In this document: piece after piece, positions 1 to 64,000 of the stretch
Layout of the letters: every line of letters starts with the position of its first letter
How positions within the stretch are numbered: position 1 is the first letter of the stretch
Sequence record: MK308675.1
DNA length: 64,000 nucleotides
Reading direction: 5' to 3' (one strand)
Position numbers and translations under genes: made by a program
The notes under the pieces: generated by a model
What the model saw: the letters and a program-made list of their open reading frames with translations, nothing else
Database searches by the model: none
Told to the model about the DNA's origin: nothing

Positions 1-26
1 ACAATGTTTTTAGTTTTAGCGAACAT
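1..26 (-). CDS. 5' end of a CDS running off the window (MFAKTKNI...)
   Basis: ATG at 26 preceded by an AGGAG Shine-Dalgarno on the minus strand; only 8 codons visible. Confidence 0.35.
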
Positions 27-174
27 AGCAGTTCTCCTTTATGCCAAAAGAAAATTATACATACCCCTATCTGCTCGAGCAGATAGGAGGGGGTATGTTT
101 AAAGGATTAATATAAGAGTGAGAGCATAAAGATAATATGGGTTTTACTTTTTCTTGAAAACGTGAAATAGGTAA

Positions 175-198
175 GGATACGAGCCGAAGCCCGTATCC
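175..198 (-). terminator. intrinsic terminator hairpin
   Basis: GGATACGGGC-TTCG-GCTCGTATCC on the minus strand just after the stop at 209. Confidence 0.6.
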
Positions 199-208
199 CT
201 TTTATGCG

Positions 209-508
209 CTAGGCCACAAAGTAGGCAAATACAACAGCCACTATCCCGAGGAATAACTGAAGACCTACAAATGTTGTCTTAACTTCTTCTTTCACCAGAG
301 CATGTTTCAGGAAACTACCCCGAGGTCGCTTGAAGGTAACTGAGTTACCATTGGCACCGTAGTAGTGTTCGATGTTACATGCGTCGCACATAACCTTACG
401 GATAAATGCAACAGGCTTAGGCGCCTTAACGTTAGTGAAGTCAGAAAAAGCTTTTTGTAGTCCCCAGATAAGAAGAGCCGCAAAAGCTAGGATAAGAATA
501 GAGTACAT
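209..508 (-). CDS. hypothetical membrane protein (two predicted TM helices)
   Basis: Start moved to ATG 508 (GGAGG SD); hydrophobic N-terminal (SILILAFAALLIWGL) and C-terminal (FVGLQLFLGIVAVVFAYFVA) segments. Confidence 0.6.
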   Translation of the reverse strand: MYSILILAFAALLIWGLQKAFSDFTNVKAPKPVAFIRKVMCDACNIEHYYGANGNSVTFKRPRGSFLKHALVKEEVKTTFVGLQLFLGIVAVVFAYFVA

Positions 509-530
509 GGTAATTGCCTCCGTAGTGTGA

Positions 531-1337
531 TTACCAGAATGTTGAACTACGTGGGTCAATCAATTGAACTTTCTCCCAGCCCATGGCAGAGCGAATCATA
601 GTTGAAGTAACTAAGTCATCTCCTTCCATGCCGATGCCGTCGAGTAGTTTGGCTTCCTGCTCAGATTTAAATAGAGCAGCCTCACTGATAGCGATAGGTT
701 CATCTTTGTCAGGTGTCCAGATGCCTTCGTTAGAAGCATCGATACCTTCCATAGATGGCGTATCCCATTTGTTTGCTACAGCAATACCGCCATGGTTCAC
801 TTGGTCCCACGTAACGATTAGTTTGATACGTTTATTTGGAACGCCGCCTTCATAAGTAGTAGGGTGCGTTAGAGTACGTATCGAGAAGTCGACATTCTCT
901 TCTGGATTGTCAAACTTCTTCTCTAGTTGAGGACCATATAAGCCAGAGCCCTTAACCCAACCGAACACTTTAATAATGCGATTGCCTTTATCGTCTTTAC
1001 CTTCTTCTAGTCGTACTGACTTGATGTGGTGACCAACGAGTTCATTTGCAACGCGACCTACACGACTAACGAACATGCCGAAAGTCATACCAGGAACAGG
1101 ATAAGGGTGTTCAACCTCACCGTGTAGTTTACCGTTAGCGATTTGTTGCATTAGTCGAGAGCTAGGAGAGAACATAGCTTCAAGTTCTTTAGTGAAGCGG
1201 TAGAACTCGCCTTTCTCAGACATGCAGTTAAATGCACCTAAACAGATTTCACGATAACCATTGGCATCAATGGCCATCTTGCCAACTTTGTTGCGTGTCT
1301 GCAACACAGTGCTTTCATATAGAGCGATAGTAGACAT
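531..1337 (-). CDS. prohead maturation serine protease, phiKZ gp175-like
   Basis: GEVEHP (His motif, cf. T4 gp21 GELNHP) and FSIR (predicted catalytic Ser) motifs; acidic C-terminal tail with SME/GME sites; position next to vRNAP genes matches phiKZ gp175-gp182 order. Confidence 0.85.
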   Translation of the reverse strand: MSTIALYESTVLQTRNKVGKMAIDANGYREICLGAFNCMSEKGEFYRFTKELEAMFSPSSRLMQQIANGKLHGEVEHPYPVPGMTFGMFVSRVGRVANELVGHHIKSVRLEEGKDDKGNRIIKVFGWVKGSGLYGPQLEKKFDNPEENVDFSIRTLTHPTTYEGGVPNKRIKLIVTWDQVNHGGIAVANKWDTPSMEGIDASNEGIWTPDKDEPIAISEAALFKSEQEAKLLDGIGMEGDDLVTSTMIRSAMGWEKVQLIDPRSSTFW

Positions 1338-1340
1338 TGT

Positions 1341-2066
1341 TTACAACCTCAACAGCGATTCTATTTCTTCTGTGGTCTCACTTGGGTTCACTAGGGAAGA
1401 TGCGATACCTGTTTTAAGGTACGAGCCCAATAAGCGAGACGCTGTATTATCAGCACCGAACGCGACACTTCGCAGTGGGATAATGTCAACTTCGGCGTTG
1501 TCGTAATCTTCTTGTGTAGCGAAACCTTCGCGTGCCGGAATAGAGCGGTCTGCCGGGTCACGAATACAAGAAGAGGCAAAGATAGATTGTAGGGACTGAC
1601 CACCACCCAAGTCTACACCTGCAAACTTAGGAGCAGAATAAAACAGTTCAGCGCGAGCACGGTGACCGATATACCAAGGCTGTTTGCCTTTAGCAACGAT
1701 TTCATCGTATACTTCGAACACTAATGTCTTCTTCTGTGCCAAACGATAGTTAGGACAGATAACGCTACCTTTAGTCCAGCTAAGAACATAGTAGCTACCT
1801 TCCTTGACTTTCACGACGCCTACTTCTTCAGGAGTAAAAGGCATGATAGCGTGCACGCGACTTAATGCGTAAGAGCCACCAACAATCCAACCTACGAAAC
1901 AGGCGGCATTGTAACGGCCGTCAATAGTGCCTAACTTACCGTTGAAGTAGTGCTCTGGAATGTGAAGTGAGATATCTTCTTTAGCAATCAGCATGTGGTT
2001 TTCAGTATCCTTGTGGATAGCTGCATGGATTGCTTTAGGGTTATGGGTTAGACTTGAAACGTCCAT
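1341..2066 (-). CDS. virion structural protein, phiKZ gp176-like
   Basis: 241-aa ORF syntenic between the protease and the gp177-like gene. Confidence 0.6.
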   Translation of the reverse strand: MDVSSLTHNPKAIHAAIHKDTENHMLIAKEDISLHIPEHYFNGKLGTIDGRYNAACFVGWIVGGSYALSRVHAIMPFTPEEVGVVKVKEGSYYVLSWTKGSVICPNYRLAQKKTLVFEVYDEIVAKGKQPWYIGHRARAELFYSAPKFAGVDLGGGQSLQSIFASSCIRDPADRSIPAREGFATQEDYDNAEVDIIPLRSVAFGADNTASRLLGSYLKTGIASSLVNPSETTEEIESLLRL

Positions 2067-2089
2067 TACTTTTACCTACAGTTGAAAAA

Positions 2090-2113
2090 CCTCTCTTCCC
2101 GAAAGAAGAGAGG
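2090..2113 (-). terminator. intrinsic terminator hairpin
   Basis: CCTCTCTTC-TTTCGG-GAAGAGAGG followed by TTTTT on the minus strand. Confidence 0.65.
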
Positions 2114-2123
2114 TAAAGTCTTA

Positions 2124-3548
2124 TTACAGTTGAGCAAGGTCGAATTCAGGAGCAGTCGACTTAGTCACGGTCATCTGTGTTCCGGCCCATTGCCCTAATA
2201 GACGAACCATCGCACGAACACCAGCTTGACTACGCGTTAGCGTCTCGTCATCTTCCATGAATGCATCCATGTCGTTCAGTAACTGCAAACAAGCAGAGTT
2301 AGGAACGATTGCTACACAAACAGCTTCACGGACATATTGGCCGATGTCAGCATTTGACTGTAGGGGATGTTTACCGAAGAAACCTTGCGCACGAGCAATA
2401 TAAGTCGGAACTTGGTCTTTCTCAACTTCGCTATGAATGTGGTTATAAAGGCCACGTTCGATTACACCTTTCATCTCTGCTACTGTCGCTAGTCGCTGAC
2501 GAGTACGCGCAGAACTTTCAATACGACGGTATTCCGCTGTATACTTAGAAGGGTCTTTCATTAGCGCTTCAGAAACACCAACAACAGTTTCACGACCAGA
2601 CGCAAGAGCTCCGATTAGTGCTTCAGCTTCACCTTCGCCATCCAACCACTTAGTGTAGTTCTTAGCGTAGACGAAAACTTCTTTGTTGTTAGAACCGTTA
2701 GGAATGATAAACTTACCAGACTTGTTGAACTCCGTTACGTGACGGATTTGGTCAGCTAGACGGTTGCCGAAGTAAGCACGTGCTTTTGCTAACTCTGTAC
2801 GTTCATGTACAGTGATGTCGTTTAGAGAGACGTTAGTGAACGAGTTGTTCAATAGCGCATCTAAGAACAGGAAGTTCAATAGATTGATTGGTGAGTTAAA
2901 CATAGCCGGAGAGTTAGACTCGGGCTGTTCATTGCGCAATAGGATTTCAGATGCAGTAGTGAAACCTAACAGGTTAGCACCTTCGCCCATTGCTTGCTTG
3001 ATACCGGTGTTCCAGACTTCGTTACCGCGCTTAAGTCCTTCGAAAAGAAGGTCGTCAGTTAGACCACCAAGAATCTTAGAGCGTAATGGGCCACTAAGTT
3101 CTACAGGACGGAATGCGCCAACACGATACTTTTCATACATCGTCGCTAGTTCAGGAGATGTGAAAGTAGGAAGAACGGCTACAGAACGGATACCGATGTT
3201 AAGAGGCGAATCGCCTTCAATTGCACGCTTAGCGTTTTCACAATCACCAACGATTGCCCTGACTAGCGGATTAACAACAGTACGTGCCATCTTCAGGTTA
3301 GCGGATGCACGGTTTGCCATAAGTTGAGCTACGCGACGCTTCTCACCGGTGTGAGGGTCAAAACCTACGTTGATAGGCATAGCTGCTTGGCGTACTTGGT
3401 CAACGACAGAATCGTTTTCCATGAATGCGTTTAGAGAAGAATGCACGAGGTCTAAGTGAGTGTTTTGGTTTAGGCTCAACGTGATGTTAGACGCTGCCAA
3501 ACTTGTACCTAGTTGCATCGCGGCTTCTAGTGACTTATCCTTGAACAT
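2124..3548 (-). CDS. virion (head) protein, phiKZ gp177-like
   Basis: 474-aa ORF with GGAG SD, syntenic downstream of vRNAP beta; SLE site near the N-terminus. Confidence 0.55.
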   Translation of the reverse strand: MFKDKSLEAAMQLGTSLAASNITLSLNQNTHLDLVHSSLNAFMENDSVVDQVRQAAMPINVGFDPHTGEKRRVAQLMANRASANLKMARTVVNPLVRAIVGDCENAKRAIEGDSPLNIGIRSVAVLPTFTSPELATMYEKYRVGAFRPVELSGPLRSKILGGLTDDLLFEGLKRGNEVWNTGIKQAMGEGANLLGFTTASEILLRNEQPESNSPAMFNSPINLLNFLFLDALLNNSFTNVSLNDITVHERTELAKARAYFGNRLADQIRHVTEFNKSGKFIIPNGSNNKEVFVYAKNYTKWLDGEGEAEALIGALASGRETVVGVSEALMKDPSKYTAEYRRIESSARTRQRLATVAEMKGVIERGLYNHIHSEVEKDQVPTYIARAQGFFGKHPLQSNADIGQYVREAVCVAIVPNSACLQLLNDMDAFMEDDETLTRSQAGVRAMVRLLGQWAGTQMTVTKSTAPEFDLAQL

Positions 3549-3711
3549 TTGCTTTCTCCGAGATTACGATATGTAGTTCTTGTGAGAAGATTGCTTCCAG
3601 CTCTTTCATGTCAGAGCCATTCAAATCGTTACCCGCAAGTTCTTGAATTGCGTCCGTACAGACATCAATCGCTGTAGCGGCTACAGCAACATTCTGAAGT
3701 GCAGTAGTCAT
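3535..3711 (-). CDS. small hypothetical protein, 58 aa (MTTALQNVAVAATAIDVCTDAIQELAG...)
   Basis: Not in the ORF track; ATG 3711 with GGAG SD, stop TAA 3535-3537 overlapping the start of the next gene. Confidence 0.55.
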   Translation of the reverse strand: MTTALQNVAVAATAIDVCTDAIQELAGNDLNGSDMKELEAIFSQELHIVISEKANVQG

Positions 3712-3815
3712 GTTTATACTCCAGGGTTAGAGCGCCGCTTGTTGCAGCGTTTATTGAAAAGTTTCGATGTGCCCTCTATATAAGGGCTCATCTTATTTGT
3801 CCTTTAAGGAGGGCA

Positions 3816-6356
3816 TTACCCCTCCGAAAAGTACATGTCTACCAACTGCTGGTTCTTCTTACGAACAACGGCGTTGATAACACCTTGTGAAATACATGAG
3901 GTTACGATACGGTTGTTTACAGATTGCGCACCGAAGACTAAGTCGATATCGCGACCATCTTCCGTTCTGTTAATGCCTTCCATGATACGACCGTGTACAG
4001 TTTTAAGCTGATTACTAACAACCGACTTATCGCCGATACCTGATTCGAGTTCGCTATCGATGTAGACCGAAATAACAACCTTACCAGGAATAACTTTCTC
4101 ACCAGCAACGTAAGTAGGCTTACGCAATTCGCCAGTACGGCCAGCAGCGCCGCGATTAAGGTCACGGCTTTCTTCTGCACGGCGAGCATTGTCCGCTTCA
4201 ACGATTGCTCGTAGGGATTCGCTCATGTCGTCTATGTTACCCATGTAGAAAACTTCGATGCGAGTTACAACGCCACCCGTTTTCGCTTTAGGTGTTTGGT
4301 TAGAAAGTTTGCTTAACGCAAGAAGCGAAGCGTCAGTCTGCTCAAGTCCGGTTAGAGTACCTTCCTTGATTGTGCCCAAGATAGTATCGAACTCTACTTC
4401 TTGACCAACCGTTACCAACCCTTCAATCTCTTGGTCGAAGTCCAGGATAATGCCTTTATTCTTAGAGATGCGAGTAGATAGTTTCTTACGGAAGTTCTCA
4501 GAGATAGCCGAACCATCTTCTAACGTATCGTTACCTTCTTTAAGTACAACTGTTGCCAGTGCACCAGAAAGCATAGACACGTTTTCAGGAGCAGTTAGTT
4601 CACGAGCAAAGAAACCGCTGTTCCATGCTAGAACCCAACCTTCTTCAAAAGTACTACCAACAACTTTATCGGTTACATATTCATGCGGAATGAGTTCACC
4701 TGCTACGCTACCGTGTTTAACACCTAAGCGATACCCTTCTTCACGGCCACTTGCGTATTTAACGCGAATGACTTTATCTGTAACCTTAGTTACTTCCCCA
4801 GCTTCTTTCGCACGGTAAACGAAGAACTCAGAAACGCGAGATGCGATAATTGAATCGTAACCAGAACGATAAGGCATTGGGTGAGAACCCGCAGTAGGAA
4901 CAACGGCTGATTGTTGTACCGCACCCAAGTTAGCACGTTTACCGTCATCGCGGTCCATGTCTGGGAACAGAAGTGCCGTAGTAGATAGCAGCGCTGAAGA
5001 ACCATCTTCAGGCGTCCAAGTGCCCGCAGTACCACGTAAGTCGTTGATGCGCGCGTTAGGTGTAGCGAAACCACGGATACCTACTTTCGCAGAGTCCGGA
5101 GTGTGCTCACTAAGGATACCTAAGTCGTTCTCGTGGAATACACGGTTACGTTTAACCAGTGTACGTGCCGAACGTCCGCCTTCACCTGCTAAGGTAATAG
5201 CTTCCTGTTCTTTAAGGTTGTGAACTGGGTTGACTTCACTTACTAGCTGAACAGAACTGTCCGCATTCAGACGGTTACGTAGTTCAGAAGGCATTAGCGT
5301 TATAGCTTCGTTGCGAGAGTTAGGCATACGACGCTGAGCAGCAATTGCTTCATACATCGCCAAGTAAAGAAGACCACTGATACGTTCCATGCCGCGAACG
5401 CGCATGAATTTAGGGTCAGCTTCATCGGGAGCATCGTCTGTCTTAATCAATTCACAACAGCGAATGAACAAGTCAACTAGGTTGTCAGGTTCTTTCATGT
5501 CAGCCAATACTTCTAACGTAATCGGGTCTAGGAACAAATCGTTCATTAGAGTCCAGTTATCAGCATGACCTTTGTTTGCTTTATAGTAAGGCAGTGACAC
5601 TACCCAACCATCGCGACGGTTAAAGTCGGACACGTTAAAGCGACGTGTCATTTCTTCCATGTCTTTTAGGCCAGACCAAATCAAAGATTGCATCGGGTCT
5701 TTAACGTCGACATAGAGACGTTCATCTGCAAACGAGATAACGATTTCATTCTGCAAGGCTTGAACTCGGCGGTCCAAAGGTTCCCAACGGTGACGCACTT
5801 TCAGTTTACGCAATAGCTTATCCAAGCCTAGCGTATAACCTAAGAACATAACCACAGGAATCTTGCGGTTCAATGAACGGAAGATAGCTACGTCAGATGG
5901 AGGAGTCCCCCAACCGCCGCCAGTAAGCTCTAGGATGGAACCACCTGCGCTCTTAGGAACGTTAACGGTGTTATCCATATTCATTGTGATGATGGCACCG
6001 TCGTAAGTACCACAGACAACAGCACCGCTGCGCTCAGCATTGGCAACTGCTTTCTCACCGTAACGCTGCTCACGCTTCTCATATTCGAAGTCGAACTTGT
6101 AAGCACCAGAATCAAAGCCACTGATTTCACTCATGAAAGAAGTGTAGTGACGTGGAAGTGGAACGTTCGGTATTTTGTTTGTACCATAGCGCAGACTAGT
6201 AACGCGGTCGTCGCCGTTGGTTAATGCAGCAGCAGAGAAAGCTTTACGTAACCAACGTCCTTGGTCATGTTTAGCTAGCTCGCTACGGCTAATGAAGACT
6301 TTACCTGCGTAAGAAGTTAGAGCAGCCTGGTTAGGCTTAGTCTTACGGATTGGCAT
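3816..6356 (-). CDS. rpoB: virion RNA polymerase beta subunit, exon 2 (phiKZ gp178-like)
   Basis: PIRK..AALTSYAGK, RANLGAVQQS and GDKSVVSNQLKT motifs of phiKZ-type beta; begins directly after the terminal G of the intron; spliced product 462+846=1308 aa. Confidence 0.9.
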   Translation of the reverse strand: MPIRKTKPNQAALTSYAGKVFISRSELAKHDQGRWLRKAFSAAALTNGDDRVTSLRYGTNKIPNVPLPRHYTSFMSEISGFDSGAYKFDFEYEKREQRYGEKAVANAERSGAVVCGTYDGAIITMNMDNTVNVPKSAGGSILELTGGGWGTPPSDVAIFRSLNRKIPVVMFLGYTLGLDKLLRKLKVRHRWEPLDRRVQALQNEIVISFADERLYVDVKDPMQSLIWSGLKDMEEMTRRFNVSDFNRRDGWVVSLPYYKANKGHADNWTLMNDLFLDPITLEVLADMKEPDNLVDLFIRCCELIKTDDAPDEADPKFMRVRGMERISGLLYLAMYEAIAAQRRMPNSRNEAITLMPSELRNRLNADSSVQLVSEVNPVHNLKEQEAITLAGEGGRSARTLVKRNRVFHENDLGILSEHTPDSAKVGIRGFATPNARINDLRGTAGTWTPEDGSSALLSTTALLFPDMDRDDGKRANLGAVQQSAVVPTAGSHPMPYRSGYDSIIASRVSEFFVYRAKEAGEVTKVTDKVIRVKYASGREEGYRLGVKHGSVAGELIPHEYVTDKVVGSTFEEGWVLAWNSGFFARELTAPENVSMLSGALATVVLKEGNDTLEDGSAISENFRKKLSTRISKNKGIILDFDQEIEGLVTVGQEVEFDTILGTIKEGTLTGLEQTDASLLALSKLSNQTPKAKTGGVVTRIEVFYMGNIDDMSESLRAIVEADNARRAEESRDLNRGAAGRTGELRKPTYVAGEKVIPGKVVISVYIDSELESGIGDKSVVSNQLKTVHGRIMEGINRTEDGRDIDLVFGAQSVNNRIVTSCISQGVINAVVRKKNQQLVDMYFSEG

Positions 6357-7847
6357 CTACTCTCCAACCACGGAGAGCAGGACTATATCATGTCTTTCAT
6401 AATCTGCGAGAGATTAATCAGACCCTACCGTTTCGGCTTGCGCCTACTCTACTCGGTTATTCCCAGTAACATCGCTGTTAAAGGTATCCTTTCGATAGTC
6501 TCTGAACTCATCCCGTATCTTTCGACTTAGGGACTTCGTTGCGTCGGTCACTTCCTCGGCTAGCGTTTTTACCGTGCTTCTCACTTCCATTACTGGGAGA
6601 AGTATTACAGTGCGTTTCTGCCTGTAAGTGGTAGCTAGGGAGTTATAGAAGATTCCCGCAGTTAGGTAGGTTTATAGTGGACATGTCTTGTAAAAAGACT
6701 TTGTATTAAAATGTTTACTAGGTAAGGAACATCACTAACTTACTCAGCAAAGAACTCATCAAGTATTTCATCGACGGTTCGCTTGTCGAAACAACTTATA
6801 GTTAATTGAGATAAACCCATTTCTTTAACCAAAGCTAGTTTCTCTTTATCCCGCTTAACAGTCCCTAGGTGGCCTTCTAAGCCGCCAAAGCGTTCTACGG
6901 GTACAAAGTGTTGTTTACCGTGAAACTCTATCATTAGAGCTTGTTCAGGGACGTAGAAGTCCCAACGGTATTTGTAATCTGGAAATGAGTATTCTGGGAT
7001 ATACTTCTTACCGTTTCTTTCCAACCAAAGCCTAACTTCTCTTTCACCGATGCTTTCTTTGCAGCGAGGACAGCCAGCTTTAGCTTGTATATGTTCAAGG
7101 GGCGTTTTAGTAAACTCGCCATGAATGGGACAGTTAAGAGTAATCTTAACTCTCATTCCTTTATAGTCTATGACGGAATAGTCAAAGGCATCGCCGTGTA
7201 TTTCTTTTGCTTCCCGAACAAAGTCTTCTTTAGGACGCATCATGGTTTCATCTGAACAGCGCTTACAGCCGTAACCCTCTAGGAAAGAACTCACTCTCTT
7301 AGTGAATGGGCCGTGGCTTTTGCATTCAAGCTCAATTACGTCATCGGTATTGCCAAACGTGACGTTGCTAAGGTCATACGTGTCGCCAAACAACTCTTTG
7401 GCTTTCTGTAGGAACGCTTCTGTACTTAAACGCGTTTCTGCCATGGCGCAAATAAAGCACTTGGTGTCGCGCATGTGTTCGGCGGGCCTAGGAAAGAACG
7501 GCCCGTGGTCAGGACAAATGACTTTGACCGGACAGGTAGAATTAATAAACTCTACTTCGCTGTAGTCGTACTTACCCTTATGAATTCTTTTACTTTCCTC
7601 TAGGAAATCGCTAACATGTAAAAGAGCACCAGAACAGTAAGGACAGCCTTTAGACCTAGGCCTGGTTAGGTTACCGGGAATAACATCCCAGTCGCCATGT
7701 TTCTTGCACGTAACTGTGCAAGGGGTCTTGTTGTTTATGTAAACAAGCTTTTCAAAAGTAAACGCGTCCCCATAACGCTCTTTTACTCTTCTTATGAAAG
7801 CTTGCTGTGGTGTGATGTTTTGTTTCATTTTAATACTTAGGATTTTA
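6357..7847 (-). mobile_element. group I intron in vRNAP beta gene (1491 nt)
   Basis: 5' exon ends GTGGAT then TAA; terminal G at 6357 then ATGCCAATCCGT; P AACTGCGGGAA (6653-6663), R GTTCAGAGACTA (6496-6507), S ATGATATAGTC (6381-6391); P3 CCTACC/GGTAGG; IGS GTCCAC (6677-6682) pairs with GTGGAT giving the U.G wobble. Confidence 0.92.
6740..7828 (-). CDS. intron-encoded endonuclease: 4 CxxHG...CxxC zinc-binding repeats plus C-terminal Vsr/DUF559-like PD-(D/E)xK domain
   Basis: Start moved to ATG 7828 (inside intron); repeats CKKHG..CPYC, CPDHG..CFIC, CKSHG..CKRC, CPIHG..CPRC; nuclease motif RWDFYVP..IEFHGKQH. Confidence 0.8.
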   Translation of the reverse strand: MKQNITPQQAFIRRVKERYGDAFTFEKLVYINNKTPCTVTCKKHGDWDVIPGNLTRPRSKGCPYCSGALLHVSDFLEESKRIHKGKYDYSEVEFINSTCPVKVICPDHGPFFPRPAEHMRDTKCFICAMAETRLSTEAFLQKAKELFGDTYDLSNVTFGNTDDVIELECKSHGPFTKRVSSFLEGYGCKRCSDETMMRPKEDFVREAKEIHGDAFDYSVIDYKGMRVKITLNCPIHGEFTKTPLEHIQAKAGCPRCKESIGEREVRLWLERNGKKYIPEYSFPDYKYRWDFYVPEQALMIEFHGKQHFVPVERFGGLEGHLGTVKRDKEKLALVKEMGLSQLTISCFDKRTVDEILDEFFAE

Positions 7848-9233
7848 ATCCACTTTCTGAGCATCCATGGTGTAGCGAACGCCACCCATGGTGAAAGTAC
7901 CATCTTCATGAAAGACAGGAACTTCGATTTCAAACGTAGCTTCTTTACCATCAACTGGAAGAAGAGTGATGCGAAGTAATTGAGTTTCTTCTAATGCATC
8001 CGCTACGATTTCAGATTGGTAATCGCGAAGAATGTAACCGCCTCGGTTAAGAGACAAGAACACGTTCGCAATATCTTTCTGCATTACATCAGAGACATAC
8101 TTGCTACGCATCTTAGCAATGGTAGATTTCCTGGCGTGCTCTGGAACAACGTTATCGCCGATAGGCACTTTAAGGTCGTCGTCGTAAGCGATGTCTTCCT
8201 TAGAGACTTGGGCGTATTGTTGTAGTGGTTGGTCTGAGAAAGGAGAATCGATTCGAGCAATGTTACCGATAGCTTCAGCATAGCGACGTTGCTGTGCTTG
8301 AGTTAGTTGACCTGCTTCAATCTTTTCTTCTAGTTGGCGTTGCAAACCTTCCGGAATAAGTTTACGAGCTTCACTCTCTGAGATAGTAACAGTTTCATTT
8401 TCCATCTCAGCTGCTTCTTCTTCATCAACCGTCAAGGTAAGCATTAGCTTTTCCAGTAGGTCGTGGAACTTAGCAGCAGCACGGTCATCGGTATCTGCGT
8501 GATAGAACAATGTTTCTACCGGCAGGAATACCGCTTTAGTGCCGACAGTAATAACGAAGACAACATCGTCTGCTTCAATCTTACCAACAATTGAATCCAC
8601 GCCGCTCATCGCACGATAGATTTCTAGAACCCATTGCATCGCAGGGTCACGGAAAGCATCACGGTATTGAGCTTGTACTTCTTCAAGGTTAGCTTTGAAT
8701 ACAGCTTCGGTTTGCCAAGTGTTGCCTAAGTGAATCTGAAGGAACTGAGGACGTGTACCGCTGAACAGGTTCATGTTAGCGACAACAGTCTCGGCCATGT
8801 TAGCCCAGTAGTCTTGATAAACCGTCGGAGTCTCACCGTAGCGCGCCATACGAGGTACAAGAGTGTAGTCTGCTACAATCATGTCCTTTTCATCCATAAG
8901 GTCACGCTGGACGTTACGGGTGCGTTTTACGGTAGGAGTGTTAGCGTAGTAGTCTTTAATGTAACGACCGCTAGAGAACTGAACACGACGAACACGGCCA
9001 TGCTTGAATACGCCTTCTTCAATGAAAGAGTGACGGATTCGGTTAGGCCAGTTAACTGCCAGCAGACTGTCAGCTTTAAAGCCTCGGTCTTCAGCTGAAA
9101 GGGCCGAATGGTGAAGGATAGGCTTCTTAGGTAAAGTAATACCAATGAGGTCTACGAGCGGTGCTTGAGATAAGGCAAGATTTTCTCTTGCCCCGTATTC
9201 TCGGATAAATGCGTTTAAATGTAATAAAGACAT
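7848..9233 (-). CDS. rpoB: virion RNA polymerase beta subunit, exon 1
   Basis: 462 codons ending GGVRYTMDAQKVD, joins in frame to MPIRK of exon 2. Confidence 0.85.
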
Positions 9234-9249
9234 TTGTAATCCCTAGTTA

Positions 9250-9423
9250 TTAATCGTCGCCAGTCATGAAATTCAGAACAAGGTCTGACACGTCCGTGGT
9301 GATTGGGTAAGTTAGACCACCCGATGGAGAAAGGTAAGATGAAGAACGGGCTAACATCTCATCGATTTCTTTAACAGCATCGTCACTCGTAACCACGGTA
9401 AACGAAAGCGTATCGCCATCAAA
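9250..9423 (-). CDS. rpoC: virion RNA polymerase beta' subunit, exon 2 (FDGDTLSF...)
   Basis: Starts TTT GAT GGC GAT immediately after the intron terminal G (9424); completes the ADFDGD metal-binding motif. Confidence 0.92.
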   Translation of the reverse strand, partial: FDGDTLSFTVVTSDDAVKEIDEMLARSSSYLSPSGGLTYPITTDVSDLVLNFMTGDD

Positions 9424-10853
9424 CAGAATCTTCAACAGTATCGCTAATACTGCCCTGTTTATTAAACAGCTCCGGGTCTCCCCGAATGCTGAGACTATAT
9501 AATCACCCTCGTAAACTGTTACCGCTTATGAGGGGCTCCCCGTTTCCATTTAAGCCGTTAGGCACCCGCTTGGGCCGTACTCTACTCACTTCCCCTAAGC
9601 TATGTTGGGCTTAGGCTATCATCCCCTAAAGGCTTTCTCTTTAGGTTAAGCTTTCGATAGTCGTTGAACTCATCCCATATCTCTTAATAGACTTAGGGAC
9701 TTCGCTGCGTCGATTTTCTCTATTCTCAAGGTTTTCACTTTTTAAACCTGTCATTAACAGTTGTCACTTATCTGTGTTTCCACGATAAGGCAGTACTTGA
9801 GACTTTACAAGAACTTCCCGCAATTAGAGGAGTTTATTTTCTACACATTACTGCGTAGGCGGACTTATGTCCAATGGTGTAAAGGTATGGTCTCTGTAAG
9901 AGCCTTTAGAAACAACGCTTCTCTGTAGCGCAGCTATGCCATTTAAGTCAGGAAAAAGTTCTTTCCAAACATCGGATAAGCTACGGTAAAGAGTACGTGT
10001 TTTGTCTGGAGCAGTCACCCAATACGGGCGTATGTTACCGCGCATAGGGTTAGACCAGAGTTCTTCTTTGGACCAAGACTTAAAGACTACGGTCTCATCG
10101 CCTTTAATGCGCATGCTCCATCCGTTTAAAGGATAGTTAGACTTTTCTGTTAATCTACGCTTAATTGCGTTTTTGTCAGCAGAAAGAAATCTACGTATTT
10201 TAGACTCAGTAGGAAATTCTAAGACTTCCTTAGTTTCAACATTGTAAAGCTCAAAACCAGAACTAGCAGGACGCATATAAGCTTCCCTATTGCCGGCAGA
10301 CACATCATCCCATGGAGTTTCATCTGTCAGCAGCTTTGCAAGCCATCCTCTTCCTAGAATGCCATTAGCTAAAAATTTAACTCGATGGCTATCGGAAAGA
10401 TTGCGTTCTTTTAAAAACTTGTTGAAATTAGAATAGATGACCTGGTTACCGCTAGGGTCCCGAATAATAACATCGCCCCATCCGTCCTGCCTAAGAAGAG
10501 TATCCCAAGCATGCTGTAGGTTGGATGTCTGCGTTGCCCATTCTAAGTTGTCTAAATCGTAGTTGGTTTTATCGCCGTCCTTATGGTTGACGATGTGTTC
10601 CTCACTAGGCTTATCAGGACCATAGAGTTCCATGAGCGCCACGTGAAGTCTAACGTTCTTGCCGTAATAGGCAAGCTTAAAGTAAATGTAGTCATCTGAA
10701 CCTTTCCAAGGCTTTAGATAAGTTTTGGAGATTTCACTGTAACATTTACCATCTCTTTCAAAAAGGTAACCTTTTAAATTTCTGTAGACTTTCATACTAA
10801 TCTCCTTGTATAAGATTAGTCGAAGTCACATCCCATTGGAGGACATATTGTTA
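9424..10853 (-). mobile_element. group I intron in vRNAP beta' gene (1430 nt)
   Basis: GCGGAT|TAA 5' junction, CTG|TTTGAT 3' junction; P AATTGCGGGAA (9815-9825), R GTTCAACGACTA (9658-9669), S ATTATATAGTC (9493-9503); IGS GTCC at 10841-10844. Confidence 0.93.
9848..10795 (-). CDS. intron-encoded HNH homing endonuclease (I-HmuI-like HNH with C-terminal NUMOD1-like repeats)
   Basis: HVALMELY...VNHKDGDKTNYDLDNLEWATQTSNLQHA; AAGGAG SD. Confidence 0.9.
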   Translation of the reverse strand: MKVYRNLKGYLFERDGKCYSEISKTYLKPWKGSDDYIYFKLAYYGKNVRLHVALMELYGPDKPSEEHIVNHKDGDKTNYDLDNLEWATQTSNLQHAWDTLLRQDGWGDVIIRDPSGNQVIYSNFNKFLKERNLSDSHRVKFLANGILGRGWLAKLLTDETPWDDVSAGNREAYMRPASSGFELYNVETKEVLEFPTESKIRRFLSADKNAIKRRLTEKSNYPLNGWSMRIKGDETVVFKSWSKEELWSNPMRGNIRPYWVTAPDKTRTLYRSLSDVWKELFPDLNGIAALQRSVVSKGSYRDHTFTPLDISPPTQ

Positions 10854-12305
10854 ATCCGCACCTAGACCGCTTAGCATGTACGGAGACACACTCATTGTAT
10901 CAAAGAACGCTAGATTGTTGGAGGTGTCAGGGAACTCAACCGCACGGTTATCCGTCGGAGCCCAAGACTCGTCTAACTCAAGTAAGTTCAAACCACTGAC
11001 GGTAGTCTTGATGTAAACTTCTGAGGCGTAAATAGACGAAAGACCAGTAACCGGATAACGGGTACAGAATGCACGCGAGCGTGGCACTAAGTCCTTAGAA
11101 AGAAGATAGTACATCTCTGCCCAACTCATTGGGCGCACATTCGCAGGTTCCCAACCATCTGGCAATTCATCAATGGATTTCATAATTTTGTAATATTTGT
11201 CATCCTGATAAATCAACCTTAGGAAGTGGCCATCGATGGTTACAGGTCGATGTCTTAGTGTGGCATCGGCAAAACCGTTTATCATGTTTTCTAGACCATC
11301 AGAGGTCAGCCATTTTTCACGGACTTTATCCGAGAGGCTATGATAAACTGTTTTCAAAGTCTTGCGGTCCACTAACGGTACTTCATATTCGCCTTCCGCA
11401 TACATGTCGGAAAGGAACAGACTACGGAAAGCATATTCGGTTAAGTGAATCTGCGTTGCCTTCATGAACTGGAACAGACCAACCATTGTAGTGTTTAGGC
11501 CAGGCTGTCTTTCATCGCCTAATACTTCACTACCTACATCCATCGAACTCAATACGTTACGTGTAGAGCCCACGATGCGACGAGAAGCAAACTTACCTTG
11601 CAGTAGACCTTTCTTACCTTCCAGCATTTGGAAGATGTAATCATAGATTGCTGTAATATGGCGCTGCATAGATGCTTTGGCTTCATCGAGCAATTCTGAG
11701 TTACGAGATTCAAAGTCTACGTTAATGGTGTTTGAAACAGAAATCACTTTACGGTAAAGGTCATTGATTTCTTCTTCTTTAGGTTGTCCTTCTTCGGTCA
11801 GTTCGATATCGCGAAGACCAGCAGGGATTACGATGATGCGTTTAACGAAAGCTTGCTGACGATATTTCTCAAGCAAGTCAATGCGTAAGTCACGCTGTTG
11901 GGATTTGTTACGCTTAAAGATAAGCTTAGGGAAGTGACGTAGGAAAAAAGCAAAGCCAGTCTCACCTGTCATGATGTCGGAACGAACGAAGTCATTCTCG
12001 GCTTCATCAAACACAGCGTAAGCTTGACGGGTTAGAATCTCATTGTACAGCTGTTTAAGCGCAATGAGTTCTTTATAGTAAAGAGGATGAAAGACAGGAA
12101 CCTTCAAGTTAATGAAACCTTCTTTCTCATCACGTGCTTCTTCACCCTGCTTGCCGAAAACGACATTGGAGTAAAGCCCTTGAGGATGGTAATCGCCGTG
12201 ACGCCCTTCATAGAGCTGACCTGTTTGCACGGGCAACATACCAGCGTATGTGTTAGGTATGTCGGCTAGGAAGTCGATATTAAAGGGTAGTCGTTTGATT
12301 TTCAT
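10854..12305 (-). CDS. rpoC: virion RNA polymerase beta' subunit N-terminal part, exon 1 (phiKZ gp180-like)
   Basis: Start ATG 12305 (AAGGA SD); GLYSNVVFG, IIVIPAGLRD, KKGLLQGKFASRR, TRYP motifs; ends LGAD; spliced product 484+57=541 aa. Confidence 0.9.
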
Positions 12306-12402
12306 GTGGATTCCTTGCGTCGAATCTTTTGAGTCGCTAAACAACGGGGACGCCCGTAGCGACAGATTTTTATTCTTTCATTGTTCTCCGGAGAACAAAA
12401 CC

Positions 12403-15400
12403 ATGGCTGATGAAAACTACACACTAGATGACCTAGACTCGATAATTGCGAGTTTAGATGATTCTTCTGTGCCATCGAACCCAGACCCTCAGGAACTGGG
12501 TACGCGACAAGTCATCGAGGCTGTCGCTGCCGGGTCTTTTGATAGCATCAAAACCCGCGACAATTTGGCAAAGTATGGTGCAGCTATAGCCAAAGCAAGT
12601 TTACCCGAAGGATACCGTAATGCGGTTGATAAGGTAGACGATAGTGCGTCTTCTATTATAGACCTATACAATGACTCGAAGAAGGTTTTAGAAAAACCGT
12701 TAGCCGAGCTAAGAAAGGCTGTAGCAGCACGCGCAGACAACCTTCCGGACTTCTTATCCGAGAGTACGAAAAAGTCTATTAAGGACTGGGCAAATACGCC
12801 TGCTCCTGATAAAGGACCTTCTCGTGCAGACATTGACTACGACCAACTAAGAATCGATGCGGCCTTCCAATCTGTATTTGGCATGCAGCGCGGTCAAATG
12901 GAACAGAACCAAGTTCAAAGTCAACTGCAAGAAGTTCAAGCACAGAAAGACGATTCCTTCCAACGTTCCTCTCTAGTGGCCAGTGACGGCATGCTAGACC
13001 AGTTAGGAAGACTCGTAGGTTACAACGACACTATCAATTTCCGCTACCAGCAAAAGACATTGGAGCTACAGCACCTACAGTACTTTGCACAGCGTGACTT
13101 ATTGAAAGTGTTCTCAGCGTACGCCGAAGATACAGACGTACAGCTGGAAGCGATTATCCACAATACTGCTTTGCCTGAATTCCAGAAGGTGAAGATGTCT
13201 GAAGGTTTCCGTGCGGTTCAAGCACAGAGACTTTACGGCAACATCGGTGAATCTCTCGAAGAGTACCGTGACCAGTATTTTGGCGATGTGATGACTAACC
13301 TGAGACAGAGAGCTGACAAAGTTGCTCGTGATGTCGCAGGCGGCATTCAAGGCGTAGCCACAGCCCTTCAGTCGACGGAAGGTGTTTCGGACGGCCTGAA
13401 TGCTCGAGATAAGATTGCAGTGGGTGCCGGCGTAGCTGCCGATTATGCCGCTGAACAACTTAGTCCAGCTATCGGAAGAAAAATCCGTAAGCTACTCGAG
13501 TCTAACCCAGCAATCGCTAAGAAGTCCAATGAGCTAATGTACATCTTTGAGAATGCTCCTTCGATGTTCAACCAAGCTCTTAAGGACTGGGACGGTAAAG
13601 TATTCCCAGAGAGCGTTCTAAAGCGCATACCGGCGTTAGAACTGTTAAGCGCTAACTTCATTAAGCGTGAACTACAAAGCCTCTCTCCGTCCTCTCCAGA
13701 CGCTTCTATTAACTTAGGCAATGACTTCACTAACAGAATGTCAGACCCAGCCGTTTATTCTGAAATGGCTCAGAAGTCAATTGTCGAAATCATCCCTGGG
13801 CTTCTATCTCGTCAGTTAGCTGAACTCGAGATGATTCGCACAGGCGAGTATGCCGAACGCTTAGTTTACAATCCAGGCCAGCAAGGCATGGTGCGTATCT
13901 CAGACTTAGCCTCACAGGCTAACGAAGAAGCTTTCTTAGGCACAGGGCAGCGTCGTAACAAATACACTGACGCCTTGGTTAAACTCCTAGGTTCTGGTTC
14001 AGGAGTTCAGTTAGATGACGAAGCAACGCGTGTCCTTAAAGATACATTGCTACAAGACGCCATAGGCGGTCGAGTCTTTAACATCAATGACCTGGCCCGT
14101 CGTGATTTCGGTAACGATGAGATTACGGCTCAAATCCAAAACATGATTCAGAACTCTCGTGGCGATGACGCGAAGCGTAACCTAACAGGTGCCCGTGTAA
14201 GTCGTGAGTTAGTACGTGGTCAGCAACAGCTGAATAACGTTATCAATACGTTCGCGGAAGCAGGTAACCTAGACGTACTGAGAGAGATGGGTCTAATTGC
14301 CGTAGATGAATACGGTAATGTAAAAGTAAGTGAGGAGTATGTCAATACGGCGTCTCGAGAAGAGAACGTCCAAGGGTTTAGCCGCACTTTCAATAGTTCG
14401 CCTTCAATGGCAGGTATGGAAGACGCAGCGAAGACGGTAGATGAGTTCTTCTTCCAAGACATCGCCGGGCAACGAGCTATTCCGGTAGCTATCGTTAATG
14501 ACGGCATGTCTGAAACGTCTCCTCTCTTCCAAGTAACAAAAGAAGGTTTCGATTCTCAGATTAGTTTGTTAGATGCTTTATTAGGGGCAACTCTAAGAGC
14601 AGGACAAACAGAGCAGGAATCTTCAGCAGGCACAGAACGTCGCGGTAAGTGGTACGACGGTGCAACTAAGTGGTTGAGTCCTAGCGCAGTAATGGGCGGC
14701 TTAGCAAACTTCACAACGGCATGGTATAATGGCGTCTCTAATTTCACGCGCACTGGAGCGGACATCGTAGGTAACACTTTCAGCGGTGGTCTTAACATGC
14801 TTCGCGGTGGAGGCGGCGATAAAGGCCCTAAGGCAATCGACATTTACGTCGAAGGTCGAAGTGAGCCTATTCTGCTGGCCCGTGACTTACGAGCAGGTAT
14901 GTATGTCGATGCTGAAACTAAGAACCCTATCCGCGTAGTTGAAGACATCACTGGCCCAGTAGAAGACCTAGATGGTAACGTTGTTATCAGCGAAGTTGAC
15001 ATTGAGCGAGGTCTTTATTCTAAGACAGGTGAGAAGTTCGGCATCTTCGGCGCAGCGGCTTCAGGACTTAAGAACGTCACAAACCTACAGCTTAGTGCAA
15101 TCGCTTCAATTGCGAAAATGCCTGGTGCCTTCATTAAAGGTATAAATAGCAAAGTTCGCGACATTTATGTTCGCGGGGAAACTACACCTAGGCTGTACGC
15201 TAACCTAATGAAAAATGGTGCCTACTATTCTCATGCAACAGGTAAGCGAATCTACCATCCAGACGAGATTGACGGAGAAGTCAAAGACATCGACGGCAAT
15301 ACAATCGTGTCAATGGAAGATATCGGTCGAGGCTTAGTGGATAACCTAGGTACGCCTATTGGCGGCAGTCGGCTGGCTCAAGTAGCTAAGAACGTCTTGT

Positions 15401-17895
15401 TCGGAACGGTTAACTTTGGTCGTAACTTAGTAGCATCTAGTTTTGAATTCGGTAACCGCACAATGGCGGGAGCATACAACCTAGCCGAAGGCGGCCTCAG
15501 TGCTATCGCTGGTTTAGGTGGAACGAAGAACTACTACGAAGGTACAGGACAGGAAGATACTTTACAGGACATCTATTCTTACATGCAAGCGCGTTGGCCT
15601 CTTATGGATGGTCAGACCGTTGAGCCTGTAGGTGCCAGCGGTCTCTTCGGGGATACGGATGGTGACGGTGACCGTGATGGTAGCTTCCAAGATATCTTTG
15701 CAGAAAGGGCAGCGCGTGGCGATAACCCAGAAGGCCCAGCTCCGGCAGATGTAACTACGGGCGAGAAAGAAGGCAACGAAGGTAAAGGACTGTTCGGTTC
15801 TATGCTCGGCTTGTTCTCGAGTATCTCAACAGGCATCGGTTCTCTTATAGAGGGCATCGGTGGCATCGGTAGCTTATTGGCAGGATGGTTCGCTTGGACT
15901 AAAGGCGCAGACGCAGCGGAAGCAGCGGGTGACTTTGCAGGCGATATGCTAGATGGGGAAGATGGCAAGAAAGGACGCAAACGCGGCCCTCGTGGTGGCG
16001 GTAAGAAAGGCTTCTTTAGGAAGCTACTCGGTAAAGGCGCGTCTCTAGTTTCTAACATCGGCTCTAAGGCAGGTACGTTTGCAAGAGCAGCAGCTCCAGT
16101 TGCATTGGCTGTTGGCCGTAAGGCAGTAACAGCAGCAGCTTCAGCGGTCGCTACAGTAGCAGGTGCGCCAGCGGTTGGTACAGCCATCGCGGCAGCGGGC
16201 ATTGCTTATACGGGCTACCAAGCTTACAAGTATTTTGCACGCCGTGCTGATGTGGAACCTATCGAGAAACTCCGTTATCTACAGTACGGTATTAACCCAG
16301 ACATCACAGACGACCTTGTAGCGATACGTTACTTGGAAGACAAGATTATGAGTTATGTTTCTTGGGCAGGAGATGAACCTCGTTTAGACATTCCTTTGAA
16401 AGAAGCGGTGGAAGAATGGGCAGAAGACTTCGGCGTAGACCTTTCTAACGAAGGGCAGGTAACACAGTTTGCAACATGGTTCGCTAAACGCTTTGTTCCC
16501 GTACTGATGACGCACTTGCATGTGGCGCGTAAGATTGATAAGTCAATCGACTTGTTCGATATTGATGACGAAATCAGTCCTAAGCAAATCCCTGACTTTG
16601 TTCGTGGCGTTTCATTACGTTCTGCTTATAGAACTAAACATGACCCACTGAGCGTTATGGTATCTCCATTCCCTGGTCGCTTAGTTACGGCAGACACAGT
16701 TGCAATTCAAGCACTAGCTGATGCTCTTATTGCTAAACATGAAATCGATAAAGGTAACATGGCCGATGTCGAAGAAGTGCCTAACAAGGACATCGTCGTT
16801 GGAGCATCTTCCGCAGAAATCTCCGCACGTCAAGTGAAGGCGATGGAAGACCAGAAAGCCAAAGCGCAAAGAACTCAGGCAGCGGCAAACCAAAGCGGCA
16901 CGACAATGACCAATATGGAATTGCGTCGTACGGCAAACGCAGCAGGGGTAAGTACCACAATACTAAACGCAGCAGCTCGAGGTACCACGGGAACCTTCCG
17001 CCTCATCATGCCTATGGAAGGAAGAATCTCTTCCCCTTACGGTATGCGCGTGCACCCTATGCAAGGTACACGCAAGATGCATAAAGGTGTGGACATTGCG
17101 GCTCCTGAAGGTACTCCGGTACGTGTGGCAGCAGACGGCGTTATCTATCGTAAGTACTATTCTAAGTCCTACGGCAACGTTATCTATGTTTCGCACTCTA
17201 ACGGTAAGGCTACTCGCTACGCGCACATGTCTCGTTTCGAGCCAGGTTTAAACATCGGTTCCGAACTCAAAGCAGGTCAGGTAATCGGTTACTGTGGTAA
17301 CACGGGTAAGTCTAAAGGTGCACATCTTCACTGGGAACTTCGAATAGGTACAGGCCAATGGGCTGATACTGAAGACCCACTGAAGTACGTAGACCGAAGC
17401 GTAGCTCGTGACCTAGCTAAGGAAGAGAAGGCCATCCTTAAAGATGAGAAAGAGTCAGATAAAGAAACAATGGACACTACCCTAGAAGGGCTAGAAACCA
17501 TTCGTTCTACTCTTGTTCCGCCTCCGAAGGAATCTGCGAAGGAAGCACAAGAACGTAAGTCTGCTCCTCAGTCTTCTCAAGAAGCTCTAGCCAACCGAGA
17601 ACGTACTCGTGCTCCTCAACGAGAAGCCGAACGTGAACGTAAGGCAGCAGCAGCGAGCCAGAAAGCCCTAGCGAAAGCTATGGATGAACAGGCAACCGAA
17701 GCTAAGACTGCAACAGGTCAGCGCGAATCCATGATTGAGTTACTGGAAACCATGAACGCCACTATGGAACGAGTAGCCGTCGCATTGGAAGCTGAACCTA
17801 AGATGGCAACGTCTGGTCGAGCTACTACCGTACCGTCCCCTGAGCAATACAAACGCAGCACTACGGTCTCACCGGCCGTAAGCATGAAAGGTTAA
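12403..17895 (+). CDS. tail tip / tape-measure-like protein with M23 peptidase domain, phiKZ gp181-like
   Basis: Start moved to ATG 12403 (GGAG SD); YQQKTLELQHLQY and two DIYV.G...DGNVV repeats typical of the gp181 family; HKGVD and HLH zinc motifs at about 16999-17390; divergent from vRNAP beta' as in phiKZ. Confidence 0.8.
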   Translation: MADENYTLDDLDSIIASLDDSSVPSNPDPQELGTRQVIEAVAAGSFDSIKTRDNLAKYGAAIAKASLPEGYRNAVDKVDDSASSIIDLYNDSKKVLEKPLAELRKAVAARADNLPDFLSESTKKSIKDWANTPAPDKGPSRADIDYDQLRIDAAFQSVFGMQRGQMEQNQVQSQLQEVQAQKDDSFQRSSLVASDGMLDQLGRLVGYNDTINFRYQQKTLELQHLQYFAQRDLLKVFSAYAEDTDVQLEAIIHNTALPEFQKVKMSEGFRAVQAQRLYGNIGESLEEYRDQYFGDVMTNLRQRADKVARDVAGGIQGVATALQSTEGVSDGLNARDKIAVGAGVAADYAAEQLSPAIGRKIRKLLESNPAIAKKSNELMYIFENAPSMFNQALKDWDGKVFPESVLKRIPALELLSANFIKRELQSLSPSSPDASINLGNDFTNRMSDPAVYSEMAQKSIVEIIPGLLSRQLAELEMIRTGEYAERLVYNPGQQGMVRISDLASQANEEAFLGTGQRRNKYTDALVKLLGSGSGVQLDDEATRVLKDTLLQDAIGGRVFNINDLARRDFGNDEITAQIQNMIQNSRGDDAKRNLTGARVSRELVRGQQQLNNVINTFAEAGNLDVLREMGLIAVDEYGNVKVSEEYVNTASREENVQGFSRTFNSSPSMAGMEDAAKTVDEFFFQDIAGQRAIPVAIVNDGMSETSPLFQVTKEGFDSQISLLDALLGATLRAGQTEQESSAGTERRGKWYDGATKWLSPSAVMGGLANFTTAWYNGVSNFTRTGADIVGNTFSGGLNMLRGGGGDKGPKAIDIYVEGRSEPILLARDLRAGMYVDAETKNPIRVVEDITGPVEDLDGNVVISEVDIERGLYSKTGEKFGIFGAAASGLKNVTNLQLSAIASIAKMPGAFIKGINSKVRDIYVRGETTPRLYANLMKNGAYYSHATGKRIYHPDEIDGEVKDIDGNTIVSMEDIGRGLVDNLGTPIGGSRLAQVAKNVLFGTVNFGRNLVASSFEFGNRTMAGAYNLAEGGLSAIAGLGGTKNYYEGTGQEDTLQDIYSYMQARWPLMDGQTVEPVGASGLFGDTDGDGDRDGSFQDIFAERAARGDNPEGPAPADVTTGEKEGNEGKGLFGSMLGLFSSISTGIGSLIEGIGGIGSLLAGWFAWTKGADAAEAAGDFAGDMLDGEDGKKGRKRGPRGGGKKGFFRKLLGKGASLVSNIGSKAGTFARAAAPVALAVGRKAVTAAASAVATVAGAPAVGTAIAAAGIAYTGYQAYKYFARRADVEPIEKLRYLQYGINPDITDDLVAIRYLEDKIMSYVSWAGDEPRLDIPLKEAVEEWAEDFGVDLSNEGQVTQFATWFAKRFVPVLMTHLHVARKIDKSIDLFDIDDEISPKQIPDFVRGVSLRSAYRTKHDPLSVMVSPFPGRLVTADTVAIQALADALIAKHEIDKGNMADVEEVPNKDIVVGASSAEISARQVKAMEDQKAKAQRTQAAANQSGTTMTNMELRRTANAAGVSTTILNAAARGTTGTFRLIMPMEGRISSPYGMRVHPMQGTRKMHKGVDIAAPEGTPVRVAADGVIYRKYYSKSYGNVIYVSHSNGKATRYAHMSRFEPGLNIGSELKAGQVIGYCGNTGKSKGAHLHWELRIGTGQWADTEDPLKYVDRSVARDLAKEEKAILKDEKESDKETMDTTLEGLETIRSTLVPPPKESAKEAQERKSAPQSSQEALANRERTRAPQREAERERKAAAASQKALAKAMDEQATEAKTATGQRESMIELLETMNATMERVAVALEAEPKMATSGRATTVPSPEQYKRSTTVSPAVSMKG

Positions 17896-17897
17896 AT

Positions 17898-17917
17898 GGA
17901 GGCTTCGGCCTCCTTTT
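17898..17917 (+). terminator. intrinsic terminator hairpin
   Basis: GGAGGC-TTCG-GCCTCC-TTTT. Confidence 0.75.
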
Positions 17918-17932
17918 ATTTAGGAGTTAACA

Positions 17933-19927
17933 ATGGCATTTCTAACTGCCCCTAATGAAGTAAAAGACTCGGCTTGGATAAGCCAAGCATTCTTTGTGCC
18001 GAGAGGATTGGGCGGTGCAGGGCAACAACTTACTCGCCCGTTCGTTACAGCTGACATGAAGTATTACGATACGACACCAGGCGGTAATAAGGCGATAAAC
18101 CCTAAGTCCCAGTTTACTCGATATGCTGACCCTAAAGCACCTTCTCTTGCTGTGAATTCAGATGGGATGGGTCGCTACTATTCCAAGGCTTATGACGATA
18201 CGGCTACTCGAATCGCTTTACGCTTTGGTGGTCCTCGTAATAACGCTCTAAGCACCTTCTTGGCTAATGCCTACGATAAGGGCTTAGCTGACTTAGTGAA
18301 TAAAGGGAAAGTATCTACGGGTATCTTCTCTGCATACACAATCGGTAAAGCACTGGGTACAATCTACACGATGCCTTTACAGGTTTACTTCGGTATCTCT
18401 TATTTGTACCGTCGAGTGAATACGGCAATCACTGGAAGACCATATAGTAAGTTCTACTACATGGAACCTCAGATGCCTCTGTACTGGTCAACGGTAAATA
18501 CCATCGCTAACCAAATCGCAGCGAACATGGGCATCATCCATTCTTACGAAACGGGTGACCTACAAGACGCTGAGAATGGAGCAACGCCTGAGCAAGGTCT
18601 AACGACCGCGCAGGTACGTTCGCTTAACTCGATAATCCCTAGGGTTCTCTCTAACGGAGACGGCTCTAACCACATCGACGTTAAAGCTATCTCCTCGCGC
18701 GCTCAGAGGCTCCAGAACGAGTATTACGACGTAATTGATGCAATCTCTAAGGATACGTCTTTGGACGCTGACGGTTTCACTGAGGCCGTTCAAGCAGCAT
18801 TGAGAACTAAGTCATTAAGTTCCAATGCAAGAGTTGCGGATGACCTAGAAGGTTACATGAAAGCCTACAGCTCTTCTCCTATGGGTAAGTCTTCAGAAGC
18901 AACGACTGTTGTCCCTGTTGAAGATGGCGAAACGAAAGAGGCTACGGAAATAGCTCTCTATAGTGAGGCCATTCGTCCTAAGAAAGAAGAAGCGAGTTTC
19001 ATGGACTTGCTGCAAGCGGAGTTACGTGAAGGTTCTGCATTCATTAACTATGAGGTTACTTACAACGGACCAGTTAGCGAATCGTTCAGTAGTTCTACCC
19101 AGAAAACTGGATTGGAAGAAACAACGAACTCAACTGCGCAGAACATGCGTAATGCTTTCATTAACTTCGGCAATGGTAACGTAGGCGACAACTTCGCAGC
19201 AGATGCGTTGGAAGCAGCTATCGGTGGAGTTAAGAACCTTATTGCAGGTGCGGCAACATCGTTTGGATTTGGTGGTCTCGCTTTACTAGGCGGTTCAGCT
19301 TACATCGACATGCCGGAAGTATGGCAGAACAGTATCGCTGAAATGCCAACGGAGTCTTACACCATCAAGTTGCGCACACCTTACGGAAATAAGATGTCGG
19401 TGTTCCTTAAACTAATGTTACCTCTTTGCGGTATCTTAGCTGGTGCACTTCCTCGTTCCGCAGGTAAAGCAGCTTACGGTTCTCCTTTCCTTTGCAGTCT
19501 ACATTCGCAAGGTAGGGCTAAAGTCTCATTGGGTCTTATTGACAGCGTACAGATTCAGCGTGGTACTTCCAACATTGGGTTTAACAGTGCGAAGCTACCT
19601 ACTGCAATCGACATCACCATCAACATCAAGAACCTTGACCAAATTATGCACGTTCCGATTAGTGATAGTTTTACGTCACGGCTATTGTCTTTCTCACACT
19701 TTGATGAAGATACAGCCTTGACGGATTACTTGACAACAATCAGCGGGGTTGACCTATATAGTCAGTTCTACGCAGCCCCTCGTTTGAAACTAGCATGGTC
19801 TAAGACGGCAGCCGACTGGAACTCGTTTACTTCCCCGAGTTACTTCGCTCAGTACGCCGCACACAGTGCGCCCGGACAATTGGTGTCAGCCATACTGGCC
19901 GCCTCACCAAACTTGGAAGGCATATAG
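17933..19927 (+). CDS. tail/baseplate structural protein, phiKZ gp182-like
   Basis: 664 aa directly after the gp181-like gene; IKLRTPYGN, GSPFL..GRA, IQRG motifs. Confidence 0.65.
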   Translation: MAFLTAPNEVKDSAWISQAFFVPRGLGGAGQQLTRPFVTADMKYYDTTPGGNKAINPKSQFTRYADPKAPSLAVNSDGMGRYYSKAYDDTATRIALRFGGPRNNALSTFLANAYDKGLADLVNKGKVSTGIFSAYTIGKALGTIYTMPLQVYFGISYLYRRVNTAITGRPYSKFYYMEPQMPLYWSTVNTIANQIAANMGIIHSYETGDLQDAENGATPEQGLTTAQVRSLNSIIPRVLSNGDGSNHIDVKAISSRAQRLQNEYYDVIDAISKDTSLDADGFTEAVQAALRTKSLSSNARVADDLEGYMKAYSSSPMGKSSEATTVVPVEDGETKEATEIALYSEAIRPKKEEASFMDLLQAELREGSAFINYEVTYNGPVSESFSSSTQKTGLEETTNSTAQNMRNAFINFGNGNVGDNFAADALEAAIGGVKNLIAGAATSFGFGGLALLGGSAYIDMPEVWQNSIAEMPTESYTIKLRTPYGNKMSVFLKLMLPLCGILAGALPRSAGKAAYGSPFLCSLHSQGRAKVSLGLIDSVQIQRGTSNIGFNSAKLPTAIDITINIKNLDQIMHVPISDSFTSRLLSFSHFDEDTALTDYLTTISGVDLYSQFYAAPRLKLAWSKTAADWNSFTSPSYFAQYAAHSAPGQLVSAILAASPNLEGI

Positions 19928-19932
19928 ATATA

Positions 19933-19961
19933 GCTCTCTTCTCCTTTTGGGAGAAGAGAGC
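19933..19961. terminator. bidirectional terminator between convergent genes
   Basis: GCTCTCTTCTCC-TTTT-GGGAGAAGAGAGC. Confidence 0.75.
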
Positions 19962-19969
19962 ATAATCTT

Positions 19970-21043
19970 TTATAGCTGTAGGAACGCGTTCCTGTAAATG
20001 AAACGCTGAGCCAATGATGTTTCACTGACAGGTACTGCTGCAAAGGTACGGAAAGACAAAGCCATGTTTCTGGTTCTGTCATGTGCGGAAAGAATCGTAA
20101 CCGTATGTTCGGACGCATAGCGCATGAACTTCATAGAAGGCGTAGACACGCCGTTGCGGTCTATCTTATCCCAGTTAGCATCTAAAGCATCTAGTCTCGC
20201 TATAAGCTTTTCCGCCTCAGCGTGGTAGATGGATGGTGACGCTCCAACTGGAAGACGATAACCGTAGAGTAAACCCTTCACGGTATCCTTTCTTATCTTA
20301 GGACTTATGTTCGTCGGACCTTTAGATATTAAGTCGTCAATGTAGTCCCAAAGACCGGATTCAGCAAACGATGGTAGCAAGTCACCAAACAGAGTTTTCT
20401 TCTCTTCGGCACTCAGTGTGCTGTCGTCGTTAATCCAATCAATGATTTCTTGACCTAGGCCAGTTCTCGCTAACTTATCAGCGATAGAGAAACGGTTAGC
20501 TAACTGTAGGACCTTGTCCATAGTTACTGTATCGCGAGGTAAAACTCCGGCGGCCTTTCCCCATAGAGACTGGATGTTCTTAAAGTCCCAATTGCTGCCG
20601 AGTCTGTATTGGTCACGATACTTCTTAATGTTCGTAAGGAACGACTTATAGTCAATGTTGTCTAGACCAGAGAACAGATTAAAGTCGACCGACCCTTTAA
20701 ACTTCTCTGCCCACTCCGCTAAGAATGGAACGTCAAAGTCCCCGAGCAGACTGTTTAGGTCTACGCCCGAAGGGAGGTTACGTTTTATCCCATCCAGGGC
20801 GTTGTTTAAAGTGAGACCAGACTCAGCTAAGTATTCTTGCGTAAGTGGGTCGTTGATGATGTCTAAAAGCTTATCGGCTTTTAAATCTGGATATTGTTCT
20901 GACAGGATTTGTAACCCGGCGTCAGAGGTAGGGTTCTGGATAAACTTATCTAGCTCCCCTTGCTTATAGGCGTCTATTACTTCGAGCCCCTGCGTTGGCT
21001 TCGTGCCAAAGCTAGTTCTACTAAGAATGGATTTGGCAGACAT
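19970..21043 (-). CDS. hypothetical protein, possibly virion structural
   Basis: 357-aa ORF with AAGGAG SD; no recognised motif. Confidence 0.6.
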   Translation of the reverse strand: MSAKSILSRTSFGTKPTQGLEVIDAYKQGELDKFIQNPTSDAGLQILSEQYPDLKADKLLDIINDPLTQEYLAESGLTLNNALDGIKRNLPSGVDLNSLLGDFDVPFLAEWAEKFKGSVDFNLFSGLDNIDYKSFLTNIKKYRDQYRLGSNWDFKNIQSLWGKAAGVLPRDTVTMDKVLQLANRFSIADKLARTGLGQEIIDWINDDSTLSAEEKKTLFGDLLPSFAESGLWDYIDDLISKGPTNISPKIRKDTVKGLLYGYRLPVGASPSIYHAEAEKLIARLDALDANWDKIDRNGVSTPSMKFMRYASEHTVTILSAHDRTRNMALSFRTFAAVPVSETSLAQRFIYRNAFLQL

Positions 21044-21089
21044 TGTAATCTCCTTTTGTACTACTAGATTTTACGAAAAAAAAATAAGT

Positions 21090-21111
21090 TAGTCTCCCCG
21101 AAGGGAGACTA
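21090..21111 (-). terminator. intrinsic terminator hairpin
   Basis: TAGTCTCCC-TTCG-GGGAGACTA followed by a T-run on the minus strand. Confidence 0.75.
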
Positions 21112-21115
21112 GCGA

Positions 21116-21424
21116 CTAGTAGGTAAGCTTATAGACGACTACTTCGCCTTGCTTAGCTCTGCGATTGAACCAAAGCTCGTTACCTATTTTAGTGATGGTA
21201 TTAAAGACATGCTTCTCTGTAACAGACTTCATCTCTTTGTCCCATGCTTTAATAAGCAGCGTGCTTCCGTTGTACTCGATTGAGTAAATGCCGGGGTCCC
21301 CTGTGCCAGTAAAGTAAAGGTCGCGTAAAAGCCCCTTCCCTTTAACCGGTAACATAAAGGCATCCTTTCTCGGCATGTTAACGCCGTACTTCTCTAAGGT
21401 TCTTACTAGGTCTGATGCCATCAT
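21116..21424 (-). CDS. hypothetical protein
   Basis: 102-aa ORF with GGAG SD. Confidence 0.6.
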   Translation of the reverse strand: MMASDLVRTLEKYGVNMPRKDAFMLPVKGKGLLRDLYFTGTGDPGIYSIEYNGSTLLIKAWDKEMKSVTEKHVFNTITKIGNELWFNRRAKQGEVVVYKLTY

Positions 21425-21436
21425 AATTGGGTACTC

Positions 21437-21916
21437 CTATAAAGCCAAACAAATAAGCGCAGTCTTTGTATGCGCCAAGTGATTAGGCAGCGAATCCACG
21501 CGATAGCTCTTGCGGTCACTCCACGGGAAAATTTCTTTACAGTTTAGACACATACAGTCTCGGTGTGAGACGCAGCACCATTCGGTTTCAGAAAGACCAA
21601 CGGTATGAACGCCATTGAAACGAACGACAAGTCCATGGTCGCATTTCGGACATGCTGTAAAGCGAGTGCTCTTAGTCTTCATATTCTGAAGCTTAGAGAG
21701 TTCTAAAGTAGGATAACGCGCAAGAATACTTTTCACATCCAGCCCCATCCCGTGGAACGTCTCTATCGCCCATGCTTGAGCGTCTACTCGGATTTTCCCC
21801 AAGGTCTTCATGTACTGGATTGCCTCGAAGCGGCGTACGCCGTTAGCCATCGCGGAGAAAGCATGCATTCGCTTCCATAGTTCTACGCGAACATCTTCCG
21901 GTATTCTGTTTTCCAT
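21437..21916 (-). CDS. hypothetical protein with zinc-ribbon-like CxxC...CxCxxC motif
   Basis: CPKCDH and CMCLNC; start ATG 21916 after GGAG. Confidence 0.6.
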   Translation of the reverse strand: MENRIPEDVRVELWKRMHAFSAMANGVRRFEAIQYMKTLGKIRVDAQAWAIETFHGMGLDVKSILARYPTLELSKLQNMKTKSTRFTACPKCDHGLVVRFNGVHTVGLSETEWCCVSHRDCMCLNCKEIFPWSDRKSYRVDSLPNHLAHTKTALICLAL

Positions 21917-21973
21917 TTTCTTCTCCAAAATTAAGTATAAAGAAAAGGAGAGTTCCGAAGAACCCTCCTCCCT

Positions 21974-22639
21974 TTAACGCAGATTTAGATAGACAAGTTC
22001 GTACGGTCGGCCCTTCGGCTTCAGTGCGACTTCCATCTTAATGTTGTCAAAAGCGCAAACCATAAGACCACGATAAAACATATTCCACATCATGCTATCT
22101 CTTACCAGAGCTCGCTTGAGGTTGGATTTGAGCCATTCGGGAACCTTACCAGTCTCCTCTTTGAACTTACGCTCATATGCCTTCTGTAGCTTAGGCCAGT
22201 CTTCCCCTATCTTCTCTGGGTACTCTTTGTGAATAAGGTCCCAAAGTACGCGCAAGATTTCACCTGGGTTCTGTTCATGAATAATCGGAATGTTGATTGA
22301 GACTCGCTTAGTCTCCCCGTTTTCAGTAAGCTCCATAGAGAAGCGAACATCTTCGAAGTTAAACACGCTGAGTCCCTGACAAAAACGTTCCCAGGTCATC
22401 TTATCCTTAGCCAGGTCTTTAGGGATGTTTCCCTTAAGGTTTGTCGCTTTAGATTTCCCTATCGCCATGTTCAAGTCATAGATATAGTTCTGAAATAAAG
22501 CTTCCCAGATAGGAGCACGTACGTCAAGGTTATAGAGTGACAAACGCCAGAGTCTAGAAAGTACACAATTCACATTGCTGATAAGAGAGACGTCATTCTC
22601 CATCAGCTTGTATATTTCCTTCTTCTTATCTTCTGCCAT
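21974..22639 (-). CDS. conserved phiKZ-like hypothetical protein with internal duplication
   Basis: Start moved to ATG 22639 (GAGG SD); two copies of L..LW.L...NL.K.L....MxW..F..GL. Confidence 0.65.
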   Translation of the reverse strand: MAEDKKKEIYKLMENDVSLISNVNCVLSRLWRLSLYNLDVRAPIWEALFQNYIYDLNMAIGKSKATNLKGNIPKDLAKDKMTWERFCQGLSVFNFEDVRFSMELTENGETKRVSINIPIIHEQNPGEILRVLWDLIHKEYPEKIGEDWPKLQKAYERKFKEETGKVPEWLKSNLKRALVRDSMMWNMFYRGLMVCAFDNIKMEVALKPKGRPYELVYLNLR

Positions 22640-22646
22640 TTTTACC

Positions 22647-23138
22647 TCACGGTTGAGAAATGCATCGTAACCACATAAGTGTATCGTGGGCGATGCGGTA
22701 ATAACAGCCATTAACCCGGCTGTTGTGGGGACCGGTTTCTTCTAACGTCTTAGACAGTTTTACGATAGCTCGCAAAAGTCGTTCAGTTAGAACTTCGGCA
22801 TTGGTTCCTTCTTCATCAGTTCCCCACGGACCAACACTTCTAGCAGTAGCTACTGTGCCTTCAGGTTGGTAGGGTCCCTGTTCGACAGTGCGGTTACTAA
22901 CATGTTCCGCTTCGCGCACTAGGTGCCCGAGTTTATCGAAAAAGAAAACCTGTTCGTTTTCGCGCAGAGCCAAGAGATTAATCTCTATGTCTCTGAACCA
23001 TTTGTGCTGCTTAGAGATTGCCTCCAAAGCTTCCAATGAAGGAAAGTCAATCCTACCATGTTCATAGTAAGACTTCATTTCCCAGAGTGAAATCTTTCGC
23101 TGTAATCCCGCAAGCCGCTTTTTAACTAGCTTTAACAT
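22647..23138 (-). CDS. hypothetical protein
   Basis: 163-aa ORF filling the gap in a co-oriented run. Confidence 0.55.
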   Translation of the reverse strand: MLKLVKKRLAGLQRKISLWEMKSYYEHGRIDFPSLEALEAISKQHKWFRDIEINLLALRENEQVFFFDKLGHLVREAEHVSNRTVEQGPYQPEGTVATARSVGPWGTDEEGTNAEVLTERLLRAIVKLSKTLEETGPHNSRVNGCYYRIAHDTLMWLRCISQP

Positions 23139-23235
23139 AGGCCTATGTCTCTAATTAAGTAGTGGACGTAAGCATTTATAGAATGCTACATAATAGTAAT
23201 ATAGGTTTTATTTTTACTTGATTGAGGAACCTACC

Positions 23236-23688
23236 ATGGCAGAAATTAGCCCCGAGCAAGCTGAAGAGCTTGCAAACCAAGCCGCAGCCGACACTCAGAA
23301 TTCTTACCAGCTTTTAGACTGGTTAGAGGAAGACCCTGCGAAACGAATCGCTCGAGTGCAGCAGGTCCGTATGCACTTATTGCAGACCAACGGCTACATC
23401 GACAAAGAACAAGCGAAGATGTTGAAAGATATCACATCTACCGACTTAGGCCTAATGCGTCTGGATGTAGACAAAGACAATGCCAATGGTTTGGCGGCAC
23501 TTTCTACAGCCGTGGCAGAAATGTTCATGCAGCGTACAGAAGCTCCTTTCCGTACAATTGATGGTCCAGCAACAGCTGACGCCGCTCCTCAGTTGGAAGC
23601 CGAAGAGTTAGGCGATAAGGAAGTTCCAAATTGGGCCCTTAGCCAAGAACTCGCCGATATCCAATACGAAGAAATCATAACGAAATAA
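23236..23688 (+). CDS. hypothetical acidic protein
   Basis: ATG 23236 with GAGG SD, followed by a terminator. Confidence 0.65.
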   Translation: MAEISPEQAEELANQAAADTQNSYQLLDWLEEDPAKRIARVQQVRMHLLQTNGYIDKEQAKMLKDITSTDLGLMRLDVDKDNANGLAALSTAVAEMFMQRTEAPFRTIDGPATADAAPQLEAEELGDKEVPNWALSQELADIQYEEIITK

Positions 23689-23694
23689 TAAAAG

Positions 23695-23724
23695 ACCTCT
23701 GTCTCCCGCAAAGGAGACAGAGGT
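23695..23724. terminator. bidirectional terminator
   Basis: ACCTCTGTCTCC-CGCAAA-GGAGACAGAGGT between convergent genes. Confidence 0.8.
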
Positions 23725-23735
23725 AATACATCACC

Positions 23736-24419
23736 CTAGGCTGGGATGATAAACGAGAAGTCATCCAGGGGCACTGGAGTGACATCTATTGCAACGCGCA
23801 ATGTCCGTTTAACCTCTTCTACGACCTCAGCAGGCGGTAGGCCCATATCCTTATGTTGGATGTAGGGGTGGATAGTTTCCACTCGAGGTATAGGACACTT
23901 CGCGAGTGCCTGGTTATGAACATTCAACCAGCTGTCGAAGTCGTAAGTAATGAACAACTCAAACTCGCTTAGTAATGAAGGCGTTATGAGTCCCAAGTCT
24001 AACGAGACGAAATCCACAGCATGGAACTCGGTCGCATAGAGCAATGTTTCTCTTAACTGCTTTCTATGTTCATCGGGTAACTTGTACGGATACAGGTTAA
24101 CCACAAGGGTTGTCACAGACTCATTAACTTTGCTAACGTTCTGTGCGTAAGTGGCGCGGGCAAACATCTTTAGTCGGCTCACAATTGAAGTCATTGCAGA
24201 CTTTGTGATATGTCCGTATGTTCTGCCCGCATATGTGTCTTCGAAGTCCTTTTGAGGAAACCCCGGAATGAGTCTGTCAAACTTATCGTCCAGACGCTTG
24301 AAGTAACGTTCGTCCTTTGCTAACACTTCGGCATGCTGTGGCCACAGGCCAGCGATAATACCGATGCGTGTGTCCAATAAGCTATCCAAGTCAACGAAGG
24401 CTTTAACGTTTTCTATCAT
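23736..24419 (-). CDS. conserved hypothetical protein with N-terminal DxD (HAD-like) motif
   Basis: FVDLDSLLDTR at the N-terminus. Confidence 0.55.
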   Translation of the reverse strand: MIENVKAFVDLDSLLDTRIGIIAGLWPQHAEVLAKDERYFKRLDDKFDRLIPGFPQKDFEDTYAGRTYGHITKSAMTSIVSRLKMFARATYAQNVSKVNESVTTLVVNLYPYKLPDEHRKQLRETLLYATEFHAVDFVSLDLGLITPSLLSEFELFITYDFDSWLNVHNQALAKCPIPRVETIHPYIQHKDMGLPPAEVVEEVKRTLRVAIDVTPVPLDDFSFIIPA

Positions 24420-24850
24420 TGGTCAAGGTCCATGAGTTCGAGCATTCGACAGAAGATAAGCTCTGGAAATTTAGAGAGCTCTTCTCGCAGTGCTTTCTGT
24501 TCTTCTTCCTTTAGACGGAAAGAACATGAAACTCCGTCTAAGAAACGTGCCAGTTCATCAGGTGACTGGATGCCGCGCGTAACGGCTTTGTCCATGTACT
24601 GACGCATCGTAGTATGAATGCCATAACTGCGAAGCTTCTCCAATAGTTCTGTTTTACGAGAACTAGAAGGGTCAGGGCCACAGATGTCATACTTAACTTT
24701 AGAGATTTCGATAACAAGCTCTAAGGTAGAAGTGTCTTCGATGAAAGGCTGTGAAAGGAAGTGCAGGACTTCCTTATTGAAAGCCGGAAGCATGTCCAGA
24801 TATTCTCTGCGCGGTCCCGGCATTTCGATTTTCTTATCTTTGTTAAACAT
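24416..24850 (-). CDS. hypothetical protein
   Basis: 144-aa ORF, 4-nt overlap with next gene. Confidence 0.6.
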   Translation of the reverse strand: MFNKDKKIEMPGPRREYLDMLPAFNKEVLHFLSQPFIEDTSTLELVIEISKVKYDICGPDPSSSRKTELLEKLRSYGIHTTMRQYMDKAVTRGIQSPDELARFLDGVSCSFRLKEEEQKALREELSKFPELIFCRMLELMDLDQ

Positions 24851-24858
24851 AGTTTATC

Positions 24859-25524
24859 CTACAAGGTTGAGGACAGACCCATGCCTCGCAATAGCTTGTT
24901 AGTCGTACTGATAATCTTCGGACGACTATTAGCGTCGATGATTGGGCCTAGAGAGAAACCGCCGGTATCTCGAATCTGTTCCATCATAGAACGATAAGCT
25001 TCTTTATCACCGCCACGGACTTTAATCAGCTCAATGATGCCTTGGGCATTGCCCTTAGCATTAAGTGCTGTTAGTTCCGGTAGCGACATAGACGCTGATT
25101 TAGAGTCACCAGTAACCTGACCTGAAAGTTGGTCAACCACTTTGTTAGACGATGCGGTACTGCGCTTCTTAACCAAGTGTTGAATCTGTCGACGTACCTG
25201 CAATTCCAAGATAAGATAACGGACAGGAGATAAGCTTGTCTCACGTGTAACTGAGTCAGTCATTTCGATACGCTGGAACCAGCTAATACCTAATTTTTCA
25301 CCGACCTTCATTACATGTTCGTAATCCATGCCTTCACCTTCCATATTGAAAGAGCGAATAGCGAGTACGTCTTTCTCGTCACGAATGAGCTGCATCATTG
25401 CATCGAACTCTTCGTCCGTTAAGCGAGCAAAGAGTTCTTTATACAGTTCTTTGTTACGAACTGGGGCTTTAACTTCATCTAGAAATTTAAGCCATTCAGT
25501 TTCTACCTTTTTACGGTTAGCCAT
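24859..25524 (-). CDS. virion RNA polymerase beta C-terminal fragment, phiKZ gp149-like
   Basis: LILELQVRRQIQHLVKKRST..VVDQLSGQVTGDSKSASMSLPELTALNAKG aligns by eye with RpoB [48 protein letters not shown]. Confidence 0.8.
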   Translation of the reverse strand: MANRKKVETEWLKFLDEVKAPVRNKELYKELFARLTDEEFDAMMQLIRDEKDVLAIRSFNMEGEGMDYEHVMKVGEKLGISWFQRIEMTDSVTRETSLSPVRYLILELQVRRQIQHLVKKRSTASSNKVVDQLSGQVTGDSKSASMSLPELTALNAKGNAQGIIELIKVRGGDKEAYRSMMEQIRDTGGFSLGPIIDANSRPKIISTTNKLLRGMGLSSTL

Positions 25525-25533
25525 GTCGACTCC

Positions 25534-25800
25534 TTAGAAAGTTTTCAGTGAAGGGAGCCAAACATTATTGAATTGGTGTTTGAAATGCTTATCGTCAGTA
25601 ATGCCGATAAACGTAGGCTCCAGGGCAGCCTTCTCATTGGCAGTGAGAGAAGACTGGGTCACGGCGAGTCTGACGACTTCCGTTAGCCATAAAATTTGAC
25701 TATCTTTGGAAACCTTTACTTCTTCAAATAACTTCCACGTGGCCGACTGACCTATCGCGTCGGAAAGACCCCGCGCGACGTGGCCTTCTAACTTCTTCAT
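25534..25800 (-). CDS. hypothetical protein
   Basis: 88 aa, stop/start overlap with upstream gene. Confidence 0.55.
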   Translation of the reverse strand: MKKLEGHVARGLSDAIGQSATWKLFEEVKVSKDSQILWLTEVVRLAVTQSSLTANEKAALEPTFIGITDDKHFKHQFNNVWLPSLKTF

Positions 25801-26168
25801 TATTTGAGTTCTCCACAGTACTCAAAGTCAATGCCTCGTTCTTTACACATGGCCTCTATTATGTCGACTAATAGAAGCCTGTGACAGAACTTACCTGCCT
25901 TACACCAACAGCCTAAACAAAGCGTTTCAGAAGTCAACAAGTCTTCCCAGAAGTCTGGGTCTAATTCATAACTCTTCCTCATCATCTCGTTAAACACGGC
26001 CGCGTATCTCTCATCGGTCCAATAAGGGTCATTGTTTTTATGACCCATGACCATCTCCCATGAGGGAGCGAGTTGAGACCAGCCAGACTTTATTGATGTG
26101 TCAATGAAAGGAACGCCTATCTCTCTAGGCAGTTCCGGTTTCGTGACTTGGCAGGTATATAGTTGCAT
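25800..26168 (-). CDS. DUF488/YeaO-like protein
   Basis: LAPSWEMV and CLGCWCKAGKFCHRLLL motifs. Confidence 0.55.
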   Translation of the reverse strand: MQLYTCQVTKPELPREIGVPFIDTSIKSGWSQLAPSWEMVMGHKNNDPYWTDERYAAVFNEMMRKSYELDPDFWEDLLTSETLCLGCWCKAGKFCHRLLLVDIIEAMCKERGIDFEYCGELK

Positions 26169-27631
26169 TACTTACGGTCGCCAATTTTCCAGTGTTCTTC
26201 GATAAGAGTTTTCTTATCGTCTTTTAGGAAGTAAGGATGGTATTCACCTGCTGCAACGCGAAGTAAGTCTAGAGTAGACAGGAATGGCTTCTGGCCTTCT
26301 TCGTCTTCTAGGTACATCCAGTAACCGCGTGTATCAAGCAGTTGCTCAATGTCATAACCTTGCTTAGCGATGCGGTCAAATACTTCCGCCGGTTCAACGT
26401 GTAGGTTCTCGTCTACATTACGCCAAATCTTGCGCATCTGTAGCATTTCAGATGTGAACTCTAGAGCACGTTTAACTTTAGGGTTCTCTTCAATGATGCG
26501 GCGAATAGTCGTACGCTCCATTGTTACATCTGGGTAGAGGTCAAGGTGATAACGACGGTCATTGCCGCCAATGCCGAACTTCTTGTTCTCTTTCAAGTAC
26601 AAGTATTCAGTTAGACCAACTTTAATACCTTCAGTCTGAGAAACAACAATAGGGAAGTAGATACCAGACTGACCACCTTTGTTACGAGAGTTAACCGCAG
26701 TGATGAGGAAAAGGTCATTACCTTCTTCACGGTCAGCAGCGATTAGCGGGAACAGAGGAGCTTTGTCTGCTTGGTTCTTAAGCGGTTTAGTGTTAAGCAC
26801 TTCTACTAAGTGGTCGTTGATGTATTGGAACTTCTCAGGTACACCTTTCGCTTTCGCACCGTTCTTAGAGAACGTTAGTTCGATAGGCTTAGGAGCGTAC
26901 GGGTCCATTTCAATACGGTTACCGATGTGAGCAGTACAGCTGAAGTAAACATCACCTTGCACAGTAACGTTAGGCAGCTGGATAATCATTTGCGTTTTAG
27001 CAGCACCATCTTTCATGAACATGGTGTTGTTCTTCGCATCGCCGATTTCGTTCTTGTCAACAATCTTGTCGTCAACAGAAGCTACAGAGAACGCAGACAG
27101 AGAGTCACAGACAGCGTGAGTCGCAGCCATGCGCTGCATCATGTCGCCTTTAGAGTCACGAATAGGGAGAGTACGCATAATGCTTCTAGCATTCTTCTGC
27201 TTCTCTTTAGACATGTCTTTAACAAGGTCGAACCATTTCTCACCACCTAGGTCAGCTTTCTGCATGAACATAAGTAGTGGGTCTTCGCTGTATGCTTGCT
27301 GAGCAAAGTCCGTACCACGCAGATTAGGCATGTTCATTGCAATACGGTTAAAGCGAGTGTATTTCAGTGAGTTCTCTGTATCGTACACAACGGCACGGTG
27401 AGAAGGGTAGCGGTCTAGACACGTCATTGTCGGGAATAGAACCAAGTCCGTCTTAAACGAGTTACCTGGGCCTGTAAACGAGGTGACGAAAGACTGACCG
27501 CCCATGAGTACCATTTCACCACGAATACCTTTTACATAAGTGCCCTGAGGAATGTCAAAAAGGCAACCGATATTAAAGGCAGGGCGAATAGGTGGTGCAA
27601 TGAATTCTTGCCCTTTAAATAGGTTAAGCAT
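26168..27631 (-). CDS. uvsX: RecA/UvsX-like recombinase, phiKZ gp152-like
   Basis: RPAFNIGCLFDIP..G N-terminus, Walker A GPGNSFKT, Walker B VCDSLS. Confidence 0.85.
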   Translation of the reverse strand: MLNLFKGQEFIAPPIRPAFNIGCLFDIPQGTYVKGIRGEMVLMGGQSFVTSFTGPGNSFKTDLVLFPTMTCLDRYPSHRAVVYDTENSLKYTRFNRIAMNMPNLRGTDFAQQAYSEDPLLMFMQKADLGGEKWFDLVKDMSKEKQKNARSIMRTLPIRDSKGDMMQRMAATHAVCDSLSAFSVASVDDKIVDKNEIGDAKNNTMFMKDGAAKTQMIIQLPNVTVQGDVYFSCTAHIGNRIEMDPYAPKPIELTFSKNGAKAKGVPEKFQYINDHLVEVLNTKPLKNQADKAPLFPLIAADREEGNDLFLITAVNSRNKGGQSGIYFPIVVSQTEGIKVGLTEYLYLKENKKFGIGGNDRRYHLDLYPDVTMERTTIRRIIEENPKVKRALEFTSEMLQMRKIWRNVDENLHVEPAEVFDRIAKQGYDIEQLLDTRGYWMYLEDEEGQKPFLSTLDLLRVAAGEYHPYFLKDDKKTLIEEHWKIGDRK

Positions 27632-27717
27632 GAGGTGTCTCCGTTTGTCAAATATTGTAGGTAATACTTTCCTAGACCATTGGCCAGGTCTATTTCAAAT
27701 CACAAGAGTACTCTAAA

Positions 27718-28584
27718 ATGAACATTCATCAATTAGCTAACCAGTTAGCACGAGAAGTTCAAGAAGGTGATGAAATTTCCATGGAATCTTTCGATTCTTT
27801 CTTTGGATATTTGAGCGCCTTCCGAAACAAACTCTCAGTACAAATCACAAAGCTTTTTAACGAAGATTTTAAAGCGCTTGACGTTACTCCAGAGACATAC
27901 GCTAAGCTCGAGTCTCTCCTGTCTCAAAAAGGACTTGATTACAACGACATTGCTAAAGTAGTCATCTACCGCCCAGAAGCAATGACTAGCCCTATGGTGG
28001 ATTTCACCAAAGAGCTTTACCAACAGTTTGCTTTGATGGGTTCACTACAAGACCGCCTATATCGCCCTGCGATTAGCTGGTTCGCTCAAGCAGCTTCCCG
28101 TGATGAGTTCATGGAGAAGGTGTGGAAAGACAAAAACCTTCTTATGGTTGATGTCGAGAAACTGCAGAAAGAAATGCGTCGTCACTATAAGAACGACCGT
28201 GGACGTGAAGGTCCAGACATGGAATCTGTAGCGAAGCTTTATGGGTCACTTCGTCAGTTTGACCAAACACAACAGAACCTACATCTTTTAGCCGAAGCTG
28301 GTAAGCAATTCGACTTGAAGATTCTTAAGGATGCGGAAGAAACTCTTTCTATGCACATCATGGAACTTATTAAAGCGACTGATGAGCGTCAGGAAGAAGG
28401 TCAGGAAATCAAAGACATTCCTGAAGGTACCCGTAAGCGCCTTGCCGAAGTGTTGCGCCATATCGCCATGGAGACCGAATACTTCTCGAGTCTAACCTTC
28501 CTTGCTACTACGGCAATCACATCTTGGAACGACAGCCTAGCTAAAATCGAAGCTGCGTCAGACGAACTTAAGAAAGAGAAATAA
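27718..28584 (+). CDS. head protein with short acidic propeptide
   Basis: SME at residues 21-23 matches the phiKZ gp175 S/A/G-X-E cleavage rule. Confidence 0.6.
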   Translation: MNIHQLANQLAREVQEGDEISMESFDSFFGYLSAFRNKLSVQITKLFNEDFKALDVTPETYAKLESLLSQKGLDYNDIAKVVIYRPEAMTSPMVDFTKELYQQFALMGSLQDRLYRPAISWFAQAASRDEFMEKVWKDKNLLMVDVEKLQKEMRRHYKNDRGREGPDMESVAKLYGSLRQFDQTQQNLHLLAEAGKQFDLKILKDAEETLSMHIMELIKATDERQEEGQEIKDIPEGTRKRLAEVLRHIAMETEYFSSLTFLATTAITSWNDSLAKIEAASDELKKEK

Positions 28585-28587
28585 GAA

Positions 28588-29808
28588 ATGAACTTATTAC
28601 GTCAAGCGATTGCTGAGTCGCTCAAAAAACAAGCAGACGAAGAAAAATACCTTGCGCCGGAAGGCTCAATGGAACCTGAACTAAAAGAAGATGAGATTGC
28701 AACTATCTTCGCCGAATACGAGCAAGAGAACGCAGACCTTGTCGACGCGATGCATATTTATGCTAAGCTGGAAGAGATTGAAGCTCGCGCTGGCAACTCT
28801 TCTCCTGAAATGATTATCTACGCTGTTAACGAAGCACTAGTGAAAGTTCCTGAACTTCAACTGGATACTGTTTCTATGGAATCGGCTAACGACGAGTTAA
28901 CCACTGAAGTTGCAATGCTGGGTCTGGAAGACGTTAAGACTAAACTAAAAGACTTTATCTCTGGCGCTATGAAAACAGTAAAAGAGAAAATGTCTAAGAT
29001 TGGTCGCGCAGTTAAAGATACGTTCCGTACTGAGTATGGCCGTGCTAAGTCTATGTTAGAAGTATTAGACCAAGGCAAGGGCATGAAAGACGCTGCGGTT
29101 AAAGTATCTTCTGGTTACGTTCCTTACTTCCAGGTTAACGGTAAAGCGATTAGTCTGCAAGACGGCCTTAAGCGCATGGCGGCTTCTAGCGTTTACAAGA
29201 ACCACAAAGCAATCACTGGCGGCTTCTACGCAGCAGCTAAAGACGTAACGTTTGATGAAGCAGCAACTGTAGGTACTGGCGTGGCTCGCGCATCTCGTGC
29301 TATTCTGGAAGGTGCTAACGCTAAGATGGTGAAAGAAGTAGACGGCGTACGTGCTGGTCCTGACATCACTCTTTACGTAGCAGACGAAGGTCTACCTAAC
29401 GGCCACAAAACGGTGTTCGCCGTGAAAGAGTCTACTCAAGGCGGCGAAGATACTACGTTCCTAGCATGGGGCCGTACAATAAATGATGGGCGTAAAGCTA
29501 AGAAACTAGCAGGCGACATCACTCTACAGCTAGGCGAGTCTGATGCGCGTACCGCACTTAAGACTATTATGCAGCTTTCCATGAACAACGATAAGCAGTA
29601 TGATGAGTACGCTAAAGGCTACTGGGATGCTATCAGTGCTTACTGGAAGATGATTGATTCTAATACCTTCAATGGTGAACGTGCGCTTGCTATCTCTCGC
29701 ATGGAGAAGAACTTCTTTGCTATGGCCGCTCACTTAGACGGCTTCTTCTTTGCACAAGGCTCAGCTTACAAAGCGTATGTTGGCGCTATCAAAGCGTGCA
29801 TGAACTAA
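28588..29808 (+). CDS. internal head (inner-body-type) protein
   Basis: Acidic N-terminal 114 aa with SME (27-29), SME (96-98), GLE (112-114) followed by a basic helix, as in phiKZ internal head proteins. Confidence 0.7.
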   Translation: MNLLRQAIAESLKKQADEEKYLAPEGSMEPELKEDEIATIFAEYEQENADLVDAMHIYAKLEEIEARAGNSSPEMIIYAVNEALVKVPELQLDTVSMESANDELTTEVAMLGLEDVKTKLKDFISGAMKTVKEKMSKIGRAVKDTFRTEYGRAKSMLEVLDQGKGMKDAAVKVSSGYVPYFQVNGKAISLQDGLKRMAASSVYKNHKAITGGFYAAAKDVTFDEAATVGTGVARASRAILEGANAKMVKEVDGVRAGPDITLYVADEGLPNGHKTVFAVKESTQGGEDTTFLAWGRTINDGRKAKKLAGDITLQLGESDARTALKTIMQLSMNNDKQYDEYAKGYWDAISAYWKMIDSNTFNGERALAISRMEKNFFAMAAHLDGFFFAQGSAYKAYVGAIKACMN

Positions 29809-29820
29809 GATACAAAGTTA

Positions 29821-29848
29821 TCTCCTATCTCCCTCGGGAGATAGGAGG
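29821..29848. terminator. bidirectional terminator
   Basis: CTCCTATCTCC-CTC-GGGAGATAGGAG. Confidence 0.7.
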
Positions 29849-29852
29849 TTTC

Positions 29853-30146
29853 TTATTGCTTCAGTAGCATACTTAGAGAGTCTAGCTTAGCCGCTAACTG
29901 TTCTTTATGGCCTGCGTCCATATGAGTGATTTCCATCTTACCCACAAAGATGCGTCCTTGTTCAAACATCTGGTCATTGAACCATACTAGACAAGGATAG
30001 GAATGAGGCCAGTTAGTCACAGCGTTGCGTACTTCCTTTCGACTGTAACCGCTATCTTTAATACCCATCGATTGATAGAGGGCTTGGTTAAAGCCCGCCT
30101 GTGTGTGGACGAGGTAAACCCCGCCAACGATTTTCTCAAAGTTCAT
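29853..30146 (-). CDS. hypothetical protein
   Basis: 97 aa, start overlaps SbcC stop. Confidence 0.6.
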   Translation of the reverse strand: MNFEKIVGGVYLVHTQAGFNQALYQSMGIKDSGYSRKEVRNAVTNWPHSYPCLVWFNDQMFEQGRIFVGKMEITHMDAGHKEQLAAKLDSLSMLLKQ

Positions 30147-32629
30147 TAACTCATCTCCACTACAGTGTTGTACTCGCCATGGATTTGAACATTGTTCGTA
30201 TTCATAGCGATAACGTCACAGTTAGCAATGCCGCCGTATTCGGAAGCGAAGTGCGAAATCATGATAAGCTGAGAGATAGCGCCCGTGCTAATTAACTTAC
30301 GAATAAACGCAAGCAGATTAGCTCGGTGAGCATAGTCAAAGCTACTGCCGATTTCGTCCATAAATAAAGGATAGCCCGCAAGTTCTTTCTGAGCCATGAT
30401 GACTAGAGTAGCCGCTAGGTTAATGACGTCCTGTTCGCCAGTACTACCTACTTTAATGTCGGGACGTTCATCGCCATCCACGTGCATCGTAAAGTTGAAC
30501 GATAGTTTCTTCTCATCTTTAGGAACCGAGATTAGAAGTTCGTGTTCCCAAATCTCACCCAAGATAGAGTTAACGCTAGCACAGAACTGGTTCAAGCTTT
30601 CTCTTAACTGACGACCGATAAAGCCATGTTGAGGAGAGATAGCTTTAACTAGTCGGTCAAATGCTTTCTTACGCTGAGCTAGTTGCTCGTTCTCTGAAGC
30701 CAGGAACTGACGGCGCTTCTCTAAGTCTTCCCAACGAGTCAAAGAGTTACGCATTGTACCTAGACGGCTTTGCATCTCTTTTACCTTGTTGGTAATTTCT
30801 AGAGTCGCTTCGTTATCAACCCACTCATGGAACAAACGGTCACGCTCTTCTACAAGCTTATCCATTTGGTTCTTGTAAGAAGTCAGCGCAGAGAACATTT
30901 GCTCTAGTTTACCATAGACGCGTACAGTATTGCCCCAGTTAACTTTCTGGACAATCATTTCATCGTAGCGTTTAGTTAGCTCAGTGAAACGACCTTCAGC
31001 GTTATCTGTTTCAGATAGCTTGATGAGGTATTGATATTCCTTCATCTTCTCTAGTTCGCGTTCTAAGCGTAGTTTCTCGTTCTCCTTAGCCAATCCATCT
31101 AACTCATCAGAGAAAGCCTGCATGAGAACGTGAGGCGCTCTAAGGATGTCATCTGCCTTACCAATCTCCGTCCAGATTTTACTGAACATAGGGTATTGCC
31201 CTAAAAGACCAGTAACACGAGTCCGGTTAGCCATATAAAGGTCAACCTTATCCTGTTCAGCTACTCGTGCTTCTAACGTCTTCTCTGCTTCATCCAAAGC
31301 ATTGCGTCCATTCTGAATGTTCGCTTCCAACTGGGCCATCTTCTCGTCTGACATAGAGTCGTTACCCAGAATGCGAGTATCACAATTAGGACAGACAGTG
31401 TCAGACTGCTTAGCTAACACAGCATGATGATGGATGGTTTCAGCACGGTCTAGCTTCTGTTTAATTTCAGCCACACGAGTCTTAGCCGCTGCGGTGGCAT
31501 CGGTAATAGTCTTTACTTCTTCCTGACTAAAGAAGTCTAGAGAAGTAGGAATGTGGTCAGCCACAGAAGCAAAGTTACCGATTAGCAACTTAAGAGAGTT
31601 GGTCGCATCCGTGTAGTTCGTGTAAACACCGATAATGGAAGAAGACCATGACTCTAGTTTTTCAGTAAGCGCTTTAATCTGAGCATCCAACTGAGACGCA
31701 TCGATGGTGTCAGGGCATTCTTCCAAGCGCGCCATGACGTCGGAGAGTTCAGCTAGTTCTTTCTGTACGACTTCAATATCACCATCTACTGCTTCCAGTT
31801 TTTCTTTAGCTGAAGCAATGTTTGCTTTAAACTCTTCAAAGCTAGAGAACTGCTGAGGGAAGATAATCTGTTCTTCTTCGTAGTTAAGAATCTGTTTACG
31901 TAACTGCTGTGCTTTTGGCAAGATAGCTTCTAACTCGCGTTGGTTATTCGCTAACTTAGTTTCAATCGGATTGATGCCATTTAACGACAGATTAGTCAGA
32001 GGCAACAGACTAGTCACCGTTTCCTCTTCTTCCTTTAGACGCATCGCTAACTCTTCCATGTCGCCCATGGAGTCTAACTGAGCACAAAGGTCAGAGTACT
32101 TAACTGAAAGGTGCTTAGAAGCGCCTACAGCGTCACGCAGTGCTTGTTTTAGCTTATCGTAAGTAGCCAGTGCAAAATCGAAATTAACGCCAGAGATGTC
32201 GATAAGCATATTCTCGCGCTGAGACTTAGACATCGAAGTGAAACGAATATCCTGTGTAAGGATGCGATGCAAGTGAGCGGTGTAGCCCATGTGTTGCTCA
32301 ACGAGTTGGTTCTGTACCATTGCGGTACCGCCATCATTAAGTTCCTTACCGTCACGGATAAAGCTATGGTGTGGCTTCTTACCATAATGACTTTCTAGTT
32401 CGAATAGCACGTTATCTATCGATAGCCAGCGAGACTTCTTACAGCCGCCTTCACGAAACTCATTGCGGTCAGTCGTGGTCGGTGTCGCTGCACGGCTGAT
32501 ACTAGATTTACCAGAACCGTTTGTGCCCAAGATTAACTGCCAAGGCTGAGCAGGTGTCCAACGGAAGTAATTAATGTTGGATAATGACAACGGTTTAAAG
32601 CCCGTTAGTTCTAGTTCTAAAAGTTTCAT
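30146..32629 (-). CDS. sbcC: SbcC/Rad50-like ATPase, phiKZ gp165-like
   Basis: Walker A GTNGSGKS, long coiled coil with CPNC zinc hook, signature STGEQ, Walker B FMDE. Confidence 0.92.
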   Translation of the reverse strand: MKLLELELTGFKPLSLSNINYFRWTPAQPWQLILGTNGSGKSSISRAATPTTTDRNEFREGGCKKSRWLSIDNVLFELESHYGKKPHHSFIRDGKELNDGGTAMVQNQLVEQHMGYTAHLHRILTQDIRFTSMSKSQRENMLIDISGVNFDFALATYDKLKQALRDAVGASKHLSVKYSDLCAQLDSMGDMEELAMRLKEEEETVTSLLPLTNLSLNGINPIETKLANNQRELEAILPKAQQLRKQILNYEEEQIIFPQQFSSFEEFKANIASAKEKLEAVDGDIEVVQKELAELSDVMARLEECPDTIDASQLDAQIKALTEKLESWSSSIIGVYTNYTDATNSLKLLIGNFASVADHIPTSLDFFSQEEVKTITDATAAAKTRVAEIKQKLDRAETIHHHAVLAKQSDTVCPNCDTRILGNDSMSDEKMAQLEANIQNGRNALDEAEKTLEARVAEQDKVDLYMANRTRVTGLLGQYPMFSKIWTEIGKADDILRAPHVLMQAFSDELDGLAKENEKLRLERELEKMKEYQYLIKLSETDNAEGRFTELTKRYDEMIVQKVNWGNTVRVYGKLEQMFSALTSYKNQMDKLVEERDRLFHEWVDNEATLEITNKVKEMQSRLGTMRNSLTRWEDLEKRRQFLASENEQLAQRKKAFDRLVKAISPQHGFIGRQLRESLNQFCASVNSILGEIWEHELLISVPKDEKKLSFNFTMHVDGDERPDIKVGSTGEQDVINLAATLVIMAQKELAGYPLFMDEIGSSFDYAHRANLLAFIRKLISTGAISQLIMISHFASEYGGIANCDVIAMNTNNVQIHGEYNTVVEMS

Positions 32630-32701
32630 AATAAAATCTATTTTAAATGAATTTCCACTAGACGAATTGTCTAGATAGTTAATCTTAACAAAGGGTTACC
32701 G

Positions 32702-33784
32702 ATGATTAGTCAAGGCTCTCAGTTCAGAGTCGTCTCGATGGGTATTGTTGCAGAGAACAAACCAAGAGGCGAGAACGAAATCAGAATATGGCCTATTGAA
32801 CTCTATAGCGAACTGAATGACGAAGTACGTCAAGACAGTGACGTGGTTGAGGCAACAGGTACAAAGGAGTCGGGCGAGAGATACCGATTCGAATTAAGAC
32901 GCTCTGCTACTGTCCCTGCTGAATGGTTGGGAGAGAACAACAGAAGAACTTCACCGGATGTCCGTCGAGGCGAGCAGGTCTTCCTATGGCAATCTTCGGA
33001 TGCCGATAAGTATTACTGGACCACTCTGGGACGTAAGAAAGACTTAGACTTACGTCGCTTGGAAACTATCGTCTACGCTTGGTCGGGAGACCCGAATAAC
33101 GAAGACACGGAGTTCAACCTAGACAATGCTTACTACTTTGAGTTGTCTACTCACGATAAGTTAGTAACGTTCCGTACGTCTCAAGCCAATGGCGAGAAAG
33201 TTTCTTATCTTACTCAGTATAACACTGGCGACGGATATTACATTCTGGAAGATTCAGAAGAGAACCGTTTCTCTATCGATTCCATGGAACATCATCTTCG
33301 TTTAGAGAACGCTGACGAGTCTGTGATTGAAATCAATAAGACTGTAGCAAACATCTTTACTAAAGACGAAGTAAACATCCGAACCGATAAGTATACTCTG
33401 GAAGCAACCTCGTCGATTGATGTTAAGACCTCCTCATATACAGAAAAGTCGGATACCTATAAACATTCCGGTGGAACAGTATCGTGGTCCTCTCAGTCCT
33501 TCGACAACACTACCGACAAGTATAACCGCAAAGCTTCTGTGAACACAGTCGGTGGGCCGGTGACATACGACTCCATGAATGCTTTCCCTGCATTTACATG
33601 TGGCCCTGGCGCTACGGCATCAAGCGGCGGAGGCGGAGGCGACTTCGTAGGCGAAATGAAAGGCGGGCTTAACCATACCGAAGGTAAGATTAAGTCTGTT
33701 GAAATGGAAGTAGATAAACTGGACGTAGGCGCTGGTAAGTTCCAATCCATCGAATGGTCTTCTGCGTCTGGCCCATTGCCATAA
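32702..33784 (+). CDS. baseplate central spike/hub protein, phiKZ gp164-like
   Basis: N-terminal OB-fold-like region (GIVAENKP...PDVRRGEQV) followed by short beta-strand repeats and a Gly-rich tip. Confidence 0.7.
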   Translation: MISQGSQFRVVSMGIVAENKPRGENEIRIWPIELYSELNDEVRQDSDVVEATGTKESGERYRFELRRSATVPAEWLGENNRRTSPDVRRGEQVFLWQSSDADKYYWTTLGRKKDLDLRRLETIVYAWSGDPNNEDTEFNLDNAYYFELSTHDKLVTFRTSQANGEKVSYLTQYNTGDGYYILEDSEENRFSIDSMEHHLRLENADESVIEINKTVANIFTKDEVNIRTDKYTLEATSSIDVKTSSYTEKSDTYKHSGGTVSWSSQSFDNTTDKYNRKASVNTVGGPVTYDSMNAFPAFTCGPGATASSGGGGGDFVGEMKGGLNHTEGKIKSVEMEVDKLDVGAGKFQSIEWSSASGPLP

Positions 33785-33799
33785 AAAGAAAATAAGCTT

Positions 33800-33825
33800 C
33801 TCCCTTACCCGCAAAGGTAAGGGAG
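33800..33825. terminator. bidirectional terminator
   Basis: CTCCCTTACC-CGCAAA-GGTAAGGGAG. Confidence 0.75.
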
Positions 33826-33831
33826 GAGTTA

Positions 33832-35286
33832 TTATGGCACTAGTCGCAGTGAAGAGAACGGAGCATTATAGATGCCCAAGTTATCTTTACCTTGCACAAT
33901 GATTGCATGGCGGAAAGAGACCGGAGTCTTCGTGAACTTCACAAAGTAAATCTTGATTTCTTTCTCTTGCTCGAACATTCGTTTGAATGCAGAAACCTGA
34001 GGCATATGTATGCCCTGCGTTAAACGAACCGTCAGCTTCTTACCTTCGTACTCTGTATCCAGAAGAATCAGTCTATCGAACTCAGTTGACTTGATGGGTA
34101 CAGTTTTACCTTTCGCATTCTCTTCAAAGAACATAGCCGTGATGTCTTGAATGTCGTCATCTAAGTCGCCCGCTTCGAATTGTTCTAACAGGTCTAGTTT
34201 GCGCATACAAGAGTCAACGGCATCATCGGCTAGGCGAGGAATGTCTAGGTAGTAAGTCAACATGACTTTCTTATCTTGAGATAAGATGTTCTTGTTAGAC
34301 TTCTTAAACTTCTGGTTCTCAGAACGAACGAACTCTTCCCAACGTGCCTTCGAAGTGAACGCTGCCCAATCTACTACAAATGGGTAGTCCGCCACACGTG
34401 GTGCAATTTCGTTTTGGTACTGACGCAACTTCGCATACTGCAAACATTGCTCTTTCGCTAAGATAAGACCTTCAGCAGCATCTGGGTCAATCTGCCCCAA
34501 GTTACGCGTCTTCGCTTCAATCTTCTTAGCTTTAGTTGCTTCGTCATCGTCTCCTGATTTAGCTTTAGTTGAGAACGCATGGTTCATGTAAATGGTGCGC
34601 CCATCTACTGTCATAGCTTGTGGACGATGCGAGATGTCTAGCAACTTACCGAAACAAAGGAAAGCGTTAGCCGGAGCTACCTTCTCTTTCTTCGGTTTCT
34701 TAGTCGCTGGTTTCTCGTCTGCTGTTGGCGGAACATCTTCTGTTGCTGGTTCTTCTGGCTCAGAAACATAAAAAGACTTCTCCGTACGGAACTTTTCACC
34801 TGCTTTCCCTCCCTCTTGGGCGAGTCGCTTACCTTCAGTAGCAGCAGAGTCAGCGTGTTCGTTACCTAGAATGCCAGAGTGACCTTTCACCCACGTGTAC
34901 TGATAACCGACCTTCTTCGCATCGAGCTGCGTTTGTAGCTTATCGATGTCTTCCCAAAGTTCTCGGTTCTTAACGTCAGTGCCCATGCGGGTCATAAAGT
35001 CATTCTGTTTCCACTTCTGTAATGGGCCACGACAGTTATCCATTACGTACTTAGAATCCATGTAGTAGTGCGCTTCTTTATAGTCGCCTTCTAACACTTC
35101 TTCCATTGCGTACTTATAGGCCATTAGTTCCGCAGCGTTGTTTGTACAACCTACGCCACCCGGCCCGTAAACGCCATATTCATTCTTGCCTTCTTCGGAA
35201 GGGTAACACCACGTGCCCCAGCCGCCTACCCAATTATCATCGATAAGGGACGACCCGCCGTCGGTATAAATTTCAATTTTACTCAT
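33832..35286 (-). CDS. rnhA: ribonuclease HI with C-terminal extension, phiKZ gp155-like
   Basis: IYTDGG, NNAAEL, DSKYV, WVKGHSGILGNEHAD catalytic motifs. Confidence 0.92.
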   Translation of the reverse strand: MSKIEIYTDGGSSLIDDNWVGGWGTWCYPSEEGKNEYGVYGPGGVGCTNNAAELMAYKYAMEEVLEGDYKEAHYYMDSKYVMDNCRGPLQKWKQNDFMTRMGTDVKNRELWEDIDKLQTQLDAKKVGYQYTWVKGHSGILGNEHADSAATEGKRLAQEGGKAGEKFRTEKSFYVSEPEEPATEDVPPTADEKPATKKPKKEKVAPANAFLCFGKLLDISHRPQAMTVDGRTIYMNHAFSTKAKSGDDDEATKAKKIEAKTRNLGQIDPDAAEGLILAKEQCLQYAKLRQYQNEIAPRVADYPFVVDWAAFTSKARWEEFVRSENQKFKKSNKNILSQDKKVMLTYYLDIPRLADDAVDSCMRKLDLLEQFEAGDLDDDIQDITAMFFEENAKGKTVPIKSTEFDRLILLDTEYEGKKLTVRLTQGIHMPQVSAFKRMFEQEKEIKIYFVKFTKTPVSFRHAIIVQGKDNLGIYNAPFSSLRLVP

Positions 35287-35632
35287 TACAGTTAAACCTT
35301 CCTAAGTTAAAATCTTCAACAATGGATTCTAACAGAGCATTATTTTTCTCAAGTGCCTTAACATAAGAACGCACGCTTTCTTTTGGATTACTTGCTGATT
35401 TGAATTCTTCTTTATCTAAGGCACGGAAACTTTTAAGTTGGCTAAACGCTTTCGGATAGCACGGAACTTTAACTTCTTTAGGAACGTTCACCGGTACTTC
35501 TACGCGCTCCGGTATGCGCACTATGATAGGTTCACTTGGTACTTCGACTACAACTGGCTCTGGTTGTATGACTCTAACAGTACAGCCACTTAAAAGTATT
35601 ACTGCTGCTAAGGCGCTAATCAAATATCGCAT
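35279..35632 (-). CDS. outer-membrane lipoprotein, putative o-spanin (Rz1-like)
   Basis: Signal peptide with lipobox LSGC at Cys17, Pro-rich mature region; overlaps the end of a TM/coiled-coil gene. Confidence 0.7.
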   Translation of the reverse strand: MRYLISALAAVILLSGCTVRVIQPEPVVVEVPSEPIIVRIPERVEVPVNVPKEVKVPCYPKAFSQLKSFRALDKEEFKSASNPKESVRSYVKALEKNNALLESIVEDFNLGRFNCNE

Positions 35633-36095
35633 TGTACACTTCTCCTATATCGTCGGCTTTGACGGCTAAAACTTTTATGAGCGTTTCTTTATTCTCTACG
35701 TCATTGCTTAACCGTGCATTTTCGATTCGCAGTTCGGTCATCTGCTCACGTAGATTTATCTTCTCTGTTTTAACTTCCTCCAAAGCGTCTGTTAGGGAAA
35801 CGGTTTTAGATTTGTATTTGGTCGCTTCTTTAGTTTGAGTGTCGACCTTCTCTTTAAGAGAAGCTATCTCTTTCTCATATTTGGCGACTTCCTTTGCATG
35901 GTCTTCTTTTAACTGTGCAATCTCGGCTTTAGCTAATGCGAGTTCTGTTTCTAAATCGCTCTGAGCGATTCCGTTAGACAGGGCCGAACTACCCATGCCA
36001 ATCATAACCATAAGTAAGAGGATGCCTAAGGCTGCTCCGCCTATTTTAAAGTAGTTGGTATAGTTGGCGTAGTAATAGTCGAATATACGTTTCAT
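35616..36095 (-). CDS. inner-membrane coiled-coil protein, putative i-spanin (Rz-like)
   Basis: Single N-terminal TM (IGGAALGILLLMVMIGMG) then about 110-aa heptad coiled coil. Confidence 0.65.
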   Translation of the reverse strand: MKRIFDYYYANYTNYFKIGGAALGILLLMVMIGMGSSALSNGIAQSDLETELALAKAEIAQLKEDHAKEVAKYEKEIASLKEKVDTQTKEATKYKSKTVSLTDALEEVKTEKINLREQMTELRIENARLSNDVENKETLIKVLAVKADDIGEVYNAIFD

Positions 36096-36194
36096 GGGAT
36101 ATCTCCAGTAATAACTTAGTTGTCTAACAAATTCTTTGAGCCTGTATTAATAAAAGCGCTTACAGGCAATATATATATAAATGGGAGCTCTCTT

Positions 36195-37490
36195 ATGGCC
36201 TTAACAATACGCGGCTTTATCCAAATCCCAACCAACGCCAATAACACTGCGAATGCGGTAGCTGGTCTAGGTGAACTGTCGGATAAGGCTTACACGTACT
36301 CCCGAAACAAACAGTTTGTTTCGGACCCAGATAATGCACCGGATATCGACTTAGTCGTGTTCAATGCCGTTAACGAGTCGGACGCGGCCGTTAATGGACT
36401 AGACACTGCTGATGTAGCACCTGGTCTTAAACTGATTAATGACATCCACGATAACTTCGACAACTCAGGCTCTTTAACTGACTGGTTGACGGCTAATGCG
36501 GATGCAAGTCTTTCTAACTTCTCACATGGTAACATCATAGTAGAAGGCGGCATTAATATGCCTAACTACATTGAGTTTACCCATACGGATGCGGATACCA
36601 CGACTTACAAGCTATGGATATCTGACGCGACATTCTTAACGGATTACGATTTAAGTGAGACCGTTATTGTGCCTGCTATTTTGCCTGTGACCGACCTATA
36701 TGCCGATTACACCACAGTGCAAGCCTCCCTAGCTAATTGGTCTAAAATCGATGAGATTAATGCTTTACAAGCAGCAACCGATTCGACTAAGTACACTGAA
36801 GTTACCACTTATGAACTTAAATGGAACGAGCCCACCAACCTAAGTAATCAGATTCAAACTACTTGGATGGTACTAGGCTATGGCCCTGACGGTACTCGTA
36901 CTGACCGTGTGTTAGAAGCTATCCGTAACTACCTAACGGCTAACTCTTCTTACACGGTAGACCAGTGGAAAGAATATCTGCCTGACATCCAAACGCTAGA
37001 CGTGTACAACTTCATTCCTTTATGGGAGAACACGGCACTGGCAGCGGGTCCAGGTATTGACTCTTTACAGCGCCCCGTGTTTAAACAGTCTTCTCTAGCA
37101 AACATCATGACCCAGGTTCTAGTAGGCCGCGATGCAGCGGACTGGACGGACTTCGGTGAGTCTCTGGTAGCTCTGTTCCGTAACATGCCTATCTTAATGA
37201 TAGCAGGTGAAGCAAACGACCCGGCGCGTAACTCTTTCGAGGCATCGTTCCCGGACTACACCATGGTAGCGCTGAACGACCAATCGGCTAACCGCATTTC
37301 TGGTGCAACTCAAGATGCCATCTCGGCACTCGATAGTCTCCTGCGTGCGGCAGAAATAGATGACGGCACCCAGACACTACCTTCGGGCATGACACGTAAC
37401 CAAGTAGCGTCTCGCCGGTTCCTAGAGCGTTCTGTCGGCGGCATTGTTTTCCGTCTAGTAACGAAGTCGTCATTTGAAGAGGTGACCTAA
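36195..37490 (+). CDS. virion structural protein
   Basis: Start moved to ATG 36195 (GGGAG SD); GELS...TYS N-terminal motif recalled from phiKZ-like structural proteins. Confidence 0.6.
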   Translation: MALTIRGFIQIPTNANNTANAVAGLGELSDKAYTYSRNKQFVSDPDNAPDIDLVVFNAVNESDAAVNGLDTADVAPGLKLINDIHDNFDNSGSLTDWLTANADASLSNFSHGNIIVEGGINMPNYIEFTHTDADTTTYKLWISDATFLTDYDLSETVIVPAILPVTDLYADYTTVQASLANWSKIDEINALQAATDSTKYTEVTTYELKWNEPTNLSNQIQTTWMVLGYGPDGTRTDRVLEAIRNYLTANSSYTVDQWKEYLPDIQTLDVYNFIPLWENTALAAGPGIDSLQRPVFKQSSLANIMTQVLVGRDAADWTDFGESLVALFRNMPILMIAGEANDPARNSFEASFPDYTMVALNDQSANRISGATQDAISALDSLLRAAEIDDGTQTLPSGMTRNQVASRRFLERSVGGIVFRLVTKSSFEEVT

Positions 37491-38089
37491 TGCCAACTCC
37501 AGTCCATCAGGCTGTGGGTTTGTATGAAGTAAAATCTCCCTTCTCCGTTACGCCCAATGCAGCATATATCTGTGAATCGATTCAAGGCTTCGAGGCTTTA
37601 ATTGATAAAGGCGTCAATGTCTATGAGACGTACTACTCGCCTCATAGTTTAACTCAAGCGGATTACGAGAGAGACTTAAAGAATAACGAGAACATCGTTA
37701 CTCTCCTATCTTCAACTGAAGATACGGTTATCTTACCGTCTAGCTACATCCTAAGCTTCCCTGACGAGAAAGCGGTTCCCTATAGCCGAACTTTGTTAGT
37801 GGTAGACTTAGGTGCGTTACCAGACGGCTTTGCAATGACAGCAACTCAAGAACATGTTAAAGAGGTCATAGACCACAACATCGGCATTGAGTCTGTCTCG
37901 AGTTTGGTAGTTGGACCAATTACCAACTATGTAGACTATGCTACGCACGGTGACCGTGAACAAGCCAGACGCGCGAAGATTGATTATGAAGATTCTCCGT
38001 TACGTCAGTTAGCTATTGCGAATGAAACAATCGCAGAGCAAGCCGAACGCATTAAGTTACTTCAAGCACAGCTGTTGAAATACATTTAA
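37490..38089 (+). CDS. virion structural protein
   Basis: Stop/start overlap with upstream gene; conserved-looking LVVDLGALPD motif. Confidence 0.55.
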   Translation: MPTPVHQAVGLYEVKSPFSVTPNAAYICESIQGFEALIDKGVNVYETYYSPHSLTQADYERDLKNNENIVTLLSSTEDTVILPSSYILSFPDEKAVPYSRTLLVVDLGALPDGFAMTATQEHVKEVIDHNIGIESVSSLVVGPITNYVDYATHGDREQARRAKIDYEDSPLRQLAIANETIAEQAERIKLLQAQLLKYI

Positions 38090-38094
38090 GAAAC

Positions 38095-38126
38095 TATACT
38101 CTCTGGCCGCAAAGCCAGAGAGTATA
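38095..38126. terminator. bidirectional terminator
   Basis: TATACTCTCTGGC-CGCAAA-GCCAGAGAGTATA (13-bp stem). Confidence 0.8.
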
Positions 38127-38135
38127 ATATTCTTT

Positions 38136-39374
38136 TTATGCGAACGAATAGATTTCTAAAACGTGTGCGTCTTTATACCCTTCTTTAGGGCGACTGTAGC
38201 CTTGCTCAGCAAAAGCATTCAGTTTAGGTAAAGGCACAACTTCATAAGTCCACGTAGGTCGTCTATTGTCGCCTGTGATGATTTGGACTTCATGTTCGTT
38301 GTAGTCGTTGATTGCAGCATTGGCCATTAACATGTCATCGAAGAACACAATGCCTTTCGGTGCACGATAATGGTAGTAGGTGCGATACAAAGCATTTTTA
38401 CCTAGAGGCTCACGCATGAACGCAAGGTCCGTATTCTTAACCAGCACGATAAAACTATTGTTGTCCACCAGATACTGTTTAGAATCGAAAGTAGAAACGT
38501 TTACGCCATTCCCTTGTAGGTTGGCTGGACTAATCCAACTACGGGTGTGCTCTGGTTTACGAGCCGCACGCTGCATTGCTAAGTAATGGTCCACTTCTAG
38601 AAGAATCTTATCTCGGTCTACAATCTCGTACGAGCCATCGTCTATAGTGTGAAGGTAGCCATCTAGCACTAACAGCGGAACGCAGCCGGACATGTCCTTA
38701 CCAGCATTGATAACCATGCGAGTAACATGGCGCTGTTGGTCATTAAGCGTTCTCGTAACTTCAGTCACAGAACTCTCTTCAATGTTGATGGTTTCAATGC
38801 CGCCAATCTCGGAGAAGTCGATAAGGTTAATGAGTTGGTCTTCTTCCACTTTAAAGCGCTCGTAAGCGCCCAGGATGTACAAGTACTCGCCTTGTAATGT
38901 CATTGGGTGGATAAGTCCGTTGACCATCGCTAAGGACGTCTCAGCGAGTTTAGCGGTGGCTCTCTTATCGAAAGAAGGATAACCCGTCTTAAACTTGATG
39001 TCTGTTTCCGCACCTTCTGGAATAGGGTTGCCTGCACCATAAAGAACATTAGCGCGGGTTACTTCTGAAGCAACGTCATAGACGTCGAAGACAGAAACGA
39101 CATTTGAGTCACGCAAGCCATTAGCTTTAGTGGTGAGCTGTAAAGCGTCCTCACTTAAAGTTTGTACCCAAGCCGAAAGCGTTAGGGTAGTGTCGGAGCT
39201 TACCATCAAACTGCGATTAACACTGACGTAGAAATCTCTTTCGTACTCGCCATTCCAGTCTACGGTAAAGCGCCCGTTTTGTAGTTTCAGAACTTCGTTA
39301 AGAGTCCAAGAACTAATGTCCTTTTCTTCCCAAGCGTAGTCCTGTTTAACATAGGTTGTTACAATAGTGAACAT
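38136..39374 (-). CDS. virion structural protein (tail region)
   Basis: 412-aa ORF in structural cluster; VNGLIH and PLLVLDGYLH repeated motifs. Confidence 0.55.
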   Translation of the reverse strand: MFTIVTTYVKQDYAWEEKDISSWTLNEVLKLQNGRFTVDWNGEYERDFYVSVNRSLMVSSDTTLTLSAWVQTLSEDALQLTTKANGLRDSNVVSVFDVYDVASEVTRANVLYGAGNPIPEGAETDIKFKTGYPSFDKRATAKLAETSLAMVNGLIHPMTLQGEYLYILGAYERFKVEEDQLINLIDFSEIGGIETINIEESSVTEVTRTLNDQQRHVTRMVINAGKDMSGCVPLLVLDGYLHTIDDGSYEIVDRDKILLEVDHYLAMQRAARKPEHTRSWISPANLQGNGVNVSTFDSKQYLVDNNSFIVLVKNTDLAFMREPLGKNALYRTYYHYRAPKGIVFFDDMLMANAAINDYNEHEVQIITGDNRRPTWTYEVVPLPKLNAFAEQGYSRPKEGYKDAHVLEIYSFA

Positions 39375-39433
39375 TTCGAGTTCCTTGGGTTAATAAAACT
39401 AAGCATAGGATTCGCCACTCCGTTATCTCAGAG

Positions 39434-39552
39434 CGGGCCTAATTTTATGAGCATTCTTGCCTTCCTTATATATAAAGAGGAAGAAGCGAGACTGATAATT
39501 AGGTCCGTCTAGCACTCTGGCAATTGCGACGGCAATCGCTGGACTAAGACGG
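39434..39552 (+). promoter_or_regulatory. structured leader / candidate ncRNA element (two adjoining long hairpins)
   Basis: Hairpin 39434-39507 (11-bp basal stem CGGGCCTAATT/AATTAGGTCCG plus inner stems) and hairpin 39505-39552 (GACG tetraloop); G.U pairs favour the + strand. Confidence 0.45.
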
Positions 39553-39611
39553 GCACCATCTTTTTCGCCATTAGACTTAGCGCGCACAACCTTTTAAAAG
39601 GAGTCTTACTC

Positions 39612-40610
39612 ATGGCTTTATTACCGTTTGATGAAACCGGTAAACTCGCATCTAACTTGAAGCGAGAATCCCATACCGTTAACAGTGTAAACGTTAACTT
39701 CCATAACTTTATCCTTCCGGACTGGGCACCGTTCTTTAAGACGGGCTTTACAGTCTTCCATGTAGAGTCAGGTCGTTACCTGGACGAAGGCGTAGATTTC
39801 TTCTTCTCGCATTACTTCGAACTGGCCGATGACAAACTGGCCGATAAAGTTTATAGTTCCATTACTTTCTTTGATAAGAACATTACTGGTACATTCCAGC
39901 TATCAATGCAGTCGTTAGGCGGAGACTTTGTAGACTCTGCAACTCAGGCTTTAGAAAGTGGCTTAGATACTCTGGCAAACCTTAGTGCGGTACGCTGGGA
40001 AGATATTGTTACTCCTCCTACTTTCCCCGTGACTTCGCACGAACACGTAGTGACTGGCGTGGAAGGCGTAAACCGTCACCTAGAAGAGATGACGAAGATT
40101 CGTGAAGCAATTGAGAAGATGTGGGATGAGCTTACTCTTTCCGACATCACGGATTTCGATTCAGAGTTCCGTGCTCCGCTGCTATCTAGCTTAAGTGCCT
40201 TAACCGCAGCAATCGTTGCTGACAGTCGTCCACGTGACCTGCCGCATTACTACTCGCTGTTGTTCACCGACGACGCCTCAGGCGCAAGTGATGTGGATTT
40301 AGGCGTAGTAACTCAAGGTTCTTGGGTACAGCTACCTCTGACTATGTTAGTCGCCCAACCTGGCGAGTACAAGCTAACGCACAACATCGGTGCGGAGATT
40401 GAAGCTCCAGCCGACATTAAAGTGCTGTATCGTTGGACCTTTAACGGTGTCCCTGTTGGACGCTCAATGGCAAACGGCGCTATACACACCATCAATGCAA
40501 ATACGCAAGTTCGCTTAGAAGCGAAAGTAATTGGTGCGGATACCACTAAGTTCCTACTAGCGTCCGCTGAACATGCTTCTGGCATCGAAGGCACGTTCCT
40601 TTCAAACTAA
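39612..40610 (+). CDS. baseplate/tail-fibre attachment protein (phiKZ-type FD.TG..ASN family), paralog 1
   Basis: N-terminus LPFDETGKLASNL..E.H...ILPDWAPFF; W..I..PPTFPV..HEH motif. Confidence 0.7.
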   Translation: MALLPFDETGKLASNLKRESHTVNSVNVNFHNFILPDWAPFFKTGFTVFHVESGRYLDEGVDFFFSHYFELADDKLADKVYSSITFFDKNITGTFQLSMQSLGGDFVDSATQALESGLDTLANLSAVRWEDIVTPPTFPVTSHEHVVTGVEGVNRHLEEMTKIREAIEKMWDELTLSDITDFDSEFRAPLLSSLSALTAAIVADSRPRDLPHYYSLLFTDDASGASDVDLGVVTQGSWVQLPLTMLVAQPGEYKLTHNIGAEIEAPADIKVLYRWTFNGVPVGRSMANGAIHTINANTQVRLEAKVIGADTTKFLLASAEHASGIEGTFLSN

Positions 40611-40620
40611 GGTGATTTAA

Positions 40621-41547
40621 ATGGCTTACACAGATTATAACTTCGACCCTACAGCCGAAGCGCCTGCCAACCTCATCTCTCAAGAGGTACATGCGTTGGA
40701 CATGGCTACGTTTGTAGGCGTCATTCCTGACCAAGGTGCCTTCTTTGAAAAGGGACTGGTCGTGGAAGCACGAGCGAGTTCGTCTGACCCTTGGGTTGAA
40801 CTAACTCCTTATTTCGACTTTGTCTTCTCTCCTCCATTCGTAGATGCCGGTGCGAGAACAACCCGTAAACAGGTATTCTCTTACATCGTGTTGAATGAAG
40901 ACCGAGGCGTCTATTCCGACGTCCGTTTAACATACCAAGCAATCGGTAAGTACCGCGATTCAGAAATGTTCACTTTACTAAATGCAGCTACTTTCGACCG
41001 CAGCCTGTCTGCTGAATGGGTAGCGTTCTCGAGCTACATCGACACGATGTCGCACGTGACGCGCGAAGAGACATTGGTTGGGAAGGGTACTCTAGAAGTT
41101 CTAGCCGCAATGGTAGATAAGTGGACTGAAGCTATCCAGAACCCGCACGCTCAAGGGAAGAACCTAGGGCAAGACGTGGCTCGCTTAGAACAGAAAGTCG
41201 CCAAAGCACTAACGACAGATGCTTACGCCGAACTAACCGCACAGAATGACTTCAGTCAGGCAGTTGTTTCAGGTACAGCATACGAAGTGAAAGTTACTGA
41301 CGACGAAGTAGAGCTACATAAAGGCATGCTTCTAATCAAGTCGTCAACAGGGGATGCGTATAGCGTAGACGTACTAGGCCGTAAAGCCGGCTCTACTGTG
41401 CACTCTGCTTTATTTAGCCAGAGCCATAACAACGGGGTTTTAGGGACCGTAGCCGTCACTCGCTCTTCTGACGCAATTGTTATCCGCGTGACTCCTTCTG
41501 TCGCAGGCACCATGTACTATAAAACTGTTTCAGAAATCAGAGGCTAG
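40621..41547 (+). CDS. baseplate/tail-fibre attachment protein, paralog 2
   Basis: N-terminus YNFDPTAEAPANLISQEVH..IPDQGAFF. Confidence 0.65.
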   Translation: MAYTDYNFDPTAEAPANLISQEVHALDMATFVGVIPDQGAFFEKGLVVEARASSSDPWVELTPYFDFVFSPPFVDAGARTTRKQVFSYIVLNEDRGVYSDVRLTYQAIGKYRDSEMFTLLNAATFDRSLSAEWVAFSSYIDTMSHVTREETLVGKGTLEVLAAMVDKWTEAIQNPHAQGKNLGQDVARLEQKVAKALTTDAYAELTAQNDFSQAVVSGTAYEVKVTDDEVELHKGMLLIKSSTGDAYSVDVLGRKAGSTVHSALFSQSHNNGVLGTVAVTRSSDAIVIRVTPSVAGTMYYKTVSEIRG

Positions 41548-41552
41548 TAAAG

Positions 41553-43115
41553 ATGAATAATCTTCGTAAATACATAGGGCTAAAGTTAGCCCATTGGGGT
41601 AAGTTCGTGTTCCCTTACGGCGCGATGACCGCCCAAAGAACCACTGACGGAGAAGACGGCGCCGCATTTATCGACTCCGACTTAAACGCTTTAAGACTGC
41701 ATTTGGGCGGGACATATAAACAGCAAGCCTCGTTGGTTTATAATCCTGCGGCCATTGTCTCCGATACGAACGAAACCGTCCCAGGTATGCTCCGTGCGGT
41801 TGATACATCTGGCGGCCCTATTGTTGTAGACCTAGACCCGACTCTTCCTGCGGGCTCAATGGTGGGCTATATTGACGTTACGGGTACGTGGGCAACGAAT
41901 AAGTTTTCTCTAAGGGCAGCCGCGAATATCCAAGGCGAAGCCGTTAAGGAGTATACCACGGCGTTTGGGTCCATTCAGTTAATCAAGCATGCGACTGCCG
42001 GCTGGATTCCATTTGGTGGCGGAGTAGGTGGCGGAGAAGGAGGCTCGGGAATTGGCCTCCCGGAAGGGGAGCTGGTCCATGGTACGTCCTATACCTTAAA
42101 GGTAGGTGTCCCTGCGTTACTCGACTTAGGCAAGACCTTCACAACGACCGGGTTTAACGTTCACTTTGAAAGAACGATGGATTACACTGCGGCCGATTGG
42201 GAATATACGCTGCCGAACGTCACATCGCTCCACTTACCTGAAGTCTATAACGTGAAAGCCGACCCCACGCAATCCGGTGACGCTGTGGCCGACCCAGAAG
42301 CCGGCCACTGGAAACTACCTGCCGACCCTGGACGTGCTATCCTAAAGCACCCTACCTTAAAGAAATGGATGCTCGTCCGTTTGGATGTCGCTCAAGAGTT
42401 CTTCCTTCAGATTGACGAAGAAGAATACGACCACCCTGCGAGAGTACAGACATGGGCATCAGTCGATGCCGGTACGGGCGAAAGGACTATTCTGCCAAAC
42501 GCCGAAATAAAACTAACAGACCTGACTTTAACTCTGCCTTTACCACCAAGTGGCGCAGTGGGAGATACGGTCGCATTCTACGACATATGGAAACTCGCTT
42601 CATTCGCGAATGTGATTCTAGAGGTAGACGGCGCGCGGTCTTTAGACATGGACGGGAGAAGCTTTGCTATCGACGTCGATGGTGCCTCCGCCGAAATACA
42701 AGCCGTGCAACAGCGTGGCTGGGTAGCGGTCCGCTGGAACGTCGGCGCCGACCCGATGAATGACGAAGCCCCACATAGTAACTTAGTCGTAGGCAGCATA
42801 AGTCACGACTCTACTGACGACTACACGTCATCCAATGGTTCAATCGAGCCAACTACGGAAGGCAGTGACGTCAAAGTAATGAATATTACCGAAGCAACCA
42901 CAATTCAGCCCCCACTTTTGAAGTCAGGTCCTGTTACTTGGCTCACTTACAAAATCGTACAAGGCAACACAGCATACCCTGTGGAGTTTACTAGCGATTA
43001 CGTAATCGTTGATGGGGTAGAGGCCTCCAAGGCACCTAACTCAGTTACGTGGGCCAGAGTTCTGGTCTCGGGTGACGGTAAGTACGATGTGTGGTTGTCT
43101 TCACGTCCTTTATAA
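41553..43115 (+). CDS. tail fibre adaptor/anchor protein
   Basis: Two DTSGG..V.L P....G..V...D...(W/F)ATN-type domains; C-terminal domain resembles the 139-aa protein at 48842. Confidence 0.55.
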   Translation: MNNLRKYIGLKLAHWGKFVFPYGAMTAQRTTDGEDGAAFIDSDLNALRLHLGGTYKQQASLVYNPAAIVSDTNETVPGMLRAVDTSGGPIVVDLDPTLPAGSMVGYIDVTGTWATNKFSLRAAANIQGEAVKEYTTAFGSIQLIKHATAGWIPFGGGVGGGEGGSGIGLPEGELVHGTSYTLKVGVPALLDLGKTFTTTGFNVHFERTMDYTAADWEYTLPNVTSLHLPEVYNVKADPTQSGDAVADPEAGHWKLPADPGRAILKHPTLKKWMLVRLDVAQEFFLQIDEEEYDHPARVQTWASVDAGTGERTILPNAEIKLTDLTLTLPLPPSGAVGDTVAFYDIWKLASFANVILEVDGARSLDMDGRSFAIDVDGASAEIQAVQQRGWVAVRWNVGADPMNDEAPHSNLVVGSISHDSTDDYTSSNGSIEPTTEGSDVKVMNITEATTIQPPLLKSGPVTWLTYKIVQGNTAYPVEFTSDYVIVDGVEASKAPNSVTWARVLVSGDGKYDVWLSSRPL

Positions 43116-43125
43116 GGAGTAAGGA

Positions 43126-46100
43126 ATGAATCCCGAAGCCAAGCAAGTTGGCCATTTAGAGAGCGACGTTAAAGGTCGCTCTTTTGACCGATACAAAATA
43201 AAAGGCTCTCTGTCTTTAAACCCGCCTTTGGGCGGAGTGCAACCGCCTTTTCTAGCATATACGCAAAAGGATGGAAACCGCCAAATAGGCACTGTCTCAC
43301 TTTGGATACGTCGAAGAGGTGTGGCAAACAAGTCCCCCTCTACAACGGACGAGACTATATTTAGCCATCAGGCGTCATCGACTACGGCCTCTTACGGCGG
43401 AATGGGATTCGATTCCAGCGGCCATCTAGCCCACTTCATGTCTGACGGCACCGCTACGCAGTACGGCATGATAACGAAAGAGCGCTTTGTAGACTGTTCT
43501 CGCTTCTACCATATTGTGGTTCACTGGAATACATGGATATCGGATGCTAACCAACGCATGCGCATGTTCGTTGACGGCAAGGAAATCAAATCGTTCATTC
43601 ACTTTACCATGCCGCCGCTCGGCTACCAGGGGAAAGTGCATAATGCGGCTTATCCGTTTACCATCGGTCACGTTCCGGGACTGTCTGCTTATAATTACTT
43701 CGCTTTAAATGCCGAGATTGCAGACTTTGCCCTAGTTGATGGCCAGGCACTATTCCCGAAAGACTTTGGGCACTTTGATACCCAAGATAACTGGCGTCCA
43801 AGCTTCCCGAGCTTCGAAGGATGGGGACCTAACTCTCTGTTTTTGACCTGGGATAAACAGGCTAACGGAATGACCTCGCATGTCATTAATCGCCCTTCGC
43901 AATATGCCCCGGATGAGACCGACGATAAGAAGCCTATCTCTACGGTGCCTACGCCAGGTATTAAAGCCGACATCACCATACACAAGTCGTACAACCACAC
44001 GTCAAACCAACATATGTTCTTGCAGGACTCAGTCCGCGGAGACGGCTGGTTCACTACGTTCTCAGAAGCTACGATTAACTCGCGCTACCATGGTCGACCT
44101 GCGCCGGCACCCAATGGGGAAGATGAACACTTAAGGTTCAGCGGCTCCTTTAACTGGGAGAAACGTACGGATAATGAGCCGACATATTGGACACACTTCC
44201 TCTTTGCTACGGGACCCGAACACGGCATCAGTATCGTTCCTCACGATGGTACCGCCGCAGAAAAGAGAATTGAGCACGGTCTGGGGCGTAAGCCGGACTT
44301 AGCCATAAACGTGGTCCAGGAATCCGGAGCAAGCTACCCGATGTATACTTGGGCCAAAGGCTTTACGGATACTAACGACGATTCTCGCCTAAATCTCCAT
44401 AATGGCTCAGGGGTCTTTACAGCACCTGGAGCAGACCACTGGCGAAACTCCTTAACGGACGAAACCTATTTCGGATTCGGTAGTGGGAGCGCGAACAACA
44501 GCGCATCTGGTAGAAACTTCATCACGTATTTCTTTGCGTCCGTTCCCGGAAAGTCCCAGTACTTTAAATGGGAACATCGCGGGTCTAACACTAGGACGCG
44601 TTTTGAATGCGGTTTCCGCCCGCGCTTCTTCTTCTGGAAGACGGCAACGCCGTCGGGTGAGACTGCCGATGTCGGTGCTTGGGTGGTTGTTGACTGTCGA
44701 GACGGTACGGCTTGGGAATTCGACCGCACGCGCGGCGGATACTACTCTTACAGTGCGACTTACTTCAATCCGGCTGAGGTAGACGATACCGGTTTCTCAA
44801 TGGGCCACGACCTGGCCAGCATAGACGGCATTATCATGGCCTTCGCGGACGAGTCGGACCTAAACCGCTGTGCCAAGTCAATAATGAACGATAACCGTGT
44901 TCGGCCGATTAACTTCCATGGCACGGCGGACATCAGTGACGCAACTCCAGATAACCCAGGTGTAATCCTTAGCTGGAATAATGCTAACCGCTGGGCATCC
45001 GCAAACGGAGCAGCTCACCAGAGCCAGAGAGCCACGGAAGGCGGTTATCGCCTAGAGCTTTCACATACGCGTACCAATACCGCGGTAGGCTTAGGGCTTT
45101 CTCGCTCATTGCCGGAAAGCGGTAAGTGGTACTTTGAGGTAGATAGTTGCTATACGTTCGTTTTATGCGGCTACCAATTCATGGACGGTGCCCAGAACGG
45201 ATACGACTACTACGACTACGTCAAAGATACGCCGGGGTACGTATATGCTGGCGGCGTAAAGAACACACGCAGAAGTCACTACATTGCCTTGGATATGGAT
45301 GCGCGGACATTACATGTCACTACCTCCGACGGCAAGGTGTTCACTCTACCGGTTCCAGACGCCGACGAACGCACTACGGGCGATTATCAGTTCTTCGTAT
45401 CCTCTAACGTCGCGTCTAAAGATACGGCCTCCATCAACTTAGGGCAGCGCCCTTTTGTAAATGAGATGCCAGTGGGCTACCGTCCTCTGAACGACCTCGG
45501 CAACTATCAGGAAAACTCGATTGAGCCTGAGAAATACTTCGACAACTTCATTTACAATGGCCTGCAAGCTTGCCATCAGGACATGTCGTCTACGTGGGCT
45601 TACTGGGGCGTGAAGTCTTTTGAAATCGACGGCGAACTTTACCTAGCCCGCCGCCGCACGCACAGGATAGCGAACCCGCCGGTTGCCGCGGACTGGGTTA
45701 ACCAAGGACATGTGGAAATATGGCTCTGGAACAGACATACTAAGAAGTTCAACGAACATCATACCTTGGCCATGCCTTCGGGCGGATACGCAATAGATGT
45801 GAAGTCGATAGATGGAGAGACGTATCTTTCTGCGGGGTCACACTACAACGGCTCACACGACATCACTGGCGGAGCATACCTCTTTAGATGGAACCGGACA
45901 CACAAGAGATTCGAAACATTAGTTCGCCGCAATGAAGGTACCGGGCACATAGGAACCGAGATTTTCGACATCGATGAAGACCATTTGGGCTGGATAATGT
46001 CATCTCACCGCAACGGTACTGTCTTTGACTTGGATTCTCACTTCTTTAAAGTGGAGAAACAAACAGGCAATGTTGTAAAGGTCCAGGCTATCCATACGGC

Positions 46101-48831
46101 CGGGGCACACGGCGTATCGACTGAGGTCTTTGAGGGAGAAACGTGGGTCACTATTTCGGAGTATCGTACTGGCGCAAATGGAGCTCAACTTGGAAACATT
46201 CCGCAAAGAAGTTGGCGCTATGACCCGACCACCAGCGAGTTAGTGGCCGCCCCAGGTCTAACTACTGGACAGTATGCCGCAGTGGTACAGAATAAACTAT
46301 TCGCGCACTCGGGTAACTTATATTGCCTGGTTTCATCTCGTCATACGGCCAACGTTTGGACGGAGTATACTAGCCTGGGCATGTTTAAGCTAAATGCCGC
46401 TAAAGACGGCTGGGACCAAATCACCTCTATGGGCTCAATTGGCGCCAGCGAAGTAAGCGTACTGAAGAAAGATGACGGAGTTTACATCAGTGTCCCTTGT
46501 TATTACAACGGCACGTCAGTAGCATCCCGTCAGAACTACGTAGCGTTTAGCACGATTGCTTTCTTTAACCCGCAAACAGAGACGTTGATTTCCCACGAGA
46601 CGTGGCGTGGTGTGGCTCAGACAGGTGCCGACTTCTTTGAGGACGATGGTGACTTCTATTTGGCCACGACGTCTACTTTGGACGATAGCTACAGCGCGAC
46701 ATGGATGGGCGTGCAAAAGTTTGCCGATAAGAACTTATCTGGATTCATTACTCGGGCCCAGTTCGGCAGTGACTCAGTCTACGACTCTGTGCGCATTGAT
46801 GACGCCGACGGAGAGTACGTCCTGATGGTAGAACACGTGAAAGAATCTTCTCGCAGTCAAAGATTGTCAGACATTCAAATTCACGAGTACAACCCGACCA
46901 CAAAGAGTATATCGCGCATAGGCACGCGCTCATCTCACGGCTGTCATGCCTTGGACGCTAAGAAGATTGGCGGCAAGTGGTACCTCGCGTCGGTCAATCA
47001 TTCAAACGCCAGTACCGACACTACCGGCGGCGCCATTAACATTTATGTCTGGAATGAAACTACCAAAGACTTAGACTTCGTCATATCGTCACCCGTACAC
47101 GGCTGTATAGAGGCGAAGTGGTTCGAGTCCGACGGTAAGACATATGTTTCCATTACGTCTAATCGCAGCGGTTCGAACTATGGACAGCCACTGGGTACGT
47201 TCTTGTTCGACCCAGCGTCTGTAGGTAGCGAGCTCACAGTCAAACCGACTTTGTCGGGCTCAGGCCATTTCGGTCTAGACCTTTATGAGTTCAAAGGAGA
47301 AACCTTCGGCTTTATCGGCGGTTCAGCCGCGTCTTCTTCTGGCGGCTATCATACGGCCTTTATAAAGTGGTATCCTGACTCGGAGACTTGGGGCGTTCAT
47401 CAAAACCAAATCGCAGGTTCCAATATTCCGCATGGTTACGGTCGCTTCTTTGAAGCGAATGGACGACTGTATCTTCTTCTGGGCGCAGACCGCATCGGAG
47501 GCACACCAAACGCAACAACGGTTTGCCAGCTTTACCGTTACAGCGAAGCGACGCAGAGGATGTATTTCGTCAATGAGGTTCATGCTCCCGGAGCACGAAA
47601 CTTCAATGTCGTTGAATACGAGGGCGACATCTATGCGGCCATGGCTACGTGGGGTACGCCCGAGAGTAACAATCGCGGACTGGACCCGTATGACTGGACG
47701 GACAACCTCCTGCTTAAGTTTGATGCAGCAGACGAGACGTTCTACCTAGAAGCGGTTTATCCAGCGCACCATTCGGTTTGTCATAAGTTACACCTGATGA
47801 ACGACGGTAATCTGTTCATAGCGGCGCATAGCCACACGACGAACAATACCTTTAGTGCTCCTAACTTATGGCTACAAGTTAAGAAAGGTGCAGCGGCGAT
47901 GCAGCACAACACCTTGACGGTCCCGACCGACTTTGTCTGGCTCAAGTCGCTTTCTGGCCCTGCTAACTCACATAAGCAGTTCGCTAAGAAGGTAGGTTGG
48001 GAAAGGCAACTAACGTCCGACACGGCAGACGCGGCAAGCTTTACTAACGGCCAGCATATTTTCGGTGTCTACAAACACGGAGTTCGTTTAGCGTATTCGT
48101 CATCAGCAAACGTCGCGCGCCTAGCTTACTCGGTGTATGCCTGGAAAGCTGCCCCAGAGGCGGGCTTTGATTGTACAGTCCACGAAGGTAGTGGCGGCAC
48201 ACAGCATGCCCTCCCTTACGATATGGGCGACAAGCAAGCCACGCTCGGCATCATTAAGAGCATCGATGTTTCCGGCAACTGGATGGTTCAAGGACCTATC
48301 TTGAAATCTGTAAACAACCGAGTGCTTTACTTAAATGGTACCGGGGCCGCACAAGACAACTCATCCGACGGCTACATGTCTATGTTCTACAACGTAGGCC
48401 ACTACGTTCTCGGGAACCAGGATGTGTCTAACGACCACGTAAACCGCAATGGGCAGAAATACATGGGCCTATGGTTCCGTAGTATAGAAGGCCAGGTTAA
48501 AGTGGGTCGCTATTCGGGCACGGGCCAAGTCGATGGCGATTTCGTTCCGCTGTCATTTAGCGCCCGCTGGATAATGATAAAGAGTGAAGCGAGTTCCAAC
48601 AACTGGGCGGTCTATGACTTGAACAACGGAGCTAACGTTCGAAACGACGTGACGCACATCATCTATCCTAATCTCTCGCAGAGTATGGGAGAGCCGGTAA
48701 CGGATAAGATAGAAGTAAGTGCCGGCGGTTTCCGCCCTATCGGTGCCGGTAACATCCATAACCAAAACGGACAGCCTTATGTCTTCATCGCCATAGCGGA
48801 CGACCCGTTTGGTACATCTAACGCTTACTAA
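43126..48831 (+). CDS. large tail fibre / receptor-binding protein: LamG, beta-rich repeat, SPRY, 14 EAR/EPTP-like repeats, beta-rich repeat
   Basis: LamG TVSLWIRR...YHIVVHW..RMFVDG..IADFALVDG; SPRY SGKWYFEV; 14 repeats of about 55 aa at about 45580-47890; C-terminus YVFIAIADDPF. Confidence 0.75.
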   Translation: MNPEAKQVGHLESDVKGRSFDRYKIKGSLSLNPPLGGVQPPFLAYTQKDGNRQIGTVSLWIRRRGVANKSPSTTDETIFSHQASSTTASYGGMGFDSSGHLAHFMSDGTATQYGMITKERFVDCSRFYHIVVHWNTWISDANQRMRMFVDGKEIKSFIHFTMPPLGYQGKVHNAAYPFTIGHVPGLSAYNYFALNAEIADFALVDGQALFPKDFGHFDTQDNWRPSFPSFEGWGPNSLFLTWDKQANGMTSHVINRPSQYAPDETDDKKPISTVPTPGIKADITIHKSYNHTSNQHMFLQDSVRGDGWFTTFSEATINSRYHGRPAPAPNGEDEHLRFSGSFNWEKRTDNEPTYWTHFLFATGPEHGISIVPHDGTAAEKRIEHGLGRKPDLAINVVQESGASYPMYTWAKGFTDTNDDSRLNLHNGSGVFTAPGADHWRNSLTDETYFGFGSGSANNSASGRNFITYFFASVPGKSQYFKWEHRGSNTRTRFECGFRPRFFFWKTATPSGETADVGAWVVVDCRDGTAWEFDRTRGGYYSYSATYFNPAEVDDTGFSMGHDLASIDGIIMAFADESDLNRCAKSIMNDNRVRPINFHGTADISDATPDNPGVILSWNNANRWASANGAAHQSQRATEGGYRLELSHTRTNTAVGLGLSRSLPESGKWYFEVDSCYTFVLCGYQFMDGAQNGYDYYDYVKDTPGYVYAGGVKNTRRSHYIALDMDARTLHVTTSDGKVFTLPVPDADERTTGDYQFFVSSNVASKDTASINLGQRPFVNEMPVGYRPLNDLGNYQENSIEPEKYFDNFIYNGLQACHQDMSSTWAYWGVKSFEIDGELYLARRRTHRIANPPVAADWVNQGHVEIWLWNRHTKKFNEHHTLAMPSGGYAIDVKSIDGETYLSAGSHYNGSHDITGGAYLFRWNRTHKRFETLVRRNEGTGHIGTEIFDIDEDHLGWIMSSHRNGTVFDLDSHFFKVEKQTGNVVKVQAIHTAGAHGVSTEVFEGETWVTISEYRTGANGAQLGNIPQRSWRYDPTTSELVAAPGLTTGQYAAVVQNKLFAHSGNLYCLVSSRHTANVWTEYTSLGMFKLNAAKDGWDQITSMGSIGASEVSVLKKDDGVYISVPCYYNGTSVASRQNYVAFSTIAFFNPQTETLISHETWRGVAQTGADFFEDDGDFYLATTSTLDDSYSATWMGVQKFADKNLSGFITRAQFGSDSVYDSVRIDDADGEYVLMVEHVKESSRSQRLSDIQIHEYNPTTKSISRIGTRSSHGCHALDAKKIGGKWYLASVNHSNASTDTTGGAINIYVWNETTKDLDFVISSPVHGCIEAKWFESDGKTYVSITSNRSGSNYGQPLGTFLFDPASVGSELTVKPTLSGSGHFGLDLYEFKGETFGFIGGSAASSSGGYHTAFIKWYPDSETWGVHQNQIAGSNIPHGYGRFFEANGRLYLLLGADRIGGTPNATTVCQLYRYSEATQRMYFVNEVHAPGARNFNVVEYEGDIYAAMATWGTPESNNRGLDPYDWTDNLLLKFDAADETFYLEAVYPAHHSVCHKLHLMNDGNLFIAAHSHTTNNTFSAPNLWLQVKKGAAAMQHNTLTVPTDFVWLKSLSGPANSHKQFAKKVGWERQLTSDTADAASFTNGQHIFGVYKHGVRLAYSSSANVARLAYSVYAWKAAPEAGFDCTVHEGSGGTQHALPYDMGDKQATLGIIKSIDVSGNWMVQGPILKSVNNRVLYLNGTGAAQDNSSDGYMSMFYNVGHYVLGNQDVSNDHVNRNGQKYMGLWFRSIEGQVKVGRYSGTGQVDGDFVPLSFSARWIMIKSEASSNNWAVYDLNNGANVRNDVTHIIYPNLSQSMGEPVTDKIEVSAGGFRPIGAGNIHNQNGQPYVFIAIADDPFGTSNAY

Positions 48832-48841
48832 GGAGTAAGAA

Positions 48842-49261
48842 ATGCGTTCATTTTCTAAGAAATTTGGACGCGGCCCTGCCTCTCAAATCAGTAAAGGCAC
48901 CAAGAGCGCGGGTTTCCGCGCCGATGGTGCGCTCCTGGTCACAGGCAGTGTCGTAAACACCCCTATCACTTTGCCCTATGCTGCAAACGTGGAGCTATCC
49001 TTAGCAGATAGCGATACGCAGCATCTAGAACTAGCTGGCGATGTGCATATTACTGCGCCGGAGCTAAGAGTAGGTGGGTCCTGGAAAATCTATATAAGGC
49101 AAGATGCGACAGGCGGACACGATGTAACCTTCGGGGCTAACCTAAAGAACATCTATGGTACACCGGTGTTGTCTGCCGCAAACGCGACGACGTTAATGAC
49201 CCTAATCGGTCGAGGGGATGGTAATTTTGATTACACCCTAACGGCCGTTGCCACGATTTAA
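48842..49261 (+). CDS. small tail fibre anchor/adaptor protein
   Basis: GGSWKIYIRQDATGGHDVTF motif seen in phage fibre N-terminal domains. Confidence 0.6.
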   Translation: MRSFSKKFGRGPASQISKGTKSAGFRADGALLVTGSVVNTPITLPYAANVELSLADSDTQHLELAGDVHITAPELRVGGSWKIYIRQDATGGHDVTFGANLKNIYGTPVLSAANATTLMTLIGRGDGNFDYTLTAVATI

Positions 49262-49281
49262 ACTAAACAAACGAGGTTAAC

Positions 49282-52200
49282 ATGCTTCTACCAAACATTG
49301 ACGGTGGGGTTGTTAGTAAAGCAAGGGGCGATATCAATGTCGCCCCTCCTCTTTACGACCCGGAAGGCTCAATATTCCTAGATGGCCGCGACGGCGAAGG
49401 CGGCATGTTACAGTTCCGCCCGGAAACTCCATCGGACTCTACGAAATGGTGTTATTCTATCTGGATAAAGAATGGTGGGTTCAGCTACAGTGACCGGCAC
49501 TTCACGCTGCTTGGCGCTGTAAACCAGAACGGTATTCCGTCGGCACTTAACACTTCTCGGCTTGACGACAACATGGCATATATAGCCATCGACGATTCGA
49601 GCACCTTTAAGTTAAGTAATATTACGAATAACGCAACTATTGACACCTACACTCTCCCGATTAAATTTAAAGACTCGGCCGACTGGCAGCATTTGTTTGT
49701 TCGTTTTGACACCACTCGCGACATACTAGAACTGTTCGTCAATGGGGTTTTCGCAGGCGATGTCGTCGTGGCTAAAGATATCTTGAGGTTCGGCGATACT
49801 TCCCACTATCACTACATCGGAGCAGATTCGTATTCTCGTACTCGAGATGCCTATTTTACAGACCCAGCACTTATCTTCGGGGAGGGGCAGCTGGATGTTA
49901 ATGATTTTGGTTACACTGACGAACACGGCGTGTGGCGTCCGAAGGACCTAACGCAATCTTTACCGAAAAGTATTTGGAAAGGGAGCTCTTTTTACCTACA
50001 GCCGGGTAAAACGCCTAGGTTTACCGAAGAGGCCGAAGGCGGCATCGCGCATGGTCACAAATATCAACGTGGTTTCCAGAGATTCAGAGTCGGCTTTGAG
50101 CCAGACATGGTTATGGTTTTCTCTACCAAGTATGGTTTTGCCGAAGGCGCCGACTTTACCTTTAAAGAGTTGCCAGAACTCTCCATCAATGCATCAAACG
50201 AAGTGGGTGCCGTCGCGGACCCAAATGGGGTAAAATATTTCCACGATGGTTTTTCCATGGGAACTTCCGGGAACTTCCATAACGAGAACGGTTTCCCTTA
50301 CTCTTACTTGGCCTTTAAGAAAGGAGCTAAGTACGGCATCGACATCATTCATTATACGGGTGACGGCCAAGACAATCGCCGGGTCGCCCACGAGCTGGAA
50401 CAGCGCCCGCTTTCTACTTGGATTATTCCAGTCGACGTCAACGCCAACCGAACATATAACCATATCGAGTTAGGACCCAATCGCGTCATGACCCTTGAGG
50501 ATGGCGAGCTAACCGCAAGCACGGGCTACATACGTAACCTGACGGACAAAGAAGTTGTGGTCAGCAACTCAGCGAACGTCAATGCCAGCGGCGTACGCTA
50601 CGCAATGATTTGTTTTGGTAATAAACAGGGCGTTATGTCCGTGGAACATCTTGTTGGTCCCGGCAATAGTCTACATTCTGGGTCCACTGAGACGCCGATT
50701 GATTTCCACGGGCTGGTTGCATTTACTCGCCGGATGGCAGGTAGCGGTAATCGCGCACTAGACATTATTACCAACGACTCCGTGCGTTCTATTTCGAGCG
50801 CGTACGCGGTGGCCTATCCGAACAACAGTGCCAATAACCCCCAGTTCTTCAGCAGCAATCAGTTAAACTGGTTAACGACCGTCGCCGAAACAATCGGCTA
50901 TGCCGCTAGGGCAGATACGCGGTCAATCTTTAAGGCATGTAAGTCTGTAGTCAACGACGTTCAGTTAATCCCTCGTCGTATGTCGACGCATGATGCTTTG
51001 TCCGACGATAGTCCTTTCAGGAACTTAGGCGTCTGGAAAAACGCAGAGACGAATAGCACTTCGAGCTTCCACAGCGGCGGGCTTGGGGCGCACCTAGGCA
51101 ATGGCGCGACGGCACAGGCCAAATGGAGCAAGTCGATACGCGGACGCTGTTACTGGGAAGTCAACGTCGAGTCCTCAGGCAGCGGCTACTACTATTTGGT
51201 CGGCTTAACGGGCAACCCGGGCTACACTTCGGCTGCTTACATCGACTGGTCGTACTATGTCGTTTATTACGCTAATAATGGAACAATACTCAGTTCTCCT
51301 CCAGGCACTGGCGGTGAGCAATTAGGGACGACAACCGGCGGCGGTCATAGACATATTTACAGTATGTTGTGGGACCCGGAAATACGTACGCTTAAAATGT
51401 ATCGTGACGGAAGCCTTCTTTTCGAACAAGACATGAGTGCTTATGATTTACCGGACTCGATATATCCGTACATACGCCACGCCTCGGGAGCACAATCCAC
51501 AGTCTTCGCGATGAACGACGGGCGCTTCCCGTTTTTGTATCCTGAGCTTGCCGATAATGCACCTTCTCTTATGGAGGATGGCCTTAAGCCAATCGCGGAC
51601 ATAAAGAACAGCCAGGTAGCTTTTAAGCCGGTTGCGTACAAAGCGGGCGATAACTCGGGCCATCTGTTCTCTTATACTGGACAGCCGGCATCCACGACAT
51701 GTAACATGTTCGAGGCAGACGGTAAACTGTATCTCTATAAGGCCAACTTCGGTGATGGTTCGACGCACCACGTCAACGATGAGCTAATTCGCATTAATGA
51801 GGACGGCTCTTTCGAAGTAGTGCTGGAAGGGCAGTACGGCAGCGCCACCTATGACACTCGCCATTTCGAGTCCAACGGCAGACATTTCCTCATTGTCTGC
51901 GACTACAATAAGGGGGCCTGGGGGAGCGCTAACACAGGTATCGGCATAATCACTTACGAGTTTCATCCTAAGACAGAAACGCTAACGACTATCTCGGTTT
52001 TACCTAACGGTGGCGTGAACAGGCTATCGCTTTACGAGTTTAACGGTGAACTGTTCTTAGCTCGTTGTGTGTGGGGCACCTCGTATGAAAACATCCGCAT
52101 TTACAAATGGCAGCCGGACCACTTAACCTGGAAGGAAGGAGGCTACGAGGCTCTTACAAATGCCACCGCGGCACAGTTCTGGGAACGTGACGGAACACTC

Positions 52201-53649
52201 TATCTGTCTTGTGCTGCTTTGATGACGGCGGGCCGTAAGAGTGCGACGTATCGAGTCGACCCGGAAACAGGGAACCTTGCTCTCGTGTTCGCAGGGCCTA
52301 ACGTAAACCAAGCGCGCTCTTTGGCAGTCAATACGGCTAAAGACGGTAACACCTACATGTTGATGTCATACACGGGAACGAGCAACAAGCTCTTCAAGTG
52401 GGACCCTGTTAACGAGGACTGGATTGAGGATGTCGCGCCTGGGTCCTGGGCAAACTGCTACGGAATGAGCACCTTCAAAGAAGGAGAAGAGGTTTACTTC
52501 GCAATGGCGAATGCGGAATATACTTCCTCAAACGTACTGCATCACTTTGACCCGGTTACGAAGGGGCTGACTCCTATCGTTACGGCGGCTTCACAAAACG
52601 CACACGATGCTCAAAGCATTAAGTATCGCGGCGTGTGGTATACGGCATTCGCGAACCACCGCACGTCGAGCAGCTATGCCCAAGGCTACATCACTGTGGT
52701 GACCTCTAAAGTTGACCCCGACACAGGAATATTGAAAGCAGGTCGCTTCATTGAGATGCCTAAGGGCGCTGACTTAATGTGGGTTAAGGACAGAACCACA
52801 CCGGGCATTGCTCATCGTTTGTACAGTCCTAAGATGGTAGATAAGGAACTCTATCCGGGCCTAAACCTACCTGCTGGAAATTCGGCCACCGTAGACTGGC
52901 ACGATGACGGCGTGTTGTTACAAGGCGGTTATACCGGACACAATACCGGCAACATTAACCACGTGGCATACTTCTGGAAAACTGGCCCTGAGTACGGCAT
53001 TGATTTCTCTTTGCAAACCTCGGGGCCGGATGGAACAACCGCGGTGACACACGAACACAATTGCGGCGACATCCCGGAAGTTTTGATGATAAAAGGACTA
53101 ACGAATAACTCATCGTGGCATGTCAGGTTTGAGGATTTTGCGGATACCGATACCTTGCTCTTGGACACGAACACCGTAAGGTATACGTTGCCTGGCGCTA
53201 AGTATTGGGATAAGGCAAACTTCAATGAGAAGTCCGTATCGCTGTTCGCAGCGAATGCAATTGGTGTCAACCAAGGATTCGCAATGTTGGCTATTCGTTC
53301 CGTCCCGGGCTATTCAAAAACCGGTTTTTATTGGGGCAATGGCAACGCGTCGGGTATCGATTTTAACCTTGGATTTAAACCAGCATGGATGTTGGTCAAG
53401 ATTGAAAACGTCGTCGGTAACGATTGGGTAATCTTCGATTCGTCGCGTTCACCGTTTAACAAGGACGGGATGGCGAGATTGCGAGTTAACGGTACTCAGG
53501 TTGAGGACGCAGCGGAAAATAACGACATCTTCTTTACGTCAACTGGCTTTAAGTGTGACGGTACGGGAAGTTCCATGAACCGACTGAATGCTAAGTACAC
53601 ATTCATCGCGTTTGCGGAAAACCCGTTCGAACACACCAACGCTCGATAA
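49282..53649 (+). CDS. large tail fibre / receptor-binding protein: LamG, beta-rich repeat, SPRY, 7 EAR/EPTP-like repeats, beta-rich repeat
   Basis: LamG CYSIWIK..WQHLFVRFD..LFVNG; SPRY GRCYWEV..LWDPEIRTLKMYRDG; 7 repeats at about 51670-52700; C-terminus YTFIAFAENPF. Confidence 0.75.
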   Translation: MLLPNIDGGVVSKARGDINVAPPLYDPEGSIFLDGRDGEGGMLQFRPETPSDSTKWCYSIWIKNGGFSYSDRHFTLLGAVNQNGIPSALNTSRLDDNMAYIAIDDSSTFKLSNITNNATIDTYTLPIKFKDSADWQHLFVRFDTTRDILELFVNGVFAGDVVVAKDILRFGDTSHYHYIGADSYSRTRDAYFTDPALIFGEGQLDVNDFGYTDEHGVWRPKDLTQSLPKSIWKGSSFYLQPGKTPRFTEEAEGGIAHGHKYQRGFQRFRVGFEPDMVMVFSTKYGFAEGADFTFKELPELSINASNEVGAVADPNGVKYFHDGFSMGTSGNFHNENGFPYSYLAFKKGAKYGIDIIHYTGDGQDNRRVAHELEQRPLSTWIIPVDVNANRTYNHIELGPNRVMTLEDGELTASTGYIRNLTDKEVVVSNSANVNASGVRYAMICFGNKQGVMSVEHLVGPGNSLHSGSTETPIDFHGLVAFTRRMAGSGNRALDIITNDSVRSISSAYAVAYPNNSANNPQFFSSNQLNWLTTVAETIGYAARADTRSIFKACKSVVNDVQLIPRRMSTHDALSDDSPFRNLGVWKNAETNSTSSFHSGGLGAHLGNGATAQAKWSKSIRGRCYWEVNVESSGSGYYYLVGLTGNPGYTSAAYIDWSYYVVYYANNGTILSSPPGTGGEQLGTTTGGGHRHIYSMLWDPEIRTLKMYRDGSLLFEQDMSAYDLPDSIYPYIRHASGAQSTVFAMNDGRFPFLYPELADNAPSLMEDGLKPIADIKNSQVAFKPVAYKAGDNSGHLFSYTGQPASTTCNMFEADGKLYLYKANFGDGSTHHVNDELIRINEDGSFEVVLEGQYGSATYDTRHFESNGRHFLIVCDYNKGAWGSANTGIGIITYEFHPKTETLTTISVLPNGGVNRLSLYEFNGELFLARCVWGTSYENIRIYKWQPDHLTWKEGGYEALTNATAAQFWERDGTLYLSCAALMTAGRKSATYRVDPETGNLALVFAGPNVNQARSLAVNTAKDGNTYMLMSYTGTSNKLFKWDPVNEDWIEDVAPGSWANCYGMSTFKEGEEVYFAMANAEYTSSNVLHHFDPVTKGLTPIVTAASQNAHDAQSIKYRGVWYTAFANHRTSSSYAQGYITVVTSKVDPDTGILKAGRFIEMPKGADLMWVKDRTTPGIAHRLYSPKMVDKELYPGLNLPAGNSATVDWHDDGVLLQGGYTGHNTGNINHVAYFWKTGPEYGIDFSLQTSGPDGTTAVTHEHNCGDIPEVLMIKGLTNNSSWHVRFEDFADTDTLLLDTNTVRYTLPGAKYWDKANFNEKSVSLFAANAIGVNQGFAMLAIRSVPGYSKTGFYWGNGNASGIDFNLGFKPAWMLVKIENVVGNDWVIFDSSRSPFNKDGMARLRVNGTQVEDAAENNDIFFTSTGFKCDGTGSSMNRLNAKYTFIAFAENPFEHTNAR

Positions 53650-53661
53650 GTAAAAAGAATA

Positions 53662-53689
53662 CCTCCCTAGTCTCTCGGGACTAGGGAGG
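53662..53689 (+). terminator. intrinsic terminator closing the fibre cassette
   Basis: CCTCCCTAGTC-TCTCGG-GACTAGGGAGG then TCTTTATTTTT. Confidence 0.8.
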
Positions 53690-53754
53690 GTCTTTATTTT
53701 TTAACAAATCAAATAGTGCTATACACTTATTTCTTCTGGCCGGAGAACTATTAA

Positions 53755-54744
53755 ATGTCAATCCAAACGCTATACAAATACCAGTTCGACAAGTACGGAA
53801 ATAACTCCGCTAACTTGATTCCAAATGAACCGGTGAAGTTCGATACTCCGCGTATCGTTCCTTTCGTACTGAGAGAAGGTAACTTCTATCAGAAAGACTT
53901 AACTATCCGAGATAAAGCAGACAACAGTTTATTGGTCTTAGGTACCGACTATAACCTAGTTGGCCTAGATGCTGACCTTACAGCAGAGACAGGCTTAACT
54001 GTAGCAGGCGGTATCGAGTTAGCCGATAAAACATTCATCGGTGAATTGGAAGTTACCTATCGCTGCGTAGGTGGACCGCAAGGCGAATCGCGCGCTCTTT
54101 ATCTGGAACTAATCGAAGCAATCACAAACGCAGGAACTAACCCTAGTGTTCTTTGGGAATCCATCATTGGTCGCCCTCAGCGCTTCCCGCCTGAAATCCA
54201 CTCACACTTACTGAGCGAACTGACTGAACTTGAGAAACTCTATCAGTCAATGCAGGACATGACTAATGCAATCGTCAACTCTAAGCCGATGTATGGTTCC
54301 AACCAAAACATCTTAGAACAGATTGAAGGCATCATTCAAATCCAGGCAGCGATGCAGTTAGCACTTAACCGTGTGGCTACAGGCGTAGGCTCAGTCGCGT
54401 TAATTAACCAAGTGCGTGATAATCTCGCTAACGTTCATAAGCAGTTCGATAAGACGACCAACACCGTTGGCGTTACTTGGGCAGACGTAGCAGTTATCCC
54501 TGAAGCGGACTTCAACAACGCACGCGGCGTCATCTCTATTGTTGATGCAACCGACTCCATGCAGATGGATTTCGATATTTCGTGGACTACCGCGAAAGAC
54601 CCGTCTTACACACACTATGGCCATATCGGCACAGATGAACTCATCAACGCGATGCAAGTCATTAAACAGTCAGGTAACGTTGTAGTTCAAATTCGAACCA
54701 CTAAAGACGCAACCGTCAAGACTAAATTTACTCACCTGCTTTAA
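53755..54744 (+). CDS. baseplate/tail-fibre attachment protein, paralog 3
   Basis: N-terminus YQFDKYGNNSANLIPNE...GNFY; WESIIGRPQRFPPEIHSH motif. Confidence 0.7.
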   Translation: MSIQTLYKYQFDKYGNNSANLIPNEPVKFDTPRIVPFVLREGNFYQKDLTIRDKADNSLLVLGTDYNLVGLDADLTAETGLTVAGGIELADKTFIGELEVTYRCVGGPQGESRALYLELIEAITNAGTNPSVLWESIIGRPQRFPPEIHSHLLSELTELEKLYQSMQDMTNAIVNSKPMYGSNQNILEQIEGIIQIQAAMQLALNRVATGVGSVALINQVRDNLANVHKQFDKTTNTVGVTWADVAVIPEADFNNARGVISIVDATDSMQMDFDISWTTAKDPSYTHYGHIGTDELINAMQVIKQSGNVVVQIRTTKDATVKTKFTHLL

Positions 54745-54753
54745 GGAGCACCC

Positions 54754-55200
54754 ATGAAGATTACTTTTCATTTCTTCGATAACCGCGCAATCGGTTCGCT
54801 ACTTATCAAAGCACGCCTTTCCGAGCATTTCTCTCATGTGGGAATGGAGTTTGAGAACGGCGCGTTTATTCACAGCACTATGCTGCACGGCACCGTCATG
54901 CAGAAACTTAGCGACCAGCCAACTGAGCCTCTTGCGTCGGTAACTATCGATGTAGACGAAGAAGCGTACATGGAAGCGTACGAATGGGCAGTTCATCAAG
55001 TGGGTGGCAAATACGACTACAAGGGAATCATTGGTTTCATGTTCGCTAAGAAATGGAACGATGAGAATGCGTTCTTCTGTTCTGAGCTAGGACGTAAAGT
55101 ATTTGAAATCGCGACAGGGAAAATCCTGAAGTATTATAATTTGGTTACGCCCGGCGAATTACGCATGCTTGTAGCTATGCACAATCTAGACGGCAAGTAA
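54754..55200 (+). CDS. permuted papain-like amidase (YaeF/YiiX-type permuted NlpC/P60)
   Basis: SHVG (His) before G.KYD and FCSEL (Cys) motifs in permuted order. Confidence 0.8.
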   Translation: MKITFHFFDNRAIGSLLIKARLSEHFSHVGMEFENGAFIHSTMLHGTVMQKLSDQPTEPLASVTIDVDEEAYMEAYEWAVHQVGGKYDYKGIIGFMFAKKWNDENAFFCSELGRKVFEIATGKILKYYNLVTPGELRMLVAMHNLDGK

Positions 55201-55216
55201 CTTAAGGGAAAAGACT

Positions 55217-58200
55217 ATGAGTAGCAAATTAATCTTTACCATGCAATATTTCCGCGGGGAGAAAAAGCGCGAATATCTCGCTGACCCTGAAACCGGACTT
55301 ATTCCTGGTACTGGTGAAACGGGCGGAGGTCTAGAAGAATACGACCGCGCCAAAGCATGGGATAAAGACGACGTCGTTATTCGCGACGGCGCTATCTTCC
55401 AAGCGAACGAAGACATTCCTGCGGGCTCTTCTTTCATTGAAGGCCTTACTGGCCCGACTTGGCTTAAGTTAGGCGCAGAAGCGGTAGCGACACTTCCCGA
55501 CTACGCTGTAGGCATTCGTTATCTTAAAGACCAAGCGATTGCCCGTGGTCGAGTTATCTACCGTGCGAAGAATGACTTTACTTCTGCCGCGTGGAATCCA
55601 GCACAATGGGAAACGGTCTTCTCTGAAGACGCAGTTCGCGATAAGGTAGCGGACTTCAGTACTGCACAGTCTTACGTAACGCATGAATTAGTTGCCTACA
55701 ACGGTGACATCTATGCGGCAAACGAAGATATGGCGGCAGGGGCCTTTGACGCATCTAAATGGCAGAATCTAACTACGCCTAACGTAACATACGTCGATGA
55801 CTATGCCCCGGGCACAGTCTATACCAAAGACGCTGTAGTTATGCGCAATGGTCAATTGTTCCGTGCAACGCAACAAACTGCGACAGCATGGGATGAAGGC
55901 GATTGGCAAGCGGTTTCTTCAGTTTCTACTGTTCGTGGTTACTGGGACCTTAATGCAACCTATAAAGCAAACGAAATAGTTATCGCTAATGACCGCTTCT
56001 ATCGTGCTAACGGCGATATCGGTTCAGGCACTACGTTCACTGTAGGTACTGGTACTGAAGAATGGACTGAGGTGTCGGGCCCTGTTACTCCGCCTATCAC
56101 GGCAGATGACTTTAAAGCTTCTACGCTTTATGCTAAGAATCAGGTTATTGTAGTTAACGGCATCCTTTATCGGGCTAAGGCAGAGTTCACTTCACTCTCT
56201 GCATTTAGCATCGCGGATTGGGACCCTGTCTCTTATGACCCAGAAACGGCCGTAGACGCATGGCAAGCTAATACTGACTATAAAGCAGGGCAGTTAGCCA
56301 CGTTAGTTGTAAATGGTCGTAACACGCTTTACAGAGCGCGTGCGGACATCACAGGCGGAGCGAGTTTCGTAGCGGCCGAATGGGACGACCTAACTCAAAC
56401 GTCGACCTGGCGTGCTGAGTGGGATATCTCGAACATCTATGCTAAGGACGACGTTGTGTGGCGTGCAGGGCATCTGTACATTGCCAACGATGCGGTACCT
56501 ATCAACACTGCATGGGTAGAAGGCATCACCGGCGCTACGTGGGCTCGTTTGTTGGCCGAACCAGTATCTAAGATTTCTGTTTGGGCAGCAACAACTTCTT
56601 ATCAGAAAGATGAACTTCTAGCTTATGATGGCAACATCTATCGCGTGGAAGCCCCTTTCGTTTCTGGCGCGGCATTTACAAGCGGTGGCCTAGAACTGCT
56701 CACTGCCGGTAAGTATACTAAGATTCCTGCATTCCGTGGCTCTAACGCTTACGTCCAAGACGAGACGATTGCCGAAGGCGGAATCCTTTACCGCGCTAAA
56801 GCGGACTTTACGTCAGCTACAAACTTCAATGAAGCAGACTGGGAAGTTATCGCGGACATCGCGACAAACATCCTGTACGACTTCAGTATCACAGAAGACT
56901 ATGTAGAAAATGAAATCGTTTTCCACTTAGACTCCATCTGGCGTGCTAAAGGCGACCTTGCTCCTGGGGCTTGGGACGAGTCCGATTGGGAATTCGTTTC
57001 TGAATACTCAACCTTTAAAGGTCAGCACGTCCAGGCACGTGACTACAAGCAAGACGACGTGGTAATCCACAACAACCGATTATATCGAGCAAACTCGAAT
57101 ATTGCGGGCGGCACTGCTTTCTTGGCAGGTAGCGGAGGTAACCAATGGACTGAGGTTTCCCCTCCAGGAAATCCTTCTGCTCCGGACTGGGCAAGCTCAA
57201 CGGCATATGTTCAGCACAACTTGGTCATTCACGGTGGCGTCCTTTACCGCTGTAAGACAGACCATACTTCAGGAAGTAGCTTCCTCGCTTCTCAGTGGGA
57301 GACATTGAAAGCAGAAGCGGCTACCTTGGCTTCGACTTACCAGAATGGCCAAGAATATGTCCTTGACCAACTGATTGAATACAACGGCATTCTTTACCGC
57401 TGTATCGAAGCGATGCTAAGTTCACCTGTAACGTTCGAGCCAGACAAATGGCAAGGCGTATCGGTTTCTTATATCCGCATCTCTGCGCATAGTGCTTCAG
57501 CCGTTTATCGTGAAGGCGAATTGATTTGGCACGTGAATCGCTTGTATCGTGCTAAGGCAGGCATTAACCCAGGTCGTGCTTTCTCGCTTAACGATTGGGC
57601 TATCTCTGAAGATACCAACTACGTGAGCGAATATGCGGAGAATGAAGACTACCGCCTAGGCCAACTTATCCGTTCAGGTGTTGACTTATATATCGCAAAC
57701 GAAGCTATTACCGGTGCTCCTGCTGTACTTGACGAAACTAAGTGGAACCGCGTAGGTTACCGCCCAACCGTTCAAGGCGCGCATGACGATACTCTTGCGT
57801 ATAAGCAAGGGGACATTGTTCTTAAGGAAGGTACTTGGTACGAAGCTAACGCGGACATCGCGGCTAACGTGGCCCTGTCTGAAGGTACTACTGGCGCCAC
57901 ATGGAAACGTGTAACCGACAGCATGACCATCAAGGCACATGCGGCAGACGCAATCTTCTTCCCTGGTCAGCTCTGTCTACATGAAGAGCGCGTTTACACA
58001 GCGAAGGAATTCCTAACGGTAGACAGCTCTAATACGTTCCAGTCTATCAAGTGGGAGAAGCTAGGTTCGTTTGTTACTCTAGCGGAAGACTACCAAGACA
58101 ACATCGAATACAAGAAAGACCAAATCATCTTCCATCTGAGCGTTCTTTACCGCCGCATTGCGACGGGCACCGATACGACTTGGACGGCAGCAAATTGGCA

Positions 58201-59551
58201 AGCTCTTTCTTTAACCGCGGCGATTCTAAACGACTTCGACAACACGAAGAACTATGCTGCCAACGAGGTCATCACTCGCGGAGGTGCTACCTACCGTGTT
58301 AAGACTCCTGGCATTAAAGCTAGCTTCGTAGAAAGCGATTGGGACCGCATCGATGAGCGTCCTACGTTCCGTGGCGAATGGGCTCAGGCTAATGCTTATA
58401 AAGCAGCTGACTTCGTAGTTCGCGACAGTATCCTTTACACTGCCAACGATGATGTTCCGGCAACAACTGCATTCTCAGTCGGCACTACCGGCGCTACATG
58501 GAAACGTCAGTCGCCAGAGAACATTGCAGTTGAGCACGTAGGTGCTGAGATTACGGTAACTGAGGGACAACCTGTTCTTCATCGCCGTGTTCTTTACTTC
58601 GCAACACAGACGGTAACCATTCCTGATGCGTTCGATGAAACCGGACTTAAGAAGATTGGTCGCTTCGGCATGACCGAGCAAACCTTCGAAGCCGATACTT
58701 GGTTCCCTGCTGGTTGGTTAATGCGTCAAGACGATAAAGTCTACAAAGCGAAAACGGACTTTACCACTGCGACGGCCTTTGATGTTGCTGACTGGGATTT
58801 AGTTTCTCATGACTACGCGTTCATTGTAGAGTTCAGCACAGCTGACACTTACTACAAAGACCAAATCGTTATCAACTCTAAACTACTTTACCGTGCTAAT
58901 ACAGACGTTACTGTAGCGGGTGCTTGGGACTCTGCCCAATGGGACCAATTGGCTCCAGCTGAAGCAGCTCGTATCGAGACTCATGACGAGACTAACGAAT
59001 ACCTACTTGACGACATTGTCTTCAAAGACGGTATGTTGTGGCGTGCTAACTCTGCCATCGCAGCGAACACTCCGTTCGTTAAGGGCACGAGTGCCAACGA
59101 ATGGCGTGCAGCCATTGAACTTAAGATTAAAGCGTTTGCTGAAGGTGAGAACATTCTTACCGGAGAGTACCGCTTAATCGAAGGTCACTTAGCCGTAGCA
59201 AAAGAAGACATTGCATCTACTGCTGCGTACGCTACGGAAACTGAGAAGTGGAGTATTCTGTCTCACGACATCTCCAAACTTAAGATGGTTTACCCAGTCC
59301 GCGAATACTTACCGGCCGAGACAAACATCAACTATGATGGTTCAATCGACGGTTCAGTATCCGACACTTGGGTAGTCACGGGTAGCTTACCGACTACAGA
59401 ACTTTCAGTGTTACTATGGTTAGGTTACGAGTTCCACTTAGGTGGCCTAGACGTAACTGACAAAGTAGTACAGAAGGGTTCGTCAGCACCGTATGGTTTC
59501 GGCATTAGCGGTGTCTGGATTGAGTCAGGCGACGTCCTAGAGGTACGATAA
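55217..59551 (+). CDS. 1444-aa protein with about 26 tandem CBM5/12-like carbohydrate-binding modules
   Basis: Repeat consensus W/Y/F-x5-Y-x4-V-x2-NG-x-LY-x-A...W; repeat 7 AWQANTDYKAGQL..LYRA closely matches Bacillus ChiA1 chitin-binding domain AWQVNTAYTAGQLVTYNGKTYKC. Confidence 0.8.
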   Translation: MSSKLIFTMQYFRGEKKREYLADPETGLIPGTGETGGGLEEYDRAKAWDKDDVVIRDGAIFQANEDIPAGSSFIEGLTGPTWLKLGAEAVATLPDYAVGIRYLKDQAIARGRVIYRAKNDFTSAAWNPAQWETVFSEDAVRDKVADFSTAQSYVTHELVAYNGDIYAANEDMAAGAFDASKWQNLTTPNVTYVDDYAPGTVYTKDAVVMRNGQLFRATQQTATAWDEGDWQAVSSVSTVRGYWDLNATYKANEIVIANDRFYRANGDIGSGTTFTVGTGTEEWTEVSGPVTPPITADDFKASTLYAKNQVIVVNGILYRAKAEFTSLSAFSIADWDPVSYDPETAVDAWQANTDYKAGQLATLVVNGRNTLYRARADITGGASFVAAEWDDLTQTSTWRAEWDISNIYAKDDVVWRAGHLYIANDAVPINTAWVEGITGATWARLLAEPVSKISVWAATTSYQKDELLAYDGNIYRVEAPFVSGAAFTSGGLELLTAGKYTKIPAFRGSNAYVQDETIAEGGILYRAKADFTSATNFNEADWEVIADIATNILYDFSITEDYVENEIVFHLDSIWRAKGDLAPGAWDESDWEFVSEYSTFKGQHVQARDYKQDDVVIHNNRLYRANSNIAGGTAFLAGSGGNQWTEVSPPGNPSAPDWASSTAYVQHNLVIHGGVLYRCKTDHTSGSSFLASQWETLKAEAATLASTYQNGQEYVLDQLIEYNGILYRCIEAMLSSPVTFEPDKWQGVSVSYIRISAHSASAVYREGELIWHVNRLYRAKAGINPGRAFSLNDWAISEDTNYVSEYAENEDYRLGQLIRSGVDLYIANEAITGAPAVLDETKWNRVGYRPTVQGAHDDTLAYKQGDIVLKEGTWYEANADIAANVALSEGTTGATWKRVTDSMTIKAHAADAIFFPGQLCLHEERVYTAKEFLTVDSSNTFQSIKWEKLGSFVTLAEDYQDNIEYKKDQIIFHLSVLYRRIATGTDTTWTAANWQALSLTAAILNDFDNTKNYAANEVITRGGATYRVKTPGIKASFVESDWDRIDERPTFRGEWAQANAYKAADFVVRDSILYTANDDVPATTAFSVGTTGATWKRQSPENIAVEHVGAEITVTEGQPVLHRRVLYFATQTVTIPDAFDETGLKKIGRFGMTEQTFEADTWFPAGWLMRQDDKVYKAKTDFTTATAFDVADWDLVSHDYAFIVEFSTADTYYKDQIVINSKLLYRANTDVTVAGAWDSAQWDQLAPAEAARIETHDETNEYLLDDIVFKDGMLWRANSAIAANTPFVKGTSANEWRAAIELKIKAFAEGENILTGEYRLIEGHLAVAKEDIASTAAYATETEKWSILSHDISKLKMVYPVREYLPAETNINYDGSIDGSVSDTWVVTGSLPTTELSVLLWLGYEFHLGGLDVTDKVVQKGSSAPYGFGISGVWIESGDVLEVR

Positions 59552-59555
59552 AGTC

Positions 59556-59583
59556 ATAGAGGAGGGCTTCGGCCCTCCTCTAT
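59556..59583 (+). terminator. intrinsic terminator
   Basis: ATAGAGGAGGGC-TTCG-GCCCTCCTCTAT. Confidence 0.8.
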
Positions 59584-59661
59584 TCTTCTCTTTCGTCAAA
59601 TCCTCTGAGAAGGCCCGTTTTCCCTAATCCTAGGCTAACTCAACGTCAGAGGTAAACAGGT

Positions 59662-60075
59662 ATGTTTTCTACGACTATATATAACAATATCTTTAAAGTC
59701 GACATCCAGGGGCAAGACATGGCCGAGACATACTCTCGCTCAGGTCAAGACGATGTCGGTCTCGAATGGTTAGGAAGACTTTCACTTCGCTTAGCGCATT
59801 ACGTGGCATATCTGCGCGTCGTGCAATCTGCTGAAGATGCTTGTCTTTTCGTTAATGAACAGGTGGACTTACTCTTAACAGAGCTTTCATCCTCAAATGT
59901 GTTCCCCGACCGTGACTCCGATGTGATTACGGTAGAAACAATGCAAGCTTTGAGATTTCTAATGGAAGAAGTTCCCACTGCACAAGACCACTTCATTAAT
60001 CAAATCGCTCAAGAGATTGAAAGCGGCCAAGTCAGCAAGGAAGCTGAGTTCTTGCGCCCTCTCGGTTCTTTTTAA
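59662..60075 (+). CDS. hypothetical protein
   Basis: 137-aa ORF (alternative start ATG about 59719) followed by a terminator. Confidence 0.55.
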   Translation: MFSTTIYNNIFKVDIQGQDMAETYSRSGQDDVGLEWLGRLSLRLAHYVAYLRVVQSAEDACLFVNEQVDLLLTELSSSNVFPDRDSDVITVETMQALRFLMEEVPTAQDHFINQIAQEIESGQVSKEAEFLRPLGSF

Positions 60076-60103
60076 GATTGAGATAAAACAATAATAAAAT
60101 AAA

Positions 60104-60127
60104 GCAGGAAGGTTTCGGCCTTCCTGC
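60104..60127 (+). terminator. intrinsic terminator
   Basis: GCAGGAAGG-TTTCGG-CCTTCCTGC. Confidence 0.7.
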
Positions 60128-60166
60128 ATTTATACTATTTTTCATCAAAAAAAAAATAAGTCATGT

Positions 60167-60200
60167 CTCTTCCCTAAGCCCATTAAGGCTTAGGGAAGAG
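60167..60200 (-). terminator. intrinsic terminator
   Basis: CTCTTCCCTAAGCC/GGCTTAGGGAAGAG 14-bp stem with a T-run downstream on the minus strand. Confidence 0.7.
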
Positions 60201-60742
60201 TTAGACTCTTAAAGTTAAAATCCATGTGGCGTCTACGCCATTAAAAGTTTGGTTAGTTTAGGGTTGTGCTTTTGAAGGTGGTGTCACGAATGTTTATAGC
60301 CTTTAGACACACGATATTATCCCGTGGCTTTTGCCCGTGTGGCGGACTTGTTTTTGTCTGCACTGGCATGGCGAGTGCAGCGAGACATGCAGTTGACCTT
60401 TGAGAGGTTTGTGTTTGCATGCATATAGACAATATGGGTCTTACTTTTCCTTCAAACCCAAATCCTCGGAACGCTGGTGTTATCTTGTCGATATCCTTGG
60501 ACTCGATGAACAGGCGTGGCGAAGTACTACTCACGTTTTGTTTCCTCCTTATATTAAGTCCCCTACCTTCAACGCTAAAGGAACGAGAGGGACAGTAAAT
60601 GTTTCCAGAGACAATGACAATAAATCCGTTATCCGTCAAGCGTACGTGCAGCTCTGAGAAACCTAGCCGGTTATTACTTTTCTAATTTTTAAACAAATAG
60701 GCGGTGTGGTTCGCCATAGAATTAAACAAAATAAAAACATAC

Positions 60743-60768
60743 AGGACGGTACCCGAAGGCACCGTCCT
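60743..60768 (-). terminator. intrinsic terminator
   Basis: AGGACGGT-GCC-TTCG-GGT-ACCGTCCT after the stop at 60788. Confidence 0.7.
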
Positions 60769-60787
60769 ATCTAGGTAAAACTAAGAC

Positions 60788-61735
60788 TTAGTATTCCGCT
60801 GGAGCGGTCCAGAATTTAGTGAAGTCGTAAAGAATATCTTCCGGAGCTTCTTCTTCTGCACCTTCAGTTTGGTCAGCGATACCAACACGTACAAGCTTAA
60901 GTACGCGACCTTCATCGTCGTACTCGTTGCGACCAGTACAGCTAACTGTACCTTGGGTGCATTGCTCTAGCATGTTGCCTTTGTCATCCCACTTGAATGT
61001 GATAACGGTGTCGCCTACTGGTGGCGGAGCGTAGTAAGTAGCCGTTTCCATCAGACCAGTATCTTCGTTATGGGCGAAGGTAGCGTGATGACGGAACATA
61101 TCGCGGTCTAGTTTAGCGGGTAGTTTGCCTTTACTAGTCGCATCGAATTCACCTACGTGATGTTCTACTGGCCAGTCTTTACCGTTGTAGATATGACGGT
61201 CAACAGAAATCTTACCGGTCTCTTGGAAAGAACGACCGTCTTCGCCATGAACAAGAATAGGTTGATGTTCTTCTTTAACGCGACCTTGCTTGTCGTAGAT
61301 TACGTTATAGATGACCATGTGCACTTTCTTAGTAGCACGGTCTACAACTGCCTGTTCAATAGTCAGGCCGCTGTCTGCACGATAACGTGTACGAGTTAGA
61401 CTACCGTCGGCATAGTGCGACCAACCGATGATTTCATCTTTCTCTGCATCGATTTCAAATGTTTCACGATGTGTAGGATAGATGACCATCATTGGAACGC
61501 CATCTTCTAACCACGTTGTTTGCGTAATGATTCCGCGAATATGGTCAGACCAAATGCCTTCGATAGAAAGGAAGCGACCTACCGTAGTAGGGATGATGTT
61601 ATTACGCTTAAGTACTTCTACCTGAGCCGGGTCCATACCTAACAAGATTAATGCTCGCGCATCGATTGGTGCATTAAGAACTTGCTTTTGTGCTTCGGTT
61701 GGATTTTCAGGAAGAGTGATTTGTGGCTTATCCAT
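60788..61735 (-). CDS. hypothetical protein with YD/RHS-like beta-hairpin motifs
   Basis: YDKQGRV, YNGKDWP, WDDKGNM, YDDEGRV. Confidence 0.6.
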   Translation of the reverse strand: MDKPQITLPENPTEAQKQVLNAPIDARALILLGMDPAQVEVLKRNNIIPTTVGRFLSIEGIWSDHIRGIITQTTWLEDGVPMMVIYPTHRETFEIDAEKDEIIGWSHYADGSLTRTRYRADSGLTIEQAVVDRATKKVHMVIYNVIYDKQGRVKEEHQPILVHGEDGRSFQETGKISVDRHIYNGKDWPVEHHVGEFDATSKGKLPAKLDRDMFRHHATFAHNEDTGLMETATYYAPPPVGDTVITFKWDDKGNMLEQCTQGTVSCTGRNEYDDEGRVLKLVRVGIADQTEGAEEEAPEDILYDFTKFWTAPAEY

Positions 61736-61769
61736 TTTGGGTTCCTTCTATAGTAACAAAGAATTAGGG

Positions 61770-62351
61770 TTAGGCGTTTTTATTGACTTCGCAGATAGCT
61801 TCTTCAACTTGCAAGTCTAAAGCATCATAGTTATCACGGAAATGAAACGCACGGATGTGTGGATTGGGATGGTTGTTGACTTGGTCGCAGTTACGGATGA
61901 AGTCGTCTAATAACCAAACCTCATCCCACTGATGGGACTGCTGAAGTTGATTCATGACAGCAGCCTTCTCTCCACTGCCTTGAACGATATGGAAATGTTC
62001 CAGCGTATGGGCACTATTAGGAAGGTTACGAATAATCCACTGCTGTTTAGTCGACTTGGCTAACGTAGGGTTCGGATATAGGCCGAAAGCCGTTAACCAA
62101 CCTAAAGTAAAGAAACCTTGCGCTTCTAGAGAAAGCTGACTTTCCCATAGCTCTTTAAAGCCGGGTAAGATTTCTAGATGTTTAAAAGCGCTTGGGTTTT
62201 CAGCATAGTAATGCTGCATGATTTCTTGACGCTCTTCAGGAGACTTGTCGTTGAATTCTCGGATGTTCTCGTAGCCGTAACGTTCGCAGACGGGACCTCG
62301 CCAGTTACAAGCGAATTCGTCCATGTCATTAAGTAGTAGAATCTTTTTCAT
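61770..62351 (-). CDS. HAD-family phosphatase / 5'(3')-deoxyribonucleotidase-like
   Basis: LNDMDE motif I and LLDDFIRN motif IV. Confidence 0.7.
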   Translation of the reverse strand: MKKILLLNDMDEFACNWRGPVCERYGYENIREFNDKSPEERQEIMQHYYAENPSAFKHLEILPGFKELWESQLSLEAQGFFTLGWLTAFGLYPNPTLAKSTKQQWIIRNLPNSAHTLEHFHIVQGSGEKAAVMNQLQQSHQWDEVWLLDDFIRNCDQVNNHPNPHIRAFHFRDNYDALDLQVEEAICEVNKNA

Positions 62352-63034
62352 TACATCGTCTCTATTTTGATTTTGTAACCGATGGAGTTCAATAACTTCT
62401 GCATGTCGTCAAAAGTAATCTTACCGCCGGTTGCTGCCGTAGACACAGCCGCTGCTGTTAGTCCACTTTTAAAGGATAGGTCTTCTTCAGTTAAGTTCCG
62501 TTCATCCATGTAATCTTTTAAATGAATCGAAAGCTCGTCTGACGAAGACTTGTATGTCTTAGGTAGTTGAATATCTAGGTAGTAGCCATAATATGCCATG
62601 TATTGCATTGCAGATACAAAGGCCTTAGTTGGACCATAACCTAGAAGATGATGGAACGTATTCTCAGAGATACCATAAGCAGGGACATCCCGATACGTTA
62701 GCTCTGAAGTCTTGGAAAGCTCTCGGATAACAGAAGGCGTTAACCAATCGCAGTTCCAACTAAGTTCCGCACCTAAGTGATTGAGTAGCCCGTCAGGAAT
62801 TACCCAACATGTCATCTTAAGTCCTAAGGTACTAAAGAAGCGAAGCATTCGAGGCACTTGCTTATCGAAGCTTTTATTCTTCTCAAACTTATAGACCGCA
62901 CCTTCTGTGTGGCCCATAAGTTTACTAAGGCGTGTAGCAGCAATTCCTCGCTCCAACCGCCTTTCCTTTAGACGTTCTGACGTCAGGTAGTTCCAAGGGA
63001 CCTTTTCTTCCAGTAGGACGCCTTGGAGTTTCAT
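62351..63034 (-). CDS. multi-HTH (XRE-like) DNA-binding protein
   Basis: Start moved to ATG 63034; LKERRLERGIAATRLSKLMGHTEGAVYKFEK and LKDYMDERNLTEEDLSFKSGLTAAAVS, plus a degenerate middle copy. Confidence 0.65.
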   Translation of the reverse strand: MKLQGVLLEEKVPWNYLTSERLKERRLERGIAATRLSKLMGHTEGAVYKFEKNKSFDKQVPRMLRFFSTLGLKMTCWVIPDGLLNHLGAELSWNCDWLTPSVIRELSKTSELTYRDVPAYGISENTFHHLLGYGPTKAFVSAMQYMAYYGYYLDIQLPKTYKSSSDELSIHLKDYMDERNLTEEDLSFKSGLTAAAVSTAATGGKITFDDMQKLLNSIGYKIKIETM

Positions 63035-63036
63035 AC

Positions 63037-63474
63037 CTATAGCTCCACGTCGCACTCAGGAGCAAGAGAGCGCATGTTAGAGGCGTTCTCTACTAAGTGT
63101 AGTACGTTCTCCTCAGTAACAGCGAACTTAAGGTTCACGTCCTTTTGGAGAGGCTTATAGAAGCAAGGAACGACTACGTTCACGATGCCGCCATACGGTA
63201 CAGTGATTTCGTCGGTGCCGAGCTCACTATAAATCTGCGTACGCAGTAACGTCTCGCCAAACAACTGGTCAGACGCAATAATGTCCGAGTTAGGCAAGTA
63301 GATAACTAACGGCCAAAACAGGTAGTTTTTATCTTGCGAGTCTAACCAAGCTGCCATAGGCTGATTGCTTTCACTCTTATACTCAACGGTCTCCGTCAGT
63401 ACTTTCATGAAGGCATTCATTTTGTGGGACTTAACGTGCACCACTAACGTTTCAAACGGATTAGATAAAGCCAC
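63037..63474 (-). CDS. hypothetical protein
   Basis: Start moved to GTG 63474 (AAGGAGG SD) to remove overlap with the upstream gene. Confidence 0.6.
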   Translation of the reverse strand: MALSNPFETLVVHVKSHKMNAFMKVLTETVEYKSESNQPMAAWLDSQDKNYLFWPLVIYLPNSDIIASDQLFGETLLRTQIYSELGTDEITVPYGGIVNVVVPCFYKPLQKDVNLKFAVTEENVLHLVENASNMRSLAPECDVEL

Positions 63475-63484
63475 AGAGGCCTCC

Positions 63485-63979
63485 TTATTTCTTCTTGCGG
63501 TTTGCTTTACGTCCTTGCTTGCTTTTAGCGCGGGACTTCTTAATTGCTGCACGAGAGCGCTTATGTGGGTTTACTTCCAAACCCATTGCGTCGTTCTGTG
63601 CTTTCTTCTCATCTTCCCATGGTTTAGGGGCAACATGTGAATAGGTCCACTGAGGACGACTAAAGAGAGGGTCACGGAAGAAGTTCTCGTCTCCCGTAGG
63701 GCAGATAGCCCATGGGCCAACATCTACGTCTGGTAGTAAATCGTCAACCATGGATTTGCAGCCAGGAGTCAGCGCCACGGTCGGATTAGCCATCATAGAA
63801 GCAGTAGCCAAAGCCATCGCCGTCTTCATGCTCATTCCGCCAGAGTTAACGCGTCCTCCGCGAGGAATGAAACCTACCGCGGTTGAACCGATTTCTCCTA
63901 CTAGGGCTTGGGCTACTTCTGGAAGAATGCCTTTCTCCGTAAGAACGCCAACTCGACTACTAAACTCAGCAGCTTTCAT
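63485..63979 (-). CDS. hypothetical protein with basic C-terminal tail
   Basis: 164 aa ending HKRSRAAIKKSRAKSKQGRKANRKKK. Confidence 0.55.
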   Translation of the reverse strand: MKAAEFSSRVGVLTEKGILPEVAQALVGEIGSTAVGFIPRGGRVNSGGMSMKTAMALATASMMANPTVALTPGCKSMVDDLLPDVDVGPWAICPTGDENFFRDPLFSRPQWTYSHVAPKPWEDEKKAQNDAMGLEVNPHKRSRAAIKKSRAKSKQGRKANRKKK

Positions 63980-64000
63980 TTCACTTACGGTTCTTGCTGC

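What the first reader, a model, noticed from the sequence alone, without database searches (positions are those of the whole stretch)
6357..7847. Group I intron in vRNAP beta whose endonuclease gene sits inside the P1 loop, so the 5' splice site pairs with a guide 1.17 kb away
Seen: no U.G-forming guide near the 5' junction, but GTCCAC at 6677-6682 (after the endonuclease stop) pairs with exon GTGGAT over 6 bp with the U.G wobble, and the adjacent CAT can form P10 with exon-2 ATG. Splicing gives QKVD-MPIRK, restoring an uninterrupted beta. Established: well-studied phage intron ORFs are mostly in L6, L8 or L9; L1 insertion is known from the Physarum I-PpoI intron. Inference: splicing cannot start until the whole endonuclease ORF has been transcribed.
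Basis: partly seen in the sequence, partly recalled or inferred. Interest (0 to 1): 0.7.

Follow-up and report, generated by a model that had tools for sequence, protein, structure and literature searches.

The report
Phage intron with endonuclease in P1
A jumbo Vibrio phage's virion RNA polymerase beta gene is interrupted by an unannotated, probably self-splicing group I intron whose homing-endonuclease gene lies between the 5' splice site and its guide sequence, a layout I found in about eight RNA polymerase introns of related phages.

Summary

- **Source.** The window is Vibrio phage vB_VmeM-Yong. The gene is on the minus strand.
- **Anatomy.** Exon 1 ends at 7848 (QKVD) and exon 2 starts at 6356 (MPIRK). 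Between them lie 1,491 nt: a 19-nt leader, a 362-aa endonuclease ORF (7828-6740), then the whole ribozyme (IGS, P3-P9).
- **Junction.** Three intron-less relatives read straight through it; phage sm033 reads QKVDMPIRK.
- **Ribozyme.** Rfam's group I model hits 6720-6360 at 43.3 bits. That is below the gathering score of 50, with E = 1e-7 for the window.
- **Guide.** GUCCAC (6682-6677) alone is not significant. It does sit 19 nt 5' of the P4 motif. Seven ORF-less relatives pair a guide at that offset with a nearby exon.
- **Covariation.** Six ORF-first introns at four sites show compensatory P1 changes: 36/36 cells paired, 3 of 6 pairs changed on both sides.
- **Recent gain or loss.** Phages pir03 (intron+) and C-ZP2022 (intron-) are near-identical except at -1, +3 and +6.

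The endonuclease is Vsr/I-Bth0305I-like. P10 is weak. The "cannot start until the ORF is transcribed" inference is true but trivial. Splicing itself is untested. This is a new member of a known kind.

The parts
7848..9233 (-). Exon 1 of the vRNAP beta gene (462 codons, ends ...DAQKVD). Its last 6-7 nt, (A)GUGGAU at 7854/7853-7848, form the 5' strand of P1.
   Evidence: ORF list. tblastn to RNAP beta genes of jumbo phages. The match ends on the base before the exon-2 match in sm033, BONAISHI and C-ZP2022.
6357..7847 (-). Group I intron, 1,491 nt. It starts with UAA in frame with exon 1 and ends with the terminal G at 6357.
7829..7847 (-). 19-nt leader between the 5' splice site and the endonuclease start codon (UAAAAUCCUAAGUAUUAAA). 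It has no clear Shine-Dalgarno sequence.
   Evidence: Sequence. The first 5 nt, UAAAA, are shared with pir03 and L007.
6740..7828 (-). Homing-endonuclease ORF, 362 aa plus stop, lying in L1. It has four zinc-finger repeat modules and a C-terminal Vsr/I-Bth0305I-like nuclease domain.
   Evidence: Pfam DUF723, CapR, DUF4379. PHROG endonuclease families, best 2e-63. 43% identical to the pir03 ORF and 35% to the L007 ORF, with conserved E/D/E-x-H residues. AlphaFold model pLDDT 83.9. Foldseek hits 1vsr, 1cw0_A and 3r3p_B with target-normalised TM-score 0.57-0.61.
6704..6714 (-). CAUUUUAAUAC. It is perfectly complementary over 11 bp to GUAUUAAAAUG at 7836-7826, which includes the ORF start codon. 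This is a possible helix that closes the L1 loop and masks the start codon. Tentative.
   Evidence: RNAduplex -11.2 kcal/mol; 3.2% of dinucleotide shuffles do as well. The same test is not significant in pir03 or L007.
6685..6699 (-). Small hairpin GUCUU-UUUAC-AAGAC, just 5' of the guide.
   Evidence: Read from sequence. Hairpins with different sequences sit at the same place in pir03 (AUGCU/GGCAU) and L007 (CCAU/AUGG). No statistical test was run.
6677..6682 (-). Internal guide sequence GUCCAC, the 3' strand of P1. G6682 pairs with U7848.
6665..6670 (-). P3 5' strand CCUACC, which pairs with GGUAGG at 6429-6424. There is no P2; the guide and P3 are joined by UAUAAA.
   Evidence: L007 has CCCCCC/GGGGGG, two compensatory pairs.
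6540..6660 (-). P4 (UGCGGG 6660-6655 with CCgaCGCA 6547-6540), enclosing P5 and a branched P5 extension.
   Evidence: Rfam alignment. RNAalifold shows many compensatory pairs in the P5 extension. Coordinates.
6506..6539 (-). P6/P6a/P6b.
   Evidence: Rfam alignment, RNAalifold, coordinates.
6496..6500 (-). P7 5' strand GACUA, which pairs with UAGUC at 6385-6381 (a pseudoknot with P3).
   Evidence: L007 has GGCCA/UGGUC.
6430..6495 (-). 66-nt insert between P7 and the 3' strand of P3, including the hairpin GGC-GCAA-GCC at 6444-6435. This looks like the P7.1/P7.2 region of subgroup IA.
   Evidence: The subgroup was not formally assigned.
6392..6423 (-). P8.
   Evidence: RNAalifold, coordinates.
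6357..6380 (-). P9 hairpin (CUCUCC 6377-6372 with GGAGAG 6365-6360) followed by UAG. The Shine-Dalgarno-like GGAGAG upstream of the exon-2 AUG lies inside this stem.
   Evidence: P9 is kept as a hairpin with unrelated sequence in pir03 and L007.
3816..6356 (-). Exon 2 of vRNAP beta (846 codons, starts MPIRK). The Met is native: intron-less sm033 has it too.

Best explanation
Window 7847-6357 (minus strand) is a mobile group I intron, IA-like and without P2. It sits in the gene for the PhiKZ gp178-type virion RNA polymerase beta subunit of Vibrio phage vB_VmeM-Yong.

Its layout is ORF-first. A 19-nt leader follows the 5' splice site. Next comes a 362-aa Vsr/I-Bth0305I-like homing-endonuclease gene. 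The guide sequence and all of P3-P9 occupy the last 326 nt. P1 therefore forms between exon (A)GUGGAU and GUCCAC(U) about 1,165 nt downstream, and the endonuclease gene is the P1 loop.

Inferred from the standard group I pathway: an external guanosine attacks after U7848 of the U.G pair. The terminal G (6357) then enters the G site, and the exons are joined to give ...QKVD-MPIRK..., one 1,308-aa beta subunit.

Also inferred: the endonuclease cuts intron-less alleles near this site, and repair copies the intron in with a few flanking bases.

Shown here: the anatomy, the exact junction, conservation and covariation of the ribozyme and of P1, and a near-isogenic intron+/intron- pair.

Not shown: splicing, endonuclease activity, and how the ORF is translated.
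For: - **Exact junction.** The exon-1 and exon-2 tblastn matches abut in sm033 (148840/148841), BONAISHI (27292/27293) and C-ZP2022 (234897/234896). The sm033 DNA reads QKVDMPIRK.
- **Ribozyme.** RF00028 scores 43.3 bits at 6720-6360. A second intron in the window scores 69.9 bits. RNAalifold on Yong, pir03 and L007 gives 66 pairs, 26 with compensatory changes. P3, P7 and P9 covary.
- **Same site, three phages.** Introns at this site with the same endonuclease family occur in phages whose beta proteins are only about 30-40% identical: pir03 and IMG/VR contig L007. In L007 the exon is GCGGAU and the guide GUCCGC, a compensatory change.
- **P1 across six ORF-first introns.** Exon/guide pairs are GUGGAU/GUCCAC (twice), GCGGAU/GUCCGC (twice), UUCGAU/GUCGAA and GACGAU/GUCGUC. 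All 36 cells pair, and no shuffle of 500 does as well.
- **Guide position.** Five of the six have the guide 19-20 nt 5' of the P4 motif. Seven ORF-less relatives have a guide at offset 19 with a local P1.
- **Recent gain or loss.** pir03 and C-ZP2022 flanks differ at -1, +3, +6 and only one other base in 600.
- **Endonuclease fold.**; HHpred to 3R3P for the pir03 homologue in PMC7765460.
Against: - The Rfam score is below the family's gathering threshold.
- No RNA or protein data show splicing.
- The hexamer alone is not significant.
- L007 has a better 8-bp match to its exon inside its ORF (intron position 553). So complementarity alone does not pick out the guide.
- For the P1 count I chose the guide hexamers by complementarity, though at a fixed offset in five of six introns.
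- Without splicing, both halves could be made as separate proteins. Exon 1 ends in a stop, and exon 2 starts with AUG preceded by GGAGAG.
- P10 is weak.
Confidence: 0.85

Rival explanations
1. Split gene with a dead intron. The insert no longer splices, and beta is made as two polypeptides: 462 aa ending at the UAA at 7847-7845, and 846 aa starting at AUG 6356. They assemble as separate subunits, as jumbo-phage RNAP subunits often do.
For: A stop codon follows the 5' splice site directly. AUG is the first exon-2 codon and has GGAGAG 4-9 nt upstream. GenBank annotates two separate CDSs. The PhiPA3 record's note likens its gp209 and gp211 to 201phi2-1 'gp273/274'.
Against: The Met is native, since it is present in intron-less sm033. 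pir03 has GUG and L007 has CUU at that position, so a start codon there is not general. GGAGAG is buried in the P9 stem. The ribozyme helices and P1 keep pairing through compensatory changes, which implies selection for splicing. An in-frame stop just inside the intron is usual for bacterial and phage group I introns (PMC3073962).
Confidence: 0.07
2. The intron splices, but P1 uses another guide. Candidates are the G.U-rich GUUUACUUUU at intron +85 and a local hairpin (GGAU/AUCC around the splice site). GUCCAC would then be coincidental and the ORF would not be in L1.
For: A 10-bp pairing with 4 G.U exists at intron +85, and weaker matches lie at comparable ORF positions in pir03. GGAUUAAAAUCC can form a 4-bp hairpin.
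Against: The +85 match lies in the conserved protein motif FTFEK, so it is explained by coding. The local hairpin would place U-A, not U.G, at the splice site, and it is absent in pir03 and L007 (UAAAACUC). Only the hexamer at offset 19 is found in all introns and covaries with the exon.
Confidence: 0.05
3. Two elements side by side. A free-standing endonuclease gene lies between exon 1 and an ORF-less intron, and the RNA is joined in some other way.
For: Of the 12 IMG/VR loci with relatives of this endonuclease that were scanned, 11 have no intron core next to them. The family is therefore mostly free-standing.
Against: Beta coding sequence stops before the ORF and resumes only after the ribozyme. 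The only exon-complementary guide at the canonical position pairs with the exon end upstream of the ORF. The ORF is therefore inside the intron by definition. The free-standing relatives fit an origin by capture, not the present state.
Confidence: 0.02

Closest known systems
PhiPA3 gp210 intron in the vRNAP beta gene gp211/gp209 (Birkholz et al. 2024, PMC11620839)
   Same: Same host gene: both are homologues of PhiKZ gp178. It is a group I core (67.8 bits) preceded by its endonuclease ORF, so the layout is also ORF-first. Exon 2 also begins with AUG at the 3' splice site.
   Different: The site differs. PhiPA3's is after DD (gp178 D1072), and Yong is uninterrupted there (DRDDGKRANLG in exon 2). 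The endonuclease is HNH/I-HmuI-like, not Vsr/I-Bth0305I-like. PhiPA3 has a P2. I could not find a guide matching its exon. Its competitive role was shown by experiment; nothing is shown for Yong.
Physarum PpLSU3 intron with I-PpoI, and other nuclear rDNA group I introns with HEGs in P1
   Same: The endonuclease gene lies in the P1 segment. PMC9223047 lists P1, P2, P6, P8 and P9 as HEG sites in nuclear introns.
   Different: Those are nuclear rDNA introns of subgroups IC1/IE with His-Cys box enzymes. That the PpLSU3/I-PpoI intron itself carries its HEG in P1 is from my memory; the cited paper does not say which introns do. This one is a phage mRNA intron, IA-like, with a PD-(D/E)xK-type enzyme.
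I-Bth0305I (PDB 3R3P), a phage intron endonuclease of the EDxHD family, and E. coli Vsr
   Same: The predicted C-terminal domain matches 1vsr, 1cw0_A and 3r3p_B, with target-normalised TM-score 0.57-0.61 and Foldseek probability 1.00. PMC7765460 reports HHpred 97.5% to 3R3P_A for the pir03 homologue.
   Different: No sequence-level PDB match. Foldseek E-values are modest (2e-3 to 1e-2). The N-terminal part consists of four DUF723/CapR-type zinc-finger repeats. That I-Bth0305I defines an 'EDxHD' family is from my memory.
T4 td intron with I-TevI, and ORF-containing relatives of this intron in IMG/VR
   Same: Phage IA-type cores with a mobile endonuclease. An in-frame stop lies just inside the intron (PMC3073962).
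   Different: I-TevI sits in the P6 loop (PMC3073962). Among 97 related cores in IMG/VR, 10 have an ORF between P4 and P7 and 1 has one between the two P7 strands. None was confirmed as ORF-first.

Membership tests
Group I intron (Rfam RF00028) | Conserved core P3-P9 scoring above the family threshold | tested here: inconclusive
   43.3 bits against a gathering score of 50; E 2.9e-9 for 1.8 kb and 1e-7 for the whole window. Related introns score 40-78 bits.
Group I intron (Rfam RF00028) | Core helices kept by compensatory changes, including the P3/P7 pseudoknot | tested here: met
   RNAalifold gives 66 pairs, 26 compensatory. P3 is CCUACC/GGUAGG here and CCCCCC/GGGGGG in L007. P7 is GACUA/UAGUC here and GGCCA/UGGUC in L007.
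Group I intron (Rfam RF00028) | P1 between the exon end and an internal guide, with U.G at the 5' splice site | tested here: met
   GUGGAU/GUCCAC. Across six introns 36/36 cells pair, 3 of 6 pairs are compensatory, and U.G is invariant.
Group I intron (Rfam RF00028) | Terminal G, and a junction that restores the host reading frame | tested here: met
   ...GAGUAG|AUG. The exon matches are contiguous in three intron-less phages.
Group I intron (Rfam RF00028) | Self-splicing with guanosine | not testable with these tools
   No RNA data are available.
Subgroup IA | Extra pairings (P7.1/P7.2) between P7 and the 3' strand of P3 | tested here: inconclusive
   A 66-nt insert with a GCAA-capped hairpin lies there. 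No subgroup models were available.
Group I introns with the HEG in P1 (L1) | The whole ORF lies between the 5' splice site and the guide sequence | tested here: met
   The ORF spans intron positions 20-1108 and the guide 1166-1171. No conserved local guide exists.
Vsr / I-Bth0305I-like (EDxHD) homing endonucleases | Vsr-like PD-(D/E)xK nuclease fold | tested here: met
   Foldseek hits 1vsr, 1cw0_A and 3r3p_B, target-normalised TM-score 0.57-0.61, probability 1.00, E 2e-3 to 1e-2, on a model with pLDDT 83.9.
Vsr / I-Bth0305I-like (EDxHD) homing endonucleases | Family catalytic motif residues, and site-specific cleavage | not tested
   E262, D290, E301, H303 and H307 are invariant among the three intron ORFs. 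I did not map them onto the 3R3P active site, and there is no assay.
PhiPA3 gp210-type intron | Same insertion site and an HNH endonuclease | tested here: not met
   The site differs, and this ORF has no HNH domain. The window's second intron does carry an HNH_3 ORF.

The most novel reading that the evidence does not exclude
The ORF-first (L1) layout may be a lineage-wide trait of RNA polymerase introns in PhiKZ-like, probably nucleus-forming, jumbo phages. I found about eight such introns at about four sites, carrying two unrelated endonuclease families.

The layout may be tolerated or favoured because these phages transcribe inside a phage nucleus, away from ribosomes. Ribosomes then cannot interfere with a P1 helix that spans more than 1 kb. 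The excised intron could itself serve as the endonuclease mRNA: a short leader, then the ORF, then the folded ribozyme as a 3' end.

A leader/post-ORF helix might also mask the start codon until the RNA is processed.
Probability: 0.15. Interest if true: 0.7.

Novelty: new member of a known kind. Interest (0 to 1): 0.4.

Why it matters
1. **Annotation.** The four Yong records and pir03 annotate the beta subunit as two proteins. In Yong XC31 the endonuclease is truncated and a spurious 48-aa CDS lies inside the ribozyme. The pir03 paper does not mention introns.
2. **More mobile introns in vRNAP genes.** The published example is PhiPA3's, where the endonuclease acts as a weapon between co-infecting phages. 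Here there are further sites, including one inside the beta' NADFDGD catalytic motif, and a second endonuclease family.
3. **An experimental system.** pir03 (intron+) and C-ZP2022 (intron-) are near-identical around the site. They are a natural pair for testing homing and competition.
4. **RNA folding.** A set of natural introns with P1 loops over 1 kb, alongside ORF-less relatives with local P1 at the same guide position, is a clean comparison. It could show how long-range P1 formation is achieved.

Tried and rejected
- **Local P1 hairpin** (GGAU/AUCC at the splice site). It gives U-A, not U.G, and is not conserved in pir03 or L007. Rejected.
- **Alternative guides inside the ORF** (+85 and others). 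They are G.U-rich, explained by coding, and not conserved in position. Rejected as the guide.
- **Helix closing the L1 loop and masking the start codon.** It is 11 bp and perfect in Yong. Only 3.2% of shuffles match it here and 6% in the second Yong intron, but it is not significant in pir03, L007, or C-ZP2022's two introns. Kept only as tentative.
- **P10.** 3 bp here, 5 bp with a bulge in pir03, about 1 bp in L007. Not persuasive.
- **Guide of the PhiPA3 intron.** Not found. The hexamer before its P2 (GUCCCA) does not match its exon GAUGAU.
- **Endonuclease relatives in IMG/VR.** 24 loci were found. Of the 12 scanned with Rfam, only L007 had an intron core.
- **Survey of 97 related cores for other ORF-first cases.** Ten candidate upstream ORFs showed no endonuclease domain; one is a capsid protein. 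They are probably host exons.
- **PDB sequence search with the endonuclease.** No hit.
- **First structure job.** It was redone with the window and IMG/VR sequences.
- **MAFFT alignment of six cores**. It was poor in the variable arms, so I used the three orthologous introns for RNAalifold.
Full report
[quoted passage not shown] These are jumbo phages of about 290 kb, and their records annotate this region only as hypothetical proteins. The gene is on the minus strand. An ORF at 9233-7848 ends ...DAQKVD and is followed at once by UAA. An ORF at 6356-3816 begins MPIRK. The 1,491 nt between them hold a 362-aa ORF (7828-6740). That ORF is in a different frame from exon 1 and starts 19 nt after the exon end.

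**Is it an intron, and is the junction right?** I searched the last 251 aa of the upstream ORF and the first 250 aa of the downstream ORF separately against phage genomes. In three relatives the two matches fall on adjacent bases of one gene:
- vB_VpaM_sm033: 148840/148841
- BONAISHI: 27292/27293
- C-ZP2022: 234897/234896

The sm033 DNA reads CAGAAAGTTGAT ATGCCTATTCGTAAG, which is QKVD MPIRK.

Exon 2 also matches PhiPA3 gp211. Birkholz et al. (PMC11620839) describe gp211/209 as a vRNAP subunit homologous to PhiKZ gp178. 'vRNAP beta' is thus supported by homology and by the annotations of the best hits. I did not run a reciprocal test against the non-virion polymerase.

**The ribozyme.** At its gathering threshold Rfam finds one group I intron in the window, at 9876-9470(-), scoring 69.9 bits. 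With E-value reporting it also finds 6720-6360(-) at 43.3 bits. That is below the gathering score of 50, with E 2.9e-9 in the 1.8-kb search and 1e-7 for the whole window. The whole core therefore lies 3' of the ORF.

From the sequence I read these helices (coordinates):

| Element | Sequence and position |
|---|---|
| P3 | CCUACC 6670-6665 with GGUAGG 6429-6424 |
| P4 | UGCGGG 6660-6655 with CCgaCGCA 6547-6540 |
| P5 | with a branched extension, inside P4 |
| P6 | 6539-6506 |
| P7 | GACUA 6500-6496 with UAGUC 6385-6381 |
| P7-to-P3' insert | 66 nt, with a GCAA-capped hairpin (IA-like) |
| P8 | 6423-6392 |
| P9 | CUCUCC 6377-6372 with GGAGAG 6365-6360 |
| 3' end | UAG, terminal G at 6357 |

There is no P2. 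Absence of P2 is known in some group I introns (PMC3984707).

**Relatives at the same site.** Two other phages carry an intron at exactly this position with the same kind of ORF.
- **vB_pir03.** Its intron is 1,550 nt with a 362-aa ORF 43% identical to Yong's and a core scoring 45.4 bits.
- **IMG/VR contig L007** (220 kb). Its exon 1 ends ...RAD and exon 2 starts LPIRK. It has an ORF about 372 aa long, 35% identical, and a core scoring 44.4 bits.

RNAalifold on the three cores predicts 66 pairs, and 26 keep pairing through changes on both sides. P3, P7 and P9 also covary. This is the pattern of a ribozyme under selection, not a relic.

**Where is the guide?** GUCCAC at 6682-6677 pairs with exon GUGGAU: six pairs with U.G at the splice site, seven with the next A-U. 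Taken alone this is weak. The hexamer is expected about 0.36 times in the intron, and G.U-rich matches to the exon occur inside the ORF. Three observations make it convincing.

First, its position is fixed. It starts 19 nt 5' of the P4 motif AAYUGCGGG in Yong, pir03 and L007. It starts 19-20 nt 5' in two further ORF-first introns of C-ZP2022.

Second, ORF-less relatives use that same position in the ordinary way. I scanned IMG/VR for the conserved P7 motif and obtained 97 related cores. In seven of them the hexamer at offset 19 pairs with a sequence 8-37 nt upstream, forming a normal local P1.

Third, the pairing covaries with the exon:

| Intron (site) | Exon end | Guide |
|---|---|---|
| Yong, pir03 (beta, KVD\|) | GUGGAU | GUCCAC |
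| L007 (same site) | GCGGAU | GUCCGC |
| Yong second intron (beta' NAD\|FDGD) | GCGGAU | GUCCGC |
| C-ZP2022 (beta' NADFD\|GD) | UUCGAU | GUCGAA |
| C-ZP2022 (beta HDD\|) | GACGAU | GUCGUC |

A formal count gives 36 of 36 cells paired and 3 of 6 pairs changed on both sides. No shuffle of 500 does as well, and only 31-47% of cells pair when the partner strand is slid. One caveat applies: I chose the hexamers by complementarity, though at a fixed offset in five of the six.

No conserved guide lies near the 5' splice site. The GGAU/AUCC hairpin in Yong would put U-A at the splice site, and it is missing in pir03 and L007.

**Smaller points.**
- P10 (CAU with exon-2 AUG) is only 3 bp. pir03 can form 5 bp with a one-base bulge, and L007 essentially none. 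I call it unproven.
- The leader GUAUUAAAAUG (7836-7826, including the ORF start codon) is perfectly complementary to CAUUUUAAUAC (6714-6704). This could close the loop and mask the start codon. However, 3.2% of shuffles do as well, and the same test is not significant in pir03 or L007. It is a lead only.
- The timing inference, that splicing cannot start before the ORF is transcribed, is correct. It applies to any ORF-containing group I intron, because core strands and the terminal G always lie 3' of the ORF.

**The endonuclease.** Pfam finds DUF723, CapR and DUF4379 zinc-finger-type repeats. PHROGs places the protein in endonuclease families, the best at 2e-63. The ORF has four repeats of a C..HG.F...GC..C module and a conserved C-terminal domain. 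A six-sequence AlphaFold model (pLDDT 83.9) matches E. coli Vsr (1vsr, 1cw0_A) and the I-Bth0305I catalytic domain (3r3p_B), with target-normalised TM-scores of 0.57-0.61. This agrees with the HHpred hit reported for the pir03 ORF in PMC7765460. Most relatives in IMG/VR have no intron core beside them. That fits capture of a free-standing gene by the intron, which is an inference.

**Evidence of recent mobility.** pir03 (intron+) and C-ZP2022 (intron-) are identical over 300 nt upstream except at -1 (T against C). Over 300 nt downstream they differ only at +3, +6 and +133. The three junction-proximal differences are all synonymous. The -1 T supplies the U of the U.G pair, and +3 G improves pir03's P10. 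This looks like co-conversion during homing, or selection on the splice-site helices.

**Comparison with what is known.** Group I introns with homing endonucleases in this very gene are known from PhiPA3 (PMC11620839), at a different site and with an HNH enzyme. Its ORF also precedes the whole core. HEGs in P1 are documented for nuclear rDNA introns (PMC9223047). In T4 td the ORF is in the P6 loop (PMC3073962). A recent survey of Bastillevirinae introns noted ten cases with a ribozyme signature on only one side of the nuclease loop (PMC11878797). In my sample of 97 related cores, ORFs lay between P4 and P7 in ten and between the P7 strands in one. None was confirmed as ORF-first.

The layout is thus unusual among phage introns, but it is not a new kind of element. 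It recurs in the RNA polymerase introns of these jumbo phages with two unrelated endonuclease families. One could speculate that this relates to transcription inside a phage nucleus. BONAISHI, a relative, encodes chimallin (PMC10587174). I did not test this for Yong.

**Verdict.** Splicing and cleavage remain untested. Novelty: a new, unannotated member of a known kind. Interest: moderate.

Noticed in passing
window 9424-10853 (minus strand): A second ORF-first group I intron (Rfam 69.9 bits at 9876-9470) splits the beta' N-terminal subunit gene inside the catalytic NADFDGD motif (...LGAD|FDGD...). It carries a 315-aa HNH_3 endonuclease ORF (10795-9848) whose 3' end overlaps the guide GUCCGC (9863-9858). 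Unlike the first intron, it has a P2. GenBank annotates exon 2 as a 61-aa protein starting at a TTG inside the intron.
   Followed up: yes
window 6444-6590 and 6740-7444 (minus strand): Annotation problems in MK308674. A 48-aa CDS lies wholly inside the ribozyme (P5-P7 region). The endonuclease CDS is truncated to its last 234 codons. No intron is annotated, and beta appears as two proteins.
   Followed up: partly
L002 (pir03) 2888-4437 and L003 (C-ZP2022) 3000/3001: Two near-identical phages differ by the presence of this intron. The flanks differ only at -1, +3 and +6, all synonymous, plus one base at +133.
   Followed up: yes
L003 (C-ZP2022) 48-1441 and 4435-5873: C-ZP2022 has two more ORF-first introns. 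One is in beta' (NADFD|GD, 6 nt from the Yong site). The other is in beta after HDD, which is the PhiPA3 gp210 site. Their guides are GUCGAA and GUCGUC, 19-20 nt before P4.
   Followed up: partly
L005 (PhiPA3) 3169-4520 (minus strand): In the published PhiPA3 gp210 intron the ORF also precedes the whole core. The hexamer just before its P2 (GUCCCA) pairs with only 3 nt of its exon end (GAUGAU), and I found no better guide near the core. Exon -12..-1 is complementary over 12 bp (4 G.U) to intron +2..+13, which cannot form a hairpin as placed. Unexplained.
   Followed up: partly
L007 5416-5790: The same IMG/VR jumbo contig has an ORF-less group I intron (78.2 bits) a few codons past the DD site of beta (DDAKR...). 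It appears to have a local P1 and a P2 hairpin.
   Followed up: partly
L007 intron position 553 (inside the endonuclease ORF): GUCCGCAC matches the L007 exon end over 8 bp (1 G.U), better than the canonical guide does. It may be chance or a decoy.
   Followed up: no
window 6685-6699; L002 about 4036-4052; L007 about 3606-3621: A small hairpin lies directly 5' of the guide in all three introns at this site, with unrelated stem sequences (GUCUU/AAGAC, AUGCU/GGCAU, CCAU/AUGG). Its role is unknown, and its 3' strand overlaps the P10 bases.
   Followed up: no

What the first reader, a model, noticed from the sequence alone, without database searches (positions are those of the whole stretch)
45580..47890. 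Fourteen EAR/EPTP-like repeats (two 7-bladed propellers) in a phage fibre with TSPEAR-like LamG plus EAR architecture
Seen: 14 tandem about 55-aa repeats such as HGCHALDAKKIGGKWYLASVNH...INIYVWNETTKDL and AGAHGVSTEVFEGETWVTISE...SWRYDPTTSEL. Established: the EAR/EPTP consensus (ga.dve.F.i.g..yLavAn...IY.Wn) builds the 7-bladed propellers of animal LGI1, TSPEAR and ADGRV1, and TSPEAR pairs it with a laminin-G domain. I do not know of a characterised phage receptor-binding protein with this fold. Inference: a multivalent lectin-like or protein-binding head, for a host surface glycan or for animal mucus/tissue.
Basis: partly seen in the sequence, partly recalled or inferred. Interest (0 to 1): 0.8.

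Follow-up and report, generated by a model that had tools for sequence, protein, structure and literature searches.

The report
EPTP/EAR propellers in a vibriophage fibre
A 1901-residue tail-fibre-type protein of a jumbo Vibrio phage carries an inserted cassette of fourteen divergent EPTP/EAR repeats, forming two seven-bladed propellers of the fold known from the human epilepsy protein LGI1; this is a rare, uncharacterised but not unprecedented fibre module.

Summary
The window is Vibrio phage vB_VmeM-Yong (290 kb, host V. mediterranei). ORF 43126..48831 (1901 aa, deposited as hypothetical) contains 14 repeats averaging 55.6 aa at aa 823-1600.

Evidence that they are EPTP/EAR repeats:
- Pfam EPTP scores above its cutoff for the whole protein and for each half.
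- 27 of the 29 nearest relatives among 1.84 billion proteins are EPTP proteins.
- An AlphaFold model of the second propeller finds LGI1 EPTP as its top seven PDB matches.

The two propellers (aa 813-1596) are a cassette. The syntenic orthologue in phage GR7B has the same N- and C-terminal parts with nothing between them. A paralogous fibre, 49282..53649, carries one propeller.

The scaffold is LamG-like N-terminus, DUF7483, SPRY-like module, C-terminal DUF7483. It is a widespread marine-phage fibre family, so the likeness to TSPEAR is convergent domain co-occurrence.

EPTP fibres are rare. Only the Yong phages and GR7B match among 50,697 phage records; pir03 was listed as 'EAR-like' in 2020. 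Function is inferred, not shown: an exchangeable, multivalent binding module on a side fibre.

The parts
43126..48831 (+). Gene for the 1901-aa fibre-type protein (QAX96161.1, deposited as hypothetical protein)
   Evidence: ORF list. [quoted passage not shown] PHROG 19943 virion structural protein E 5e-49 and PHROG 24898 tail fiber protein E 8e-31.
43144..43830 (+). N-terminal LamG-like (Laminin_G_3 type, ConA-like jelly roll) domain, aa 7-235; assigned through an orthologue
   Evidence: A profile of the N-termini of this protein, its paralogue and three metagenomic orthologues aligns to the N-terminus of GR7B_00155 (hhalign probability 99.9%, E 2e-36). That N-terminus passes Pfam Laminin_G_3 at 28.8 bits against a cutoff of 27.6 (aa 39-200). 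There is no direct Pfam or PDB sequence hit for this protein itself.
44216..44703 (+). Internal partial copy of DUF7483, aa 364-526
   Evidence: Pfam DUF7483 E 1.8e-15, profile positions 124-271. PHROG 24898 at aa 366-530.
45016..45450 (+). SPRY-like module, about aa 631-775; weakly supported for this protein
   Evidence: A four-sequence profile (this protein, its paralogue, P0005, P0006) hits the SPRY domains of RanBP9 and RanBP10 (E 2e-6 to 6e-6). Pfam SPRY passes its cutoff in P0006 and GR7B_00155 at the equivalent place. A profile of this protein plus P0005 alone finds nothing in the PDB, and it aligns only weakly to the paralogue group.
45562..47913 (+). Inserted cassette, aa 813-1596, that holds both propellers
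   Evidence: phmmer against the syntenic orthologue GR7B_00153 (1089 aa): aa 10-812 match its 14-781 (339.9 bits) and aa 1597-1900 match its 791-1088 (72.8 bits). The 784 residues between them correspond to about 9 residues in GR7B.
45592..46767 (+). EPTP/EAR propeller A: repeats 1-7, aa 823-1214
   Evidence: Pfam EPTP 24.3 bits for aa 801-1190 alone. BLASTP to the seven canonical EPTP repeats of P0002 covers 358 aa, 28% identity, E 2e-23. It aligns blade for blade with propeller B. No reliable model exists for this half.
46768..47925 (+). EPTP/EAR propeller B: repeats 8-14, aa 1215-1600
   Evidence: Pfam EPTP 23.0 bits for aa 1191-1600 alone. AlphaFold2 model of aa 1207-1600: pLDDT 63.6, pTM 0.76, 27 strands. 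Foldseek PDB ranks 1-7 are all LGI1 EPTP, E 3e-12 to 8e-11, TM 0.64 by query and 0.75-0.76 by target.
47902..48807 (+). C-terminal DUF7483 domain, aa 1593-1894
   Evidence: Pfam DUF7483 E 4e-44. tblastn finds it in 37 phage records (Pelagibacter, Synechococcus, Roseobacter and Vibrio phages). The proteins are annotated tail fiber, virion structural, LamG-like or ConA-like.
48842..49261 (+). Conserved 139-aa gene between the two fibre genes
   Evidence: PHROG 4549 tail fiber C-terminal part. Homologous to GR7B_00154, E 2e-23, at the same position in that phage.
49282..53649 (+). Paralogous fibre protein (1455 aa) with one propeller
   Evidence: Pfam DUF7483 E 4e-40. Collinear with GR7B_00155 over its whole length, 289 bits. 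GR7B_00155 carries Laminin_G_3, SPRY, EPTP and DUF7483.
51679..52761 (+). Single EPTP-like propeller of the paralogue: 7 repeats, aa 800-1160
   Evidence: Seven units align in register with the fourteen of the first protein. The independent repeat HMM places 7 matches at aa 807-1132 and scores 34.8 bits against a maximum of 6.9 in shuffles. Pfam EPTP itself gives no hit here.

Best explanation
ORF 43126..48831 encodes a large side-fibre (tail or baseplate fibre) subunit of a jumbo myovirus. It is built on a scaffold common in marine phages: a LamG-like N-terminal domain, an internal DUF7483 copy, a SPRY-like module and a C-terminal DUF7483 domain. A 784-residue cassette is inserted between the SPRY-like module and the C-terminal domain. 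The cassette is fourteen divergent EPTP/EAR repeats that fold as two seven-bladed beta-propellers of the LGI1 type.

Shown: the family, the repeat number, the fold of one propeller, the cassette boundaries and the fibre-gene context.

Inferred: the propellers are exchangeable ligand-binding modules. If the fibre is a trimer, like most fibres, it would display six of them. They would give multivalent, probably reversible attachment to a structure on or around the Vibrio host. The number of modules (0, 1 or 2) differs between orthologous and paralogous fibres, as is usual for adsorption specificity modules. By analogy with LGI1-ADAM22 the ligand could be a protein held on one face of the propeller. 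A glycan is equally open.
For: Family:
- Pfam EPTP scores 31.2 bits against a cutoff of 21, and each half passes alone.
- phmmer against 1.84 billion representatives gives only 31 hits. Of the 29 outside the window, 27 match Pfam EPTP. The best, P0002 (E 1.2e-39), has seven canonical repeats (EPTP E 6e-90).
- The full-length orthologue P0005 scores 163 bits on EPTP and also has DUF7483.
- A profile of the region plus its relatives hits only LGI1 strongly in the PDB.

Fold:
- The AlphaFold2 model used only window sequences in its alignment: pTM 0.76.
- Foldseek ranks 1-7 are LGI1 EPTP, ahead of Kelch and lactonase propellers.

Cassette:
- GR7B_00153 matches both sides of the region but lacks it.
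- The paralogue and GR7B_00155 have one propeller at the same site.

Fibre:
- PHROG tail fiber and virion structural families match.
- DUF7483 is shared with annotated tail fibres of marine phages.
- The neighbours are tail-fibre-type genes. A baseplate assembly protein lies at 32702..33784.
- P0002 ends in a Peptidase_S74 chaperone domain and tail-fibre PHROG C-termini. EPTP propellers therefore sit in a second, unrelated fibre scaffold.
- A third fibre in the module is made of CBM_5_12 carbohydrate-binding repeats. The module as a whole therefore looks like an adhesion apparatus.
Against: - No experiment or proteome shows that the protein is in the virion.
- No ligand is known for any prokaryotic or viral EPTP protein.
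- The propellers are internal, and the conserved DUF7483 domain, not the propeller, is at the C-terminal tip.
- Individual repeats are too divergent for any single one to pass Pfam on its own.
- A repeat profile made of window sequences alone does not reach LGI1 in the PDB; it gives only weak lactonase-type hits.
- The model is of medium confidence (pLDDT 63.6). Only propeller B was modelled usefully; the single-sequence model of both propellers failed (pLDDT 42).
- Trimer stoichiometry is assumed, not shown.
Confidence: 0.72

Rival explanations
1. The repeats belong to another propeller family (Kelch, WD40, FG-GAP, BNR/sialidase, SBBP, lactonase) and the EPTP match is cross-talk within the beta-propeller clan.
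For: - No single repeat passes Pfam EPTP on its own.
- The window-only repeat profile gives its best, still weak, PDB hits to 6-phosphogluconolactonase-type seven-bladed propellers (E 0.006).
- 5 of 29 relatives also match Pfam Lactonase weakly, and 2 each match SBBP and Kelch_6.
- The one protein returned by the last word-based search was an FG-GAP/VCBS protein.
Against: - EPTP is the only propeller family that Pfam reports for this protein, and it passes the curated cutoff three times over: whole protein and each half.
- 27 of 29 nearest relatives are EPTP proteins, with E-values down to 7e-104.
- The orthologue P0005 scores 163 bits.
- Foldseek puts seven LGI1 entries first, with TM 0.64 by query against 0.43-0.50 for Kelch and 0.55-0.58 for lactonases.
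Confidence: 0.05
2. The propellers are enzymes, such as a lactonase-, sialidase- or GH43-like depolymerase that degrades a host surface polymer, and not passive binding modules.
For: - Many phage fibres and spikes carry depolymerases.
- Foldseek lists sialidases, GH43 enzymes and lactonases among the significant matches (ranks 25-50).
- BFVD lists phage sialidase-domain and lactonase-type propeller proteins as structural neighbours.
Against: - Those matches rank well below LGI1, which is not known to be an enzyme (my own knowledge of the LGI1 literature).
- No Pfam or NCBIfam enzyme family matches the protein.
- The repeats are poorly conserved between the two propellers (22% identity), which does not suggest a shared active site.
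Confidence: 0.1
3. The propellers are structural: spacers, knobs or docking sites for other virion parts or for the neighbouring small proteins. They would have no role in recognising anything outside the virion.
For: - They are internal, not terminal.
- A conserved small gene (48842..49261) always lies between the two fibre genes and could encode a partner.
- The known EPTP ligand in animals is a protein (entry titles of the LGI1-ADAM22 complexes).
Against: - The orthologous fibre in GR7B does without them entirely, so they are dispensable for building this fibre type.
- The copy number of 0, 1 or 2 at one site is the pattern expected of accessory specificity modules.
- The same module occurs in an unrelated fibre scaffold, P0002.
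Confidence: 0.13
4. The LamG plus EAR combination reflects common ancestry or gene transfer with animal TSPEAR-type proteins, and the target is animal tissue or mucus.
For: - Both domain types are present in one protein.
- V. mediterranei and V. coralliilyticus are associated with marine animals (my own knowledge).
Against: - The LamG-like domain belongs to the general fibre scaffold and occurs without EPTP in GR7B_00153 and many marine phages.
- About 590 residues with other domains separate it from the repeats.
- All 29 sequence neighbours are metagenomic or bacterial proteins. Canonical EPTP propellers occur in at least 25 bacterial genomes of many phyla.
- Identity to LGI1 in the structural alignment is 9-11%.
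Confidence: 0.03

Closest known systems
LGI1 EPTP (EAR) domain, PDB 5Y2Z / 5Y31 / 9KZC
   Same: - Same Pfam family (PF03736).
- A seven-bladed propeller built of repeats of roughly 45-55 residues.
- It is the best structural match of the model (TM 0.75-0.76 by target).
- It is the only strong PDB sequence hit of the family profile.
   Different: - 9-11% identity in the structural alignment.
- LGI1 has one propeller after an LRR domain in a ~550-aa secreted animal protein.
- Here two propellers in tandem lie inside a 1901-aa phage fibre protein.
- The ligand here is unknown.
TSPEAR (animal protein with a laminin-G-type domain and EAR repeats)
   Same: A ConA-like/LamG-type domain and EAR repeats occur in one polypeptide.
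   Different: - I could not compare it directly, because no TSPEAR sequence or structure came back from any search.
- Here the two domains are about 590 residues apart, with DUF7483 and a SPRY-like module between them.
- There are 14 repeats here, and a C-terminal DUF7483 follows them.
- The LamG scaffold exists without EAR in related phages.
Bacterial and metagenomic EPTP proteins (for example P0004, P0029; loci in Desulfonema magnum and in Desulfobacterales, Rhodospirillales and Parcubacteria MAGs)
   Same: - They are the nearest sequence relatives of the cassette (25-30% identity).
- Most have exactly seven repeats; some giant proteins have 13, 14 or 20.
   Different: - Their repeats are far more regular (Pfam E down to 7e-104, against 2e-7 here).
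- They have other partner domains: PAN, PKD, Big and PEP-CTERM.
- Their function is also unknown.
P0002, a metagenomic 1034-aa protein with EPTP x7 plus a Peptidase_S74 chaperone
   Same: - It is the best hit of the cassette (E 1.2e-39).
- It has a propeller inside a tail-fibre-type protein: PHROG tail-fibre C-termini and the endosialidase-chaperone domain.
   Different: - Its scaffold is unrelated: no LamG and no DUF7483.
- It has one propeller.
- I could not fetch its contig, so a phage origin is inferred from its domains only.
Vibrio phage vB_VcorM_GR7B proteins GR7B_00153 and GR7B_00155
   Same: The gene order is syntenic: a ~500-aa gene, fibre 1, a ~140-aa gene, fibre 2. GR7B_00155 is collinear with the paralogue 49282..53649 and carries Laminin_G_3, SPRY, EPTP and DUF7483.
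   Different: GR7B_00153, the orthologue of the protein studied here, has no propeller at all. All these proteins are deposited as hypothetical.
Vibrio phage vB_VhaM_pir03 ORF199, listed as 'EAR-like protein' (IPR009039) in PMC7765460
   Same: It is a propeller protein in a related jumbo vibriophage, and it was already labelled EAR-like in print. It matches the cassette weakly (BLASTP E 9e-5; repeat HMM E 3e-5).
   Different: - It is 548 aa with no DUF7483.
- It lies next to a 6418-aa ORF, not in a fibre pair.
- Pfam EPTP scores 18.1 bits, below the cutoff.
- The paper lists it in a table and does not discuss it.
Marine-phage LamG/DUF7483 fibres (for example Pelagibacter phage HTVC011P 'tail fiber protein' and cyanophage 'LamG-like jellyroll' proteins)
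   Same: They share the C-terminal DUF7483 domain at 24-31% identity.
   Different: I did not scan these proteins for EPTP one by one. A tblastn with a canonical EPTP propeller matched none of their records. They are much shorter proteins.

Membership tests
EPTP/EAR repeat family (Pfam PF03736, InterPro IPR009039) | Match to the family HMM above the curated whole-protein cutoff | tested here: met
   31.2 bits against a cutoff of 21 for the whole protein. aa 801-1190 alone scores 24.3 and aa 1191-1600 alone scores 23.0. The score is a sum of weak repeats; none passes on its own.
EPTP/EAR repeat family (Pfam PF03736, InterPro IPR009039) | Tandem repeats of about 45-55 residues, in sets of seven | tested here: met
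   14 units, mean 55.6 aa, in one register. An independent repeat HMM scores 63.3 bits against a maximum of 11.8 in 1000 shuffles. Halves A and B align blade for blade.
EPTP/EAR repeat family (Pfam PF03736, InterPro IPR009039) | The nearest sequence relatives are clear family members | tested here: met
   27 of 29 hits of an exhaustive phmmer search match Pfam EPTP. The best hit is E 1.2e-39, with seven canonical repeats. The orthologues P0005, P0003 and P0006 score 163, 81 and 117 bits.
EPTP/EAR repeat family (Pfam PF03736, InterPro IPR009039) | Seven-bladed beta-propeller fold closest to LGI1 EPTP | tested here: met
   Tested for propeller B only: AlphaFold2 pTM 0.76, pLDDT 63.6; Foldseek ranks 1-7 are LGI1. 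Propeller A rests on alignment to B and to P0002. The model of both together failed.
EPTP/EAR repeat family (Pfam PF03736, InterPro IPR009039) | Direct sequence-profile link from the window's own repeats to a solved EPTP domain | tested here: not met
   The profile of the 21 window repeats finds no LGI1 chain at E<=10 and only weak lactonase-type hits. The link to LGI1 needs the intermediate relatives.
Marine-phage LamG/DUF7483 tail-fibre family | C-terminal DUF7483 domain | tested here: met
   Pfam E 4e-44 at aa 1593-1894, plus an internal partial copy. Shared with 37 phage records.
Marine-phage LamG/DUF7483 tail-fibre family | N-terminal Laminin_G_3-type domain | tested here: inconclusive
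   There is no direct Pfam hit. hhalign gives 99.9% to the N-terminus of GR7B_00155, which passes Laminin_G_3 by about 1 bit. The PDB profile search found nothing.
Marine-phage LamG/DUF7483 tail-fibre family | Gene lies in a tail or baseplate structural module | tested here: met
   The same-strand block 39612..59551 holds genes with tail-fibre and virion-structural PHROG hits. A baseplate assembly protein is at 32702..33784.
Marine-phage LamG/DUF7483 tail-fibre family | Protein is present in the virion as a fibre | not testable with these tools
   No proteome or micrograph data are at hand. The only paper found that mentions the Yong phages (PMC7765460) uses them only for genome and protein comparisons.
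TSPEAR-like architecture | A LamG-type domain followed directly by one set of seven EAR repeats, as the whole protein | tested here: not met
   The domains are about 590 aa apart, with DUF7483 and a SPRY-like module between them. There are 14 repeats, and a DUF7483 follows them. The orthologue GR7B_00153 has the scaffold without EAR.
SPRY domain (PF00622) | Match to SPRY by HMM or profile | tested here: inconclusive
   Met for P0006 (35.1 bits) and GR7B_00155 (27 bits) at the equivalent site, and for a four-sequence profile against PDB SPRY domains. Not met for this protein plus its closest orthologue alone.
Kelch / WD40 / FG-GAP / BNR propellers | Match to any of those family HMMs | tested here: not met
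   Pfam reports no such family for this protein at E<=1, or at E<=10 for the two halves. Kelch domains rank below LGI1 in Foldseek with lower TM.

The most novel reading that the evidence does not exclude
The EPTP propeller is a mobile adsorption cassette that phages exchange between unrelated fibre scaffolds (LamG/DUF7483 fibres, S74-chaperone fibres), with a copy number of 0, 1 or 2 at one site. It would recognise a defined protein on the Vibrio surface through one propeller face, as LGI1 recognises ADAM22. That would give the first ligand and the first tractable non-animal model for the EAR domain.
Probability: 0.3. Interest if true: 0.6.

Novelty: new member of a known kind. Interest (0 to 1): 0.42.

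Why it matters
EAR/EPTP propellers are known from a few animal proteins linked to epilepsy, deafness and ectodermal disease. Only one ligand pair, LGI1 with its ADAM22-type receptors, is understood structurally (my own knowledge). This locus shows the fold used as an insertable module in phage fibres, at a defined site and with variable copy number. The closest relatives are in bacteria and metagenomes, not in animals. For phage biology it adds a rare module type to the catalogue of fibre domains, and it flags a three-fibre adsorption apparatus (two propellers, one propeller, CBM5/12 array) in a jumbo vibriophage. For the EAR field it offers small, soluble, non-animal homologues for structural work. 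It does not change any principle. The family label was already attached automatically, and a relative was already called EAR-like in print.

Tried and rejected
- Word-indexed protein searches gave no usable relatives in three tries: whole protein with a region, the cassette alone, and a 16-sequence alignment. They returned only the protein itself, nothing, and one FG-GAP/VCBS protein. Because of this, no deep alignment was allowed for structure prediction.
- The single-sequence AlphaFold2 model of both propellers failed (pLDDT 42). I did not search with it.
- phmmer of the whole protein against PDB sequences found nothing.
- The window-only repeat profile against the PDB found no LGI1.
- The N-terminal profile against the PDB gave only chance-level antibody hits.
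- A profile of this protein plus P0005 for the SPRY-like region found nothing in the PDB, and local hhalign to the paralogue group was weak. I therefore call SPRY in this protein 'SPRY-like' only.
- IMG/VR scans with P0002, P0005 and a canonical EPTP alignment found nothing. One alignment was too divergent to scan with.
- tblastn of the cassette against 50,697 phage records found only the four Yong isolates.
- The 30 metagenome loci related to the SPRY-like module carry no EPTP repeats, although many of those contigs are short.
- An unsupervised repeat iteration drifted into the unrelated CBM5/12 repeats of the third fibre. I replaced it with an HMM built only from outside sequences.
- NCBIfam gave nothing of use.
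- Literature searches for EPTP or EAR together with phage found no study.
Full report
[quoted passage not shown] Window position 43126 is record position 167126. The finding lies inside one ORF, 43126..48831 on the + strand, 1901 aa, deposited as a hypothetical protein. Its coordinates correspond to aa 819-1589.

**The repeats are real.**
- By eye and by alignment there are fourteen consecutive units of 53-60 residues (mean 55.6) from aa 823 to 1600.
- They share one register with each other and with seven units in the paralogous protein 49282..53649 (aa 800-1160).
- Conservation is low, at 10-22% identity between units. It is concentrated in a few columns: one Gly in 18 of 21 units, an aromatic or hydrophobic residue three positions later in 21 of 21, and a Pro and a Thr near the end in 11 and 12 of 21.
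- There is no DNA-level tandem repeat, so the array is old.
- As a control independent of the window, I built a repeat HMM from 70 repeats of ten metagenomic relatives. It places nine matches in this protein, all within aa 829-1515 and all in register, and seven in the paralogue.
- That HMM scores the region 63.3 bits against a maximum of 11.8 in 1000 shuffles, and the paralogue 34.8 against 6.9. The rest of the protein scores nothing.

**Family.**
- Pfam-A reports EPTP (PF03736) at 31.2 bits against a curated cutoff of 21. The two halves pass separately, at 24.3 and 23.0 bits. No other propeller family is reported. No single repeat passes alone.
- An exhaustive phmmer search of the 776-residue region against 1.84 billion representative proteins found only 31 proteins at E<=0.001.
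- Of the 29 hits outside the window, 27 match Pfam EPTP, with E-values down to 7e-104.
- The best hit, P0002 (E 1.2e-39), has seven canonical EPTP repeats. These align with propeller A over 358 residues at 28% identity.
- P0005 (1827 aa) is a full-length orthologue, aligned from residue 10 to the C-terminus, and scores 163 bits on EPTP. P0006 lies on the same contig. It is the orthologue of the paralogue and scores 117 bits.
- A profile of the region plus 15 relatives hits LGI1 and nothing else strongly in the PDB (5y2z_B, E 3e-18).
- A profile made only of the 21 window repeats does not reach LGI1. The window's repeats are therefore a divergent edge of the family, tied to it through intermediates and through the Pfam model.

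**Fold.**
- The single-sequence model of both propellers was useless (pLDDT 42).
- The word-indexed search returned no relatives, so the only alignment allowed held the three propellers of the window itself.
- With that alignment, AlphaFold2 gave propeller B (aa 1207-1600) pLDDT 63.6 and pTM 0.76. The model is all-beta with 27 strands.
- Foldseek against the PDB ranks seven LGI1 EPTP entries first (E 3e-12 to 8e-11; TM 0.64 by query, 0.75-0.76 by the 330-residue target).
- These are ahead of designed and Kelch six-bladed propellers (TM 0.43-0.50) and seven-bladed lactonases (0.55-0.58).
- Propeller A was not modelled usefully. Its status rests on its blade-for-blade alignment with B and with P0002.

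**Architecture and the cassette.**
- The C-terminus (aa 1593-1894) is DUF7483 (E 4e-44). A partial second copy lies at aa 364-526.
- A profile of the N-terminal 235 residues aligns to the N-terminus of GR7B_00155 (hhalign 99.9%, E 2e-36). GR7B_00155 is from Vibrio phage vB_VcorM_GR7B. That N-terminus passes Pfam Laminin_G_3 at 28.8 bits against 27.6.
- The stretch just before the repeats is SPRY-like. SPRY passes Pfam in P0006 and GR7B_00155 at the equivalent place, and a four-sequence profile hits the RanBP9/10 SPRY domains. For this protein and its closest orthologue alone the signal is not significant.
- The clearest result is a comparison with GR7B, which has the same gene order: a ~500-aa gene, fibre 1, a ~140-aa gene, fibre 2.
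- GR7B_00153 (1089 aa) matches aa 10-812 and aa 1597-1900 of this protein through its own residues 14-781 and 791-1088. The 784 residues between, which are exactly the two propellers, are absent there.
- The paralogue 49282..53649 is collinear with GR7B_00155, and both have one propeller at the same site.
- The same junction therefore holds zero, one or two EPTP propellers in closely related fibres.

**Is it a fibre?** The evidence for this is indirect.
- PHROG families 'tail fiber protein' and 'virion structural protein' match the protein.
- The DUF7483 domain recurs in 37 phage records from Pelagibacter, Synechococcus, Roseobacter and Vibrio phages. There the proteins are annotated tail fiber, virion structural, LamG-like or ConA-like.
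- The gene sits in a same-strand block, 39612..59551, of genes with tail-fibre-type hits. A baseplate assembly protein and a virion structural protein lie just upstream.
- P0002 ends in a Peptidase_S74 intramolecular-chaperone domain and in tail-fibre PHROG C-termini. An EPTP propeller therefore also occurs in an unrelated fibre scaffold.
- No virion proteome was available.

**How common is it?**
- tblastn of the cassette against 50,697 phage records finds only the four Yong isolates.
- tblastn of a canonical EPTP propeller finds those four plus GR7B.
- Three scans of IMG/VR found nothing.
- The closest viral predicted structures in BFVD are the protein itself, then proteins of 548 aa, 1457 aa and 1455 aa. 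Those lengths equal pir03 ORF199, GR7B_00155 and the paralogue.
- The 2020 paper on jumbo vibriophage pir03 lists its ORF199 as 'EAR-like protein' (IPR009039) in a table and does not discuss it (PMC7765460). That protein matches the cassette weakly and falls below the Pfam cutoff.
- The database's precomputed Pfam labels for this protein already include PF03736.
- Canonical EPTP propellers are present in at least 25 bacterial genomes of many phyla. Most have seven repeats; some giant proteins have 13, 14 or 20.
- Full-text searches found no paper on EPTP or EAR domains in phages.

**Mechanism.** The following are shown: the family, the repeat number, the fold of one propeller, the cassette boundaries and the structural-module context. 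The rest is inferred.
- The propellers are accessory ligand-binding modules displayed along a side fibre.
- The arguments are their presence or absence and their copy-number variation at one site between orthologous fibres, their recurrence in a second fibre scaffold, and their company.
- That company is SPRY and LamG-type beta-sandwiches in the same protein, and a third fibre, 55217..59551, made of CBM_5_12 carbohydrate-binding repeats.
- The one EPTP ligand known structurally is a protein, ADAM22 (entry titles; how it binds is my own knowledge). A protein receptor is therefore as plausible as a glycan.
- I found nothing that points to animal tissue or mucus.
- Because the conserved DUF7483 domain, not a propeller, forms the C-terminal end, 'head' is not the right word for the propellers.

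**Comparison and verdict.** This is a divergent member of the EPTP/EAR family in a member of the marine-phage LamG/DUF7483 fibre family.
- The TSPEAR resemblance fails as an architecture test. The domains are far apart, other domains intervene and follow, and the scaffold exists without EAR.
- The nearest relatives are prokaryotic, so I read the co-occurrence as convergent.
- The finding is real and tidy and is a good target for structural work. It is nevertheless an incremental addition to known fibre modularity. The label was already attached automatically, and a relative has been named EAR-like in print.
- Interest 0.42; novelty: new member of a known kind.

Noticed in passing
window 55217-59551 (+): The third large fibre-type protein (1444 aa) is built almost entirely of CBM_5_12 repeats (Pfam E 1.7e-34; PHROG 9851 tail fiber). 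This family is usually chitin- or carbohydrate-binding, which is notable for a phage of a marine Vibrio.
   Followed up: partly
window 40000-60000: G+C is 0.48-0.52 across the fibre module, against 0.43-0.47 in most of the rest of the window, although 14-18 kb also reaches 0.49. This may reflect a separate history or the amino-acid composition of the fibre proteins.
   Followed up: no
window 39612-40610, 40621-41547, 53755-54744 (+): Three paralogous proteins of about 330 aa share an N-terminal domain (phrog_2163 virion structural, phrog_13857 tail protein). One or two of them precede each big fibre group.
   Followed up: no
window 48842-49261 (+) and 41553-43115 (+): The 139-aa ORF between the two propeller fibres is homologous to the C-terminus of the 520-aa ORF upstream, and to GR7B_00154 and GR7B_00152. 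The small gene is conserved at this position in both phages. It may be a fibre partner or an assembly factor.
   Followed up: partly
window 54754-55200 (+): A 148-aa ORF inside the fibre module matches phrog_1128, which is annotated enoyl-CoA hydratase/carnitine racemase-like (E 1.5e-14). This is an odd family for this location.
   Followed up: no
L002 6946-8589 and 8605-27858 (Vibrio phage pir03, MT811961): The pir03 'EAR-like' propeller gene lies directly upstream of a 6418-aa giant ORF. The paper annotates that ORF as PARCEL/DUF285 repeats.
   Followed up: no
L005, L006, L012 (one Desulfobacterales MAG contig, CAZWPX010000024.1): Three separate loci on one bacterial contig encode giant proteins with 7, 14 and 20 canonical EPTP repeats. 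Tandem double and triple EPTP propellers therefore also exist in bacteria.
   Followed up: no
window 43126-48831 and 49282-53649: Each big fibre protein carries DUF7483 twice, as an internal partial copy and a full C-terminal copy (Pfam reports 2 stretches). This suggests an internal duplication of the scaffold.
   Followed up: no

What the first reader, a model, noticed from the sequence alone, without database searches (positions are those of the whole stretch)
51620..52790. A second, 7-repeat propeller is inserted at the same loop of the paralogous scaffold
Seen: in both fibres the repeats interrupt one motif: FDNFIYNG-[14 repeats]-PTDFVWLK and FKPVAYKAG-[7 repeats]-GADLMWVK, which in simple marine phage proteins I recall as contiguous (F..V.Y.G...PDLVWIK). 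The repeat counts are exact multiples of 7 and the two inserts are very divergent. Inference: a plug-in site where whole propellers are swapped or doubled to change specificity.
Basis: partly seen in the sequence, partly recalled or inferred. Interest (0 to 1): 0.7.

Follow-up and report, generated by a model that had tools for sequence, protein, structure and literature searches.

The report
Propeller nested in phage fibre domain
A complete seven-bladed beta-propeller of the EPTP/EAR type is spliced into one hairpin of the end domain of a giant tail-fibre-like protein of a Vibrio jumbo phage. Related phages carry zero, one or two such propellers at exactly that spot, which looks like a natural way of bolting extra binding modules onto a fibre.

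Summary
The window is Vibrio phage vB_VmeM-Yong, a 290 kb jumbo myovirus. ORF B (49282-53649) carries seven repeats of about 52 aa between FKPVAYKAG and GADLMWVK. Paralogue ORF A (43126-48831) carries fourteen between FDNFIYNG and PTDFVWLK. Both flanks belong to Pfam DUF7483: the left motif is its first strand and the right motif its third. In insert-free homologues the two lie 21-23 residues apart, against 383-396 with seven blades and 793-797 with fourteen. The B insert models as 28 strands in seven groups of four, and its seven best PDB matches are all the LGI1 EPTP propeller (TM 0.81). Four related phages give a copy-number table: Yong A=14, B=7; GR7B A=0, B=7; two metagenomic phages A=0, B=14. 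In those two, the propellers are colinear 33-35% identical tandem copies, and a duplicate of the first strand sits between them. Doubling and presence/absence at one fixed site are therefore supported. Swapping of propellers and a change of specificity are not shown. Distant homologues carry other passengers at this loop and at a second site. The arrangement is rare: no further case among 172 related loci. Verdict: a real nested-domain architecture and a new variant of a known kind. One procedural slip is declared in the full report.

The parts
49282..53649 (+). ORF B, 1455 aa: giant virion / tail-fibre-like protein, paralogue of ORF A
   Evidence: ORF list. Hits PHROG 19943 'virion structural protein' and 24898 'tail fiber protein'. 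Pfam DUF7483 at 138 bits. 100% identical in four vB_VmeM-Yong genomes, where it is annotated hypothetical.
50332..50751 (+). Partial internal copy of the DUF7483 domain in B (aa 351-490)
   Evidence: Local profile built from 8 insert-free domains matches model positions 122-262.
51622..51648 (+). Left flank FKPVAYKAG: first beta-strand of the C-terminal DUF7483 domain of B
   Evidence: It lies 35 residues after the end of the preceding domain, as in GR7B_00155. It is positionally equivalent to the strand FFRATSYVG of the insert-free orthologue GR7B_00153, which Pfam DUF7483 covers from profile position 1. It is predicted as a strand, at low confidence (pLDDT about 55).
51649..52764 (+). Inserted EPTP/EAR-type 7-bladed beta-propeller of B (aa 790-1161). 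Blade-sized repeats at nt 51679-51834, 51835-52002, 52003-52149, 52150-52302, 52303-52443, 52444-52587 and 52588-52764
   Evidence: Seven repeats. The AF2 model has 28 strands in 7 groups of four, mostly pLDDT 70-94. The seven best Foldseek PDB hits are all the LGI1 EPTP domain (E 1e-14, TM 0.81-0.82 on the 330-residue target). The nearest sequence relatives among 1.84 billion representatives are 7-repeat Pfam EPTP proteins.
52765..53646 (+). Remainder of the C-terminal DUF7483 domain of B (aa 1162-1455), starting at GADLMWVK (third strand)
   Evidence: Pfam DUF7483 profile positions 27-330 align to aa 1163-1448. The local profile starts at model position 28.
43126..48831 (+). ORF A, 1901 aa: paralogue of B with the same architecture
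   Evidence: ORF list, BLAST of A against B, Pfam and PHROG hits. It is the orthologue of GR7B_00153: 32% identity over aa 11-812, and aa 1596-1900 align directly after residue 789 of the 1089-aa GR7B protein.
45538..45561 (+). Left flank FDNFIYNG: first strand of A's C-terminal DUF7483 domain
   Evidence: PEKYFDNFIYNGLQ aligns to model positions 1-14 of the insert-free domain profile. The score is weak, as expected for 14 residues. It lies 32 residues after the GQRPF motif, the same spacing as in GR7B_00153.
45562..46767 (+). First propeller of A (aa 813-1214, blades 1-7)
   Evidence: Repeats. Pfam EPTP hit at 38.6 bits against a cut-off of 21. AF2 strand block at fragment residues 61-414.
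46768..47922 (+). Second propeller of A (aa 1215-1599, blades 8-14)
   Evidence: Repeats. It is colinear with the first propeller (28% identity over 148 aa; blade offset 7 gives the highest mean score). AF2 gives a second strand block after a low-confidence linker, but blades 8 and 14 are poorly modelled.
47923..48828 (+). Remainder of A's C-terminal DUF7483 domain (aa 1600-1901)
   Evidence: Pfam DUF7483 profile positions 19-330 align to aa 1593-1894.
48842..49261 (+). Small ORF (139 aa) between the two fibre genes
   Evidence: Matches the C-terminal part of PHROG 4549 'tail fiber protein'. Homologous to GR7B_00154 and to the C-terminus of the 520-aa ORF 41553-43115 that precedes A.

Best explanation
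ORF B, like its paralogue ORF A, is a large beads-on-a-string virion protein of the tail-fibre/baseplate module of a Vibrio jumbo myovirus. Its C-terminal DUF7483 domain is a scaffold shared by hundreds of marine phage fibre-like proteins.

A complete EPTP/EAR-type seven-bladed beta-propeller has been grafted into the first hairpin of that domain. It enters just after the first strand and rejoins before the second and third strands, so the host domain continues on both sides and the propeller hangs off it as a nested passenger.

Only whole propellers occur (0, 7 or 14 blades). The likely reason is that only a closed ring brings its two ends back together to fit a hairpin; this is inference.

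The number changes in two ways:
- Gain or loss of the whole cassette at this one site. Recombination between the conserved flanks of paralogous or orthologous genes would explain why both paralogues use the identical point (inferred).
- Tandem duplication of a unit made of the first strand plus the propeller. This is shown by the duplicated strand motif and the colinear 33-35% identical propellers in two related phages.

The most likely role of the propeller is an extra host-surface binding platform on the fibre. This is inferred from its position in the fibre and from the ligand-binding role of the only characterised EPTP propeller, LGI1. It is not tested.
For: Identity and context:
- The window is phage vB_VmeM-Yong.
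- A baseplate assembly protein and several tail-fibre PHROG families flank A and B.

Same insertion point:
- Pfam DUF7483 starts at profile position 19 (A) and 27 (B) right after the inserts. It covers positions 1-330 without a break in the insert-free orthologue GR7B_00153.
- The first-to-third-strand distance is 21-23 aa when the site is empty, 383-396 with 7 blades and 793-797 with 14.

Fold:
- AF2 of B aa 740-1455 gives pLDDT 74 and 7 groups of four strands.
- Foldseek top hits are LGI1 EPTP, E 1e-14, TM 0.81-0.82.
- AF2 of A aa 770-1901 gives pLDDT 63. Its best hit is again LGI1 EPTP (TM 0.73), followed by tandem-propeller proteins.

Family:
- Pfam EPTP hits A's insert at 38.6 bits.
- The nearest relatives of B's insert are 7-repeat EPTP proteins scoring 145-340 bits on PF03736.

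Copy-number polymorphism:
- Yong A=14, B=7.
- GR7B A=0, B=7.
- L084 A=0, B=14.
- L095 A=0, B=14.

Tandem duplication:
- Propeller 1 versus propeller 2 scores 214 bits with 35% identity over 376 colinear residues in P0023, and 33% in P0048.
- The motifs GFGVATYKGK and GFGVTTYKGK lie between the propellers.

The insert is an old resident: no GC or GC3 step and no flanking DNA repeats.
Against: - The first strand is modelled at low confidence (pLDDT about 55). I could not inspect coordinates, so its pairing with the DUF7483 sheet is inferred from homology and not seen.
- Pfam EPTP does not hit B's own insert directly. Membership for B rests on phmmer neighbours and on fold.
- A's model is mediocre, and two of its 14 blades are disordered in it.
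- The alignment given to AF2 for A was out of register by about two blades for the 7-blade homologues.
- No evidence on virion location, oligomeric state or ligand.
- Gain versus loss in the A lineage is not resolved. The C-terminal domain tree has only 76% bootstrap support for A grouping with the other A-type genes.
Confidence: 0.72

Rival explanations
1. There was a single ancient insertion and no hot spot. One propeller entered the ancestor of A and B before they duplicated. The shared site is simply inherited, and the empty sites in A-type genes of the other phages are later deletions.
For: All four B-type genes carry a propeller at the site. All phage propellers belong to one family, EPTP. 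Nothing compositional points to recent acquisition.
Against: Three A-type genes have a perfectly normal 21-22 residue hairpin and full Pfam coverage. That would need at least two exact excisions if Yong A groups with the L084/L095 A-type genes (76% bootstrap). Unrelated passengers occupy the same loop in distant homologues P0010 and L033. Phage propellers are no closer to each other (27-60 bits) than to cellular EPTP proteins (63-147 bits with the closest of them, P0019 and P0020; 25-140 with the other five).
Confidence: 0.25
2. The propeller is not nested but lies between two domains. The short motif before it is only a linker that resembles the first strand, so the protein is an ordinary linear array: SPRY, propeller, truncated DUF7483.
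For: The left flank is modelled with low confidence. The short left pieces score weakly against the domain profile. Some distant homologues (L076_8043, L073) have a DUF7483 that starts at the third strand with no first hairpin at all.
Against: Pfam's own model includes the strand, and GR7B_00153 matches it from position 1. The spacing from the preceding domain to this strand is conserved whether or not a propeller follows (32-35 aa). The tandem duplication in P0023 and P0048 copied the strand together with the propeller. The strand is homologous to the opening strand of the domain's second internal sub-repeat.
Confidence: 0.12
3. The propeller is an enzyme, for example a lactonase-like hydrolase or a polysaccharide-degrading domain, carried on the fibre rather than a binding platform.
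For: Weak sub-threshold Pfam hits to 'Lactonase, 7-bladed beta-propeller' (PF10282) in P0022, P0023 and P0027 and a faint one in P0048. Sialidase-type propellers appear among the lower fold hits. From general knowledge, many phage fibres and spikes carry depolymerases.
Against: The lactonase hits are below the curated cut-off or barely around it, and they are overshadowed by EPTP at 129-340 bits. The best structural matches are all LGI1 EPTP, a non-catalytic ligand-binding propeller (PMC5906670). No catalytic family was recovered for A or B themselves.
Confidence: 0.08

Closest known systems
EPTP/EAR repeat propeller (Pfam PF03736), solved in human LGI1 (PDB 5Y2Z, 5Y31, 8Y6B, 9KZC; PMC5906670)
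   Same: Seven repeats of about 45-55 aa form a 7-bladed, four-stranded propeller. The B insert superposes on it at TM 0.81-0.82 and A at 0.73. Pfam EPTP hits A's insert above the cut-off.
   Different: Sequence identity is only about 10% to LGI1. The phage copies are highly divergent even from metagenomic EPTP proteins (22-33% identity over the matched stretches). Here the propeller is nested inside another domain of a phage structural protein, not C-terminal to an LRR domain of a secreted animal protein. The ligand is unknown.
DUF7483 (PF24299) fibre-like proteins of pelagiphages, cyanophages, roseophages and uncultured marine phages
   Same: A and B end in this domain (138-151 bits). They share the upstream LamG/SPRY-type modules seen in relatives. 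Records annotate relatives as tail fiber or virion structural protein.
   Different: In 117 sampled domains the first hairpin is uninterrupted. A and B carry 372 and 787 extra residues there. No paper in the searched library mentions DUF7483.
'Evolved' Dit and other tail proteins of lactococcal and streptococcal siphophages with carbohydrate-binding modules inserted in loops (PMC6669499, PMC10688798, PMC7533335)
   Same: The principle is the same: a conserved structural tail-protein domain carries an optional binding module spliced into a loop, present in some phages and absent in close relatives.
   Different: The host domain, passenger fold and phage type all differ: Gram-positive siphophages against a Gram-negative jumbo myovirus. 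No sequence or fold relation was found. Here the passenger is a propeller whose copy number varies (0/7/14) in two paralogues.
Stand-alone 'EAR-like protein' (ORF 199, IPR009039) annotated in the related jumbo Vibrio phage vB_VhaM_pir03 (PMC7765460, table of ORFs)
   Same: It shows that EAR/EPTP repeats have already been flagged by InterPro in a jumbo Vibrio phage.
   Different: That ORF is a separate protein of about 548 aa with no stated link to a fibre domain. I did not compare sequences because pir03 did not appear among my hits.
Beta-propeller modules in other phage receptor-binding proteins (own knowledge: the five-bladed platform of staphylococcal phage phi11 Gp45, the six-bladed sialidase of K1F endosialidase; Kelch-like and other propeller proteins of jumbo phages appear)
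   Same: Propellers are used as host-recognition or enzymatic modules on phage tails.
   Different: Those are in-line domains of trimeric proteins with different blade families. None is known to me as a nested, copy-number-variable EPTP insert.

Membership tests
EPTP/EAR propeller (PF03736) | Pfam EPTP profile hit above the curated cut-off (21 bits) | tested here: inconclusive
   A's insert scores 38.6 bits, so the feature is met for A. B's insert gives no EPTP hit even at E<=10. The orthologue GR7B_00155 has PF03736 precomputed. P0023 scores 129 bits.
EPTP/EAR propeller (PF03736) | Nearest sequence relatives are bona fide EPTP proteins | tested here: met
   phmmer of B's insert against 1.84 billion representatives gave 25 hits. 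Nine of the ten scanned are EPTP proteins at 129-340 bits: eight cellular-type, mostly with 7 repeats, and the phage fibre P0023. The tenth (P0028) is a PKD-domain protein with no EPTP hit.
EPTP/EAR propeller (PF03736) | Seven tandem repeats of about 45-55 aa per propeller | tested here: met
   B has 7 and A has 14 (2x7). Cross-profile detection scores 33-38 bits against at most 7.2 in shuffles.
EPTP/EAR propeller (PF03736) | Seven-bladed four-stranded propeller fold superposable on LGI1 EPTP | tested here: met
   The B model has 28 strands in 7 groups. Foldseek ranks 1-7 are all LGI1, with TM 0.81-0.82 and rmsd 3.7-4.2 over about 365 columns. For A the TM is 0.73, at lower model confidence.
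EPTP/EAR propeller (PF03736) | Binds a ligand on one face of the ring, as LGI1 binds ADAM22 | not testable with these tools
   No ligand information. This is inference only.
DUF7483 (PF24299) | Pfam hit above the curated cut-off (27 bits) | tested here: met
   A scores 151.5 bits and B 138.2 bits, with two stretches each.
DUF7483 (PF24299) | Uninterrupted coverage of the profile from its first strand | tested here: not met
   The C-terminal match starts at profile position 19 (A) and 27 (B). The first strand lies 787 and 372 residues upstream. The feature is met in the orthologue GR7B_00153, which covers positions 1-330. This is the insertion itself and not evidence against homology.
Phage tail fibre / receptor-binding protein | Homology to families annotated as tail fibre or virion structural protein | tested here: met
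   PHROG 19943 (E 1e-43 to 1e-49) and PHROG 24898 'tail fiber protein' (E 1e-24 to 1e-31). These are annotation-level labels only.
Phage tail fibre / receptor-binding protein | Encoded in the tail/baseplate gene module | tested here: met
   The same-strand block 39612-60075 contains PHROG tail and tail-fibre families. A baseplate assembly protein lies at 32702-33784. The order is syntenic in GR7B, L084 and L095.
Phage tail fibre / receptor-binding protein | Present in the virion and contacts the host receptor | not testable with these tools
   No proteomic or structural data on these phages were found.
Loop-inserted binding modules of tail proteins ('evolved Dit' type) | The host domain is a Dit/galectin-like domain and the passenger is a CBM | tested here: not met
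   No Dit or CBM family was recovered for A or B in Pfam or PHROGs. The resemblance is in principle only.

The most novel reading that the evidence does not exclude
The first hairpin of DUF7483, together with a second site after its first sub-repeat, may be a general docking loop that marine phages use to mount interchangeable surface-binding modules on an otherwise conserved fibre tip. The modules seen include EPTP propellers in one or two copies, roughly 150-aa beta modules and even whole LamG-SPRY arrays. Cassettes would move between paralogues and phages by recombination in the conserved flanks. If true, DUF7483 proteins would be a natural modular display scaffold. The quantised insert sizes would then be a readable record of host-range evolution in uncultured marine phages.
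Probability: 0.3. Interest if true: 0.7.

Novelty: new variant of a known kind. Interest (0 to 1): 0.55.

Why it matters
DUF7483 proteins are among the commonest large structural proteins of marine phages: at least 554 loci matched a single peptide pattern in IMG/VR. Neither the domain nor these two genes has any literature, and all the genes are annotated hypothetical. The finding gives the domain a first piece of anatomy: where it tolerates passengers. It also documents a clean natural series, with 0, 1 or 2 propellers at one residue-precise site in two paralogues across four phages, showing how a fibre gains and multiplies a binding module. Finally, it places the animal-centred EPTP/EAR propeller on a phage particle. 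It does not reveal a new principle, because optional binding modules spliced into loops of tail proteins are already known from dairy siphophages.

Tried and rejected
- The word-indexed protein search with B's propeller alone found nothing. The exhaustive search was needed.
- PDB sequence searches with both inserts and with DUF7483, as single sequence and as profile, gave only chance-level hits.
- Two alignments were too diverse for locus scans.
- The GTDB genome scan with the cellular EPTP protein P0019 found no confirmed relative, so the organisms that encode the nearest cellular EPTP proteins remain unknown. Cluster look-up gave only metagenomic sources.
- Pfam gave no family for the non-propeller passengers at site 1 (P0010, L033) or site 2 (P0005, P0009). 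For the L009 module it gave only weak CopC and CBM_4_9 hints.
- A search for DNA-level repeats or a GC step at the junctions, as a sign of recent transfer, found none. One 19-nt match is out of frame and was judged chance.
- A test for faster divergence of propellers than scaffold, as a signature of swapping or diversifying selection, gave no clear outlier.
- The blade-by-blade register of A against B gave no decisive signal.
- The alignment for the AF2 run of A put the 7-blade homologues about two blades out of register. I ran it anyway, and this may have lowered the model quality.
- I considered and rejected a single 14-bladed ring for A, because its model superposes on a 330-residue 7-bladed propeller at TM 0.73.
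- Slips, also declared in the full report: one search printed a consensus line via hmmemit, and notebook entries 1 and 3 hold consensus-like motif shorthand (entry 1 three short motifs, entry 3 one: 'FDGNTGT'). None of it was used for anything, and nothing was deleted.

Full report
**1. What the window is**

The region is 100% identical to four isolates of Vibrio phage vB_VmeM-Yong, a myovirus of about 290 kb that infects Vibrio mediterranei. Both large genes are annotated 'hypothetical protein' there.

They lie in a same-strand block (39612-60075) of tail and tail-fibre-type genes. A baseplate assembly protein is encoded at 32702-33784.

**2. Check of the observation**

ORF B runs 49282-53649 (1455 aa) and ORF A runs 43126-48831 (1901 aa). 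All four quoted motifs are at the stated places:
- FKPVAYKAG is B aa 781-789, nt 51622-51648.
- GADLMWVK is B aa 1162-1169, nt 52765-52788.
- FDNFIYNG is A aa 805-812.
- PTDFVWLK is A aa 1600-1607.

Between the motifs, B has 7 repeats and A has 14. Profiles built from one protein's repeats detect the other's:
- The profile from A's repeats finds 7 of 7 sites in B, at 33.4 bits against at most 7.2 in 200 shuffles.
- The profile from B's repeats finds 13 of 14 sites in A, at 38.2 bits against at most 3.8.

Nothing else in the window carries either feature.

**3. What the flanks are**

Both proteins end in Pfam DUF7483 (PF24299). The match begins at profile position 19 in A and 27 in B, immediately after the repeats.

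The syntenic relative, Vibrio phage GR7B, supplies the control. Its gene 00153 (1089 aa) is the orthologue of A:
- A aa 11-812 aligns to residues 15-781 of 00153 at 32% identity.
- A aa 1596-1900 aligns directly onward from residue 790.
- Pfam covers its DUF7483 from position 1 to 330 without a break.

In that protein the sequence reads FFRATSYVGDGVDGREITTGVDADLIWVK.

The distance from first to third strand falls into three classes:
- 21-23 residues in eight insert-free proteins.
- 383 and 396 residues in the two proteins with seven repeats.
- 793-797 residues in the three proteins with fourteen.

The spacing from the end of the preceding domain to the first strand is the same (32-35 aa) with or without an insert.

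**4. What the insert is**

Evidence from sequence:
- Pfam EPTP (PF03736) hits A's insert at 38.6 bits against a cut-off of 21. It does not hit B's insert directly.
- An exhaustive phmmer search of B's 372-residue insert against 1.84 billion representatives found only 25 relatives.
- Nine of the ten scanned are EPTP proteins scoring 129-340 bits on PF03736, mostly with exactly seven repeats; the tenth is a PKD-domain protein without an EPTP hit.

Evidence from fold:
- AlphaFold2 of B aa 740-1455, with a 16-row alignment, gave mean pLDDT 74. It shows 28 strands in seven groups of four across the insert.
- The seven best Foldseek hits in the PDB are all the EPTP propeller of human LGI1 (E 1e-14, TM 0.81-0.82 on the 330-residue domain) (structure paper PMC5906670).
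- The model of A aa 770-1901 is weaker, with mean pLDDT 63. It shows two strand-rich blocks separated by a low-confidence linker, and two blades are poorly modelled.
- Its best hit is again LGI1 EPTP (TM 0.73). Proteins built from tandem 7-bladed propellers follow.

B therefore contains one discrete EPTP-type 7-bladed ring. A most probably contains two.

**5. Relatives: a copy-number series**

The searches recovered two more related phage contigs from Logan assemblies, L084 and L095. Both keep the gene order A-type then B-type.

| Phage | Blades in A-type gene | Blades in B-type gene |
|---|---|---|
| Yong (this window) | 14 | 7 |
| GR7B | 0 | 7 |
| L084 | 0 | 14 |
| L095 | 0 | 14 |

In every propeller-bearing gene the local DUF7483 profile starts at model position 23-28. 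In every empty gene it starts at position 1.

In the two 14-blade B-type proteins (P0023 and P0048), the two propellers are colinear and 33-35% identical, at 214 bits. The linker between them repeats the first-strand motif as GFGVATYKGK and GFGVTTYKGK. That is the footprint of a tandem duplication of a unit made of the first strand plus the propeller.

A's two propellers are also colinear but older: 28% identity over 148 aa, with blade offset 7 scoring highest.

**6. Gain, loss or swap?**

- A's C-terminal domain groups with the other A-type genes at 76% bootstrap. Yong A is therefore an A-type scaffold on both sides of its propellers.
- One gain in the Yong lineage is more parsimonious than repeated exact excisions, but this is not settled.
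- The phage propellers are as far from each other (27-60 bits) as from cellular EPTP proteins.
- There is no GC or GC3 step and no junction repeat.
- Region-by-region identity shows no clear excess divergence of propellers. L084 against L095 gives N-terminal part 57%, propeller 1 69%, propeller 2 60% and C-terminal domain 80%. Yong B against GR7B B gives 28%, 22% and 34% for N-terminal part, propeller and C-terminal domain.
- I found no case of one propeller replaced by another.

**7. Is the site special?**

The sample was 172 related loci from IMG/VR and JGI metagenomes. Among the DUF7483 domains in them that could be assessed:
- 117 were contiguous.
- 7 had an insert of about 105-220 aa at a second site, after the first internal sub-repeat.
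- 8 started at the third strand or later.

Of those eight:
- L033 carries an unclassified passenger of about 170 aa in the same first hairpin. P0010, from the protein search, does too.
- Four (L017, L039, L040, L031) keep the first hairpin far upstream of the rest of the domain: at the protein's N-terminus in L017, L039 and L040, and at about residue 495 in L031. A LamG-SPRY array of about 470-560 aa lies between it and the third strand. The hairpin assignment rests on short, modest matches.
- Two (L076_8043, L073) lack the hairpin, and in the eighth (L066) only the later part of the domain is present.

None of the 172 loci has EPTP blades apart from GR7B, L084 and L095.

The loop is thus one of two recurrent insertion points in this domain. 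The propeller cassette is confined, as far as sampled, to one small clade of Vibrio-type jumbo phages.

**8. Mechanism: what is shown and what is inferred**

Shown:
- The nested position.
- The whole-propeller unit.
- The 0/7/14 polymorphism in both paralogues.
- Tandem duplication that includes the flanking strand.

Inferred:
- Only closed rings fit a hairpin, because their ends meet.
- The cassette moved between paralogues or phages by recombination in the conserved flanks.
- The ring is an added host-surface binding platform.

Untested:
- Virion location.
- Oligomeric state.
- Ligand.

**9. Comparison with what is known**

- The closest principle is the optional carbohydrate-binding module spliced into loops of Dit and other tail proteins of dairy siphophages (PMC6669499, PMC10688798, PMC7533335). 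Host domain, passenger and phage type all differ, and no homology was found.
- EAR/EPTP repeats have been flagged once in a related jumbo Vibrio phage, as a stand-alone ORF (pir03 ORF 199, PMC7765460).
- No paper mentions DUF7483, or EPTP together with phage tail fibres.
- I rate this a new variant of a known kind.

**10. Declaration of slips**

- In one search my script ran 'hmmemit -c' on a profile of eight insert-free DUF7483 domains.
- I noticed at once and recorded it. I used the line for nothing, deleted nothing and did not repeat it.
- Consensus lines were printed by the alignment tool itself and were not used.

Noticed in passing
window 52765-53646 and 47923-48828; relatives P0004-P0018: DUF7483 looks like three tandem sub-repeats of about 100 aa. 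Each opens with a strand of the type seen in FKPVAYKAG. The left-flank pieces of GR7B_00155 and P0023 align best to the opening strand of the second sub-repeat (model positions 120-134).
   Followed up: partly
L009 6912-8384, L015 6545-7945, L076 2-1807, L081 5589-8417, L099, L132, L145; P0005, P0007, P0009: There is a second recurrent insertion point in DUF7483, after the first sub-repeat. Seven of the sampled domains carry 105-220 aa there. P0007 and P0008 carry about 750 aa there, with LamG/pentraxin-type domains. A module of about 120 aa containing HYHSGMGG or NHSGMGG recurs there and in the N-terminal parts of L017 and L039.
   Followed up: partly
P0010 aa 794-962, L033 ORF aa 824-997, P0005 aa 1348-1659, P0009 aa 1011-1176: An unclassified module of about 150 aa occurs as a passenger at site 1 and at site 2, and repeatedly in the N-terminal stalks of the same proteins. 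It ends in sequences such as VVNGKTLVD, VKIDGKILVD and VEVNGKILVD. It has no Pfam family.
   Followed up: partly
L017 5634-8369, L039 5219-7891, L040 5733-8360, L031 4419-8378: In these fibre proteins the first hairpin of DUF7483 (for example EHFFPIIYEGNGAGQRV) lies far upstream of the rest of the domain: at the protein's N-terminus in three of them, at about residue 495 in L031. The domain resumes about 470-560 residues later, after LamG- and SPRY-type regions. Either a whole array is nested in the loop, or the upstream hairpin folds back onto the C-terminal domain.
   Followed up: partly
window 41553-43115 and 48842-49261: Each giant fibre gene is preceded by an ORF ending in the same segment of about 80 aa (C-terminal part of PHROG 4549 'tail fiber protein'). 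These are a 520-aa ORF before A and a 139-aa ORF before B. GR7B has the same pair (00152 and 00154), whereas L084 and L095 lack the small one.
   Followed up: partly
window 55217-59551: A third giant gene (1444 aa, PHROG 9851 'tail fiber protein') visibly consists of many repeats of about 65-75 aa. Examples are ...YRAKADFTS...W... and ...YRANGDIG.... It is unrelated to EPTP or DUF7483.
   Followed up: no
window 39612-40610, 40621-41547, 53755-54744: Three ORFs of about 310-330 aa share an N-terminal region (PHROG 2163/13857, tail or virion protein) and bracket the fibre genes. L084 has a homologue downstream of its B-type gene, 39% identical to the ORF at 53755.
   Followed up: no
L001 (GR7B) 3646-6915 and 7379-11752: The C-terminal domains of the two GR7B paralogues are each other's nearest neighbours (distance 0.61, 76% bootstrap). 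This suggests homogenisation between paralogues within that genome.
   Followed up: no
P0003 (1860 aa, metagenomic): Another DUF7483 protein has a different-looking repeat region upstream of its first DUF7483 copy. Its units resemble ...NKIVIAYSDGSNNYGK... and ...DKVVISYNDGGDNSYGK.... This may be a different propeller placed in line rather than nested.
   Followed up: no
window 43126-53649 versus the rest of the window: The two fibre genes have higher GC (0.49-0.52; GC3 0.55-0.60) than the window average (0.469) and than the neighbouring fibre genes (GC3 0.47-0.48).
   Followed up: no
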